Shown: positions 1 to 64,000, numbered from the stretch's first letter. The stretch: 64,000 nt of DNA from Scenedesmus sp. PABB004 (GCA_014905635.1 JABVCE010000033.1:124001-188000), one strand, 5' to 3'. Made by a program: numbers and translations. Notes: generated from the letters alone by a model not told the origin.

Positions 1-341
1 TCACGGTGCTAAACTGCAGCGCAGTTCAGCAGCTCAGCGGGCGGCGCGGCGGCGCGCGCCCGCGCGCGCTCGGCGGCGCCGCGGCGCCCCGGCTGCTCGT
101 CGCGCGCCGCTGGCTGCAGGCCGAGGGGCAGGGCCCCGCCCGGCCGGCCGCAGGCGCCGCGCCGCACCTCGACGTCGGCCTCGCCGACGCCGGCCCAGCC
201 GGGCAGCGCTGCGCGGCAGATGGCCAGCATCTGCGCGTGCGCTGCGTCCCGCCCCGCCGCCAGCGACACGGAATCGTCCAGGAGAACTGGATGGTGCTGC
301 TGCTGCAGCGCCGGCGGCGCCGGCGGCGCCGCCACGGCCAT
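1..341 (-). CDS. Ethanolamine/choline kinase, 5' part (runs off window edge)
   Basis: Exon 341-168 MAVAAPP...MLAICRAALPGWAGVGEADVE, GT-AG intron 167-14, next exon begins FSTV(S). This resembles the kinase N-terminal '...C..L.PGW...F.V..VSGGITN' region. The catalytic domain lies outside the window. Confidence 0.6.
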
Positions 342-834
342 GCGGCAGCGGCGGCGCGCGGCGGGCGGCGGTGTGGTGCGGTCGCGGGATGGCGCTCAGG
401 AGCAAGCACAGGCTTGAGGGAGGCTGGGAGGTCGCGGTGGGCCGGCTGAACAAGCGGGAGCGCGGCCCTGGGCGCGGCTACAAGGCGTTGTTAGATGCCA
501 CGGCGCCTGAACCGCGCCCTGAACCGTCAGAGCGGGCCGCCAAGCGCGCAGAGCGGCGTACTGCGATCCGCACGGGCTGTTCTGGTGTGCGGCGTGGCTC
601 AGGGCGCGGGCCGGCGCAGCCCGCTGCTGCTGCCGCGGTGTGCGCCGCCACCCGGCCGGCGCCGTCCGGGCCGTCCGCGCGTTACCCGGCCCGCGCGCGC
701 TGCCGCACGGTGCTGCTCCTGCAGCGCCGCCGCCGCACGCCGGGTCCCGCCCGCGCTCCGGGTCCCGCCGCCGCTCCCGCCCGCTCCCGCCGCTGCTCAC
801 GCTTCCGGCTCCCCGCGTCCGCTGCTGCTGCTGC

Positions 835-1898
835 TCACGAGTCCGTGATGATGAGCTCCTTGAGCGCCCAGTCCTCGTAGCTGCGGGGAAAAGGAGGAGG
901 GGGGGGGGCAGCAGCGTGGCGGCGCGTCAGCAGCAGCCGGCGAGCGCGCGCCGCGTGTGAGCTCGCCGCGCCGCATCGCGCCGTGCCGGAGCGGCCGGCC
1001 GGCTGGCTGGCGCACCTGCCGTCCGGGAGGTACCGGCGGATGGTGAAGGGGATCTTCTTTTCCCGCAGCTCCTTCATCGCGATCTGCGGCGGCGCGGCGG
1101 CGCGCGGGTGGGCGACGATGAGCGGGCGCCGGTGCGCCAGCGCGCCGCGCAGCCGCCTGCCTGCGCGCCGGCCAGCGCCACGCGGGCCGGGCGGCCGCCG
1201 CGGGCGCCGCGCCGCACCTCGAGCGGGTCGGTCTCGTCGCCGGCGTCGACCATGATGGGCGCGTTCATGCTGCGGCGCGGCGCGGCGGCGCCGTCACCCA
1301 CCGCCGCCGGCTCGCCGGCTCGCCGCCGGCCCGCCCCGCCGCCACCGCCGCCGCCGCCCCCGGCGCTGGCGCGCTCGCGCTCGCGCGCACCTGATCTGCA
1401 GCGCGCGCGTGCCGAGCACGCGCGCGCGCTCGTATTTCGTGAGGTATCGCGTCGTCACGCGCTCGGCGACGCTGCGCGCGCGGCCCTCCATGCTGCCGCC
1501 GTCGGCGCCCTCCGCGAGCACCTCCATGCGGTCCTCGCCGTCGCCGCCGTCGTCGTCGCCGCCCTCGCCCGGCTGCGCGCGCGATTGCGCAGCGGCGGCG
1601 TCGGCAAGGCTGCGGCAGCAGCCGGCGGCCGCGGCGCCTGCCTCCCTGGCGCCCAGAAGGCCGCACTGCTGCTGCAGCTGGTCGGCCCCCTGATCCTCGG
1701 GAGCCTCAGCGCCCCCGCACCTCAGCAAAGGGGTCCTCCACGTCGGCGGGCTCGTCGCCGATGTCCATCCCATCCTCGCCCCTGCGGCCGCCGGCGCGGG
1801 TCAACATCTGGGCTCAGGCCGCGCCCCGAGCCGCGCTTGCACGCTCCGACAGCTCCCGCGGCCCCCCCTCACATGCCGCCCTCGTCGTAGTCCGCCAT
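835..1898 (-). CDS. RPB6: DNA-directed RNA polymerase I/II/III common subunit RPABC2/RPB6 (multi-exon)
   Basis: Spliced product [19 protein letters not shown]...[78 protein letters not shown], which is the RPB6 signature with an acidic N-terminus. Confidence 0.96.
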
Positions 1899-2525
1899 CG
1901 CCGCCGCCGGCGGCCGCCGCTGCTGCTGCTGCGCCGCCTGGCCGGGCTTCCCGCCGCTGACCGCGCCGCCGCGGGTGCGGCCTAATGGGAGCGCCTGGAG
2001 ACGCTAGAGCGACGCTTCGGCGGGCTGGATGGCGCAGGGAGCGCGGGCCGCCTCGCCTCGGGAGCGGCGCTCGCTGCGCCTTGACGCGGTCGTGTTGTGG
2101 TGGTGGCGCTGAGAGAGAGTGCAGCGCGCGTTGGGGCGGCGCGGCGCGGCCTGTGGGCTGTTTTGCGAAATGACATGCGGGCAAACGGGCGGGCTGTGCA
2201 GCGACAGGTGGCGCCTCCGCGCGCGCACGCGTGGCCAGGAGCACACCCGCACGGCCCGCCGCGTCTCCGGCCCACTGCAGCGGCGCCGCATCGCCCCGCG
2301 CGCCAGCCGGGCGGTGTTGAGCAGCTCGGGCCCTCCCGGCGCGCCGCGGAGCCCATGCGCGGACCGCTGGAGCACCCCCATCGCAACTAGGCGCACGCAG
2401 ACGCCGCCCGCAGCGCGGCGCACGCCCGGGCCGCCGGAGCGCCGCGCACGCGCGCGCATTCGCGGCGCGCCGCCGCCGCTGCCCCCGCCAGCCCCGCGCG
2501 CCGAGGCCGCGCGGACGCGGGCGCC

Positions 2526-5500
2526 ATGGAGAACATCAGGTGTGCACGTCACGCGCGGGGCCGCGCGCAGGCGCGCAGCGCGCGCGGCGCGCAACGGCGG
2601 CGGCAACCGCCGGCGCACGCGCGCGCCCGCGTGCCCCGCAGCGTGAGCGTGCGCGTGCGGCCGCTCAACCGCGCCGAGGCGGGCGACGGCTTCGCCTGGA
2701 AGATCGAGGGCAACAGCATGTTCCAGGTCGACCCCGCGACGCGCGAGCCGGAGCGCGCGCGCGACGCCAAGTACGCGCTCGACCACGTCTTCGGCCCCCA
2801 GCGCAGCACGCGCGAGATCTACGAGGTCACCACGCAGGGCCTCATCCGCAAGCTCGTCAACGGCTTCAACTCCACCGTCTTTGCGTACGGCCAGACGAGC
2901 AGCGGCAAGACGCACACGATGCGCGGCACGGCGGCCGAGCCCGGCATCATCACGCTCGCCGTGCAGGAGGTCTTCGGACTCATCGACTCCCTGCAGGACC
3001 GCGAGTTCCTGCTGCGCGTGTCGTACATGGAGGTGCGTACCTTACAAGGGGGTGGGAGGGAGGGTGACCGCGGGCGCCGGCGGCGGGCGTTGCGCGCCGC
3101 GCGCGGCTGCGCAACGCTCACCCCGGTCCGGACCGCGCCAACCGTGCGTCGCGGCGCAGCTGTACAACGAGGACATCAACGACCTGCTCGCGCCGGAGAA
3201 CCTCAAGCTCCCCATCCACGAGTCCAAGGAGAGCGGCGTGTACGTCGCGGGGCTGCGCGAGGACATCGTGGTGTCCACAGAGCAGGCGCGCCGCGCGCCG
3301 CGCGCCGCGCGCCGCGCGCCGCGCGCCCTGCAGGGCTGCTGCAGGGCTGCTGCGCCGCGCGGCGTGCGCCCCTGGGCGCCGCGCGCGCCCTGCGCGCGTG
3401 CGTGCGCGTCGCCGGCGCCGCCGGCTGAGAGCCCGGCCGCTGCCGCCGGCGCTGCGTGTGGCGCGCCGCGTTGCGCTGCAGGTGCTGGACCTCATCCGGC
3501 AGGGCGAGGCGAACCGCCACATCGGCGCGACCAAGATGAACGAGGGCAGCAGCCGCAGCCACACCGTGTTCCGCATGGTGCGCGCGCGGCGCGCCGTGCG
3601 CGCCGGCCGACCTGCGCGGCGCGCCGCGGCGCGGCGCGCGCCCCGGCCCGACCGCCGCCGCGGCGCCCGCCCGCCCGCGCGCGCGCGCGCCGCAGGTCAT
3701 CGAGTCGCGCGCGCGCGCCGACCCCGGCGCGGAGGAGCCCGAGGCGGCCGCGCCCGACGCGGGCGCGATCCTGGTGTCGACGCTGACGCTGGTCGACCTC
3801 GCCGGCAGCGAGCGCGTGGCCAAGACGGGCGCGGAGGGCATCCGCATGAAGGAGGGCACCGCCATCAACAAGAGCCTCCTCACGCTCGGCAACGTCATCA
3901 ACAAGCTCAGCGAGGGCGTCGCCGCCGCGGGTGCGCCGCGCGGGCGCGGGCGCGGGCGCGGGACGCGGGCGCGGGCGCGGGCGGGCGGGGGCCTCTGCTC
4001 TGCGCGGCGGGGGCCGGCGCCGCGGGCGCTGACGCGCGGCCGTGCTCGCGCGCCGCCCCCCGTTTGCGGCGCAGGCGGGCACATCCCGTACCGCGACTCC
4101 AAGCTCACGCGCATCCTGCAGCCCTCGCTCGGCGGCAACGCCAAGACCGCGATCATCTGCAACGTCACGCCCGCGGGCGTCCACGTCGAGGAGAGCCACT
4201 CGACGCTGCGCTTCGCGTGCCGCGCCAAGCGCGTGGTCAACAACGCCGTCGTCAACGAGGTGCTCTCCGACGCCGCGGTGCTCAAGCGGCAGGCCAACGA
4301 GATCGCGGAGCTGCGCCGCGCGCTCGCGGCGGGCGGGTGCGCGGCCGGCGCGCGGCCGCGGGCGTGCGGCTGCGGCCGCCCGCGATCGCCGCGCGCGCGC
4401 GCGCGCGTGCGCGCAGCCGGGGGCCGGCCCCGCGCGGCCGCCCACGCGCCCCCGCCGCGCGCCGCGCGCCCGCCCGGCGGCCGCGCAGCAACGCGGACGT
4501 GGAGGAGCAGATCGGGCACCTGCGCGCGCAGCTGCTGCGCAGCGAGCAGGACAACGAGCTCATGCGCATCAAGCTCGAGACAGAGACGGCGGAGCGCGAG
4601 AAGGCGCAGAAGCAGGTCCGGCCTGAGCTGACGCCGCGAGCTGACGCCTGCTAGCGCCGCGCGCCGGCGGCCCTGCGCCGCCGCGCGCCGCGCGTGGCGT
4701 GCGCTGCTGCCCCGGCTGAGCCGCTCATGGCCGGCCCTGCTGTCGTGTGTGTGACCTGCCATGCCCTATCATGCCCTGTCGTGTGTGTGCTCAGGTGGAG
4801 ATGGCCAAGAAGATAATGTTTGAGCAGGCCAAGGAGGACGGCGCGCCGTTGCGCAAGAGCAGCCGGCGCGAGACGTGGTGCCCCGGCCGCTCCGCGTGGG
4901 GGCCGCCGCTCGCGGGTGCGCGCGCGCCGCGACTGCGCGTGCCGGCGACGGCCCGGCCGGGGCGCGCGCCGCCGGGAGCGCGGGCTGCTGACGAGCTGCC
5001 GACGCCGCCGCCGCCCTCCGGCGCACAGACGGCACCAACCGCAAGCGCCCGCTTCAGGCGCTGAGCGTGCTTGACGAGGAGGGCGCTGAGCGCAGCCTCC
5101 TGATGTCGGCGCTGGTGGAGGAGGGCGACGAGGGCGCGTCGGAGCATCGCGCGCAGCGCGCGCGCCGCAGCGACGGCGACGAGGCCTCGTCCGGCGAGCG
5201 CGACGACGACTCCGAGGCGCCCGGCCCGCTGCTGCCGGCGTCGGTGCACGTCCGCAAGTCGTCCGTCGCGGGCGGCCGGGTGCGCGAGGAGCGCCGCCGC
5301 CGCCACCGAGCGCGCGCGCCCCGCCGCCGCCCGCCCACACCGTCCGCTGCCCGCACCCGTGCCCGCCCGCGCGCCACAGCTCAACTCGGAGCTGGTTGAG
5401 GCGCTGCAGGCGCGCGTGCGCGAGCTGGAGGCGGACTCCGAGGCGGGCAAGGCGGAGCTGGTCGCCGCGCTGCAGCGCGTGGCCGGCCAGGAGGCGGCGC

Positions 5501-8500
5501 TGAGGCGAGCGGCGAGCACCGCGCAGGAGCCCGCAGCCCGCGGCGCTGGGCCGCCGCGGCGGCCTGTCCCGCCCGCCAACGCCGCCGCCAACGCCGCCAC
5601 GCCGCCGCTGCGCAGCACCGCCGGCGCCGAGGCCGAGGCGCTCGCCGCCGCCAAGGAGGAGCTCGCAGCGGCCGTGCAGGCGCTGACCGCCGACAAGGGC
5701 CAGCTGGTGCCGCAGCTGGAGCAGGCGCGCTGGCAGGCGCGGCAGCTCGAGCGCAAGGTGGAGGAGGCGGCTGCGGCCCGCGCGGCGGCGGAGCAGGTGC
5801 GGGCTGCGGCGGCGACCGGCTCGGCGCGGCGCAGGCTGCCGCGCTGCGCCGCGCCCCGAGCGCCGACGCGCCGACGCGCCGCGCCCCGCCGCCGCTGCCG
5901 CAGGCGCTCGCCGACACGCAGGCCGGCGTGCAGGGCGCGACGGTGGCGGTCGAGGAGCGCGCGGCGGCGCTGGCGAGCCAGGTCGAGGAGCTGGCGGCTG
6001 AGAACGCGCGGCTCAAGGAGGCGGCCAAGGAGGCCGCCGCGGAGCGCCTGGACCTGCAGGGCCAGCTCGAGGTGCAGGCCACGCAGGTCGCGATGCTTGA
6101 GGCCCGCGACAAGGGCCACGAGGCCGCCCTGTCCGAGGCGGCGGCGCGGACCAAGGAGAAGGCCGCGGAGCTGGAGCGCGTCGCGAAGCAGCTCCAGGTG
6201 TGGGCGGGAGCAGCGCGCGCTGCTCGCTTGCGGCGCGCCGGCTGCGCGCGCCGGTTGGCGACGCCCGCGCATCCACCCGGCGCCGCGCGCCCCGCGCAGG
6301 CCACGGCCGACAAGCTGGAGGAGGTGGAGGAGCGCGGTCGGGAGCTGTACGACTGCAACCAGCGCCTCGAGTCTCACATCCATGACCTGGAGAGCCGCAA
6401 GCGCGCGCCGCTCTACCAGCGGCGGCAGGAGGAGGAGCTCAGGGCCGCCCTGGAGAAGGCGGTCGACGCCGAGTCGCGCGCGCACGAGGCCGAGCTGCGC
6501 GCCAAGGAGGCCAAGGCGCGGCGGGCGCGCTGCGCCGCAGCGCGTGCACCGCGCCGCGGGCTGCGTACGGCGGCGCTGCACAGGCGGCAGGCAGGCAGCG
6601 CGGGGATGATTGCGTCGCCCGCCCGCCTGCGCGCCCGCCGCCGCCGCCGCGCAGGAGGCGCTCGAGGCGGCGGGCAAGGAGGCGGAGGAGCTGCGCGAGG
6701 CGCTCGCGGGCGCGGCGGCGGGCGCCGCCGAAGAGGCGACCAAGGCGGCCGAGGCGCACGCGCTGGAGCTGCAGAAGCTCGCGGTGGAGCGCACCAAGCT
6801 GGAGGTGCGCGTGCGGCTGCCCGCGGGCCAACGCCTAAGCAGCCGGCGAGCGCGGTGAGCCGCCGCTGCTGACCCCGCGCGCGCGCGCATGCGCGCGCGC
6901 GTTGCTGCACAGACCACGCACGCCGACGCGCTGGCGAGCCTGGAGGCCGACGTCCAGCGCGCGGCGGAGGCGCACGAGGCGCTGCAGCAGCAGCTCGCGG
7001 CGCAGGAGGCGGCCATGGCGGAGCACACGGCGGAGCTGGAGGCGGTGCAGGCGACCGTGGCCGACCTGCAGGCCCAGCTCAGTGCGTCGCAGCGCGCCGC
7101 GCCTCGCTCCCCTGGCTGCTGGCCGGGCGCCGCGGCGCCGCCGGCCGGGCGCTGACCGCCCCTGCCTGCCCCGCCGCCCGGTGCCGCCCTCTCGCCGCAG
7201 GCGAGAGCCAGGCCTGCGCCGCCGCGGCCAAGGAGCGCATCGAGGTTCTGGAGGGCGAGGCCGAGGCGGCCGCCGCGGAGCACCAGGAGGCGCTCGACGC
7301 TGCGGCCAAGGCCCTCGCGGACGCGCAGGAGGCGGCGGTGGCGGCCGCAGAGGCGGCCGCGGCCGCGGCGGCGGCGCAGCTGGCCGAGGCGGGCAAGGCG
7401 CGCGAGGCGGAGGTCGGCAGGGTGCAGGCGGAGCTCGCGGCCGTGAAGGTGGGCGCCTGCGGCGCGCGCTGCTCGCTCCTCTGTCCCGCCGCTGCGCAAG
7501 CGTGCGCCGCGCCGCGCCGCGCCGCGCCGCGCCGGGCGCGCGCGCCCCAAGCCGCCCCCCCCCCCCCCCCCCCCCCGCCCCCCGCCCGCCCGCCGCGCGT
7601 GCGTCCGCGCAGACCGCGGCCGAGGCGGAGGTCGCGCAGCTGCAGGCGAGCCTGGACAGCACGAGCGAGCTGCTTAAGCGGGCCATGGAGACGGCGACGA
7701 CGGTGCAGGCCGAGGCCGCGGCGGCGCAGGCCGAGGCGGCCAAGGAGGTGGAGGCCATGAAGGCGCGCCTCGCCGAGGCGGCGGGCGTGCTCAACGCCAA
7801 GGAGGAGCTGCGCGAGGCCAGGTGAGGCCGGGCGCCGCGGTGCAAGAGTGCTGTGTTGTGAGTGTGCGCGTGGACGGCGGGGGGGGGGGTGCGCTGCGGG
7901 GAGCCCGACCTGAGCATGCCGCCGCCGCGCCGGGCCCGCGCCCGCGCCCGCGTCTGGTCCAGGGTGGCGCACAAGAAGGAGCTGGCGGCGCTGAAGCTGG
8001 AGATGGCCAAGCTCACGCAGGAGAGCCGCAGCGGGCAGAAGGGCAAGGACGTGGCCGCGAAGGAGCTGGAGGGCGCCAAGAAGAAGCTACAGGACGCCGA
8101 GGCCAAGCTCAAGGTCGTCACCGCCGACAAGCAGTCCGCGCTGCAGGTGCCGCGCCCGCCCGCGCGCGACGGGCGAGGGCCAGCGAGACAGGCGGCGCAC
8201 CGCCGCGCGCACGCGGCGGGCGAGCGGCCGCCGAGCGTGCGCGCCGCCGCGGCCGCGCAGGACAAGGCCAACTTGGAGCGCCAGCTGAAGCAGCTGAACA
8301 GCCGCTCCAGCCTGCTCGAGAAAAACCTGGAGAAGAAGGACGCCCAGGTGGGGCGGCGGCGATGTCACCAGCCGGCGCGACGCTGGCCGCCTGGGGGCGC
8401 GGCGGCCGGCTCCCTAACCATGCTGGGCGCGGCGAGCAGCGAGCGCGGCCGCGCGCGGGCCCCACACACTGCGGCACGCGCGCCGCCCGCGCCGCGGCCG

Positions 8501-11500
8501 CAGGCGGAGAAGCGGCGCGAGAGCATCATGGTGGGGCTCAACAAGACGCGCGACGCGCTGGGGCAGAGCGAGGAGCGCATCAAGCAGCTGACGCTGGACG
8601 TGCAGCGCACGCAGATGGACCTGCTCGCCAAGACGGGTGCGGCAGCGGCGCCGCGCACCGCCGCGCGCCGCTCGCCGCCTGCGTGCGCGGCGCGGCGCGG
8701 CGCGCCCACGCCCCGGCGCCGCGCCCCGGCGCCCGCCGCGCCGGCCGCACCGCAGGCGAGTGCTCGTCGCTGGAGAAGCAGCTCGCCGAGGTCACCGCGT
8801 CCGAGGCGGGCCTCGCCAAGACTGTGGCGGGCCTGCAGTCCAAGCTGGCCGAGCTGGAGGAGCTGCTGGCGAGCACGACGGCCAAGCGCGACGAGCTCGC
8901 GGGTGCGTTTGCATGCGCGCACGCGCCGGCGCCCCGCCGCCGGCTGCCCCGGCAGCCGCGCGCCGACGCCCCTCGCCCGCCGCGCCGCAGGCACCGTGGT
9001 GTCGCTCACCGACCAGCTCGCGACGCTCGAGGCGTCGTCCGCCACGCTCGACAACAGCCTGAGGGAGCTGCAGCAGGAGCACGCCGGCGTGTGCGGCGAG
9101 AAGCAGGGCCTCGCGGAGCAGCTGACGGCGCTGACCACGGCGCACAAGGCGCTGGGCGCCGCCAAGGAGGCGGCGGACGGCGAGCTGTGCGCGCTGCGCC
9201 CCGCGCACGCCGAGCTGGAGGCGATGCACGCCAAGGCGTCCGCCGAGCTGGCCAGCACCAAGGCCGCGCTGCACAAGTCGCAGGAGGCGCGCGTGCACGC
9301 CGAGGTGCGCCGCGGGCGCCCGCCGCACCGCGCCGCGCCCGGGCACCTGCCGCGCGCGTGCGGCGCCCCGACACCGCCCGCCCTGCGCCGCCGCCAGGGG
9401 CGACTGCCCGAGATTGATGTGCTGCAGAGGCAGATCAGCAAGGCGCACGAGGAGCTCAGCGACCTGCGGTTCAAGCTCGAGGAGCAGCGCGCGGGCGCGG
9501 CGGCCAAGGAGCAGGTGCGGCGCGGACGGCGCGCGCGCTGCGTCCGCCGTCGCGCCCGCGGCTCGAGCGCGCCCCCCGCGCCCCCGTCCCCCGCAGGCGC
9601 TGCAGGCGGACAAGCAGTCGCTGGAGAGCCAGCTCGAGGCGGCCACGCACGCGCGCGAGCGCCTGCAGCTCGAGGCCAGCGCCGCGACCAGCCGCGCGGG
9701 GCAGCACGAGAAGCAGCTGGAGGAGCTGTATGAGCTCTGCACCTCGCTACAGGGTGGGGTGCGCGCCCGCGCGGCGGCCGGCAGCGCCGCTAGCAGCGCC
9801 CCCCTGCTCCCACACGCCGCCGCCGGCACCGCGCCGATCTGACCGCCGCGCCGCCCTGACCGCCGCGCGGCCGCGGCGCTCGCGCGCAGGCAAGCTGCAG
9901 GGCGTGATGGATGACAAGGCCGCCCTGGAGCTGCGCCTGGATAACCTTGGCGGCGAGCTGGCCAAGGCCAAGGCGGCGCTGGCCGAGGCCGAGGCGCGCG
10001 CCGGCCAGCACCAGGTGCGGCGCGCGCCGCGGCCGGCGGGCAGGCGGGCGCGGGCGGGGGCGCGGCCGCACGCACGCCCGCGGCGGCCGACCCGCCGCGC
10101 TGCCGCCGCGCGGCGCGCGCAGGACGCCGCCGAGGGGCTAAAGGCCCAGCTCGGCCAGGCGCAGGCGGCCGCGTCCGAGGCGGCCGAGGCGCTGGCGGCC
10201 AAGGAGGGGGAGGCGGCGCGCCTGCGCGCGAGCGGCGGCGCCGAGGTCGCGGCGTGGCAGGCCAAGGTCGAGGAGCTCAAGGCGGTGAGCACGGCGCGCA
10301 CGCCCGGCGCCTGCCCGCCGTGCCGGCCGCCGCCGGCCGCCCTGCCCGAGCGCGTGCGTCTGCGCCCGCCCCGCCCCGCCGCAGGCGCACTTGGCGGCGG
10401 CTGCGGAGCTGCAGGGCCAGCTCGACGCGGCGTACACCGAGCTCAGCGAGCTGCAGTTTGCCAGCGACCAGGACAAGGTGGCCCTGGAGGCCGCGGCGGC
10501 GGCGGCCAAGGAGGCACTCCAGGTGCGCCGCCGCGCTGGCTGGCTCCCGCGCTGGGCGCGGGCACGACGTGGGCGGGCCTCCGGCGGGCCAGCGGCTGCG
10601 GGCCGCCGGGATGACGACCGCCGTCGCCGACCGCGCGCGCCGTGTTGTCGCAGGCGGCGGAGGCCAAGCTGGCGGCGGGGCAGAGCGCCGCGGCGGCCGG
10701 CAGCGAGGCCGCGGCCACGCTGCAGGCGCAGCTCGACGAGCTGCGCGCCGACCACGACACGGCGCAGGCGAGCGTGGAGCAGCTGAGCGCGGCGCTCGAG
10801 GCCGCCAACGCGCAGCTCACGGCTGCGGCGGACGAGCGCGAGGGCGCCGCGGCCCGCGCGGAGGCGCTGGCCACGCAGCTGGCCGAGGCACAGCAGGAGC
10901 TGTCCAGGGTGCAGGGCGAGGCCGGCCAGCTGAGCGGCGTGCAGGCGGGGGCCGACCTGGCGCGCGAGCAGCTCGCCGCGGCCGTCGCCGAGCAGGAGGA
11001 GGCGCGCGCGCTGCTGGTGGAGCAGGAGGCGCAGCTGGCGCAGCTGCGCGAGGCGTGCGCGGCGGCCGAGGCGGAGGCCGCGGCGGCGGCGGCCCGCGCG
11101 GCCGCCCTGGAGCAGGCGTGCGCGGACGCCGCGGGGCAGCAGGCGCAGCTCGAGGCCGCTGCGGCTGCGGCCGCGGCCGCGGCCGCGGCGGCGCCCGCGG
11201 TGGGCGCCGACGAGCTCGCCGCGCTGCGCGAGCAGGCGGCCGCCGCCGACGCGCTGCGCGGCGAGGTCGCGGCGCTGCAGGGCTCGCTCACGTCGCTGCA
11301 GGCAGAGGCCGCGGCGGGCCTGGGCGAGGCGACGCTGGGCCTGGGCGCGCGGCTGCTCGACCCGAACACCCCCGCGCGCAGCCGTGACCACCTCAAGTGG
11401 GAGCTCGGCAGCATCGGCGACGAGCTCCGCGCGGCAGAGGCGCGGCGCAAGGCCGCCGAGGCGGCGCTGGCCGCGCGGGACGCGCAGCTCGAGGACCTGG

Positions 11501-13640
11501 CCGTGCAGGCGGCGGCGCTGCAGGAGCAGCTGGACGACGCGCTGCGGCGCGCCGGCCCGGCGGCGTCGTACGCTGCCGTGCTGCGCGGCGACGAGGCTGC
11601 GACGCCGGCGGCGGCCGGCAGCGACGCGGCCGTGCTGGCGGCGATGGAGGCGGAGATCGGCGCGCTGCGCGCGCAGGCGGCCGCTGACGCGGGCGAGGTG
11701 TCGCGCCTCGCCGCCGCGCTCGCCGCGGCGGGCGGCGGCGGCGACGCACTCGAGCGGCAGCGCGCTGACGCGGCCGGCCAGGCGGCGGCGCTGGAGGCGC
11801 AGGTCGCGCAGCTCACGGCGCGCTGCGCCGCGCTGCAGGCGGCCGCCGAGCAGGCCGGCGCGGAGGGCGCGTCGCTGGCCTCCCTGCAGGCCGCGCTCGC
11901 GGCGGCGGAGGAGGCCAACGGCCAGCTGCAGGACGCGGCGGAGCAGGAGCAGCAGCGGCGCGAGGCGGCCACGCAGGAGGTGCAGCGGCTCCAGGCCGCC
12001 GCGGCCGACGCGCAGGACCTGCGCGCCGCGGTGGCGACGCTGACCGCCGAGAACCAGCAGGTGCGCGGCCGGCGCCGCGCGCGCAGCAGAAAGCCCTTGC
12101 GCCTGCGGCGCCGCGCGCGCAGCAGAAAGCCCTTGCGCCTGCGGCGCCGCGCGAGAGGTCGGCCGACGAGCCCCGCCGCCCCGCCCGCCCCGGCCCGACC
12201 GCCAGATCAAGGAGCAGCTGCTGGCGCTGCAGGCGGGCGCCGCGTCGGAGGCGGCGCTGCGGCAGCAGCTCGCAGCGCAGGGTGCGCTGGTCGCGCAGCT
12301 GCAGTCGCGGGCGGCCGAGCTCGCGGCGGCGGCCGAGGGCGGCGAGGCGGCGGCCGACGCGGCGGAGGGCGCGTGCAGGGCGCTGCAGCAGCAGCTCGCG
12401 GACGCCAACGCGCGGCACAACCAGGAGGTGCAGCAGCACAAGTGAGCGAGGCGCTCTGGCGCGCGGCGGCGCGGCTGCCTCGGCTGCGCGCGCGGGCTGC
12501 ATCATCCAGCCCCTGCTTTCGTCTGACCCGCCGCCGCCGCCGCCGCCCCGCCAGCGCCGCGGTGGAGCGGCTGCAGGGCCAGATCGCCGCGCTGCAGGCC
12601 AAGGGCGCGGCGGAGGCGGAGGCGCTGCTCGCGCGCGACGCGCACGCGGAGAAGCAGGTCGAGGTGCTGCAGGCCGAGCTGGCGCGCCTGCGCGGCGGCA
12701 ACCGCACCGAGAGCCTCGCGGCGCTGCACGACGAGGCGCTCCAGGAGGTGGGGCGCAACGCGGGGGGAGGTTGCGGAGTTGGGCGGGGAGCGCGCGGGCG
12801 CTCGTCCCGCGTCGCGAGCCGCCGCCGGCGGTCCTGACGCGCCGCGCCCCGCCGCGCCGCGCGACGACGCGTGCACAGGTGAAGCAGCTCGCCGAGGCCA
12901 AGCAGGCGGAGCTCAACGCCAAGGTGCTGCAGCTGGAGAGCCACATCCACTGGCTGCAGGCCGACAACGAGCGCATGCAGGTCGAGCTGCGCGGCGCGCA
13001 CGACGACGCGCCGCCCGGCGGCGGGCCCGCGCCCGGCGCCGCCCCGGCGGCCGCCGACCTCGCGGTGCGTGTGGTCCGAGCCCGAGCGCGCGCGGGCCCG
13101 CGCCCGCCCCGCTGAGCGCCGCGGCCCCCCGCTGAGCGCCGCGCCCGCCCGCCGCGCAGGCGCGCGTCGCTGCGCTGGAGGCCGACCTGCGCCAGTCGAA
13201 GCGCGCCGAGACCAAGCTGCACGCCCTGCTGTACCGCCTGCGCGAGGACGTGTCGGCCGCGGCGGCCGACCCAGGGCTCTTTGAGCGCTTGCGGGACGTG
13301 CGGGGCCTCGAGTATGAGTTGGACTGCGTGACCAACAAGTGCAAGGCGCGTGCTGCGCGCGCTGCGGCGCTGCGCATGCTGCGGCGACGCGGGCAGAGGG
13401 GCGCGCGCGCGCGCGGCGCCGGGGCTGGCCGGCTGGGGCGGGGCGCGCGCCTGACCAGCCCCGCCGCGCTGGGCGCTCCGCTCCCCGCAGAAGTACGAGC
13501 GCTACATCCGCACGATGCAGGCCCAGGCGGCGGCGGCGCCGGCGGTGGGCAAGGCGGGCGCGGAGGGCGGCGCGGGCGCGCGCGGGCCGGCGGCGGCGGA
13601 CAAGGAGAACGTGGGGCTGCAGAGCCGCACCAACCGGTGA
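2526..13640 (+). CDS. Kinesin-7 / CENP-E-like motor with very long coiled-coil tail (~32 exons)
   Basis: [14 protein letters not shown]-loop [52 protein letters not shown], neck [13 protein letters not shown] and RRETWCPG. About 31 in-phase introns join coiled-coil exons to the stop TGA at 13638-13640 (...[13 protein letters not shown]). Confidence 0.9.
12070..12153. repeat. 36-bp tandem duplication (2.3 copies) inside a kinesin intron
   Basis: CGGCGCCGCGCGCGCAGCAGAAAGCCCTTGCGCCTG at 12070 and 12106, with a partial third copy at 12142. Confidence 0.9.
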
Positions 13641-14209
13641 GCGCGGCGACTGAGCACGGCGACGCTGGCTGGGATGGGGGGGTCACGGGGTCGAGGCGCT
13701 TTACGTAATCGAGCGCGCGCCACGCGCGCTTGTGGCGAGCCGTGCAGTGCCGACGACAGCAACAGCTGAACAAACGACCGCCGCCACGGGTCGCTAGCCG
13801 ACAACAGGCAGGCGGGCGGGCAGCGTCACGGCCAACCGTGCGCGCAGCGCCCTCGCTCCCTGGCGCCCGCGGGCTCGCGGGGCGGCCAGTGCACGCGACC
13901 TGCCGCGGAGGCGTGATCAGGCCGGCCCGAGAAGTGCCACGCACGCGCGCAAATGCAGCACACAACCAACTGACAGCGCCGCCTGCTGCGTCCTCCTGCA
14001 GCCATCCCTCCCCGCAGCGGCAGCGGCGGCACACAGCACGCCGGCAGGGGCGAGCCCTGGCCGTGCGTGCTGCCGCTTCATTGATCGGCCGTGCGGCGGC
14101 GTCGCAGCGCAGCCGCGGCCCGAACGCCGGCGATCGCCCCCAAAGCCGTGCCCCACGCCCCTCCGACGGAGCTGTGTGGGTGGGTGGGTGTGTTTGGAGT
14201 TTGGACCGA

Positions 14210-15235
14210 TCACGCGCAGTGCACCTCGCGCCGCGTGCTCGGCACAGGGCGAGCGCCGGGCTGCGCCGGCGGCGCCGGCGCGGCGGCCGCGGCCGCGGCG
14301 GCCCGCTGCTGCTGCAGCGCCAGCAGCGCGTGGAGGCCGCCGCCCGCACCGGTCCAGGAGCCTGGCAGGCTGCCGCCGGCGTGGCCGCCGCCGCCGAGCA
14401 GCAGCGCGCTGCCGCTGCTGAAGCTGCTCGCGGGGCTGGCTGCGGCGCCGCCCAGCATGCCGCCGCCGAGGCTGCCGAGGCTGCCGCCGCCGAGGCCGCC
14501 CAGCAGCGCGCCGAGCGCGGCCGCGTCGAGCGCGGCGGGGCCGGGCGGCGCCGGCGCGGGGCCGCCGCCGCCGCCGCCGGCGCCGTCGGCGTCGTCGCCA
14601 AACGCGGCGGCGCTGTCGTCGTAGGCGTCGAATGCCTCGTCCTCGCCGTCGCGCAGCCCCGCGGCCTCCATGGAGCTGGACAGGAAGCAGGGGTGCACCG
14701 CGAGCTGCTGGTAGCGCTGGCTGCTCACGACGCGCACGTTGCTCGCCGCCCGCAGCGGCGGCGCGCCGCACCAGCAACGTTGCTCGCCGGGCGCGCCCGG
14801 GAGGCAGGCCTCGCACGCCGCAAAGCCGCAGCCGCCGCACACGGCGAACCCCGCCGCGCAGGCGGCGCAGGCCGCGCGCTTGCACGCGTCGCACGTGCCC
14901 GCGCACGCCTCGCAGAGCCGCGCGGGCGCGCCCTCGCAGAAGCAGCACCCCGTCGGCTTGCAGCCGCCGCAGAGCGCGCTGCAGTTGGCGCAGCCGCCGC
15001 CGAGGCCCGCGCGCCCGCCGTCGGGCGCGGCGCACGACGCGCAGAAGCGCCCGCCGCAGCCCGCGCACGCGCCGGCGTCCGCGCGCGCCGCGCCGCAGCC
15101 CGCGCACGCGGGCGGCGGGCTGCGCCCCGGCCAGGCGCGCGGCGCGGGCCGCGCCTCGCCCGCCGGCGCGCGGGGGCTGCTCGGGCGCGAGGAGATGGGC
15201 GTCAGCAGCGCCAGCTCGCCTCCGACCGGGGCCAT
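14210..15235 (-). CDS. Single-exon Cys-rich (multi-CxxC, putative Zn-binding) protein of unknown function, ~341 aa
   Basis: ATG 15235 (MAPVGGELALL...), about 11 CxxC motifs plus CWC, then an acidic patch and a Gly/Ala/Ser low-complexity tail. Codons are mostly G/C-ending. Confidence 0.7.
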   Translation of the reverse strand: MAPVGGELALLTPISSRPSSPRAPAGEARPAPRAWPGRSPPPACAGCGAARADAGACAGCGGRFCASCAAPDGGRAGLGGGCANCSALCGGCKPTGCCFCEGAPARLCEACAGTCDACKRAACAACAAGFAVCGGCGFAACEACLPGAPGEQRCWCGAPPLRAASNVRVVSSQRYQQLAVHPCFLSSSMEAAGLRDGEDEAFDAYDDSAAAFGDDADGAGGGGGGPAPAPPGPAALDAAALGALLGGLGGGSLGSLGGGMLGGAAASPASSFSSGSALLLGGGGHAGGSLPGSWTGAGGGLHALLALQQQRAAAAAAAAPAPPAQPGARPVPSTRREVHCA

Positions 15236-15844
15236 CGCCGCCGCCGCCGCGCTCCGCGCTGCTCCGCGCTCGCGACGGTCCGCCGCTTCGGCGCTCAGGG
15301 GCTCAGGCGTGCCGACGCCGGGTGGGCCATGCGCGCTGCGGGAGGGGCAGGGGACGGCGGGGCAAGGTGGTGCGAGGGAGAGTTGGAGGCCCGCCAACAG
15401 CAGAGCCCCCGCCGAAGCTGCCGGAGCCTAGGGCCCCCGGCCTCGCCTGCTCTGGCCTGGACCGTGAGAGCAGACCCCTGGGCCTGGGCGCGGCGCGCGG
15501 CCCCAGGCGTGCCGCAGGCGCGGCGCTGGCAAAAGTAATCGCGCCTCACCATACTCGCTCCGCGTTCCGAGTCCCCGGCGGTCCGCGCGGCCTAAGCGAG
15601 TCGCCGTCATCATCCCGCTGCCGGCGAGCACCCAAGCGTGCCGGCTCCGCGTGCACGGGCTGTTCGAGCTGCTCGCGCGACGCCGTCGAACCTGGGGGGC
15701 GCCCCCGGCCCGCGCTCGGGGACCTGGCGATGCGGGCGTGTGACGGCGCGCAGCGGCAGTGGCGGCGCAAGCGGGCGGGCGGGCGGGCGGCGCGCAGCGG
15801 CGGCGCGCTGCGGCACAACCCTGCTGCGCCCTCGGGCCGCACAT

Positions 15845-15849
15845 TTACA
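15845..15849 (-). promoter_or_regulatory. TGTAA polyadenylation signal (chlorophyte type)
   Basis: TTACA on the + strand at 15845-15849, ~140 nt downstream of the inferred stop at 15988. Confidence 0.6.
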
Positions 15850-15987
15850 CAACAGGCTCGCTCTTCGCGTCCAACTCTACACGCCCCAAGGCGTCGGCGA
15901 TCAGGCGACGCAGTGTAGCCGCCCGCCCGGCCTCGACCAGCCCCGCACCCCGCCCGCCGCCCCGCCCCCCGGCGGCGCGCCGGCGGC

Positions 15988-17545
15988 TCAGTCGAGCTTG
16001 CCGTCGCCGCCGCCGCCGCCGCCGCCGCCGCTCGCAGGCGCGCCGCCGCCCTCGCTCGCGGCGGGCGTGTGGAACGCGCTGGGGCCCTGGAACGGCGACG
16101 CCGCGCCGCCGCCGCCCGCCGCCGGCCGCGCTCGGCCGCGCGCTCGCCGCGGAGGAGCCGCCGCCGCTGCTGTACACGTTGCGGTAGGGCCCCGCGTACA
16201 CGCCCAGCGGCGCGGCGTAGATGCTGGCCACGCCCGCGGCGCCGAGGCCGCCGGCCTTGCCGCCGTACGGCAGCAGCGACGCGGCCGCGGACGAGCGGCG
16301 CCGGCCGCCGGGCCCCGCGCCGGCGAGCAGCCCCGCGCGCGCGGCGGCGCCCGCGAGCGCGCCGCGCGCGGCAAAGCCGGCCGCGCACAGCAGCGCGCAG
16401 AGCAGCGCGACGCCGCCGAGCTTGGCGGCGGCGCTCGGCGGCCGCGGGCCGTCGTCGGCCTCGGCGTCGTCGTCGTAGTCCTCGGGGTCGCGCACGTGGC
16501 GCTGCGGCGCGGGCGCGGCGTGCCCGTGCCCGTGGCCGTGCCCGTGCCCCGCGCCGTGGACGGCCGCCGCGTCGTGGCGGGGGTCGTGGTGGTGCTGGCC
16601 GGGCGGGATGGGGAAGGCCTTGCGGCAGGCGCGGATCTCGTCCGCGTTGGACGGCAGCCCCGCGACGACGGCCTCGGTGATGCCGTAGTGGGCCAGCAGG
16701 TCGTGGCGCAGCGCGGCCGCGTCGAGGCGGGCCATGGCCGCCTCCGCGTCGAGCAGCACGGCGGTGGGGTTTATGACGTCGTGCACGAGCAGGTCGGGGA
16801 GGATGACGACGTCCACCGCGAGCGGGTGCCCCGGGACGGGGTTTAGGGCCTTGACCTCCAGCACGCCGTCAGGCATGACGTCCCACAGCGCGTCGACGAG
16901 CGCGTCGGTGAACGCCTCGACCGCGGGGTGCGCCGCGTGCGTGCCGGTCGCCACGAGCGCCGCCGCGTCGTCGGCGTCGCCGCCGCCCGCGCCCGCGCCG
17001 TCGGGGCGGAGCCAGAGCTGCAGGCGGAAGGTGATGCGGAAGCCCCGCGCCGCCGCGTCGCCGGAGAGGGCCTCGAACGACGTGTCGCCGCCGGCGTGCG
17101 TGCCCGCGCCGTGCGCGGCCTCAAACTCGGCCGCGCCGACGCCCGCGCGGTGCGCCTGCGCCGCGATCGCCGCCTCGGCCACGTCCTCCGGCTCCGCGAG
17201 GCGCCCCGTCGCGGGGTCCACCACGCCCGGCCGCCGGTCCGCGAGCTGCGCGTCGAGCTCCGCGTCCGCGTCTGTCTCGACAAAGTGCGCGTACGCGGCC
17301 TCGCCGGCGCCCGGCGCGGCGTGGCTCAGCGCGCCCGCGCCCTTGAGCTGCGGCCGCGGCGCGCCGCCGTGCGCGGGCACCGCCGCGACGTGCGGGCGCT
17401 GCTGGCCCGCCGCGTGGCGCGGCGCGGTCGCCGCGGGGTGCACGTGCGCCGAGACCGCGGCGCCGCGCCGCGGCGCCGCCGCCAGCAGCAACGCCGCCGC
17501 CAGCAGCAGCGTCGTGCGCGCCGCGGGCGCGCTGCTGGAGCCCAT
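15988..17545 (-). CDS. Signal-peptide, His-rich, single-pass (type I) membrane protein; apparent 1-nt frameshift near 16116
   Basis: N-terminal LLLAAALLLAAA signal, an alpha/beta domain (FRITFRLQLWL...LAVDVVILP), a His/Gly-rich linker and a TM segment (LGGVALLCALLCAAGFAA). The likely C-terminus ...SPFQGPSAFHTP...DGKLD* is in the shifted frame. Confidence 0.7.
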
Positions 17546-18777
17546 GCTGCTGCTGCCTGCGCATGCGGGCGGCGGTGCGGCGGCGGCGGGCGCTCGCGTG
17601 AGGCGCGCTGTTCAAAGCGCGCGGCAGCTGGGTGACGCGCGGCGGCGCGCGCGGCGGGCGCCGCCAGCGCACGGCTCGCCGGGTGTGGTGCCTCCCGGGC
17701 TGCGCTGCTGCCGGCTTTGGCGCTGCTGCGGGGCGCTGCTGGCGACGCGCGCCGGCCTGCCGGCTCCCCCGCCCGCACCTGGCGCGAGGCCTGGGCGCTG
17801 CCAACGGCGAGGAAGGCGACCCGTAGAGCCTTCCTGCGGCTCCGCCCGGGCAAGCGGACGCTCCTGGCGCCCCGGCCGCGAGCTGATGCTACCCGCCCGC
17901 CGTTTGCCCGCGCACGGGCAACGAACGAACTGGGAAGGGCGGAGAGGATCGAGCACCGCAAATGGCGTCCGTGTGACGCGCGGAAGGGGCTGCAGGGACA
18001 GAGAACGCCGGCGCCAGGGCTCAACCGCCTCTCCAGGGCGCAAGCCGCGCGACCGCCGGTCGCGCGACCGCCGGTCGCCGACCGTTAGCTCGGCCCGAGC
18101 ACCACTAGCGTCGTGCGGCGTGACGTGCGTGCGTCACCCGCCCCGGCAGCATGCATCGCTCTGCGTCGCCGCGGCACTGCGCGGGGCCGAGTGCACGAGC
18201 GTCACCGGCCGCCGCCGTCGCTGCCGCTGCTGAGCGCGCGCACGGATCCGGGCAGTGAATTAACCCTCCCACTCATCAACCTACACGCGCACAGCAGAGC
18301 GTTGGGCGCCCCGCGTCGCTGCGGTGGCAGCACAGACGCGGGGGCCGGCTGTACAGTGGTTCGGCCTCCGGCGCGCGCCGCCTGTGCATGGCGCCAGGCG
18401 CCTGGAGCCGGCCGCGGCCAACACGGCAGTGAGGCATGGGCATGGGGTGCGAGCCAGAGCGGCGCCGCCTCGCTCACGAGAAAGCGTGCTACTATGACAC
18501 AGGGAGGAGCCACGAACATCAAAACCTTGGGCGCGACACGTCGCGGCGGCCGCAAAGGCGGGCGCCTGGCTTTTTATTGGATTTGGTCGCTTGCAGTACA
18601 ATGGCGGGCGCTCTCGCAGCGCCGCGCGCGCATCCCCCCGGGCGGCGGCTGCATGTCGCGTGACCGCGGCGGCGCGAATGGCGCAGCACGTCGGCTCACC
18701 AGCAGCCCCGCCCGTCCGAGCCCCCCCCCCTTCCCGCCCGAGCCCCGCCCCGTCCCGTCAGCGCGCGCCGCGCCGCG

Positions 18778-21621
<2,844 letters not shown>

Positions 21622-22056
21622 CGCAGCTGCGGTCGCTTTGCTTGCGTGCGGGGTGAGGGCGGTGCGGGGTGTGGTGTATGGGGAAGGGTGGAGGGAGGGG
21701 GTGTATATGCGCGCCACGGAGCGGCCGGCCCAAGCCAGGCGAGAGAGGCTTTGCTCAAGGGATTTGCACAGCGCGGCCGGCTCGCTACACCCCGGCACGG
21801 CCGCACCGCGACCGCTCGCGCGCTGCGCATGAGCCCAAAGCCGACCCCCTCGAACTCTCCGAGCGGCCGCGCGGCCGCTCCAGCTGCGTGGCGGCCAGGC
21901 CAGCCTGGCGCGGCGCGGCCGCCGCAGCTGCACAGCTCCCCCGCTCCCCAGTCCCGCGCGCCAGCTCTCTCAGCTGGTCGGAGGGGCTTCTCAGCCCCAG
22001 GGTGCCCCGCGCTCAGCCGCAGCCCGGCGTCGCAGCCAGGGACGGCGCGCTGCCGC

Positions 22057-22966
22057 CTAGCGGCCAAAGTAGCCGGCCGCCTGCGCGCCAAGGCTGGCCA
22101 GCTGGCTCGCGGCGCTGAAGAGGTAGTTGGTGACCACCGAGCCGTCGCCGACGAGGCACCTGCGCGCGTGGCGCGGCCCCGCCGCGTGGCGGCGCCGCGG
22201 GCGCGTTGTGTGAGGGGCGGCGGCGTGCGACGCGGTGCGGCGCGCGGCAACACGCGCTGCGGCAGCGCGCGGCAGTGCCGCCGCGCCGCCGCAGCACACA
22301 CATCATGAGGTCGGGCTTCTCCTTGAACGGGAAGACGGGCTCACCGCGCATGCAGTAGCCTGCGCCGGCGCGGCGGGGGGGGGGGGGGGGGGGGGGCGGA
22401 GAGCTCAGCGGCGGTGCGCGGCAGCACGGGCGGCGGGCGCGGCTGCGCCGGCGGGCGCGCTGCGCTGCGCTGCGGTCGGGGAGCGCGGCGCCAGCGCACG
22501 GCGGCGCTCGCCGTTCATGGCGGGCAGCAGGATGGGGATGTTGCTCGCGACCGCGTTGATCGGCGGTGCGACAATGTTGATGCCCGCGTTGACGGCCGGC
22601 GGGATCGCGCCCGCGATGGCCGCCGCGCCGCCGCCAAACTGGCGCAGCCCGCGCCCCGCGGCGGCGGCGCCGCCTGCGGCCGCGGCGGCGGCGGCGCGCG
22701 CGCGGGCCGCGCGTCGGCAGCCGGCGGGCGCGGCGAGGGCCGGCGGTTGGAAGCTGCACCGGCGGCTCCACACCGGCGTCCCCCGCGCGGCCGGAAGCTG
22801 CAGCGCAGCGCCCCCGAGCTGCCCGGGCGCGCCAGGACCGCGACGGCGCTGCGGGGGGCAGCCAGCGAGGGCTGCCCGGGCCGCCGCTGGCCTCGGCGCG
22901 GGGCGCCGCACCTGCTGCCAGGGCGAGAACGAGGGCCGCCAGAACCAGCTTGATTGGCCTGGCCAT
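22057..22966 (-). CDS. Small secreted protein / putative prepropeptide, 125 aa, 4 exons
   Basis: Exons 22966-22912, 22673-22512, 22359-22302 and 22159-22057 total 378 nt, in frame: MARPIKLVLAALVLALAAGGAAAAGRGLRQFGGGAAAIAGAIPPAVNAGINIVAPPINAVASNIPILLPAMNGYCMRGEPVFPFKEKPDLMMCLVGDGSVVTNYLFSAASQLASLGAQAAGYFGR*. Confidence 0.75.
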
Positions 22967-23445
22967 GGTGATGAAAGGCGTCCCACCGCACGCGCGCGAG
23001 CTGGGGACAGGCCGCGAGGCGAGGGGAGGCTCGTGGTGGGCGCGAGCTGGCCGCGGCGCTGCGCGGTCTGCGCGCGCGAGGGATGTGAGCTAGAGCTTGT
23101 GAGAGCTCGTGGCCGGTCGCGGCTGGCGCGATCGGGTCGGAGGGGGCGCGCGGCTCGAGGAAGGTGGCGCGGCGCACGCGGGAAAGCCTCCTGAGTCCCG
23201 ACGCGCGCCCGGCGTTCAGCGCAGATTCATCCTGCAGCTTCCACGGATGCGCTGCAAGCGCATGAGCAGGCCGCGCAGGCGCCGGCTGCCGTCGCGGCGG
23301 CTGCAGAAGCAGCGGCGCCGGCTGCAGCAGCGGCACTCATCGTCCAGTGCGTGTGCTGTCCCCTGTGCGACCGTCAGTCCCTCAGTGCGACAGACAAGCA
23401 CTCTCAGAGCTAGCGGGCCCCCCGCGAGTGCGCGGCGCGCGCTGT

Positions 23446-26400
23446 TCACAGCGCCGTGAAGAGCGCGACGAGCGCGGCGCCGGCGGCCGCGGCCGCCCAC
23501 GGCGCGCCGCGCCCCATGGAACCCGCGCCCGCGCGCGCGCGCGCCCGTGAGCCCCGGGGAGAGATCATACACGAGACCCGCGGCGGGGCAGGCCGTGGCC
23601 CCGAGGCTGAACACCGCCTGCGCGCCGCCCGGCAGCCGCGCCGCGGTGATCGCGACCGCGGGCTGCGCGCCGGGGAAGGCGCCCGCCAACGACGACCAGC
23701 CGCCTGCGCGGCGCGCGGTGCGGCGGCGGCCGCCCTTGTCGCCGCGTGCACGCGGCTGCCCCCGTCGGTCGCGCCGCGCAGCCCACGGGGCCCAGGGCGC
23801 ACCGTCGGCGTGCCACGTGACCTCGGCCACGCCCGCGGGGCAGGCGGGGTCCACGTCGTCGATGAAGCTCACGTTGCAGGCGGGGCCCTCAAACAGCGTC
23901 AGCCGCAGCGCCGCGCCGCACCCCGCGCGTCCGCCGGCCGCGAGGCCAGGGCACGCGGCCGCCGACACCGAGGCGTTCAGCGCGGCCGTGCCCGACAGCG
24001 ACCGCCCTGCGCGCGGCGGCGGGCGGCCGCGCGCGCACGGCGGGCGCGGCGGGGCGGGGCGGGGTGGAGCGCGCGCGCAGACACAAGCACAGCGTCCTGA
24101 GCCGGCGCGACGTGCCGCGCGCGTCGCCCGCACCCGCGCGGCAGGCGGCCAGGCGGTCCGCGAGCTCGCGGCTGCTGCCGGCGCCGAGGCGGGCCGCGAG
24201 CCAGCCGTCGACCGTGCCGTCCAGGCCGGCCAGGAACGACCGCTCCGCCGCGCCCTGCTGCGGCGGCGGGCTCGCGGCGGGCGGCGCGGGGCTGCTCGCG
24301 CTGCCGCCGCCGTCGCTCGCGTTAGCGGCGGCGGCGCAGGGGTGCTCCTCCAGGTAGCGGAGCGCCGCGAGCGCCTGCACCACGCCGTAGCCGTAGCTCG
24401 GGTCGCGCCCCGCGCCGCCGCGGTCGAGCGCGGTCGCCGACAGCGCGGCGCGCACGTCCGCGGCGGCGCAGCCGGGGTGCGCGCTCCACACCACGCCCGC
24501 GACGCCCGCGGCGTGCGGCGTCGCCATGCTCGTGCCGGAGAAGGCCGCCAGCGCCGCGGGCGCCCCCGCGCCGCAGGGCTCGAGCGTCGCGGCCAGCGCG
24601 CCGGGCGGCGCCGCCGCGAGCGCGGCCGCGACCGCGCGGCCCTGCACGAGGCTGATCGCAAACGCGAGCGGCCAGCCGCCCGGCGGCGCCGCCGCGCAGC
24701 CGCTGTCCTGGGGGTAGAGCAGGCTCAGGTCGTCGCTGTAGTACAGCGGCGAGCAGGGCGGCTGCGCGCAGTCGGCGCCGCCCGCGGGGTCGCAGCCCGC
24801 GCGCGTGTCGGCGGCGTAAAAGAGCGCCAAGCCAGCTGGCCGTGATCCACCTGGATCAGGCACACCGCGCCCGCCGCGCCGGGGCAGGCCGCGCCCGCTG
24901 CGGCGCCGCAGTCGGCCAGCGGCGCGGTCACGGGCGACAGCGACGCGCCGCCGGCGCCGTCGACGAGGTGCGGCCAGGGGTTGATCAGCAGGCCCGGGTT
25001 GTCGGCGGGCGGCGTGAAGGGGCTGAGGATCAGGCGGCGCTTGTCGAGGTTGTACGAGCTCGCGCACGCGGCGGCCAGGGGGATGGTGCTCAGCGTGCTC
25101 ACCCCCGGCGCGGCCCTGGCGCGGCGGCGGGGACAGCGCGGCGCGCCGCGGCGCGCGGCAGCCGATCAGCTGCCGGCGGGAGCGCGGGAGGCGCCCAGTG
25201 CGGCAGCGCGCGCACCACTCGACGTCCGAGTTTGCGTTGCTGAAGCTCGCTACCGCGAGGCTCCAGTCCACCGCGGCGACGCTGACGACCTCCGGAAACG
25301 CCGCGGGGTAGGTCATGGCGCTGGTGCCGTCGTTCCCCGCCGCGGCGACAAACAGGACGTCCCCCGGCCGCGCGCCGCCGATGTCCCGCAGCGCGGCGCC
25401 GAGCGCCGCGGTCGGCGCGCTCGCGTCGGCGGGGTCGCCGTCGGCGCCGCTCCACCCGAGGCTCATGCTGACGACCAGCCTGATGCTCGAGTCGTTGGCC
25501 GCCGCGCGGCGCTCGTCCAGCTCGGCGAGGCAGTCCTGCCAGCCAAAGATGAGGTCAGTCAGGTCCACCGAGTCGTTGGGACCGAACACGTTGATGCTTT
25601 CGGCGGGCGGGCGCCGCCGGGCGGCGGGCGGCGGGCGGCGGGCGGCGGGCGCGCGCTCGAGGGCCGCGCGCGCGGGCCACGCCCCCCCCCCCCCCCCCCC
25701 CCCGCGGCGCGGCAGGCGTGCGCCGCGCCGCACGCACTGGTACAGCTCCGCGCCCTCCGCCGACACGCCGACCACGCCGCTGGCGCCGCCGCGCGTGGCG
25801 GCGATCGTGCCTGCGCCGGCGCAGGCGGCGCGGTCAGCCTGGTGCTGCCAGCAGCAGCACCGGCGACGGCACCAGCCGCGCGGCGCCGGCCCCGCACCCG
25901 ACGTGTGCGTGCCGTGGCCCATCGCGTCGTCGTGCCAGGGAAAGGTGCAGTCGTGCGCCGTCCCGGTCAGCGGCCGCACCGCGCCGGGCGTGCAGCCGCT
26001 GGTCGAAGCTGCGCGGCGCGGCGGCGCGGGCGCGCGGGCGCGTGGGCGCCTGCGGCGCGGCGCGGCGGGCGCGGCGCCAGGGCAGCTGGCCGCCTGCGCG
26101 CACCGGCGCTGAACTCCGGGTTGCGCACGTCCAGCCCGGAGTCCAGGACGCAGAACACCACCCTGCCGCGGTCTGCGCGGGTGATGTTGACAACCTCGGC
26201 CGCGTCCGCCTGCACCGCGGCAATGCCATAGGGCACGCACTCGCCGTCGCGCCCGCAGTTGGTGCCGGGCGGCGAGTCCACGAAGCGCAGCGGCGAGCAC
26301 GCGGTGGACGCCGCGGCGCGCGCGCGCCGCGCCAGCGCGGCGGCCGCCGGCGCCTGCTCGCGCAGCGCGCGCCGCGCGCTCGCGCCCTCCGCGCGGCCGG

Positions 26401-26914
26401 CGAGCAGGCGCGCCCGCGGGATCTCGTGCACGCCGCGCACCGCGTCCGGCAGCACCGCGGCGAGGCGCGCCTTGGCGCGCGTGACCGCGCGCCGAGCCGC
26501 CGCGGGGCGAGCCGTCGCCGCGGCGCGCGCGCCACCGGGGCGCCGGAACGACGGGCCCGCTCGTTCACCGGGTGCCGCTGTGGGAGCCACGCTCGACTGC
26601 CCGGCTCCCGCCACCGGCGGCGGGGCCGCCCGGCCGCGCGGCGCGGCAGCCGCGGGCGTGCCAGGGGCGCCAGCCGTCGCGTCTGCCTCTGCGGCGGCGC
26701 GCACCGTCACCGACGTGGCTGGGTCCTCCACCACCAGGAACGACTGGGACTCGCTGCGCTTTTCCACGACAAAGCCCAGCCGCTCGTAGGCCGCCGCGGC
26801 CTTGGCGAGCTGCCCTGGCTCGACAGACACAAAGAAGGACGGCGGCGCCGCCGCGTGCGCCGCCGCCCCGAGCAGCAGCAGGCTCAGCAGCACGGCCCGC
26901 CACGCGTGCGTCAT
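23446..26914 (-). CDS. Secreted subtilisin-like serine protease (S8) with PA-domain-like insert; 3' end uncertain (23446 or 23216)
   Basis: Signal MTHAWRAVLLSLLLLGAAAHA, catalytic Asp FCVLDSG, His GHGTHTSG, oxyanion AAAGNDG and Ser GTSMATPHAAG, plus YGYGVV. There is a frame break near 24840. Confidence 0.9.
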
Positions 26915-27323
26915 GGCGGACAAAGCAGCTAGCTCACGGAGGAGTGGCAGGGCGCGATGGCGCGTGTGGAGCCCAAGGGCGCGCGGTCAACGCGCTCGCC
27001 ACGCGCGGCGGCGCATGCTGCTCGTTTGGCCGTTGCAGGGCGCTGAGCCGTGAGAGGCGGAGCTTCACACCCTCGCGCGACCGCGGGGAGGGCGCCTGCG
27101 GCGGCGCTGTGCCGCGGCGGTTGAGGCGGGCGCGGCGGCTGTGCCGGGCCCGCGCAGCACCACAGGCAACGGCCGCGCCGAGTTGCCCAGGCCGCCCACG
27201 ACTGATCAGAGCCGCAGTGCCGCCACAATGTGAACTGTCCCTGCCCCCGCCCGCGACCCCCGCCCCCCCCCCCCCCCCTTCAACCCCCAGCCGCGCGCTC
27301 GCCGCCGCCGACGACGGCGAGCG

Positions 27324-30300
27324 TCACCGCCGCACGCCGCCGCCGCCGACGGCCGGCCCGCCGCCGACGGCGCCGAGCACGAGGCTGCTGATGCCGCCCG
27401 CGCTCTTGCTGCTCGCGTGCGCGTGGATGCGCGCCATCTCGGCGGGGCTGAAGTGCAGCAGGCGGGCGAGCACGCCCATCATCGCGCCGCCCGTCGGCAG
27501 CTCGCCGCTCTCAAAGCCGCTCACGATCACGCTACGCAGGTACAGCGCGTCGCGGTCGGTGATCTGGCTCATGCTCTCCAGGCGCTCCACCTCGTCCCGC
27601 GCGGCGCGCAGCGCGCGCTCGCCCTCCTCCCACGCGCCGCGCCACTCGCGCGCCTGCGCGTCGAGTGCGGCCAGGCGGTGCCGCAGCGCCTCGGGCGCGA
27701 GCCCCCGCAGGTCGGGCGAGCCGCCGCCGCCGCCGGCGCCTGGGGCGCCGCCGGCCGCGCCGGCGCCCGGGACGCCGCCGGCGCCGCCCGGGCCGGGCGC
27801 GCCGTCGTCGAGGCTCAGGCGCAGCGTGCTGAGCGGCAGGTTGCCGCCGGCGTCGGCCAGCGCCGCGTGCGGCGGCTCCGCGAGCGCGCCCCCCGCCGCG
27901 TCGGCGCTGGCCGCGCGGCCCGGCGCGCCGCCGAGCGGCGACAGCCCCACGCCCTGCTGCGCCGCGCTGTTGCTGCGCGAGTGCGCCGGCGAGAGGCCGC
28001 CGGCGCCGCCGCTCGCGTGCGAGTGCAGCCCGCCGCTGCCGCCGCGGCCCAGGAGCAGGCCAGTGAACTTGCCGCTGAACGCGGGGCTGGCCAGCCCGCC
28101 GCCGCGCTCGGCCGCCGCCGCCGCCGCTGCCGCCGCGCCGCCCGACGCGGTGGCCCACGCGCCCGACAGCGTCGCAGGGAGCGCGCCGGGCGCGTGGCTG
28201 GGCGACGGCGCCGCCGACGAGACCGCGCTGCCCCAGCCCCCGGCGGCGCCGGCGGCGCTGGCGGCTCCGGCGGCGCGCGGCGCCGACGCGCCCAGCGCCG
28301 ACGGCTGGCCGAGGCTGCGCAGCTGCGCGCGCAGCGCCTCCAGCTCGCCGTCCTTCTCCTCCAGCACACCGTACACGCGCTCGCGCAGCGCCGCCATCTC
28401 GCCCTGTGCGCGGCGGCGGCGGCCGCCCAGCGCCCGCGGGGTGGGCGCGCGTCCGCAGCGCGCCGCGGCGCGGCCGGCGCGCTGTGCAGCAGGGGCAGGG
28501 CGCGCGTGCACGCGCACAACCACACACCTGCAGCTCCTCGCACTGCTGCTGCCAGTGCTCGGCCTCGCCCTGGCCCGCAGACCCCGCCGCGTCGAGCTGC
28601 CGCTGCAGCGCCGCGACCTCAGCCGCCGCGGCGTCGCGCGCGGCGGCGAGCGCCGCTGCGGCCTCGGCCGCGGCCGCCCTGCCCCGTGCCTCGGCGGCCG
28701 CGAGCGCCTCGGCCAGGTCGTTGGCGCGCTGCGCGGCCGCCGCGGCGGCGGCCTCCGCGGCCGTCGCGCGCGCGCAGGCAGAGTCTGCGGCGCTCTCCAG
28801 GCGCGCCATGTCGCGCTGCGTGTGCTCCTCCAGCACGGCGATGTTCTCGGCCTGCGACGCGCGGGGCGGCGGCGCGTGAGCACGCCAGGGCCGCGTGCGG
28901 GGGGCGCGCGAGCAGGCGGGCGCGCCGCTGCGCGCGCGCGCGCCTGCTTCTGCGCGGCGTCGTCGCGCAGCGCCGCCTCGGCCGCCTCCACCGCCGCGAG
29001 CACGCCGCGCGGCCAGGCCTCGCGCGGGAGGGCGGGGATGTTGTCGAACGCCGCGGCCGCCGCTGCGCGCGCGCCGTCGGCGGCCGCGCGCGCCTCGTCG
29101 AGCGCCGCGGTCAGTGCCTCGCTCTCGGACGACACCGCGAGCGCGCGCTGCTCCAGGCGCGCGACCTGGCGCTCGGTGCGCTCCAGGCGCTCGCGGAGCT
29201 TGTCGTTGTCCGACATCAGCTGCGCGGCGCGGTCGTCGGCGCCCTCGAGGGACGCCAGCTGCGCCGCCGCCGCGTCGTAGCGCGCCTGCAGCGCCTCGAG
29301 CTGCGCCGCCGCGGCCGCGGCGCTGCTGCTGCTCGCGCGCAGCGCGTCCAGCTCGGCGTGAAGGCGCGCCGCCTCGGCCTGCCAGCGCGTCGCGCCGATG
29401 GCGGGCGGTCGCGGCGGCGGTCGGCGCGCGCGGCCGCGGCGGGGGAGCCCGGCGGCGGCGGCGCGGCGCACGCAGCGCCCCCCCCCCCCCCCCCCGCACC
29501 TGGCTGGCGTCGCGCTGGCCCTTGGCCTCTGCGAGCTGGCGGCTGAGCTCGCTGAGCTCCGCGCCCGCGCCGGTCATCTGGCGCTCGGCCTCGGCCAGCG
29601 CGCGGCGGAGCCCCGCCGCCTCGCTCGCGGCCGAGTCGGACTCGCTCGCGCTGCTGCGCAGCGCGCCCAGCTCGGCCGTCGCGTCGTCGAGCTGCCGCCG
29701 CGCCTCGGCCTCGCTCAGCTCCAGCGTGCGCAGACGCTCCTGCAGCTCCGCGGCCTTGAGCTGCGCGACGGCGGGGGCGGCGCGGCGCGGCGCGGCGCGG
29801 CGCTCAGCCGGGCGGCGCGGCGCGCTCAGCCGGGCGGCGCGGCGAGCACCACGCTGCCCGCGCAGCCGCCGCCGCCAGGGCCGGCCCGCCGCACACCTGC
29901 AGCTCCTCGAGCTCCTCCGCCTTCTTCTTGGCTATGCGCCGCAGCCGCCCCGCCTCCTCCTCGTGCGCGGCCGCCGCGGCGTCGCGGTCGGCGGCCGCGC
30001 GGGCCGCCTCGGCCGTCGCCGCGGCCGCGGCCGCGGCCGCGTCGCGCGCCTGCGCCTTGAGCTCGGCCGCGTCCGCCCGCAGCAGCGCGACCTCGCGCGA
30101 CGACGCCTCCTGCGCGTCCGCCGCGGCGACGCTGCGCGCCTGCACCGCCTCGACCGCGGCGGCGAGCTGCCGCTCCAGCGCGGCGCGCTCGGCCGCGCCC
30201 GCCTCCAGCGCCTTGTCCGCCTCGGACAGGCGCTGCAGCACCGACTCCTTCTGGCGCGCCGCCACGGCCTGCGCAGGAGCGGGAGGGGCGGCGGCGGCGG

Positions 30301-33300
30301 CAGCGGGTGAGACAACGAGGCGGGAGAGCCGCGGCAGCACGTCAGACGAGCAGAGCCCGCAGCGGCGCCGCTGACGCCACCGCGCCAACGCACCTTGACC
30401 GCCGCCAGGTCCTCCTCCAGTGCGGCCGCCTGGGCGGTGGCCGCCGCCGCTGCCGCGCGCGCGGCGGCGAGGGCTGCGTCGTCGCCGCCGCCGCCGCCGT
30501 CGCCGCCGCCACCGCCGCCGCCGCCAGCGGCCGGGGCCTGCGCAGCGGCAGCGGCCTCCGCGCCGCGCCCCGCGTCGCTGTCCACGTCGCCGGCCGCCGA
30601 GGCCGCTGCAGCCGCGCCGGCCGCCTGTGCGGCGCCGGCCAACTGCGCCTCCAGCGCCGCCGCCGCCCTGAGCAGCCGCGCGGCCTCCTCGGCCCACGGC
30701 GCCGGCGCCGCGGCGGCCTCCCCCGCTGGCTCGCCCTTGTCACTGGCCCCCGGCAGCGCGCTCAGGTCAGCAAAGCTCGTCCCCAGCGAGTCGCCGTCCC
30801 AGCCGCTGTCCCAGCCGGCACTGGCCGCCGCGTCCGCCGCGACCTGAGCCGCCTCCTCCAGCCGCTCGTCGTCCTGCCAGCGCGCGCTGCTGCTGCTCAC
30901 GCGCGCCTCCGGTTCGCTCGCCGCCGGCGCCGCCGCCTCGGCCGCCGCCCTGCTCGGCGGCCGGGCAGGCGGCGGCGCGGCGGCGGCACCCTGCTGCACG
31001 AGCGCCTGCAGGCTGCGCGCCAGCTGCGCCACCTGCGCCTGCAGGCCGGCGTACAGCTGCTGCGCCTCCGCGGCGCTGCCGCGCTGCGCCTCGCGGTGGC
31101 GCAGCGCCGCGGCCGCCAGGGCAGCCTTGGCCGCGGCCGCCGCGGCCGCTGCGGCCGCCGCCTCGGCGCGCGCTGCGTCCCCGGCCGCCTGCAGCTCGTC
31201 GCAGCGCTCCAGCACGGCCGCCAGCTGCTTTTCGCTCGCCTCCGCGGCGTCCTGCATGGTGCTGATGCCGGCCTGCGCCGCCTCGGCCGAGTCGGACAGC
31301 CGGCGCTCCATGTCGGCGGCCGCGCGCGACCGCTCGTCCTGCGCGGCAGCCAGCTGGCGCGCCAGCGCTTCGCGCTCGGCCACAGCTGCAGCGAGCTCCT
31401 CCTGCGCCTGCGCCAGCTGCGCAACAGCGCCAGCGCGCGCCGCCTCGGCCGCCTCCGCCGCCGCGCGCAGGCCGTCGGCCACGGCGTCGCCCTGGCCGCG
31501 CAGCTGCTGCGCGGCCTCCCGCTCCTCCGCCAGCTGCGTCTGCAGCAGCTGCTGCGCCTCGCGCGCCGCCTCGAGCTCCCGCCCCGCCTGCGCTGCCGCG
31601 GCTTGGGCGGCCGCGAGCTCAGCCGCTGCCGTGCCCGCCTGCTCTCGCGCGGCCTCCAGCTGCGCCTGGAGCTCGGAGCGCTGCTGCTCCGCCGCCTGCG
31701 CCGCCGCTGCCGCTGCCTGCGCTGCGGCGGCCGCTGCCGCCATCTGCGCCTGGCCCGCCCCGGCCTGTAGGAGCTCCACCTGGTGAGCCAGGTTGGACGC
31801 CTCTGCCTCCGACGCCGCCAGCTTGGCCGCCAGGTCGCTCGCCTGCTCCTGCAGCGCCTGCTGCTCCGCCTGCGCCGCTGCCGCCTCAGCCCGGGCCGCC
31901 TCTGCAGCGGCGCGAGCCTCAGAGGCCGCAGCCTTCACGGCCTCCACGTCGTCCAGCGCAGCGCGTGCCGCGTCAGACTTGGCCGCCGCCGCCGCCAGCG
32001 ACGCCTCGAGCGCAGACTCAGCAGCCGCGCGCTGTGCCTCCGCCTCGACTGCCGCGGCCTTGGCAGCCTCTGCCTCTGCCGCAGCAGCGCTGCGAGCCTC
32101 CTCGGCTGCCGCAAGCTGTGCGCCGGCAGCCTCGCCAGCGCTCGCCGCAGCAGCGACAGCAGCTGCGGCCTCCTGCGCTGCTGCTAGCTCAGCCTGTGCC
32201 GCCTCGCGCGCCGCCTCCGCCGCCTCCAGCTTGCCGCCCAGCGCCGCGGCGGCCTCCTGCGCTGCTGCCAGCTCAGCCTGTGCGGCCTCGCGCGCCGCCT
32301 CCGCCGCCTCCAGCTTGCCACCCAGCGCCGTGGCGGCCTCCTGCGCTGCTGCCAGCTCAGCCTGTGCCGCCTCGCGCGCCGCCTCCGCCGCCTCCAGCTT
32401 GCTGCCCAACGCCGCGGCGGCCTCCTGCGCTGCTGCCAGCTCGGCTGTGGCCGCGTCGCGGGCGGCCTCGGCTGCCGCGACCTTGGCCGCCATCGCCTCC
32501 TCAGCGCTGCCGGTGGCGGCAGCGGCAGCCTGCTGCGCTGCTGCCAGCCCGGCCTGCGCTGCCTCGCGCGCCGCCTCGGCCGCCTCCAGCTTGCCGCCCA
32601 GCGCCGCGGCGGCCTCCTGCGCTGCTGCCAGCTCGGCTGTGGCCGCGTCGCGGGCGGCCTCGGCTGCCGCGACCTTGGCCGCCACCGCCTCCTCAGCGCT
32701 GCCGGTGGCGGCAGCGGCAGCCTGCTGCGCTGCTGCCAGCGCGGCCTGCGCCGCCTCGCGCGCCGCCTCGGCCGCCTCCAGCTTGCCACCCAGCGCCGTG
32801 GCGGCCTCCTGCGCTGCTGCCAGCTCAGCCTGCGCCGCCTCGCGTGCCGCCTCCGCCGCCTCCAGCTTGCCACCCAGCGCCGTGGCGGCCTCCTGCGCTG
32901 CTGCCAGCTCAGCCTGCGCGGCCTCGCGCGCCGCCTCTGCCGCCTCCAGCTTGCCACCCAGCGCCGTGGCGGCCTCCTGCGCTGCTGCCAGCTCAGCCTG
33001 TGCCGCCTCGCGCGCCGCCTCCGCCGCCTCCAGCTTGCCACCCAGTGCCGTGGCGGCCTCCTGCGCTGCTGCCAGCTCAGCCTGTGCGGCCTCGCGCGCC
33101 GCCTCCGCCGCCTCCAGCTTGCCACCCAGCGCCGTGGCGGCCTCCTGCGCTGCTGCCAGCTCAGCCTGTGCCGCCTCGCGCGCCGCCTTCGCCGCCTCCA
33201 GCTTGCCACCCAGCGCCGTGGCGGCCTCCTGCGCTGCTGCCAGCTCGGCTGTGGCCGCGTCGCGGGCGGCCTCGGCTGCCGCGACCTTGGCCGCCATCGC

Positions 33301-36300
33301 CTCCTCAGCGCTGCCGGTGGCAGCGGCGGCGGCCTCCTGCGCTGCTGCCAGCTCGGCCTGCGCTGCCTCGCGCGCCGCCTCCGCCGCCTCCAGCTTGCTG
33401 CCCAACGCCGCGGCGGCCTCCTGCGCTGCTGCCAGCTCGGCCGTGGCCGCGTCGCGGGCGGCCTCGGCTGCCGCGACCTTGGCCGCCATCGCCTCCTCAG
33501 CGCTCACAGCGGCGGCAGCGGCGGCCTCCTGGGCCGCCACGAGCTCGCCCGCTGCCGCCTGCCGCGCCGCCTCTGCAGCCGCCAGCTTGTCCGCGAGCGC
33601 GGCCGTGGCCTCCTCGGCCGCTGCCAGCTCGGCCGCTGCCGCATCGCGCGCCGTGTGCGCGGCAGCCAGCTCGGCGCGGCTCGCGTCCAGCTCCGCGCGC
33701 ATCGGCGCCAGGCCTGCCTGCGCCTGCGCCAGCTGCGTCTGCAGCTGCTCGCGCTCCGCCGCCGCCGCCTGCAGTGCCGCGGCGCCCTCGGCCGCGGCGA
33801 CCGGCTCGGCGTCGGCAGCGCCGGGCCCGGCCGGCGCCGGGGGCGGCGCGGCCTGCAGCCGCTGCAGGTCCGCTGCGAGCGCCGCGCACTCCTTGTGCGC
33901 CTGGTCCAGCAGCGCCTGGTTTGCCTCCTCGCGCTCCTGCAGCAGCTGCAGCGCCGCGTCGAGCTCAAACTGCTGCTGCTGCACCAGCGCGGCGGCGGCC
34001 GCGGCCGCCGCCGGCGGCGCGCCGCCGCCGCTGCTGCCCCCGCCCGGCGCGAGCGGGCTGGCCGCCGCGGGCGGCGTGCCCGGCTGGCCCCCCGACAGCT
34101 GGCCCGACAGCGCGCGCTGCGGCCCGCCCGGCTGGAGCAGCCGCAGCGCCGCGAGCTCCGCCTCGAGCTCCGCGCAGCGGCTGACCAGCGAGGTGACCTC
34201 GCTCTTGAGGTAGTGATGCACGGCCGCCGTCGCCGCGGCGAGGCCCTCCGCGGCGGCGGCGCCGCCGCCCGCGCCGCCCGACGCGCCCGCGAGCTGCTCC
34301 AGCTCCTCCAGCGCCGCGCTCGCCGCCGCCGCGCGGCTCGCCGGCGAGCCGCCGCCGCCCGCCTCGGCGACGCACTCGAGCGCCGGGTGCTGGCCGAGGT
34401 GCTGGCGGTGCAGCAGCGCCGCGAGCAGGCCGCCGTGCGCGGCGCCGCCCGCGGCCGCGGCCGCGGCGGCCGCCGCCGTCCCCGCGCTCGTCGGCGTGTT
34501 GCCCGCGCTGCTCGCGACGCTGCCGGCGCGGCGGATGCTCGACACGACCGAGCCCTGGCGGCTGCCGCCCGCGCGGCGGCCCTTGACACGATTGATCACC
34601 GCCAGGCGGTCGTCCGAGAGCTTGGCGTACGCGTAGACCGAATCGAGCAGGCTCATCGCCTGGTGCTGCGGCCGCAGCGGCGCCTTGCGCGGCGCGGCGC
34701 CGCCGCCGTCGCCGGCCGCGTCGTCGCTCGCGCGCGGCGTGCGCCGGCCGGCGCTGCCGCCGGCGCTGCCGCCGGCGCTGGCGCGGCGCGCGCCGCCGCC
34801 GCTGCTGCCCGCGCCGCCGGCGGCGGGGTGGTGCCCCGGGACCAGCCGGAGCAGGTGGGGGTGGTGCTGCGCGAAGAACGCCGCGATGTGTGCCACGCGC
34901 TCCTCCGCAGCGACGCCCAGAAAGTCGGCAGCCGCCGTGGCCGCCGCGAGCGCCGCCGCGTCGTCGTCCGACGCACTCACTGCGTCCGACAGCCGGTGCA
35001 GCAGCTGCTGCGCCTGCGCGGCCGTGCCCGCGGCCGGCTCGGCCGCGCCGTCGTGGGCGTGCTGCTGTTGCTGCTGTTGCTGCTGTTGCTGCTGTTGTTG
35101 CTGCGTGGGCGTGCCGTGCAGCCACGGCGTGGAGCCGAGGCCGGACGCGTCGCTGCTGCGGCGGGTCTTGAGCGCGGACAGCGGCGGCACGCCCTGGGCG
35201 CTGGCATCCAGCGTGGTGCTCATGGTGCGCGCGATGTCCCTGCCGGGCGGGCGGCGGGCAGCAGCGACGAGCGCGCACGCGCACGCCGTGAGCGGCGGGC
35301 GGCGGCGCGCGCGGCCGGCCGCGCTGCGCCATGCGCCCGCGGCGCCCGCGGCGCCGCACCTGACGCTGCCCGGCGTGGCCTCCGCCGCGTCGGAGCCGTG
35401 CTTGCGCAGCGCCAGCTGGCGCGGCGTGCCGCCGGGCGTGCTGAGGGTGGACGCGCACGAGGGGCGGCCGCCCAGCGGCTCCTCCTCGCCCTCCACGCCG
35501 GTCACCCTGCGCGCAGCGCGGCACAGCACACCCCCTCAGCTGCGGCCGGGCCGGAGAGGGCGCGGGCGCGCGCGCCGGCACGCGCGCGCGCGCCGCCGGG
35601 CCCGCCACCGTCGCGGCGCAGCCCCGCGCCGCTCACTGCTGCGCGAGCGCGAGCTGCTGCCGCAGGCGCAGGCACTCCTGCTGCGCCTCATTCAGCCCGG
35701 CGCGGGTGCGGTTGAGGTCGCGCAGCTGAATGTCCTGCGCTCGGCAGCAGCGGCAGCGTGCGGCGGCGGCGCGGGGTCGGTGGCCCGGCCACGGGCCGGC
35801 GGTGAGCCCCCCCCCCCCCCCCGCCGCCCCCAACCCCCCCCCCCCCCGCTCCGTGCGCGGGCGCCGCCTGTCCTGCCCGCGCCGCCGCGCCTGCACGCTC
35901 TTCTCGTTGATCGCCTGCTTGAGCTCCTTGGCGAGCTGCTTGAGCTTCTCGTCGAGGTCGTCCCGCTCCTTTGCCAGCCGCGCGACGCTGGCCTTGCTGC
36001 GCTCGAGCTCCGCCGCCAGCCCCGCCGCGTCGCCGCCGGCGCCGTCGGTCAGCCAGCGGTGGTGCGGCTCGCCGTGGCCGCCACCCGAGCCGAACGACGA
36101 CAGCGCCTGGCTGTGGCTGCTGCCAAAGGGCGTGTGGTGCGGTAGCCGGCCGTGCTGCGGCGTGCCGCCCCCGCTGTCCCGCCTGGCCGCGGCCAGCTCC
36201 TGCTGGCGCTGCGCAGCGGGCGCCGGGCGCGCGTGAGCGCGGGGCGCGGCGCAGCCGCCGCCGTCGCCGCCGCGGCGCCGGTCCTTGGGCAGCCGCGCGC

Positions 36301-39300
36301 GGCCGCGCGCGCGCGCGGGCACGCACCGCTGCCGCCTCCGCCTGCAGGGCCTCCTTGTCGGCCTTCAGGCTGGCCACCATGCTGGTGAGCGGCTCGATCT
36401 GGTTGCGCAGGTCCTCGTAGTCGGCCTGCGGCGGGCGCGGGCGTGTGCCGCGCAGCGGAGACGCGTCGGCGCGAGGACACCTCGCGCGCGCGAGCGAGGG
36501 AGAGATGTGGAGAGAGAGAGAGAGAAGCGCGCGTGCCGGCCCGGTGACGCGCCACCCCCGCCCCGCACCTCGGCCGCCTCCAGGTCCGCCTGGAACGCCG
36601 CCGCCTCCTGCCGGCTGGCGGCGAGCTCGGCCGAGGCCTCCGCCAGCTGGCGCCGCGCGTCCTCCGCGTCGGCCGCGGCCGCGTCGCGCTCCTCCTCCAG
36701 CTGCGCCAGCCGCGCGGCCGAGCCCTCCAGCTGGCGCTGCAGGTCGGTCATGTCGGCCAGGCGCTCCGCCTGCGCCCGCGGCGCCGCGCCGCGCCGCGCC
36801 GCGCCGCGCGTGCACTGCGTCGGCGGCCGCGCCGCGCCGCGCCGCAGCGTGCGGGCGGCCCGCGCCGCGTCGGCGGCCCGCGCCGCGCGCGCACCTGGTT
36901 GCGCTGCTTGCGCTCCATCACCGCGAGCTCGGTGCCCAGCGTGAGGTTGGTCTGGTGCGTCTCGGCCGCGGCCGCCTGCGCCGAGCTGAGCTGCGCACGC
37001 AGCCGCGACACCTCGGCGGCCAGGTCGCCGCCGCCGCCGGGCTCGCCGCCGGGCTCGCTGCTGCCTGCGGGGCGGCGGGCACAGGCGCGCACGAGCGACG
37101 TGTGAGCGGCGCGCAGCGGCCGCGGCCGCCCCACGGGCACCGTCCGCGCGCTGCGGGGCCGCCGCGCCCCGCGCGGCGCACCCTCGCGCACGCCGGACGA
37201 CGCTGCCGCGGCCGCCGCGCCCTCCAGCGCCTTCACGCGCTCGCCAGCGGCCGCCAGCTGCGCCTGCAGCGCCTCGCTCTCTGCCTGCGCCTTGCCCAGC
37301 TCGCGCACGGCCACCTGGGCGGAGCTCGCCGCCTCCAGGACCTTGTCGTCGCCCTCGGCCAGCTGCGCCTGCAGCTGGCCGCGCTCCTCCTCGGCCGCCG
37401 CCAGGCGCTCGCGCAGCGCGCCCGCCTCGGCGGTCAGCTCCTCCGCGCGTGCCGCGAGGTCGAGGCTGCCGGCGCCGGCGGCAGCGGCCGCCTCGCTCGC
37501 AGAGAGCTGGTGCTGCAGCAGCGTGACCTGCTGCCGCCCCGCCTCCAGCTGCTCCCGCACCGCGTCCAGCTGCTGGCTGGCGTCCGCCAGCGCGCCGCGC
37601 AGCTCGGCCGCCTCCGCCCTGGCCGCCTCGTCCGCCGCGGTGGCCGCTGCGGCGGCCGCCTCTGCCTGCCGCTGCAGCTCCCCACGCAGTGTGGCGCACT
37701 CCTCGGCCGCCGACGCGGCGGCGGCGGCGGCCTCCTCGCGCACGCGCCGCAGCTCCGCCGCCAGCCGCGCGGCCTCGGCGTCGCTGCGTGCGCCGCCGCC
37801 GGCCGCGGCCGCCAGCGCAGCCGGCGGCTGCTCCAGCGCTGCCTTCAGGCGCAGCCGCTGCTCGTCGAGATACGGCAGGTCCTGCTGCGGCGGCGGCGGC
37901 AGCGCGGCATGGCGGCGTGGCGGCGAGCACGGTGCCCGCCCGCCCGCCTGCGCGCACGCGTGTGCACCGAGGCCCGCGCGGCCGGCGCGGTTGCCCCTCG
38001 CCCCTGCAGCCCCCTCACCTTGCCCGCGGCCGCCTCGAGCGCGTCGTGCGTGCGCGCCAGCTCAGCAAAGAGGTCCGCGGCGGCGCCGGCCAGGCCCTCT
38101 CGCTCGGCGGCCCACTGAAGCGCCGCACTCTCAGCCTCTGCCCGCGCCGCCTCGAGCTGGCCGCGCAGCTGCGCCACGTCCTCCGCGCTGCCGGCGCCCA
38201 CCTCCAGCCGGAACTGCTGGCTCGCCAGCTCCTGCTCCAGCCGCAGCTTGGCGCCGCGCGCCGCGTCGAGCTCCGCGCGCAGCGCCGCAAGCTGCGCCTC
38301 GGCGTCGCCGCCGCCGCCGCCCGCCGCCGCCTGCTCCTGGCTGCGCGTGACGCGGTCCTCCAGCTGCGCCGCGTGGCGCCTGCGCGCCGCGCGCAGGAGC
38401 GGGGGACGACCAGGGGCAGCGCGTGGGCGCGGGCAGGCGCAGCGAGCACGCGCCCGCGCGCGCTCGGCAGGTGCTCGGCGCGCCGCCCGCGCCCTCCGCC
38501 CTGCCGCCCTCACCGCAGGCCATCGGCGTCGTCGCGCGCGCCCGCCAGCTGCAGGGTGAGCTGCTTGTTCTGCGCCGACAGCTCCTGCAGCGCGGTGTGC
38601 AGCGCCTCGTCCAGCGACGGACGGTCGGGCGCCGCCATCAGCCGGCGCGCCGTGTCGAGCTGCCCCCGCAGCGACACCGCCTCGGCGTGCAGCTCCGCGT
38701 TGGCGTCGCGCGATTCCTGCGCGCGCGCGGGTGCGTGCCGCGCGGTGGGTGTCACGCGCCGACGCCGTCCGCCCGCTGCGGCGGCCGCGGCCGCGGGCGC
38801 GCGCCCGCAGCGAGCGCACCTTGAGCTCCGCCTGCATCGGCCCGAGCCGCGCCATGAGCTGCACCAGCTTCTGGCGCAGCTGCGCCTCGGACATGGCCGC
38901 GATGCGGCTCTGCACCGCCTGCGGCGCGGCGGCGGTTGTTGAGCGGCCGCGCGCCGCTGTTGTTGGCGCCGCCGCCGCGCCCGCTCCTGCGCGCGAGCCC
39001 TCCTGCCGCGGCGTGGCGGGGGTTCCCGCGGGGACGGCGCGCGCGGGCCCTGGACGCCGCGGGGCTCACCGCTGCTGCGTTGTCGCCATGCGGCGCTGCT
39101 TTCTGCGGCGACGGCCCCCCCTCGCCTGCAGCGGCGGCGCGGCGCGCTCAGCGCGCGCCTGGGGCGTCCGGGCCACGCCCCAGCGCGCCAGCAGCGCCGC
39201 CGCCGCGCTCACCGGGCGCACGCGCGCCGCCGAGCGGGAGCGCGCTCGCCGCGAGCTGCTGCTGCACCGACGCGCTCGCGGTGTTGGCCGCCTGCTGCAC

Positions 39301-39354
39301 GTTGGCGGCGACCTGCTTGGAGAGGCTGGCCGCCTGATTCAGGAACGATTTCAT
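27324..39354 (-). CDS. Giant coiled-coil GRIP-domain golgin (multi-exon, includes a ~5-kb exon)
   Basis: Starts MKSFLNQAASLSKQVAANV. Coiled-coil exons join in phase (e.g. CA|gtgag at ~35635 to ag|G-GTG at ~35506). The C-terminal LYLRSVIVSGFESGELPTGGAMMGVLARLLHFSPAEMARI matches the GRIP consensus. Confidence 0.8.
32167..33545 (-). repeat. Coding minisatellite of 84-nt (28-aa) and 108-nt (36-aa) units in the golgin
   Basis: Near-identical units encode ELAAAQEAATALGGKLEAAEAAREAAQA and [36 protein letters not shown]. Confidence 0.95.
35060..35103 (-). repeat. CAG/CAA repeat encoding a poly-Gln tract in the golgin
   Basis: gctgctgttgctgctgttg... on the + strand encodes about 14 Gln. Confidence 0.9.
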
Positions 39355-39722
39355 CTCGACGCGTGCGCGCCGCGCGCCGTCCGCGGGCGGCGCCGCGCTA
39401 CCGCATGCTACGCTGCTGCTCGGCGCAGTGCGGCGTGCCTGTGGTGCCGGTGGCGCGCCGCCGCGACATTTGCGGCGGCCGCGCCAGCCGCCCCGCAGAA
39501 ACGCACGCGCCCGACGCCCCGCTCAACCGCCGCTGCGCGGCGCAGCGAAGCTGCGCTGGCAGCGGCTCCTGTCGCGCCGATACTACGCTGTCGGAGGTGC
39601 CGGGCGCGGGCCGCCGCCGCACCAGCCAGCGCCCACGCCGCGCGACCGCGCGCGGCGCCGCCGCTGCTGCGCGGAAGCCAATCGCCCAATTCGACGCGCC
39701 CGGGACCGGAGGGCGACGCGCG

Positions 39723-41739
39723 ATGCTCTCTCAGGCGGGCAGCGCGGCTGTCGGGCTCGTCACGACGCCGGCCCGGCCGGCACTCGGCCAGCACTCCCGC
39801 TCGCGCCCCCGCTGCGCCCCGGGCGTGGCTGGCGATGCGCCTCGCGCGGCGTGGCCGCCGGCGCAAGGTGCGTGGCGTGCGGCGCGGCGTGCGGCCCGGC
39901 ACGGCGCCGCTGCCCGCTCCCGCGCCGTCGCCGCTGCTGCGCCGCCGTGCGCCGCCGCGGCGCGCCCATTGACCCGCCGCCGGCCGCCCCCGCGCCGCCA
40001 CAGGCCCCTGCCTGCGATCGAGGCCGCCGCGGGGCCTGCGGCCGCCGGCAGCTGCGGCAGCTCGACGCGCTGGCGCGGCGCTCGTCGCCGACGCCGCCGA
40101 CGCCGTCGACCCCGTCGCGGCCGCGGCGCGCGGGCTGGAGGCGCTGCAGCAGCTTGCGGCCGGCCTGCAGGCAGAGCCGACCGCCGACGGCCTGCTGGCG
40201 GCGTTCCAGCAGCAGCGCGCGGTGCAGCGGGCCGTGCTGGCGGCGCAGCGGCGCTGCCAGGCGGCCATCCACCGCACGCGCTGGGCGCAGAGCCGGAGCT
40301 CGCGCCAGGCCAGCAGGGCCGACGGCGGCGCGCCAGCGGCCGCTGGGGCGCAGTCGGGCGCGGCCGCCGCCGGCGCCGGCGCCGCCGGCGGCTTCAGCAG
40401 CGTCGAGGCCGCCGCGCAGCTGGCGCAGCTCCGCGAGCTCCGCTCGCGGTGCGACGACGCGCTGGACCTGCTGATCGCCCTCACTGCGGCGCACCTGCAG
40501 GTGCGCGCGCGGGTGCCGCCGCGTCGCCCCGCCACGCCGCGCCGCCCCGCGCCGCCCACTCACGCCGCCCGCTCACGCCGCCCGCTCGCGCCGCTCCCCC
40601 CCCCCCCCGCGGGCGCGCCCCGATAGGGCGAGCCGCCCGTGGCCGCCACGCGCCTGCTCACCGCCGCGGCGTCCCGGCAGCTCAACGCGGCGGCGCTCAA
40701 CCGCGCGTGCGTCGACGCGTTCCTAGCGAAGCAGCGCCTCGCCAGCCCCGGCGACATGGCCGGCCTCATGGCCGCGCTCGCGCTCGTGCGCTGCTGCAGC
40801 GCCGACAGCCAGCAGGTCGAGGGCCTGGAGCAGCACCAGCTCGCCGCGCTCTTCGGCGGCACAATGACGCACCTGGTCGCCTACGTCGAGCGCGCGCTGC
40901 CGGGCGGCGGCGATGCCGGCGGCGGCGGGGAGAGCGGCGCCGGGGGCGGCGGGCAGCAGCAGCTGCAGCAGCAGCAGCAGCAGCAGCGCACGCGGCGCGC
41001 GGCCGCGGCGGCCGGCGGCGGCTCGCCGGACGACCTGCGCCGCCAGGTCGCGGCGGGCGTCGCGGCGCACGTGTCGGCGCGCGTGCCGCTGGCCACGCCG
41101 CTCATCGCCCACATAATCCACCTGCTCGGCGACCAGGCGCGCCGCCCCGCCGCGCCGCCGCCGCCCCGCTGCGAGCGCCCGCGCCCCCCTCCCGGCGGCC
41201 GCGGCCGCGCCCGCCGCCGCCGACGCGGCCGCCGCGCGCGCCCCGCCCGCGCCGCGCGCAGGCGCCCGCCTGGCTGCACCCCGTCGCGCAGCTCGGCGCG
41301 GCGGAGAGCGTCACGGAGCTCGCTGGCCTGGTGGCCCACCCGGCGCGATACGACTACACCTATCTCGCCGCCGCGCTGCAGCGGCTGTCCGAGCTCACCG
41401 AGGCCGCCGCGGCGGCCGCGGCGGCTGCAGCCGCGGGCGCGCCGCCCGCGTGCGCCGCGGGCGCCGCCGACGCGGCCGCGGGCCTCGCGGCGGGCACGCA
41501 GCTCGCCGCCGCCAACCGGCTCGCGCGGCGCCTGTTTGGCCGGCTGCACGCGCTGCGCCAGGACGCGACGGCGGCGGAGCTCGCGGCCGTCCTCGCCGCG
41601 GCCGCACGCATGGGCGTGGCCGACGGCGGCGCGTATGCGGGGGCGGCGCTGCAGTTTGTGGGAGGCCCGCAGCTCGCGAGCGCCACCGACGCGCAGCTCG
41701 CGTCGGTGATGCACGCGGTCGCCACCTGGCACGCGATCA

Positions 41740-41770
<31 letters not shown>

Positions 41771-44686
41771 GGCCTTCCCGCGCGCGCAGCAGCAGGCCGT
41801 GGTCAAGGCCTGCGCGCGGCAGCTGTGCGCGCTGCTGAGCCAGCAGCGGCGCGCGGGCGCGGCGCCGGCGGCGGCTGGCGGGGAGGAGCTCGTGGCGCCG
41901 GGCGCGACGGTCATGGCGGTGTGGGCGATGGCCACGGCGGGCAGCCGCATGCCGCAGGCCCTCGTCGGCCGCCTCTTTGCGCACCTGCTCCAGCCCGCCA
42001 CGCTCGCGCGCCTGGTCGGCGGCGGCGCGGGCCCCGCGCGCGATGAGGTCGCGCGCACGTGCTGCACGGTGCTCTGGGCGGCGGCGGAGCTGCAGGCGGC
42101 GCAGGGCATGGCCGTGGCGCGGGCGTTCACGCCGCCGTTCATGGCGGCGCTGCCGTCCGTCCCCGCCGCGTGCGGCAGCATCGGCACCGTGCTGCAGGCG
42201 CTCGCGGCGCTGCTTGCCGCCGCGCGGCGGCGCGACGCCGCCGACGCTGCCGCGGCGGCGCCGGGCGGCGCCCCCGCGCCGCCCGCGCAGCGCGCGGCGC
42301 AGCTGGCAGGCGAGGGCGAGCCGGGCGAGGCGTGGGCGCCCGTATTCCTGCACTGCACCGACGAGCTGCTCGCGCGGCTGCAGCAGCAGGCGCCCGGCAG
42401 CGACGATGCCGCGGGCGACGGCGCTGGGGGCGACGGCGGCGCTGCGGTCGCGCCGGTCGCGGACGCGCCTGGCAGCGGCGCTGGCAGCGGCGCGTGCAGC
42501 GTGTCGGCAGCCTGGCAGGTCGTGTGGGCGTTCCAGGTGGCCGGCATCACGCTGCCAGACGCTCACGTCGCGCCGCTGCTGCGCCTGCTCGGCGACCAGG
42601 TGGGCCGCGGCCCCGCGCCGCGCGCGCGCTGGCCGACGACACCGCGCGTGCGCACGCGCCCGCCTGCGCGCTGACGCCGCGCGCCGCGCCGCCTCGCAGT
42701 CGCCCGCCTGGCTGCTGGAAGCGGCCGTCGTCCGCGCGGCCAGCCCGGCGGCGCTGCTGGCGCTGCTCGAGGGCCGCGCGGCGGCCGCTGCCGACGCCGC
42801 GTGCGTCGGCGCTGCGCTGCAGCGGCTGGCAGGCCTGGCGGTGCCGGCGGACGCCGACGCCGGCGAGTGCGAGGCGGCGCGGCAGTGCTGCCGCCGGCTG
42901 AGCGCGCTCGCGGCGGGGGTGCCCGAGCTGCAGGACGGCACGGCGGCCGGCGCCGCGGCGTCCGCCAACCCCGCCGCCGCGGCCGCGGCGGCCGCCAGCA
43001 TCGTGTGGGGCGCCGCACAGCTTGCGCACAGGGACGTCGCGCTGTCGAGCGGCGCGCTGCGGCTGTTCCTGGCGGCGGCGCCCGCGGCGTCGCCCGCGGA
43101 CGCGACGCGCGTTGTCGCCGCCATGGCCGCCGCGGGCCGGGCGCTGCCCAGCATCTATCGCGGCTGCGACGCCAGCACGCTGCAGGCGGTGCTGCGGGCG
43201 TGCACCGCGACGCTGCTGAGCACGGAGCAGGGCGCAGCCGCTGCGGAGCAGCCGGCGAGCGGCGGCGGCGGCAGCGGCCGGGGCCGGCGCGGCGGCGCGG
43301 CGCAGGAGCCTGGCCACGCCGCCGCCGCTGCCGCACTGCCCCCAGGCGAGCCCGGCTCAGCGGCCCTCGCGCAGCGGCTGCTCGCGCTGCACGCGGTGCT
43401 GGGGCTCGCGCCGGAGCCGGCGGCGCTGCAGGCGCTGCTCGGCGCGGTCGCGGACGAGCGCGCACTGGACCGCATGCGGCCCAACGAGGCGGCCGGCCTG
43501 CTGGTCGCCGCGCTGGGCGCGCTCGCCGAGCTCGCGGCGCTGCCGCCCGCGCTGGCGGAGCGCGCCGAGCACGGAGGCGGGCGCGCGCCCGAGCGCGCGG
43601 GCTGGGACATGCCCCGCCTGCTGCTGCAGGCGCTGCTGCTGGACGGCATCCTGCCCCGTGTGCCGCACGCGACCGCGAGCATGGTCGCCACCAGCCTGCA
43701 GGCGGCGGCGGCGCTCGCGGAGGCGGGCGGCGGCGCCGCCCCGCCGCCGGCGCTGCGCCTGGAGCTGCCGCTGGCGCGCGATTTCGCGCGCGCGCTGCTG
43801 CGCGACCTGGTCGCCCCGCCTGGCGCGGCCGAGCCGGGCGCGTTCCTGCAGGGCTGGAAGGGCGAGCACGTCGCGGCCGCGGCGGTGGCGGCGCTGCGGC
43901 TCGGCGTGGCGAGCCCGGCCTTCTTCGACGCGGTCGCGGCCGACGTGCTGTGCCTGCCAGGCGGCGCGGCCGCCGGCGGCCCGCCCCGGCGGCGCCCGCG
44001 GCTGCAGAGGGTGGCGCTGCCGCACCTCGCCGTGGTGTGCTGCGCGGCGGCGGCGCTGCACTGCCGCGTCGACGCGCTGCTCGAGCACACGCTGGGCCTG
44101 GCCTGCGCGGCGCTGGGGGAGGCCGGCGCGGCGGCGCCGCGGCCGTGGCCGGCCAGGGCCCGGCGCCAGCAGGTGGCGGCGGACGCAGACGCGGACGCGG
44201 ACGCGCTGCAGCAGGTCCTGCTCGCGTGGGCGGCGGCGCAGGTGGACGCGCCGCAGCTGCTGCCGCAGGCGCAGGCGCTCGCCGCCGCCGGCGTCGCGGC
44301 GCTGGGCGCCGGCGGCGACGAAGGCTGGCTGCACGAGCTGCCGGGCGCGGCGCCGCGCCTGGCGCAGCTCCACGTGTGGCTGTCCGACCGCGGCGTGGCG
44401 GCGCCGCTGCTGCCGGCGCCGCAGCTGCACGTCGCGCGCGAGGCGTGGCTCGCGCTGCAGGCCGCCGCGCCGGGCGGCGACTGGCGGCTGTCGGCGGTCG
44501 CCGACGCGCTGGCGCAGCTGCCCGGGCTCGACGCGGGGCCCGCGCTGCACGCGGTGACGCCCGACGGCTGGCTCGCCGCCGACCTCAAGGCGCGCGTGGG
44601 CGGCGTCCGCGTTGCCCTGCTCCTCCTGGACGACGCGGACGAGGACAGCCTGGTCGCCGCCGCGCGCGACCAGCTGGCGCAGCAGC

Positions 44687-44721
<35 letters not shown>

Positions 44722-45054
44722 GCCGCGGCGCGCCCCGCCCCGGCGGCCGGCGGCGGCGCGGGCGCGCGCGCGGTCGGCGGCGCGCTGGGCGCGCTCGCAG
44801 CGTGCCTCGCGCGGCCGCAGGTCGGCGACGTGATGTTCCGCGCGCGCGCTCTCGCCGCGCGCGGCAGCCTGGTCTCCGTCCTCAGCTGGCAGGACTTTGC
44901 CCGCGCCGACGGCCACCTCGGCGCCGAGCTCGACGCCCTCGCGGGCAAGCTCTGGATGCTGCGCGACCGCGCCGCCGCCGCGGCCGACGCCGACGGCGGG
45001 CGCGTGGCGTCGGGCGTGCCCGTCGCGGCGGTCGCGTCGGTCGAGGAGGCATGA
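39723..45054 (+). CDS. Organelle-targeted helical-repeat (OPR-like) protein with C-terminal RAP domain, 5 exons
   Basis: Transit-peptide-like N-terminus MLSQAGSAAV...RSRPR, OPR-like segments (MAVWAMATAG, TVLWAAAEL, SIVWGAAQLAH, FFDAVA) and a RAP-like end (TPDGWLAADL...RVALL...VMFRARALAARGSLVSVLSWQDF). Confidence 0.72.
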
Positions 45055-45302
45055 GCCCGGGGGCGGGTGGGTCGGTGGGACTGTCGAGCGCGGCATGCAG
45101 GCCGCCGATGCTCGTGGCGGGCGCGAGCGGTGTGTGTGTGTCACACTGGCCATGCCTGTCGCAGCGCCCGCGGCGGGTGGTGCGCTGGTGCTTTGTGCTT
45201 TGTGCTTTGTGCGCGAGGTGTTGTTGTTGTGATTGCGCAAACGGCCCCGCCTGGCGGCCCACGAGAGTGAACCCAAGACGACGACCGACGCGCGCCGGGG
45301 CC

Positions 45303-48300
45303 CTAGCGCGCCGCGGCGCTGCGGGGCCGGCTCGGCGACCGCGCGCCGCTGCCCACGCGGAGCGCCGCGAGCGCCCGCGCCTCGCGCTCCGCCTGCTCGG
45401 TGCGCACCTTGTCGAGCGCCGCGCGCCGCCGCGCGCCGTCGGCCTGCAGGCGCGCGTAGAAGGCATCGAGCTCGGCCTTGGACACCGCCTTGCCGCGCCG
45501 CGCGGCCTCGGCCGCCGCCCACGCCGCGCGCTGCTTGGCCTCGCGCGCCGCGATGTCGGCCTCCGTGAACTCGATGAACGCCTGGCTGCGCAGCGCGCGG
45601 AAGACGCCGAGCTGCTTCGCCCGGCCGGCCGCCGCGTCGAGCTGATCCAGCCCCGCCCAGCGCACGCCCGCGAGCAGCTTCACGGCGTGCCCCAGCGGGT
45701 CGGGCTCGGGCCGCACCCCCGGCAGCGCCGCGCCGCCGGCGCCGCCCGCTGCGGCGGGCGCGCGCGCCGCGCCGCTGCCCCTGCCCTTGCCCTTGCCTGC
45801 GGCGGCGGCCGCCTTGGCCGCCGCCGCCTCGGCGGCCGTGCGCTGCGCGTCCAGCGCGCCCTGCGCGGGGCGCGTGAGGCCGTCCAGGCTCCAAGGCGGG
45901 GCCAGCCAGTCAATGGCGGGCGCGGCCTGCGCCGGAGCGCCGCCGCCGCCGCCGCCGCCCGCCGCCGCCGCTGCGGCGCGCTCCCTGTCGTGCAGCCGCT
46001 CCGCCTCTGTCTTGTACGCCCGCGCGCGCCGGAGCAGCGCGGCCAGCTGCTCGTCGCAGTCGTCTGCGGGTCGCGGGAGTCAGAGCGGCGGCGCCCGCGC
46101 GCCTGCGGCAGCTGGCGGCCGGGCCGGCGCTCGCGCGCGCGCTCGTGCGCCGCGCCCTCACCGCCTGGCTCGGCCACCTCCCAGCCGAGCCGCCCGAACC
46201 ATGCTGCCGCGGCGCGCAGGTCGCGCGCCTCGGGCGTCGCGGGCGCGGCGGCCGCCGCGGCGCGCGCGGCGGGGCTCGCGCCCGAGGGCGCCGCCGCCGC
46301 GCGCTGCTGGCTGCACCAGCGCGCCTGCAGCTCCGCCAGCCGGCCGTCGCGCGTCGCGAGGTCGGCGGCGTAGCGCTCCATGAACTGCGCGCTGCGCACA
46401 GCCGCCGCGGCCGCCGCGAGCTTGCGCGCGCCGCGCGTCCCCAGCACGGCGCGCCGGCCTGCGTCGTCGAGGCCGAGCGCCGCCGCGTGCGCCTCGAACG
46501 CCTGCGGCCGCGCGGCGGCGCGTGCCGTGTCAGCCGCCGGGCCAGGCGGCGGCAGCGCGGTGGCGCCGCGGCTGCGAGTTAAGGCACGTGCGCGCTTGAG
46601 GAAGGCGTCGCCGCCGCCGCACCGCGTCGACCGCCTCGTCCAGCTCTGCCAGGCCCGCCTCGTCGCCCAGGCCGGCCGCTGGCGCGGCGACGCTCGCCCA
46701 GCCGCGCTGCTCAAAGAACGCGCACACGAGGGCCAGGTCCGCGGCCGCGCCGCCGCCGCCGCTGCCGACGCCGCCCGCGGCGTCGCCCCAGTGCCGCTCC
46801 TGCAGCTCGCGCAGCCGGCCCGCGCGGCGCTGGAGGTCGTTGTGCAGGCGGTCCAGGAAGCCGCCGCCGCCGGCGGCGCCGCGCGCCTCGGCCATGATGC
46901 GCTGTGAGCGGCCGCTGATGCGCGGGTGGAAGGTGAGGTCGGCCTCCGACGGGCTTTCCCACGGCCGCGCGTGCGACTCGGGCCGAGGGTGCGCCGCGCG
47001 CGTGCCGGCGCCGACGTGGCGCCACGGGATCGCGCCGCGCGCGTCCACGCCGCCGCCGGCGGAGCAGCCCGTCGGCGGGCTCTTGCTGTCCAGGTCGGCC
47101 AGCGCGCCCTGCAGGCGCGCCACCTCGGCCGCCGCGAGCCGCGCGACGCCGCCGACCTGGGCCGCGGCGCTCGTCTGCGCCGCCGCGCGCGCCTGAGCGC
47201 GGCCGAGCTCAAACAGCAGCTTGGCACGCTGCTCAGGGACGCCGACGCGCCCCGCGGCCGGGCCGAGCGCGCCGGGGCCGCCGGGCTGCGGGCTGGGCGA
47301 GCGGCCGCGGCCGCGGCAGGGTGCGCTGCTGGGCCGCCCCCGCGCGCCGCCGGCAGGGCACGGCTCCGGCGCGCTCGGCCGTGCGCCGCTCAGCGCAGGG
47401 CCCCTGCTGCCGCGCCGGCCGCGGCGCTGCGCGGCCGCGGCGCCAACGCTCCCCGCCGCGAGCACGGCCAGCTCGACGGCGCCCAGCGTCGGGTCCAGCT
47501 GCCCCGGGTCCGCCGCCGCGGCCGCCGCGGCGCGAAGGTCTGCCGCCGCGGCCGCCTCGACCGCCTCCAGCAGCGCCGCGCGGTGGCCCTGCGCGCACGC
47601 GCGCGCCGCGGCGGTGACGGCAGCGGCGGCGGTGACGGCGGCGGGTGCGGGCGCGCGCGCCGCCGCCGCCACGGCCCGCCCTGGCGCGCGCCGGCGCGCG
47701 GCCGGCGGGCCAGCGCACCAGCGGCCCGACGCCGAGGTCGCGCAGCTGGGCATCGGTAATCCGCGCCAGGAGGCGGCCGTCCACGGCGTTGTGGACGAGC
47801 CTCTGGCGATACTGCCCCAGGCCCTGAGCGCCGACCCACTCGCACACATCAAGAACTGCGCACAGCGGCGTCGCCGAGCCGGCGGCGGCGTGGGCGGCGA
47901 GGCGCCAGCGGGCAGCGCTCGGGCGGCAGAGGGCGGTGCGCATCGCCCCGCACCGTCCCACTGCTCCAGCGGCAGCGCCTCCGGGGGCGGGGCAGGCGGC
48001 CCTGGCTGCGCCGACCACGGCCGCGCCGCGGTGACCGGCGGCGGCGGCTCCGCCCACCAGTCGCCGCCGGCGGGCTCGCACGGCTGCTGCGCCGCGCTGG
48101 TGGAAGCTCCCCCGGGCGTGGGCAGGCCATCCCCGGACCCCGGCCGCGCGCGGCGGTGGCCGCCGGCGCTCGCGCTCGCCGAGCGCGTCACGTTGTCGCG
48201 CGGCACCGGCGGCGGCGCGGCGCGCTCCGCCTCCGGCTGCGCCTCCGCCGCCTCTGGTGCAGGCGCCCAGGCCGGCGCCCACGCCGCCGCCACCGCCTGC

Positions 48301-48614
48301 TCTTCGCCGCTGCAGCGCGGGCTGTCAGCAGCGCGGCTGGCGCGGTTGCTGGCCGGCGCCGGGCTGTCTGCGCGGCTGGCGGGGCCGCTGGCCGCCGCGG
48401 CCTCGCTGGCGCCGCTGACCTCGCCGGCCACGGCGGCCACGTCGGCCGCGCCGGCCTCGTGGGCGCTGGCCGCGGCGGCGGGCGCGGGGAGCCCCTCGTC
48501 GACCAGCCAGGCGTCGAGCTGCTCGTCGGTCAGCGCCGGCGGCTGCGGCGGCTCCTGCGCGCTCTCCTCGAGCTCGTCGTCAGTCTCGTAGTCTTCCACC
48601 TCATAATCCTCCAT
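45303..48614 (-). CDS. SAM-domain protein with TFxP motif and helical repeats (unknown function, possibly cytoskeletal)
   Basis: Acidic start MEDYEVEDYETDDE, SAM-like LEQWD..VCEWVGAQGLGQYRQRLVHNAVDGRLLARITDAQLRDLGVGPLGHRAALLEAV, then DLTFHPRIS...FLDRLHND. Stop TAG at 45303. Confidence 0.8.
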
Positions 48615-49322
48615 ATTTGGCGCACGCCGCGCGCGGTCAGCCCCGCCGCCGCTGCTCGGCGCGCGCCGGCGCGGCGCAGCTCACGCGTCCCGGGTGGTGC
48701 GGTCGACCGTGTCCGGCGCTGGAGGCAGTACTTGGCGAGTTTGCGGGTGCAACGGGCGGCGGCGGCAGCTGACGGGCGAGGTTTCGCCGCCGGGGGGGGG
48801 GGTTGTTTTGCACCCGGTTTTGCGTGCGCTGCCGCGCCCAGCGGGACACCGGCACTCCAAGAACATGGTACACCCGATCAGCCAGCGCGCACCACCACGG
48901 GCGAGGCATCCTGGCGGCCGAGCAGCAGCTCACTGATCCGCACGGCTCGTAGCGGCTGGAGGACCGCAAGAAACTGCTGCTAGCGCAGATACTAGCACTT
49001 CAGGGAGCGGGTGGCGCCCCCGGCGCCCCGAGTCGAGAACTCGCGCGCGATTGCCGCACCCGGCGCCCGGGCTCCGCACCCACAGGCTTCGCCCCGGCGC
49101 CGCGCTACGGCCCTGCACTGGCGCGTGAGCTGGCGGGTCCGCACGACAGCGCGGCGCGAGCTCGCCCACTCTCGCACTCGCCGCCGCTGCTGTACCCGCT
49201 GCTGCCGCCGCCGCTGCCGGCGCGCCGGGCACCGCCTGCCGGCGCAGACAGCCGCCCAGACGCCGCCGCTGCGCTCTGACGGCCGTCCCGCGCCGCCTCC
49301 CGCCTCCCGCAGGCGGCCGCTG

Positions 49323-50399
49323 ATGGGGCCGCGGAGGCGCGCGCTGGCTGCCCGGGCGCTGGCGGCGCTCGCGCTCGTGCTGGCGCCGCCGGCGCTGCGT
49401 GCGCAGAGCCCGCCCCCCGGCGGCGGGCCGGCGCCGCTGGTCGGCCGCGCGCGGCGCGGCGCCGCGCAGGCGCCGCCCGGCTCGGGCGCCGGGCCGACGG
49501 TGCCGGTGCCGAGCGCGCTGCGCGGGCGGCAGCCGCCGGCGGCGGCGGCGGTCGCCGGCGCCGACTGGCTCGACGCGGCCGCGACGGGCGCGGCCGCGGC
49601 CGCGGCGCCGGCGGCCGCCGGCCCCGCGTCGGTGTGCGACGCCGACCCGCCGTTTGAGCCGCTCCCGGAGCCGAGCCGCACCACGTGCCGCCTCTTCGTC
49701 ACCATCCCCCCCGACGAGGGCGGCGGCGCGTGGTTGTGCACCGCGTGGTTTGTGACGCCGAGCCACGTCGTGACCGCGGGGCACTGCGTCGCCGAGGCGG
49801 CGAGCGGATACATCGTCGACCCTGCCGACCCGGGCCTGCTCTGCTGCGGGTTTGACGCCGACGGCGCGTGCCTCACGAGCCACGCGTGGCGCCTGTCGCG
49901 CTGGGTCACGACCGCGGGCTGGTGGGCGGGCGAGCGCACCGCGAACGACGGCGCGGTGATCAATGTCGTCCCGGTCAACGCGAGCGCGAGCGTCGGCGGC
50001 GCGCCGCAGGCGCTGCGCAGCTTCTTCCCCGCCGCCGTGCCGCCGCACGCGGCCTACCTGGACGGCTTCCCCGCGCGCGACGCGAGCGACGCGGGCTGCG
50101 GGCGCGTCGACCCGACGCGCGCGTACGCGACGAGCGCAGACGTCGCACCGCGCGCCGCGCACGACGGCGCGGGCGGCCGCCCCGTGGCCTACCCGCTCGC
50201 GGGCTGCGTCGGGCAGAGCGGCGGGCGCGTGCTGGCGGTGGACCCCGATGGCAGCGCGTGGGCGTACGGGCTGCAGACGTACGGCGCGTCGGGGTGCTCC
50301 GCGCGCGGGCGCGGCCTGACCGGCGTCACGCAGATCGCGCCCGTCGCGGCCGACGGCGGCGTGTGCGTGGCCTGCCTGCTGGGGGCGCTGGGCGGCTGA
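49323..50399 (+). CDS. Secreted trypsin-like (S1, glutamyl-endopeptidase-like) serine protease, single exon
   Basis: Signal ALAALALVLAPPALRAQ, then CTAWFVTPSHVVTAGHC (His), NDGAVI (Asp) and GCVGQSGG (Ser). Confidence 0.85.
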   Translation: MGPRRRALAARALAALALVLAPPALRAQSPPPGGGPAPLVGRARRGAAQAPPGSGAGPTVPVPSALRGRQPPAAAAVAGADWLDAAATGAAAAAAPAAAGPASVCDADPPFEPLPEPSRTTCRLFVTIPPDEGGGAWLCTAWFVTPSHVVTAGHCVAEAASGYIVDPADPGLLCCGFDADGACLTSHAWRLSRWVTTAGWWAGERTANDGAVINVVPVNASASVGGAPQALRSFFPAAVPPHAAYLDGFPARDASDAGCGRVDPTRAYATSADVAPRAAHDGAGGRPVAYPLAGCVGQSGGRVLAVDPDGSAWAYGLQTYGASGCSARGRGLTGVTQIAPVAADGGVCVACLLGALGG

Positions 50400-50712
50400 G
50401 CGCGCGGCAGCGGCGGCGAGCCCGGTGACCTGACCCCCGAGCCCCCCGCGGCCGACCGGCTCAGCGCAAAGATCCGCAGAGCCCACGCCGTGCGGCGGGC
50501 CTGCCGGTCCGCGCCGGCCCGGGAAAGCGATCCCCGGCCCGAACCCGGGGGTATTCGTGCGCTCGCCCGGCGCACCCAGCCGCCCCGGCGTCCCGCGGCT
50601 CCGGCCATAGCTCCCCAGCCCCCTTCACCGTGTGTGGGGCCCCGGTCGTCGTCTGGAAAGCCACCGCCGAGGCCAACCTTCCCGCTCGCCTCCCGGAGCT
50701 CGGCCCGGCGCC

Positions 50713-52282
50713 ATGGCGCCGTTGGGCGCTCTGCTCCTGGTCCTGGGCGCTGCCGGAGCGCACGCGCAGTTCTTTGGGGCCGCCAGCGCAGCGGGCTTCA
50801 CGCGCATGCCGGCGGTGGAGGAGGCGGCGCTGCCGGCGAGCTGGGCGGCTGCGGGCCGGCGCGGCCTGGCCGCCGTGGGCGGCGTCATGGAGGACATCCA
50901 CAGCGCCTATAGGTGCGTGCGGGCGGGCGAGAAAGCGGGCCGCCGCGCGCGCAACTGACTCACCCCACCCCACGCACCCGTCGTCGCGCGCCGCCCGCGC
51001 CCGCTCTTGCCCCGTCGCGCGCGTGTTGTTGTCCGCGCCCGCCGCCTCACCTACACAGGTACACAAAGTGCAACAACACCGAGGTCTTCGTCGCCAAGTC
51101 AACCGCCGAGGTCGCGGCGATCGTGAAGAGCCTGCGCGGCAGCGGGCGGCGCATCCGCGCGCTCTCCCACGCGCTGCCGCACTCGCCCGCGACCTTCATC
51201 TGCGCGTCGGACGGCTCCGAGGCCAAGCCGCAGGCGACCATCGTGCTCGACATGCCCGACGTCATCTCCCCCATGGACGGCCGGGGCCACGTCACGGTCG
51301 GCGCGTCCATGGCCCTGGCGACCCTCGCGTGGAGCGTGTTTGAGCCGGCAAACCGCACGCTGCCGTCGATGGCCTGGCCCTATCACGCCCCCCTCACCGT
51401 CGGCGGCTGCTTCAGCGCCGCGAGCCATGGCTCGTCGATGAAGCGCGGCGGGCACCTGGTGCGGCGCGCGCATGCGTGCAGGGGCGGCGCGCAGCCTGCC
51501 CACGCAGCGCGCAGGCGCGCGCGCGCGTGCTGCCGCCGCCGCCGCCGCCGCCGCCCGACGCACCGCGCGGCGGCGGCGCTGCTGCCGGGCAGGTGGACCA
51601 AGTCTCGTGCGTGCGATACGTCGACCCGACGGGCGCAGTCAAGCGCGCGTGCCGGGGCCGCGACGGGGCGCTGTTCCGCGCCCTCGCCGGCGGGCTGGGC
51701 ATGCTGGGCATTGTGACAGAGCTCACCATCCAGGCGCGCGGCCTGGCGCGCGGGGCCCCGCCCGCCGCGCCGCCTGCAGCGGCGCGGGGCCGCCGCCTCG
51801 TCGGCCCCCTCCCGCGTGGCGCCCCGCAGACGCGCCCGCGCCGCCGCCGCGCGCAGACGGTGCCCAACACCAAGACGCACGTTCAAATCCTGACCTACAC
51901 CGACGACTCAAACATGACGGACGTCATCGACTCCATCCGCGCACAAAAGGCGAGGCCGGCCGCCGCGCCGTCGCGCCGCCGCGCCGCCGCCCGGAAGGGG
52001 CTCCGCCACACCCGGCCCGCGCGGCGGCGCCGCCGCGCGCGCCGACGCGCGCGCGTCGCCGCGTCACCGCCGCCGCCGCGCCGCCGCGCCGCTGTCGCCG
52101 CCGCAGGACGTCGACTCGCTCTTCCTGATGTGGCGCCCCGACGTGAAGCTCGTCGGCGTCATCGTCGGCCGCACGCTGCCGTACAACGCCACCGTCTACC
52201 CCGCCGGCGCGGCGTTCCCGCCGGTGTACGACGGCAAGCCCACCGGTGCGTGATCTCTTCATTCACCTCTCTCGCTCTCTAT

Positions 52283-52375
<93 letters not shown>

Positions 52376-54523
52376 GCACGCGCACGCGCACGCGCACGCG
52401 CACGCGCACGCGCACGCACGCACACGCGCACCGCCCTTCCCTTCGTGCCCGGCCCCGGCGGCCGCGCCGACCCCGTGGCCCGTCCCGCGACTCCGCCCCA
52501 GGCCCCTTCAACGTGCTGACCGCGGGCCTGAGTGTGAAGAACTACACCGACATCGTCACCGCGCTCACCCTGCTCGCGGGCAAGGGCGGCCTGACCAAGA
52601 AGCTCCCGGGGGACACCAAGACCGTCAACGAGCGGGTGCGGCGCCGCGGCGCGGGGCGGGAGCGCGACTGCAGCGCGCGGCCGGCGCGGGCGCGCCGACC
52701 CGGGCCGCCGCCTGCCGACCGCCGCGCGCCGACCGCCGCCCGCCGCCCGCCTGCGCGCCGCGCGCCGCGCGCGCAGCTGATCGAGCTGTCGGCCTACATG
52801 GTCTGGGTGAGTTGCAGCAGTCGCGCGATCGCCGCACCCTTTTATCAAAACCTAAAAACCACCCTAAACCCCAAACCCTCAACCCTAAACTAGGTGACCT
52901 GGGCGGCGTACGTCAACAGCAACTTTGTGCCGACGCGGCTCGACCCGGTCGAGGGCGAGAGCGGCAAAGACATGGTGCGCCCGCGGCGGCCGCGGCGGCG
53001 GCGCCGCCCGGCGCGCGGCGCCGCCGCCGACGCCGCCCGCGCCCGCGCACCAGGTGGGGCGCACCAACCTGCTGTCCATGTCCTTCCCCTGCGCCATGAC
53101 CTTCAACAGCACCGCCGCGCCGGGCTACCAGGTCCGCGGCCGCGCCCGGGCGCCGCCCGGCGGCGGCGGGGCAGGCGCGCCGCCGTCTGCGCGCGCGCGC
53201 TGCCTGCGCGCGTGCCGCCAACGCCCGCCGCGCCGCCTGCTCCCCTCCCCAACATCAACAAACAAAAACGACGGCAGTGCTTCTACGGCGACCCTCCCTC
53301 GCCCGACATCGTGCCGCTGACCTTTAACGACCTCGAGGTCACCCTGCCCGACGACGGCACCTGGAAGTCCTTTGTGCGCGGTGCGAAGCCGCGCGTGCGC
53401 CGCGCCGCGCCGCGCGCCGCGCCGCCGCCCGCCACGCCGGGCACCTGGCACCTGGCACCTGGCACCTGGCACCTCGCTCGCCCCCGCGCGCCCCACACGC
53501 CCGCCCGCGGGCCCGCCCCGCCCCGCCCCGCCCCGCCCGCCGCCCGCCCCGCGTCTGCCCGGCAGACGTGCGGCGCATCGTGAAGATGGACCTTGCCGCG
53601 ACGGTCAAGGGCCACCCCGGCGTGACGCCGTTCATGCCCTTTGGCCCCGGCATCCTCTTCAGGCGCGCCGGGGCTCAGGGCTCAGCGCCGGGGTTCAGGG
53701 CTCAGAGGGCCCCGCGCGGCCCTCCCTCCTCGCGCGCGCCGGCCCGCACGCCGCGCGCCGGGCTCACCCTGCACCGCGCCGCCGCGCGCCGGGATCACCC
53801 CGCCGCTGCCCATTACCCGCCCCGCCGCGCACCACCACTGCCACGCCCCCCGCCGTGCTCCCCCCCCTCCCAGGTGGACTAAGCGCTCCAACACGCTCAT
53901 GGGCATGAACGGCCGCGGCAGCGTGGTCTGGGCGTCGGTCGAGTCGTTTGCCGCGCTGCACACCGCCGAGACGCCCTTCCCCGCGCGCAACTACCACCTC
54001 AGCGACATCATGGAGCACCTCCTCGTCTGCAAGTGAGAGCCCGCGCCGCGCCGCGCCGCGCCGCGCCGCGGCGGCGGCCAGGGGCCGACCGCTCGGGGCG
54101 CGCCGCGCGCCGCGCGCCGCGCGCCGCGCGCCGCCCCGCCTCGCCCGCGCGCGCCGCGCGACGCCCCCCCCCCCTGAAAACCCCGCCGCGCCGCAACACA
54201 GGTACAAGGGCCGCCTGCACTGGGGCAAGAACACGGACCGCGCGTTCCTCAATCCCGACCCCGCCTGCCGCTACGCCGAAACGCTCGCGGACGAGCTCCG
54301 CGAGCTCTCCGCGCTGCAGGACGCGTACGACCCCAACCGCGTGTTTGAGCCGCCGCTCATCGCCAAAATAAAGGCCGGCGCGGTGCCGCCGTACTTCCCC
54401 GGCTGCGAGGTCACGCGGTCGTGCTACTGCGCGGCCGACGAGCACTGCGCGCCGGGGTGGGCCTGCAGGGCGTCGCTCGCGTTCCCCGCGTTCAAGGTCT
54501 GCACGCCGCCCGAGGACTGGTGA
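50713..54523 (+). CDS. Secreted FAD-linked oxidase, L-gulonolactone oxidase / ALO family (13 exons)
   Basis: Signal peptide, STAEVAAIVK...PHSPATFIC (putative FAD-linking His), LTVGGCFSAASHGSS, LAGGLGMLGIVTELTIQ, GRLHWGKN, YDPNRVFEP, and a Cys-rich C-terminus (CYCAADEHCAPGWAC) as in plant GulLO proteins. Confidence 0.88.
52285..52430. repeat. (CA)n microsatellite (~40 units) grading into (CGCACG)n, intronic
   Basis: Direct reading of the sequence; preceded by a short CT-rich tract. Confidence 0.97.
52846..52891. repeat. Degenerate interstitial telomere-like (CCCTAAA)n tract in an intron
   Basis: aaaacctaaaaaccaccctaaaccccaaaccctcaaccctaaac lies immediately before the TAG acceptor. Confidence 0.65.
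53439..53474. repeat. (GGCACCT)x5 heptamer tandem repeat, intronic
   Basis: ggcacctggcacctggcacctggcacctggcacct. Confidence 0.9.
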
Positions 54524-55178
54524 TCGCCCGCGCGGCCGCTTGAGCGAGCGGCACCCGCGGCGCAAGATGCGCATTGCTCGCCGCCGCGGCCGCGCGCGCT
54601 CGCGCGCCCGCGCGGCGGCGCGGCCAGAGGTGGCTGGCGGTCGTGCGTATTGCGTGCGGGGCCGCGCCGGCCGGGGGTGGCTCCTCCTGCTTCTCCCTGC
54701 CCCACGGAACTGAGGGTTCGGAGGGCACGACGAAGGTGGTGTTGCATCGGGGCCCAGCATCGGGGTGCAGCGCCGCTCGGTGGTCACGAGGCGTTGGGTT
54801 TTTTTGTGCCTCCCCCTCCTTGACCGCCCACTAGCTTTTGCATCCGAGTGCCCGGATGCATCCCCGTGCCCCTCTCCCTCCCCCTGTTGTGTGATTGCCG
54901 TGCCGCGGCCTGCGTGATGCCTCCTTGCTCCTGCGCGGGCGCCCCCTTGTGTCCCGGCCTGCCTGCCCACCACGTGCTACACCCGTTGGCGGCCGCGTCT
55001 CTCCCTCGCTCTCTCTCTGCCTCCTCTCTCTCACGCACACACACCAAAACGTATGGGCTTGCTTGACCACCTTGCTCGACCAGCTTACGCACCAATGTGG
55101 GCGTGTGGGTCAACCGCCTTGCCAACTTGCGTCGCAGCGGAGTTCTGCGCTGAGACGCCAATGCACGCGTCTTTCTCT

Positions 55179-55183
55179 TGTAA
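55179..55183 (+). promoter_or_regulatory. TGTAA polyadenylation signal, probably of the oxidase gene
   Basis: TGTAA in a pyrimidine-rich, lower-GC region ~650 nt after the stop at 54523. Confidence 0.45.
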
Positions 55184-55478
55184 GAGCGCACTGCTGCCTG
55201 ACACGTGCTGCCGTTGCACTGCCGCCGCGCGCCGCGGTTGGCCGCTGCTGGCAGCGGCGCCGGCGCGACCGAAGCTCAAACCGCAGCGGTTTGAGCTTGC
55301 CGCGCTGCAGCGCGACCGGCGGCGCGTTCCGGCGTCCTCGCCCACAGCCCTCGCCCGTCCCGGCTCGCGGCCGGCCGTCCCCGCACGCAGCGAGCGCAGG
55401 GGGCTTGCAGCAGCGCGCAACGTGCAGCTCGCCGCCGGCGATGCGCCGCACCAGGCACCGCTAGCCGGGCCAGCTGCC

Positions 55479-58400
55479 ATGGGCAAGCACGACGAGGAGG
55501 GCCCGTTCGCGCACGTGGGCGTGCTGCCAGTGAGGTGCGCACCGGGGCCCCGCACTGGCGCGGCGGCGGCAGCAGCAGCGGCCGTCGAACGGCGGAGCGC
55601 CGCCCCCCGCGCGGGGCGCGCAGCAGGCTGGGCCGGCGCCGTGCCTTGGTGCAGGGCGCCTTAGGCAGCAGCCTGGGCCCGCGCGGCAGCGGCCAGGCGA
55701 CGACGACGCCCCGCCGCACGCCGCTCCGCCGCGCCGCGCGCGCAGCACCAAGGACGACGAGGCGCGCCTGCTGCGCGGCCATGGCCCCGGCTCCACCGCC
55801 CCGCTCCACCACGTGTCGGCGTTTGATGTCGAGTTTGTGGAGGAGGACGGTGACGAGCTGCTCGACTGGCAGCGCCACGCGCCGGCGCGCTCGCGCTGCC
55901 GCTGCTGCGCGGCGCTGCTGCCGGAGCCGCCCGCGTGCTGGTGGGCGCTGACGCAGGGCCAGCGCGCGGCCGCGCGCGCCGCGGCCGCGTCGGCGGGCCT
56001 GCTCGCGGCCGCGCTGGCGGTTCTGGGGATCGCGTTCGCGCTGCGAGGCGGCGGCGGCGGCGGCGGCGGCGGCGCGGGCCTGGCGGCGCCGGCGCGCTAC
56101 GCGCCGCTCGCCGCGGCGCCCGAGGACAGCCCGTACTGCTCCTGGGACGGCCTGGAGCTGCCCCAGGCCGTGGCGCCGCTGTCGTACAAGCTCCACGTCG
56201 CGTCCGACCTTGCGCCGCCGTTTGCGGTGCGCGGGGAGGTGGACATCGCGCTGCGCGCGGAGGCCGCGATGCCGTGCGTCGTGCTGCACGCGCGGGGACT
56301 GGAGATCGAGGCCGTGTCGCTCCTGGTATACGGCGCCGCGCCCGGCGCGCCCGCCGCGCAGCGGCCGGTCGAGGTCGCGGGTGCGGCGGCGGCAGCGCAC
56401 CGGCGCCGCGGCGCCGGCGCCGGCGCTGCGCAGCAGCCCAGGCGCGCCGCATCCGCGCCAAGTCCGCGCCGCCGCCGCGCCCGCGCAGGCGCCGTGCGCA
56501 GCGCGAGCGAGGAGCGGCAGCAGGTGACGCTGGTGTTCCCCGAGGCGGTGCCGCTGCCGCCGCTGCAGCCGGTGCTGCGCCTGCGCTTCTCGTACACGCT
56601 GCAGGAGGCCCTGGACGGCTTCTATCGCAGCTCCTTCATCGGTGCGCCTCGGGGCCTCGGAGCGCAGGGCGCGGCTCAACGCGCGGCGCGGCGGCGCCCG
56701 GCCGCCGCCGCCGCCGCCGCGCCGCCGCCGCGCCGGCTGGCGGGGCGCGCAGCTGCGCGTGGCCCCGACGCGCGCCGCCGCGCTGCCCCGCAGACGCCGC
56801 AAACGAGACCAAGCTGCTCGCGTCGACGCAGTTTGAGTCCATCGCCGCGCGCAAGGCGTTCCCCTGCTTTGATGAGCCGCGCTGGAAGGTGGGCCGCGCG
56901 CGCGTGCTGGCCGGCCGGCCGACCCCCGCGCGCCCGCCGCTCGCGCCGCGCGGCGCGCCCAGCGGCCCCTGACAGGGAGGGGCCCTGCGCCCGCCCGCCC
57001 GCCCGGCCGGCCGCCGGCCGCGCAGGCCACGTTTGAACTAAAGGTCAGCGCGCCGCCGCCGCCGATCGTCGTGCTGTCAAACATGCCGCTCAGCCATACC
57101 CACAGCGCGGAGCCCGCGGCGGGTGCGCGGCGCGGCGCGCGCCGCGCGCCGCCGGGGCACGCGCGCCCGCGCGCGCGCGGGCTCGGCCCAGCGCCGCGCG
57201 CGGCGGCGCCGGCGCCGCCGCCCGCAGACGCCGCGACGGAGCGGCTGGTGACGTACCACTTTGAGCGCAGCCCGCCGATGTCGACCTACCTGGTCGCCTG
57301 GGTGGTGGGCGAGCTGGCGCACGTGGAGGCGCAGTGCGAGCTGCCGCTCCCCGCGCCCGCGCCCGCGCCGGCGGCGGGCGGCGGCGGCACCGGCGGCGGC
57401 GGCTGCTGCGCCACGGCGACGGCGGCGACGGCGACGACGACGACGCGGGCCCGGCCGGCGCCGTCGACGACGGCCGCCGCGGGCGGCGCATCCCCGTGCG
57501 CGTGTGGGGCACGAGCGACCGCGCGTCGCAGTTTGGCCACGCGCGCGACGTCGCGTGCTCCGCGCTGCAGACGTTTGAGGCACTGCTGCAGGTGCGCGCA
57601 CGCGCGCGCGCGCGCGCGGGCCGGCCGCCGCCGCCGCCCTGAGCGCCCGGCCGCCCGCGCGCCGCCGGCCGTGGCTCCGCCGCACCAGGTGCCGTACGCG
57701 CTGCCCAAGCTCGACCTGGTGGCCATCCCAAACTTTGCGGCGGGCGCAATGGAGAACTGGGGACTCCTCACCTACAGGCGTGTGCGCACACGCGCGCGGG
57801 CGGGCGGGCCCGGCGCGGCGCGGCGGCGGCCGCGCGGCGGCGGCGGGGCGCGCGGCTTGGTGGCCGCGGCCGCGGACGCGGCCGCGGCGGGGGCGCACGC
57901 GGCCGCCGCGCGCGCGCGCGCGGCGCGCAGGGAGACGGCGCTGCTCGTGGACGACGCGGTGGACGACGTGAAGCAGCGGTACGCCATCGCGACCACGGTG
58001 GCGCACGAGACGGTGCGCGGCGCGCACGCCCAGCCCGCGGCCGCGCCGCGCCGTCGCCCCCGCCGCGCCGCGCCGCCGCCGCCGTGACGTCCCCGCCGCC
58101 GCCGGCGGCGGCCCCGCAGGCGCACCAGTGGTTTGGCGACCTGGTCACGCTGGACGACTGGACCTCGCTCTGGCTCAACGAAGGCGCGCGCTCACGCCGG
58201 CGGCGCGGCGCCCGGGCGCCGGCCTGTGCAGGCGGCCGCGCCCCGCCACACAGGCCGCTGCCCCGCCGCCGCCCACAGGGTTTGCCACCTACTTTGAGGT
58301 GGTCGGCGCCGACGCGTACCGCCCACACTGGGGCTATTTCGATGACTTTTTTGACACCACGACTTCGCCAGGCGCGCGCACGCTACGCACGCTCGCGCGC

Positions 58401-61400
58401 GCGCGGGCGAGGCCCCGGCCCGGGGCGCCCGCCGCCCACGCGCGCCGCCGCCACGGCCGCCCCGCCGCCGCGCCGCGCCAGGCCTGGAGGCGGACGGCGT
58501 CGCGACGTCGCACCCGCTGACCATCTCGCGCCCGATCGAGAGCCTCGACGAAATCGACAACTGGTTTGACGGCGTCTCGTATGAGAAGGGCGGTGCCGTG
58601 CTCCGCATGCTGCGCGCGTGGCTCAACCGCGGCGACGCGTGGCTGCTGGGCCTCGCCGGCGACGCGGAGGGCGGCGAGGGCGGCCCGGGCCTGCGCCGGC
58701 GGCTCGCGCAGGCCGGCGGCGGCGAGCGCGACGGCGGCGGCGGCGGCGGCGACGCGAGCTGGTGGACGCAGGCCGCGCACGTGGGGGCCAGCACGCAGCT
58801 GCCGCCGGCGCCGGCGCCGGCGCCGGCCGCCGCCGCGGCGTCCGCCGGCGGGGACGACTACCGAGAGGCGGGGGTGCGGCCGCCGGCGACCCCCGTGGGC
58901 GCCGCCGCGGCGCCGGACAGGCCCGTGCTGCAGCCGCAGTCGCCGCCGCCCGCGGGCGACGCCGGCGGCGGCGCCGGCGGCGCAAACGCCACGGACGAGG
59001 CCTGGTGGACGCACAAGGCGCACGTCGGCGGCGCGGCCGGCGGCCTGCAGGCGCAGGCCAAGGCGGCCGGCGGCGCGCCGGCCGCGGCCGCGGCCGCCGC
59101 CGGCGCGCGGGAGGCGCCGGGCGCGCTGGCGGGGCGGGACCCCTTCCTGCGCGGCCTGCGGAGTTACCTCGGCGCGCGCATGTACCGCAGCGCCAACCAC
59201 TCGCAGCTCTGGGACCACCTCGGCGCTGCGGCGGGCGAGGCGCTGGGCGAGAAGATGTCCACCTGGACGCTGCGCAGGGGCTTCCCGATCGTCTCGGTCG
59301 CCCTGGAGGAGGCCGGCGCGGGCGCGGGCGCGAACGGCACGGACGCGGGCGCCGGCGACACGGGCGGCGCCGCGCAGCGGCTGGTGCTGGGGCAGGTCCC
59401 ATTCCACGCCCCGCGCACGTACATGGTCGGCCTGCCCTTTGAGCCCGACATGTGCGCTCACGGCGCCTGGCTGCTCCGCGCCGCGCCGCACTGCGCACGT
59501 CGGCGCGGCGCGACCGCGCGCTCGACGCGCGCGCTGACGGGGTCGACAGCCACGAAGACTATGAGGTAGAAAATCACCTGCGCCCGCGTGGCCCACACGC
59601 GCCGGCGCGCCGGCCGCCGCACGCCCGGGCGCCGCAGGTACTGCAACGACTGGTCGGAAGACCCCGCCGACAGCGCGTGGTGGATCCCCATCGCGCTGCG
59701 CGTCGCGGTGCGCGCGCCGCTGCCTCCGCGCGCTGCTGGGCCGCGCGTGCGCCTGCTGACCCGCGCGGCGCCGCCGCTCCGCGGCTGCGCCAGGGCTCGC
59801 GCGAGGTCGCGTGGCACGCCTTCTCCAACTGCAGCGCCGCGGTGCCGCTGCGCGTGCCGCGCAACGGCTGGGTGCTCGCCAACGCGGGTGCGCGCGCGTG
59901 CGCGGGGCTGAGCGCGCCTGCCCCTCTCGCCGCCCCGCCTCGGCCGCGTCTGACGCGCCGCCGCGCCGGGCCCGTGCCCCGTCTCTGGCTCCCTTCCTGC
60001 AGGGCGGTTTGGGTTTTACCGCGTCAATTACAGCCGCCCGCTCTGGGCGGCGCTCGCGGGCGCGGCGCGCGACGTCGCGGCGGTGCCGCCCTCGGACTTT
60101 GCGGGTGCGGCGGCGGGGCCGCGCGCCGCCGCCGCGCGGCGCTGCGCCACACCGCCCCACCGCCTGCACCGCCCACCGCCAACCTCGCCCGCGCGCCCGC
60201 CAGGCCTGCTGGACGACGCGTATGCGCTGTCGCGCGTGCGCCAGCTCAGCGTGACGGTCTTCCTGGAGCTGAGCGCCGCGCTGGGCGCGCGCCTCGCGCC
60301 CGAGCACACGCCGTGGAGCGTCGGCCTCGGCTGGCTGCAGCGCATGGGCGACCTGCTCGCCACCGCGGCCGACGCGTCCGCCGGCAGTGGCGGCGGCGGC
60401 GGCGGCGGCGGCGGGGCGGCGAACACGTCATCCGCCGCCACCGACTGGGGCGCCTGCTCGCGCGACCTGCGCAGCTATGTGAGCGGGCAGCTGACTGGGC
60501 CCTTCATCGAGCGCCTGCCCGTGCCGGGCCAGGCGCGGCCGGGGCTCACGTTTGAGGTGCGGCCGCGGCGCCGCGCGGCGCCGTGCCCCGCGCCCCGAGC
60601 CCTGAGCTCTGGGTCACCGCACCCCCGTCGCCGCCGCCGCCGCCGCCGCGCCGCGCAGGTCAACCCGCAGGACTCCACCGAGCTGCGCCTGCTGCGGCCC
60701 AGGGTCCTCTCCGGCGCGGGCTTCCTCGGCCACGCGCCCACGATGGCCGCCGCGGCGGCGCTGCTGCGCCGCGTCGTGTCGGGGCGGGCGGCGCTCTCGC
60801 CCGACGTGGCCAAGGCGGTCTACGGCCTCGCCGTCGGCAGCGGCGACGAGGGCGCTTTTGATGACGTGACGCGCATCTACGAGCAGGTGGGTGGGCGCGC
60901 TGAGTGCGCGTGGCATGCGCTGGCGCGGCCCGCGCGCCGCAGCTCTGGCCGCCCACGCTCCCGCGCCGCCCACGCTCCCGCGCCGCGCCGCGCCGCGCCG
61001 CGCCGCAGGCGCTCGACGCCGCCGACAAGGAGCGCGCGCTGCACGCGCTGTCGCGCGCGCCGACGCCGGGCCTCATCCGCCGCGCGCTGGAGTATGGCCT
61101 CAGCCCCGCGGTGCGCAGCCAGGACTTTGCGGCGCTGCTGGTCGGGCTCGGCAAGCAGGGCGGCACAGGGTTTGGCCTCGTGTGGGAGTTTGTGATGGCG
61201 CGCGCCGACGACATCGAGGCCAAGTACGGCGGTGAGCGCGGCAGCGCGAGCGCGGCGCAACCGGCAGCCGCCCCCCGTCGCGCCCGCACGGCCGCGCCCG
61301 CCGCCCCGGACCTCCACAAAAACACACACATGAACGGGCACCCACGCACCGCCGCCCACGCTGCTGCAGGCGGCGACCTGACCTACTCCCTCGGCCGGCC

Positions 61401-61611
61401 CCTGAACAAGCTGGCGGGGCTGTTTGTGGACGAAGGCCTGCTGGCGCGCGTGCGCGGCTGGGCGGGCAGCCACCCGCGCCTGCTGTCGCCGACGTTCCTG
61501 GACGAGGCGAACGAGGCGCGCATGACCAACGCCGACTGGCTGCGCCTGCAGGGCGCCGACGCGTGCGCGTGGCTCGCGGCCGCGGCGGCGGCGGCGCCGG
61601 CGGGGCCGTAG
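55479..61611 (+). CDS. M1-family zinc aminopeptidase (aminopeptidase N/ERAP-like), type II membrane anchor, ~18 exons; apparent frameshift near 57375
   Basis: [93 protein letters not shown]...WLNEGFA (HExxH-18-E), SYEKG, GFYRVNY and an ERAP1-like C-terminal region. Confidence 0.93.
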
Positions 61612-61708
61612 CGCGCGGCGCCACGGCCGGCGGCGGCGGCGGGGAACTGGGGCGGCGGCGGGGAACTGGGACGCACGGCGGGGGCGGCCTGCACTGGCGA
61701 CTGGCGGC

Positions 61709-61713
61709 TTACA
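61709..61713 (-). promoter_or_regulatory. TGTAA polyadenylation signal, probably of the MaoC gene
   Basis: TTACA on the + strand; the only one seen downstream of the minus-strand stop at 62292. Confidence 0.5.
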
Positions 61714-62291
61714 AACGCGCGCGCGATTCCCGTGACCGCGCTCGGGACGCTCCTCCATTGCCCGCACGGTCACCGTCACCGTGCGACTCGAGCGCAGTCA
61801 CGGCATCGCGGTTGCACAGTCTGGCGCCGTGACGGTCACGGGCGCGGCGGCCATGTAGACGCACAAAGCCTGTGCGCGCGGCGCTGACGACTGCGCGCGT
61901 GGGCGTGGGGCAGCTGCAGCTGCGTGACCGCCGCTGCCACACGATCAGCGGTCCCCGCCGCTCGCCAGCGTGGCAGCGGCAGCGGCCGCCTTGCCTGCGC
62001 GTGCTGCCGCCGTCGGTGCCTGTCGGCGAGCGGCCGCAGCGGCGTCAGCAGCAGCGGCTGCCTCGGCGGGCGCCACGCGCGCCCATGCCAGCGCGCCCCC
62101 CGGCGGCGCGGCGCACCTGCCGCCGCCGCCCGTCCGCCGAGCAGGCGCCTGCCCTTGCCGCAGGCGAGCCGCAGGCGCGCGAGCGGGGGGGGGGGGGCAC
62201 CGCCGTGCTCCAAGCCCATCTCACAGGGCTCGCTGCACGCCCCCCGGGGCCCCGGTTGCACACGTCGTGAGAGGAGCAGCAGACGCTCCGC

Positions 62292-62921
62292 TCAGCCTGG
62301 GCGGCGGCGGGCGCGGCGTCTTGTGAGAGAGACGGCAGGCGGCAGCGGCGAGCGCGAGCGCCCCCGGCGGCGCGGCGCGGGCGCACCTGCCGCCGCCGCG
62401 CCGCCGCCGCCGCCGCCGCCGCCGCCGTCGCCGCCCAGCGCGGGGGCGTGCGCGGGCACGCGCGCGAGCGCGTCGCCGTCGACCAGCACCGCGCCCGCGG
62501 CGTCGCGGACGACCGTCGCAAACGCGACGCGCCCGCCCGACGCGCGCGAGACGGTCACCGTCGCGGTCACGGCCGCGCCGAGCGGCGCGGGGCGCCGGAA
62601 CTTGAGGCTCTGGCCCAGGTAGAGCGCGCCCGGGAAGGCGGTGCCAATGAGGGCGGGGAAGAGGGAGGCGAGCAGCATGCCGGGCACGACCGGCGCCGCG
62701 AGGCCCGCCGCGGCCGCCGCGGCGCGGTCGGCGTGGATCGGGTTGGCGTCGCCCGTCAGGGCGCCGAAGCCCGCCGCGTCGGCGGCGGAGAAGGCCCGCG
62801 TGGTGCTCCAGGCCTGCCCCACGTGCAGCGCGCGCCGCTGCGCGCCAGGTGCCGGCGCTGCAGCGCCGGCGGGCGCGCGGCAGCTGCGCCGCCGCGCCAG
62901 CGCCGCCGCAGCGCGCAGCAT
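62292..62921 (-). CDS. MaoC-type hot-dog dehydratase (HTD2 / R-specific enoyl hydratase-like), probably mitochondrial
   Basis: Arg-rich presequence [12 protein letters not shown], then FGALTGDANPIHAD (hydratase-2 D..H motif), VVPGMLLASLFPALIG and YLGQSLKFRRP. Confidence 0.9.
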   Translation of the reverse strand: MLRAAAALARRRSCRAPAGAAAPAPGAQRRALHVGQAWSTTRAFSAADAAGFGALTGDANPIHADRAAAAAAGLAAPVVPGMLLASLFPALIGTAFPGALYLGQSLKFRRPAPLGAAVTATVTVSRASGGRVAFATVVRDAAGAVLVDGDALARVPAHAPALGGDGGGGGGGGGAAAAGAPAPRRRGRSRSPLPPAVSLTRRRARRRPG

Positions 62922-63411
62922 GCCGGGCGCCGCTGCAGTTGACACGCGGGCGAAGGCACTGGGCGACCCAGCAGCGGCGGCGGGGGAGCGACGCGGGCGC
63001 GCGCGCCGAGCGGCGGCGCCGGCAGCAGCGGCGGCGCCGGCGGAAGCAGCTGCGTCTGCCGCGCGGTGGTGCTGTGTTACAGAAGGCAGCTCCGCGCGCC
63101 GCTGGCGGAGACGAGGAGAGCTCCCCGGCGGCGGGCGGCCGCGGCGGCGCAGCCGGCGTGACGCGCGGCGCGGAGGTGTGAGCTCTCCGCGCGGCCTCCG
63201 ACGCTCCCAGGCCTCGGACCTGCCGCCTCCGCGAGCCGTCTCGGGACGCGTCCTATCTGCTCGTTCGTTCCAGCTTCGGCGTCCCGCGGTCGGCTGCCGG
63301 CGTCCCCCGTGCCTTGCGGACACCACCGGGGACCTCCCGGAACGCGCGTTCCACCTCTCGTCCGCGCCGCGCCGAGCCCCGGCTGCAGTCGGCCCCGCCC
63401 GGCCGCGCGGC

Positions 63412-64000
63412 ATGCCGGAGCAGCAGGCGGCCAGCGGCCAGGAGGCGCCGCGCATCCACCTGGTGGTGCTGCAGCACGGGCTGTGGGGCTCGCCCGACAA
63501 CGTGGGCCGCCTGCATGACTGGCTGGCCCAGCACCTGCCGGGCGCCCGCGGCAGCAGCGGCGGCGCAGACCCGGCCGCGCCCGCGGAGCAGTGGCGCCTG
63601 CTGAACAGCGACGTCAACGCGGGCCGCGCCACCTACGACGGCGTGGACGTCTGCGGCGTGCGGCTCGCGGGCCTGGTGCAGGAGGCGGTCGCCGCGCTCG
63701 CAGGGCAGGGCGCGCGCGTGACCAAGCTCTCCCTCATCGGCTACTCCCTGGGCGGCCTCATCGCCCGGTGAGGCCGCGCGCGCCGGGCGCACCGCCAGCC
63801 CGCCGCCCGGTTGCCCACCGCCCGGCCACGCGCCGCCGCGCGCCGGACAGCAGCAGCGTGCGCGGGGCAGCGGCGCCGCGCCGCGCTGCGGCGGCCGCCG
63901 CCACGCCCACGCTGACCCCTGCCGGCGCAGGTACGCGGCGGGCAAGCTCTACGTCGCGGGGCTGTTTGACTCGGTGGAGCCGGTCAACTTTATCACCATC
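63412..64000 (+). CDS. DUF676 putative serine esterase/lipase, 5' part (runs off window)
   Basis: HLVVLQHGLWG, TYDGVDVCGVRLA, SLIGYSLGGLIAR|YAAG (GxSxG) and PVNFIT. Confidence 0.9.

Follow-up and report, generated by a model that had tools for sequence, protein, structure and literature searches.

A probable small secreted-protein gene ending in Gly-Arg, next to an Apa1-like subtilase gene in Scenedesmus

Do two neighboring genes of Scenedesmus sp. PABB004, one for a small protein with prohormone-like motifs and the other for a subtilisin-type protease, form a peptide-signaling module? The question arises at positions 22057 to 26914 of a 64-kb window (the whole stretch of DNA analyzed, 64,000 nucleotides), where the original prediction placed an amidation-ready precursor directly downstream of its possible processing enzyme. 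The first step is to establish whether the smaller gene exists. Just downstream of the protease gene there is probably a short gene of four exons, whose small secreted product ends in Gly-Arg. Its exons are as follows:

22912..22966, minus strand: small gene exon 1 (sequence reading and script)
22500..22673 (or 22512..22673), minus strand: small gene exon 2 (reading; GC3 0.94, GC1 0.72, GC2 0.60)
22302..22359, minus strand: small gene exon 3 (reading; GC3 0.94 vs 0.56 and 0.33)
22057..22159, minus strand: small gene exon 4 (reading; GC3 0.94)

These exons are more than chance. In exons 2–4, AT bases are distributed 34/48/6 over codon positions 1/2/3 (chi-square p=1.7e-7), and the periodic segments found by an unbiased scan coincide with those exons; the distribution is flat in all three introns (p=0.65-0.96). 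GC content is 0.60-0.76 in exons vs 0.85-0.89 in introns. Homology-proven exons of the protease gene bear the same signature (GC3 0.94-1.0), and GC3 drops directly past the small gene's TAG. Since GC3 periodicity is strand-symmetric, it was rejected as a strand test; the strand was decided by antisense stops, an excess of GC1 over GC2, and splice sites. Over exon 4, TAG stops at 22058 and 22070 interrupt the plus-strand frame whose third positions coincide with those of the exon, which leaves the minus strand as the coding one there. Taken together, these features make coherent sense on the minus strand only, and the gene on it looks real. (The UGUAA poly(A) signal was uninformative: TGTAA occurs six times in the 64 kb, never near the small gene or the protease gene.)

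The presumed start codon (22966-22964) lies in a Kozak-like context, CACCATGG, and is the first ATG in its own stop-to-stop frame. Exon 1 is short and its codon-position signal weak; it ends at the donor GCAG/GTGCGG (slashes mark splice junctions). By inspection, the encoded N-terminus has basic residues at positions 3 and 6, a 12-residue Leu/Val/Ala core, and small residues thereafter, so that the segment is plausibly signal-peptide-like. A hydrophobic N-terminus is indeed present, and its earlier designation as a signal peptide is best kept putative. Exon 2 follows the acceptor GCCGCAG/GC and encodes a Gly/Ala-rich segment with G-R-G-L-R-Q, then an uncharged stretch rich in Ala, Ile, Pro, and Asn. 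A C20 tract and GCGCAG come before exon 3, which contributes Y-C-M-R-G-E-P...D-L-M with the first of the two Cys and ends at the donor AT/GTGTGT. Exon 4 supplies the second Cys and an uncharged C-terminal 27 residues, closing with ...A-A-G-Y-F-G-R and the stop TAG (22059-22057).

The length of the product depends upon the exon 2 donor. The 125 aa of the original prediction need a GC donor that closes exon 2 at 22512 (AACG/GCGAGC). Placed 12 nt farther on, a GT donor (CGCC/GTGCGC, exon 2 closing at 22500) gives 129 aa, inserting E-R-R-R just before Tyr-Cys. GTGCG donors occur at all four homology-anchored introns of the protease gene, with acceptors ending CAG or AAG, and the 129-aa model is favored because its donor matches this type. 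With the GT donor, every junction of the small gene fits the local GTGCG...GCAG splice pattern. The remaining predicted features (G-R-G-L-R followed by Gln, exactly two Cys residues, and the ...G-Y-F-G-R terminus before the stop) were found in both models.

Might the locus nevertheless hold no gene, only chance composition in 80% GC DNA, or a gene whose transcript is built otherwise, with another start or with exon 2 continuing to the TGA at 22407-22405? The region is open in all six frames, the exon 2 frame stays open beyond both candidate donors (to 22408), and the weak signature of exon 1 leaves room for such variants; so does the lack of relatives in the protein library, metagenome, and ESM Atlas searches, and of a paralogue in the window. 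Arguing the other way are periodicity confined to three exons, with flat introns and coincident GC dips; a canonical donor and acceptor of local type at every junction, with the C20 tract before exon 3; a Kozak-like ATG leading into a signal-peptide-like segment; and the fall in GC3 right past the TAG. We give these alternatives a low probability.

Searches for relatives used single exons of 33-57 aa as queries, and their sensitivity is accordingly low. Exon 2, compared with proteins of 72-230 aa in a library of 5.8 billion proteins (including NCBI), gave 292 word-sharing candidates and none at E<=10; exon 4, compared with those of 44-142 aa, gave no candidate with three shared words. A phmmer search with exon 2 against 1.84 billion representatives produced 0 matches at E<=0.001. 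Nothing usable came from the ESM Atlas with exons 2 and 4, where the best score (0.77, to RHS-repeat clusters) is at chance level, and 596 pattern matches of exon 2 in metagenome contigs yielded 0 confirmed. One metagenome locus, matched by exon 4 with read-through of the upstream intron, proved spurious: the match covers the intron-derived Arg/Pro-rich part and C-L-V-G-D, followed by a stop. In the 64-kb window, the best other matches (E=0.22 for exon 4, E=3.5 for exon 3) reveal no paralogue; an unfiltered self-search of the window returned low-complexity noise only. Nor did the library return the small product of the window itself, whose gene apparently lacks annotation there. A Tetradesmus obliquus homologue of the neighboring protease is present, yet these exon-level library searches gave no relative of the small protein.

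What kind of enzyme does the upstream gene encode?

23446..26914 (3' end approximate), minus strand: subtilase (S8A) gene, at least six exons (PF00082, exon-by-exon tblastn, junctions)
24831..24850, minus strand: apparent frame break or deletion in the S8 PA domain (tblastn vs three algal homologues)

A gene for an S8 protease does lie upstream on the same strand, as the original prediction held (PF00082, E=4.5e-19). Its product begins with a hydrophobic signal or anchor and a long pro-region, followed by the Asp (V-L-D-S-G), His (H-G-T-H-T-S-G), and Asn (A-A-G-N-D-G) motifs, a PA-domain insert, the Ser motif (S-G-T-S-M-A-T-P-H), a C-terminal extension, and a hydrophobic tail ending at TGA 23448-23446. 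In tblastn, the Asp, His, Asn, and Ser motifs align in order with three algal homologues (P0001-P0003, T. obliquus OEZ85_012474 among them), which are also similar in the N-terminal pro-region and exon order, whereas the C-terminal tail differs. The PA region aligns with homologues bearing PF02225. Eighty database relatives were found, headed by a EukProt gene and T. obliquus OEZ85_012474, with identity to algal relatives of 35-45%. The best PDB match is 1v6c, the alkaline serine protease Apa1 of Pseudoalteromonas (E=1.4e-23; Ser-region exon, E=3.8e-18), which is similar in its catalytic core and PA-insert architecture.

Kexin and furin (S8B) have the Asp-His-Ser subtilase fold and a secretory-pathway location in common with this protease, but also a P-domain, for which PF01483 gave no match at E<=1 in the six S8 frames (only PF00082 was found). 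PF01483 is likewise absent from the precomputed domains of the 80 relatives, where PA, PPC, and Big_9 are present, and neither kexin nor furin is among the best 60 PDB matches. Judged by these domain and motif matches, the protease is a genuine Apa1-like PA-domain subtilase with Asp, His, and Ser, not a kexin/furin convertase. As assembled, its PA domain is about 20 residues short and changes frame: 20 nt separate C-L-I-Q (ending at 24851) from L-A-L-F-Y (starting at 24830 in another frame), where the three algal homologues have 20-21 residues. An assembly error or a real lesion would explain this, as would a break bypassed by a non-standard 87-nt splice. A second frame break is probable near a (GC)n run at ~23530.

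The two genes lie within a longer run, flanked as follows:

19121..21621, minus strand: amidase-family gene, downstream neighbor (Pfam PF01425, E=1.6e-16; ATG putative)
27324..29573, minus strand: coiled-coil gene with a C-terminal GRIP-like domain (golgin-like), upstream neighbor (ORF; Pfam GRIP, E=7.3e-5, below the curated cut-off)

The golgin-like stop is 409 nt before the S8 ATG, 479 nt separate the S8 stop from the ATG of the small gene, and the putative amidase-family ATG (21621) is 435 nt past the small gene's stop. Same-strand genes thus follow one another head to tail along this run, ~410-480 nt apart, and the adjacency of protease and small gene is the local norm. A polycistronic mRNA carrying both was set aside, since an upstream reading frame of ~900-1,000 residues with further AUGs would presumably block leaky scanning.

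According to the module proposal, the adjacent S8 is the dedicated convertase of the precursor, and the pair is co-inherited and co-expressed. The genes share a strand, 479 nt apart, and the N-terminal signal or anchor of the protease would place it in the same secretory pathway. A non-kexin S8 could serve in principle, since peptide-hormone precursors are processed by PA-domain subtilases in plants. The protease, however, has no P-domain; the subtilases closest to it are bacterial-type ones, Apa1-like or "collagenolytic", and algal homologues; its PA domain, in the assembly, carries a frame break; and the intergenic distance is generic. Functional gene pairs are rare in eukaryotes, which also counts against a module. 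Moreover, T. obliquus has a homologue of the protease, yet single-exon searches of the library, NCBI proteins included, gave no relative of the small protein. Nothing in this analysis links the two genes, and the idea of a module is unsupported; we regard it as highly improbable. Processing of the small protein by this S8, the possible role that the original prediction gave it, is likewise highly improbable.

Amidation would not depend upon the neighbor. The small protein has an X-Gly-(Lys/Arg)n site, ending Y-F-G-R before the TAG in both splice models, in a frame backed by the GC3 of exon 4. Basic endoproteolytic sites are R-G-L-R, in both models, and R-R-R, in the GT-donor model only; six of the eight basic residues past the signal peptide of the 129-aa model sit in R-G-L-R, R-R-R, and the terminal G-R. 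With these motifs the product, apparently lineage-restricted and secreted, formally qualifies for amidation.

How specific are these motifs? Composition gives a ~0.5 chance of at least one basic endoproteolytic site. From S8 exon composition, a G[RK] end would arise by chance in ~0.6% of cases and a tribasic run in ~2%. The overall layout (signal peptide, R-x-x-R, R-R-R, Cys pair, terminal G-R) is tidier than composition predicts, and a true propeptide therefore retains some probability. In Chlamydomonas, convertase-type sites are reported for 756 of 771 signal-peptide proteins (PMC6313938, as far as its available part states), and 24 screened signal-peptide proteins end in Gly(K/R)n, of which only two were detected amidated in the available part of PMC6919629. 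The neuropeptide-like precursor first proposed therefore keeps its basic sites and Gly-Arg end; the specificity of those motifs is low, and nothing in this analysis marks the protein as a signaling peptide.

The algal precedent for amidation, by comparison, is borne out. Cre12.g487700 (ending -GR) and Cre03.g204500 (ending -GRRR), both green-alga proteins, are described as trimmed and amidated in the accessible part of PMC6919629. They are secretory, as the small protein putatively is, and resemble it in having internal basic sites and in a Gly-basic C-terminus from which carboxypeptidase B-like trimming alone exposes a PAM substrate. They differ in size: Cre03.g204500, which yields GATI-amide, is given as 94 kDa, vs ~13 kDa for the small protein. 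In what could be seen of the same report, the amidated Chlamydomonas products came from >50 kDa gel slices, were ectosome-associated, belong to gene families, and had their amidation determined by mass spectrometry; the Scenedesmus protein is a predicted product, likened to them by motifs, for which the single-exon searches gave no relatives. Chlorophytes, non-ciliated ones included, are reported to carry PAM or PHM sequences widely (PMC6529398, available part).

Another alternative is an amidated secreted product with no link to the protease. A carboxypeptidase B-like enzyme would trim the terminal Arg, and PAM would convert ...Tyr-Phe-Gly to ...Tyr-Phe-amide; a cut after R-R-R may release a C-terminal peptide of ~50 residues with a disulfide loop, and the role could be signaling, adhesion, or antimicrobial. 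The concentration of basic residues at the candidate sites, the two amidated Chlamydomonas proteins, and the spread of PAM/PHM among chlorophytes are consistent with this proposal. It is set against the recovery of the Chlamydomonas products as large proteins rather than small peptides, the scarcity of detected amidation among the 24 candidates there, and the failure of single-exon queries to find an orthologue. Moreover, neither PAM (Cu2_monooxygen) nor M14 carboxypeptidase domains were found by Pfam in the 271 stop-to-stop ORFs of >=150 aa that cover the 64-kb window. We judge this alternative unlikely, and C-terminal amidation of the small protein, taken by itself, is likewise doubtful.

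Less probable still, and in our estimate very unlikely, is a small hormone-like product, in which cutting after R-R-R would leave a C-terminal peptide of ~50 residues, looped by one disulfide and closed by Tyr-Phe-amide; a charge-free, pyroglutamyl N-terminal peptide of 45 residues might also be released. The small protein has much in common with a metazoan prepropeptide (putative signal peptide, R-x-x-R, R-R-R in the 129-aa model, Gln after the first site, Cys pair, terminal Gly-Arg), a resemblance at the level of motifs only.

The explanation that we favor, and think somewhat likelier to be right than wrong, is a real, lineage-restricted small secreted-protein gene beside a subtilase gene by ordinary adjacency, with no module. 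Positions 22057-22966 of the minus strand would then be a four-exon gene whose precursor, ~129 aa long (125 aa being less likely), is directed into the secretory pathway by its signal peptide. The mature protein would have ~105-110 residues: two long uncharged segments rich in Ala, Gly, Ile, Pro, and Asn, flanking a charged two-Cys loop, and nearly every basic residue would fall within R-G-L-R, the R-R-R of the GT-donor model, or the G-R end. The protein may then be cut at these basic sites; loss of the terminal Arg and then amidation of Phe would follow in an organism equipped, like many chlorophytes, with PAM and a carboxypeptidase B-like enzyme. The dense gene run would be functionally unrelated, and the 479 nt to the Apa1-like subtilase an ordinary neighborhood, with no processing implied.

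The present value of this locus is mainly cautionary: prohormone-like motifs and a protease neighbor arise readily in GC-extreme proteomes rich in Arg and Gly. GC3 periodicity with GC dips, together with the GTGCG donor rule, may help annotate this ~80% GC genome. If true, the hormone-like reading would give green algae their first small amidated peptide, the Chlamydomonas ones having been recovered large and ectosome-bound in the available part of PMC6919629. If cleaved and amidated, the protein would add a compact, easily synthesized candidate to the few known algal amidated products, and would help test the place of small diffusible peptides in peptidergic signaling outside animals.

The window has an average GC content of about 80% (0.75-0.83 across 2-kb bins), and therefore all reading frames remain open over hundreds of codons; open frames are uninformative here. 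The window is eukaryotic, and its genes are spliced. Scripted enumeration of splice combinations recovered the four-exon, 125-aa product described in the original prediction:

22966-22912, minus strand: exon 1
22673-22512 (GC donor) or to 22500 (GT donor), minus strand: exon 2
22359-22302, minus strand: exon 3
22159-22057, minus strand: exon 4

The minus-strand ATG at 22966 lies within CACCATGG context and is the earliest of its own frame. The short first exon encodes two basic residues followed by a 12-residue Leu/Val/Ala core. The product contains each motif reported for it: G-R-G-L-R-Q; exactly two Cys residues; and the ending ...A-A-G-Y-F-G-R, followed by TAG.

The exons and motifs of the prediction thus largely stand, with one correction, at the exon 2 donor. 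The 125-aa model depends on a GC donor (AACG/GCGAGC). An alternative GT donor (CGCC/GTGCGC), 12 bases downstream, yields 129 aa, with E-R-R-R added directly before Tyr-Cys. The remaining donors of the small gene are GTGCGG and GTGTGT. For the adjacent subtilisin-type (S8) protease gene, homology to three algal proteins fixes four intron donors, at 26103, 25897, 25737, and 25215 (minus strand). All four read GTGCG(C/G/T), and the four introns have acceptors ending in GCAG, CCAG, or AAAG. Because these donors and the other two in the small gene are all of GT type, the GT donor is to be preferred on sequence grounds.

The small gene has the signature of a coding, spliced gene, and it carries these motifs. 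In exons 2-4 (104 codons), AT bases number 34, 48, and 6 at codon positions 1, 2, and 3 (chi-square p=1.7e-7), whereas in the three introns they are flat over codon positions (p=0.65-0.96); GC is 0.60-0.76 in exons versus 0.85-0.89 in introns. The protease serves as a calibration with genuine coding DNA of this locus: six of its exon stretches, backed by homology, have the same GC3 signature (0.94-1.0). When an unbiased scan was slid across 22000 to 23000, periodic segments appeared at exons 2, 3, and 4 only; exon 1 is short and weak in coding signature. The scan also showed GC3 periodicity to be strand-symmetric, so the strand was judged on separate grounds. On the plus strand, the frame that has its third positions in common with exon 4 is interrupted by TAG at 22058 and 22070; GC1 exceeds GC2 in exons 2, 3, and 4, as in the protease; and the ATG, GT...AG borders, C20 tract before exon 3, and stop occur on the minus strand only. 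The small gene is probably real.

Relatives were sought with single-exon queries of 33-57 aa. With exon 2, 292 candidates of 72-230 aa shared words and none reached E<=10; a search of 1.84 billion representatives gave nothing at E<=0.001; and of 596 pattern matches to metagenome contigs, not one was confirmed. For exon 4, there were no word-sharing candidates among proteins of 44-142 aa. (One metagenome locus, found with exon 4 plus intron read-through, was rejected: its match covers the intron-derived part, after which a stop follows.) An ESM Atlas search with exons 2 and 4 gave nothing usable, Pfam had no match for either, and the 64-kb window holds no paralogue. The window's own product was not among the proteins that the library returned, and hence the gene probably is unannotated. 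Such short queries make blank searches weak; they suggest at most that the small gene lacks a close, annotated relative.

The neighboring protease is more readily placed:

26914 to about 23446, minus strand: S8 gene (Pfam PF00082, E=4.5e-19)

Exon-by-exon alignment with the three algal homologues locates the Asp, His, Asn, and Ser motifs, identifying it as a true S8. Its best relatives come from EukProt (a gene) and Tetradesmus obliquus (a protein), from which the source can fairly be taken to be a chlorophyte-type alga; with the T. obliquus protein it shares an N-terminal hydrophobic segment and then a similar pro-region. The best solved relative is Apa1 alkaline serine protease 1v6c (E=1.4e-23), and PA, PPC, or Big_9 domains occur in its database relatives. 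A P-domain was found neither in the S8 by Pfam nor among the domains of those relatives, which marks it as not of the kexin/furin convertase type. Plant PA-domain subtilases mature peptide hormones. Chlamydomonas VLE1 is reported to have some preference for basic residues (PMC6313938). On class alone, the S8 could have a processing role, for which no positive evidence emerged.

The assembled S8 frame changes between C-L-I-Q (ending at 24851) and L-A-L-F-Y (starting at 24830): positions 24831-24850 (minus strand), in the PA domain, amount to 20 nt, against 20-21 residues in the three homologues, so that about 20 residues are absent. This could be an assembly error, or a real deletion that leaves a pseudogene; an atypical 87-nt splice also could bypass it. 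The site adjoins a short palindrome, GATCCAGGTGGATC (minus strand). The coding-like GC3 frame switches again at about 23500-23560 (minus strand), close to a (GC)n run (about 23530), and a second frame shift seems necessary to connect the last homologous exon to a GC3-perfect hydrophobic tail and TGA (23448-23446); like the first, it may be an assembly error or a lesion.

Four minus-strand genes lie head to tail, the S8 and small gene being flanked by two others:

upstream of the S8, minus strand: coiled-coil protein with GRIP-like end (Pfam E=7.3e-5, below cut-off)
downstream of the small gene, minus strand: amidase-family gene (Pfam E=1.6e-16)

The successive spacers are 409, 479, and 435 nt, the last running to the putative ATG of the amidase-family gene. 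TGTAA is the usual chlorophyte poly(A) signal; it occurs six times in 64 kb (both strands summed), and never downstream of the S8, small, or amidase-like genes. All 271 stop-to-stop ORFs in the window with 150 aa or more were scanned with Pfam, which identified, besides S8 and amidase:

2391-4628, plus strand: kinesin motor
47236-48324, minus strand: SAM-domain protein
53909-54520, plus strand: L-gulonolactone oxidase-like (GULLO-like) C-terminal domain
55854-61608, plus strand: multi-exon M1-family aminopeptidase (Peptidase_M1_N, Peptidase_M1, ERAP1_C)
62295-63632, minus strand: MaoC dehydratase
62623-63768, plus strand: DUF676 serine esterase

Coding periodicity with no Pfam match extends over large stretches of the window (5-19 kb and 30-47 kb, for example). 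The peptide-trimming M1 aminopeptidase lies about 30 kb from the small gene; amidation needs a carboxypeptidase instead. Neither a copper monooxygenase (PAM) domain nor an M14 carboxypeptidase was found among the 271 ORFs. Given this and the generic spacing, having the S8 next door is what a compact genome ordinarily gives, and no other neighbor points to a cluster for peptide processing.

The precursor would enter the endoplasmic reticulum co-translationally and lose its signal peptide near the A-A-G-G stretch. In the 129-aa model, positions 30-73 and 102-128 are without charged residues, which are concentrated instead at R-G-L-R, E-R-R-R, the Cys loop, and the terminal Arg. At S8 exon composition, about 0.6% of proteins would end in G[RK] by chance; among proteins of this size, about 2% would have a tribasic run and about half an [RK]xx[RK] or dibasic site. 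In Chlamydomonas, Gly(K/R)n ends are reported for 24 of the screened signal-peptide proteins, and such ends (-GR and -GRRR) gave two of the three amidated products seen by mass spectrometry, though in both cases the protein recovered was large (PMC6919629). PAM or PHM has been reported from Chlamydomonas, Gonium, Volvox, Ostreococcus, Coccomyxa, and Chlorella (PMC6529398). Taken together, these points make trimming and amidation of the C-terminus conceivable but unlikely; release of a small bioactive amidated peptide would be quite improbable, and a dedicated convertase role for the neighboring S8 more improbable still.

The proposal of a linked peptide-signal module, with the S8 as processing enzyme, thus finds no support: the protease has no P-domain, the gene spacing is generic, and the window holds no PAM or M14 domain. 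The small-gene product resembles the "amidation-ready" signal-peptide proteins of Chlamydomonas at the level of motifs, and it cannot be shown to belong to a sequence family. It would represent an orphan candidate of an already known sort rather than a new system.

Homopolymer C/G tracts of 18-25 nt occur in minus-strand introns (22360-22400 and 25680-25705) and at about 27260-27280; they sit within introns just upstream of acceptors, or between genes, and may be polypyrimidine tracts in a GC-extreme genome. The narrow local splice consensus of the S8 introns could help in annotating this genome.
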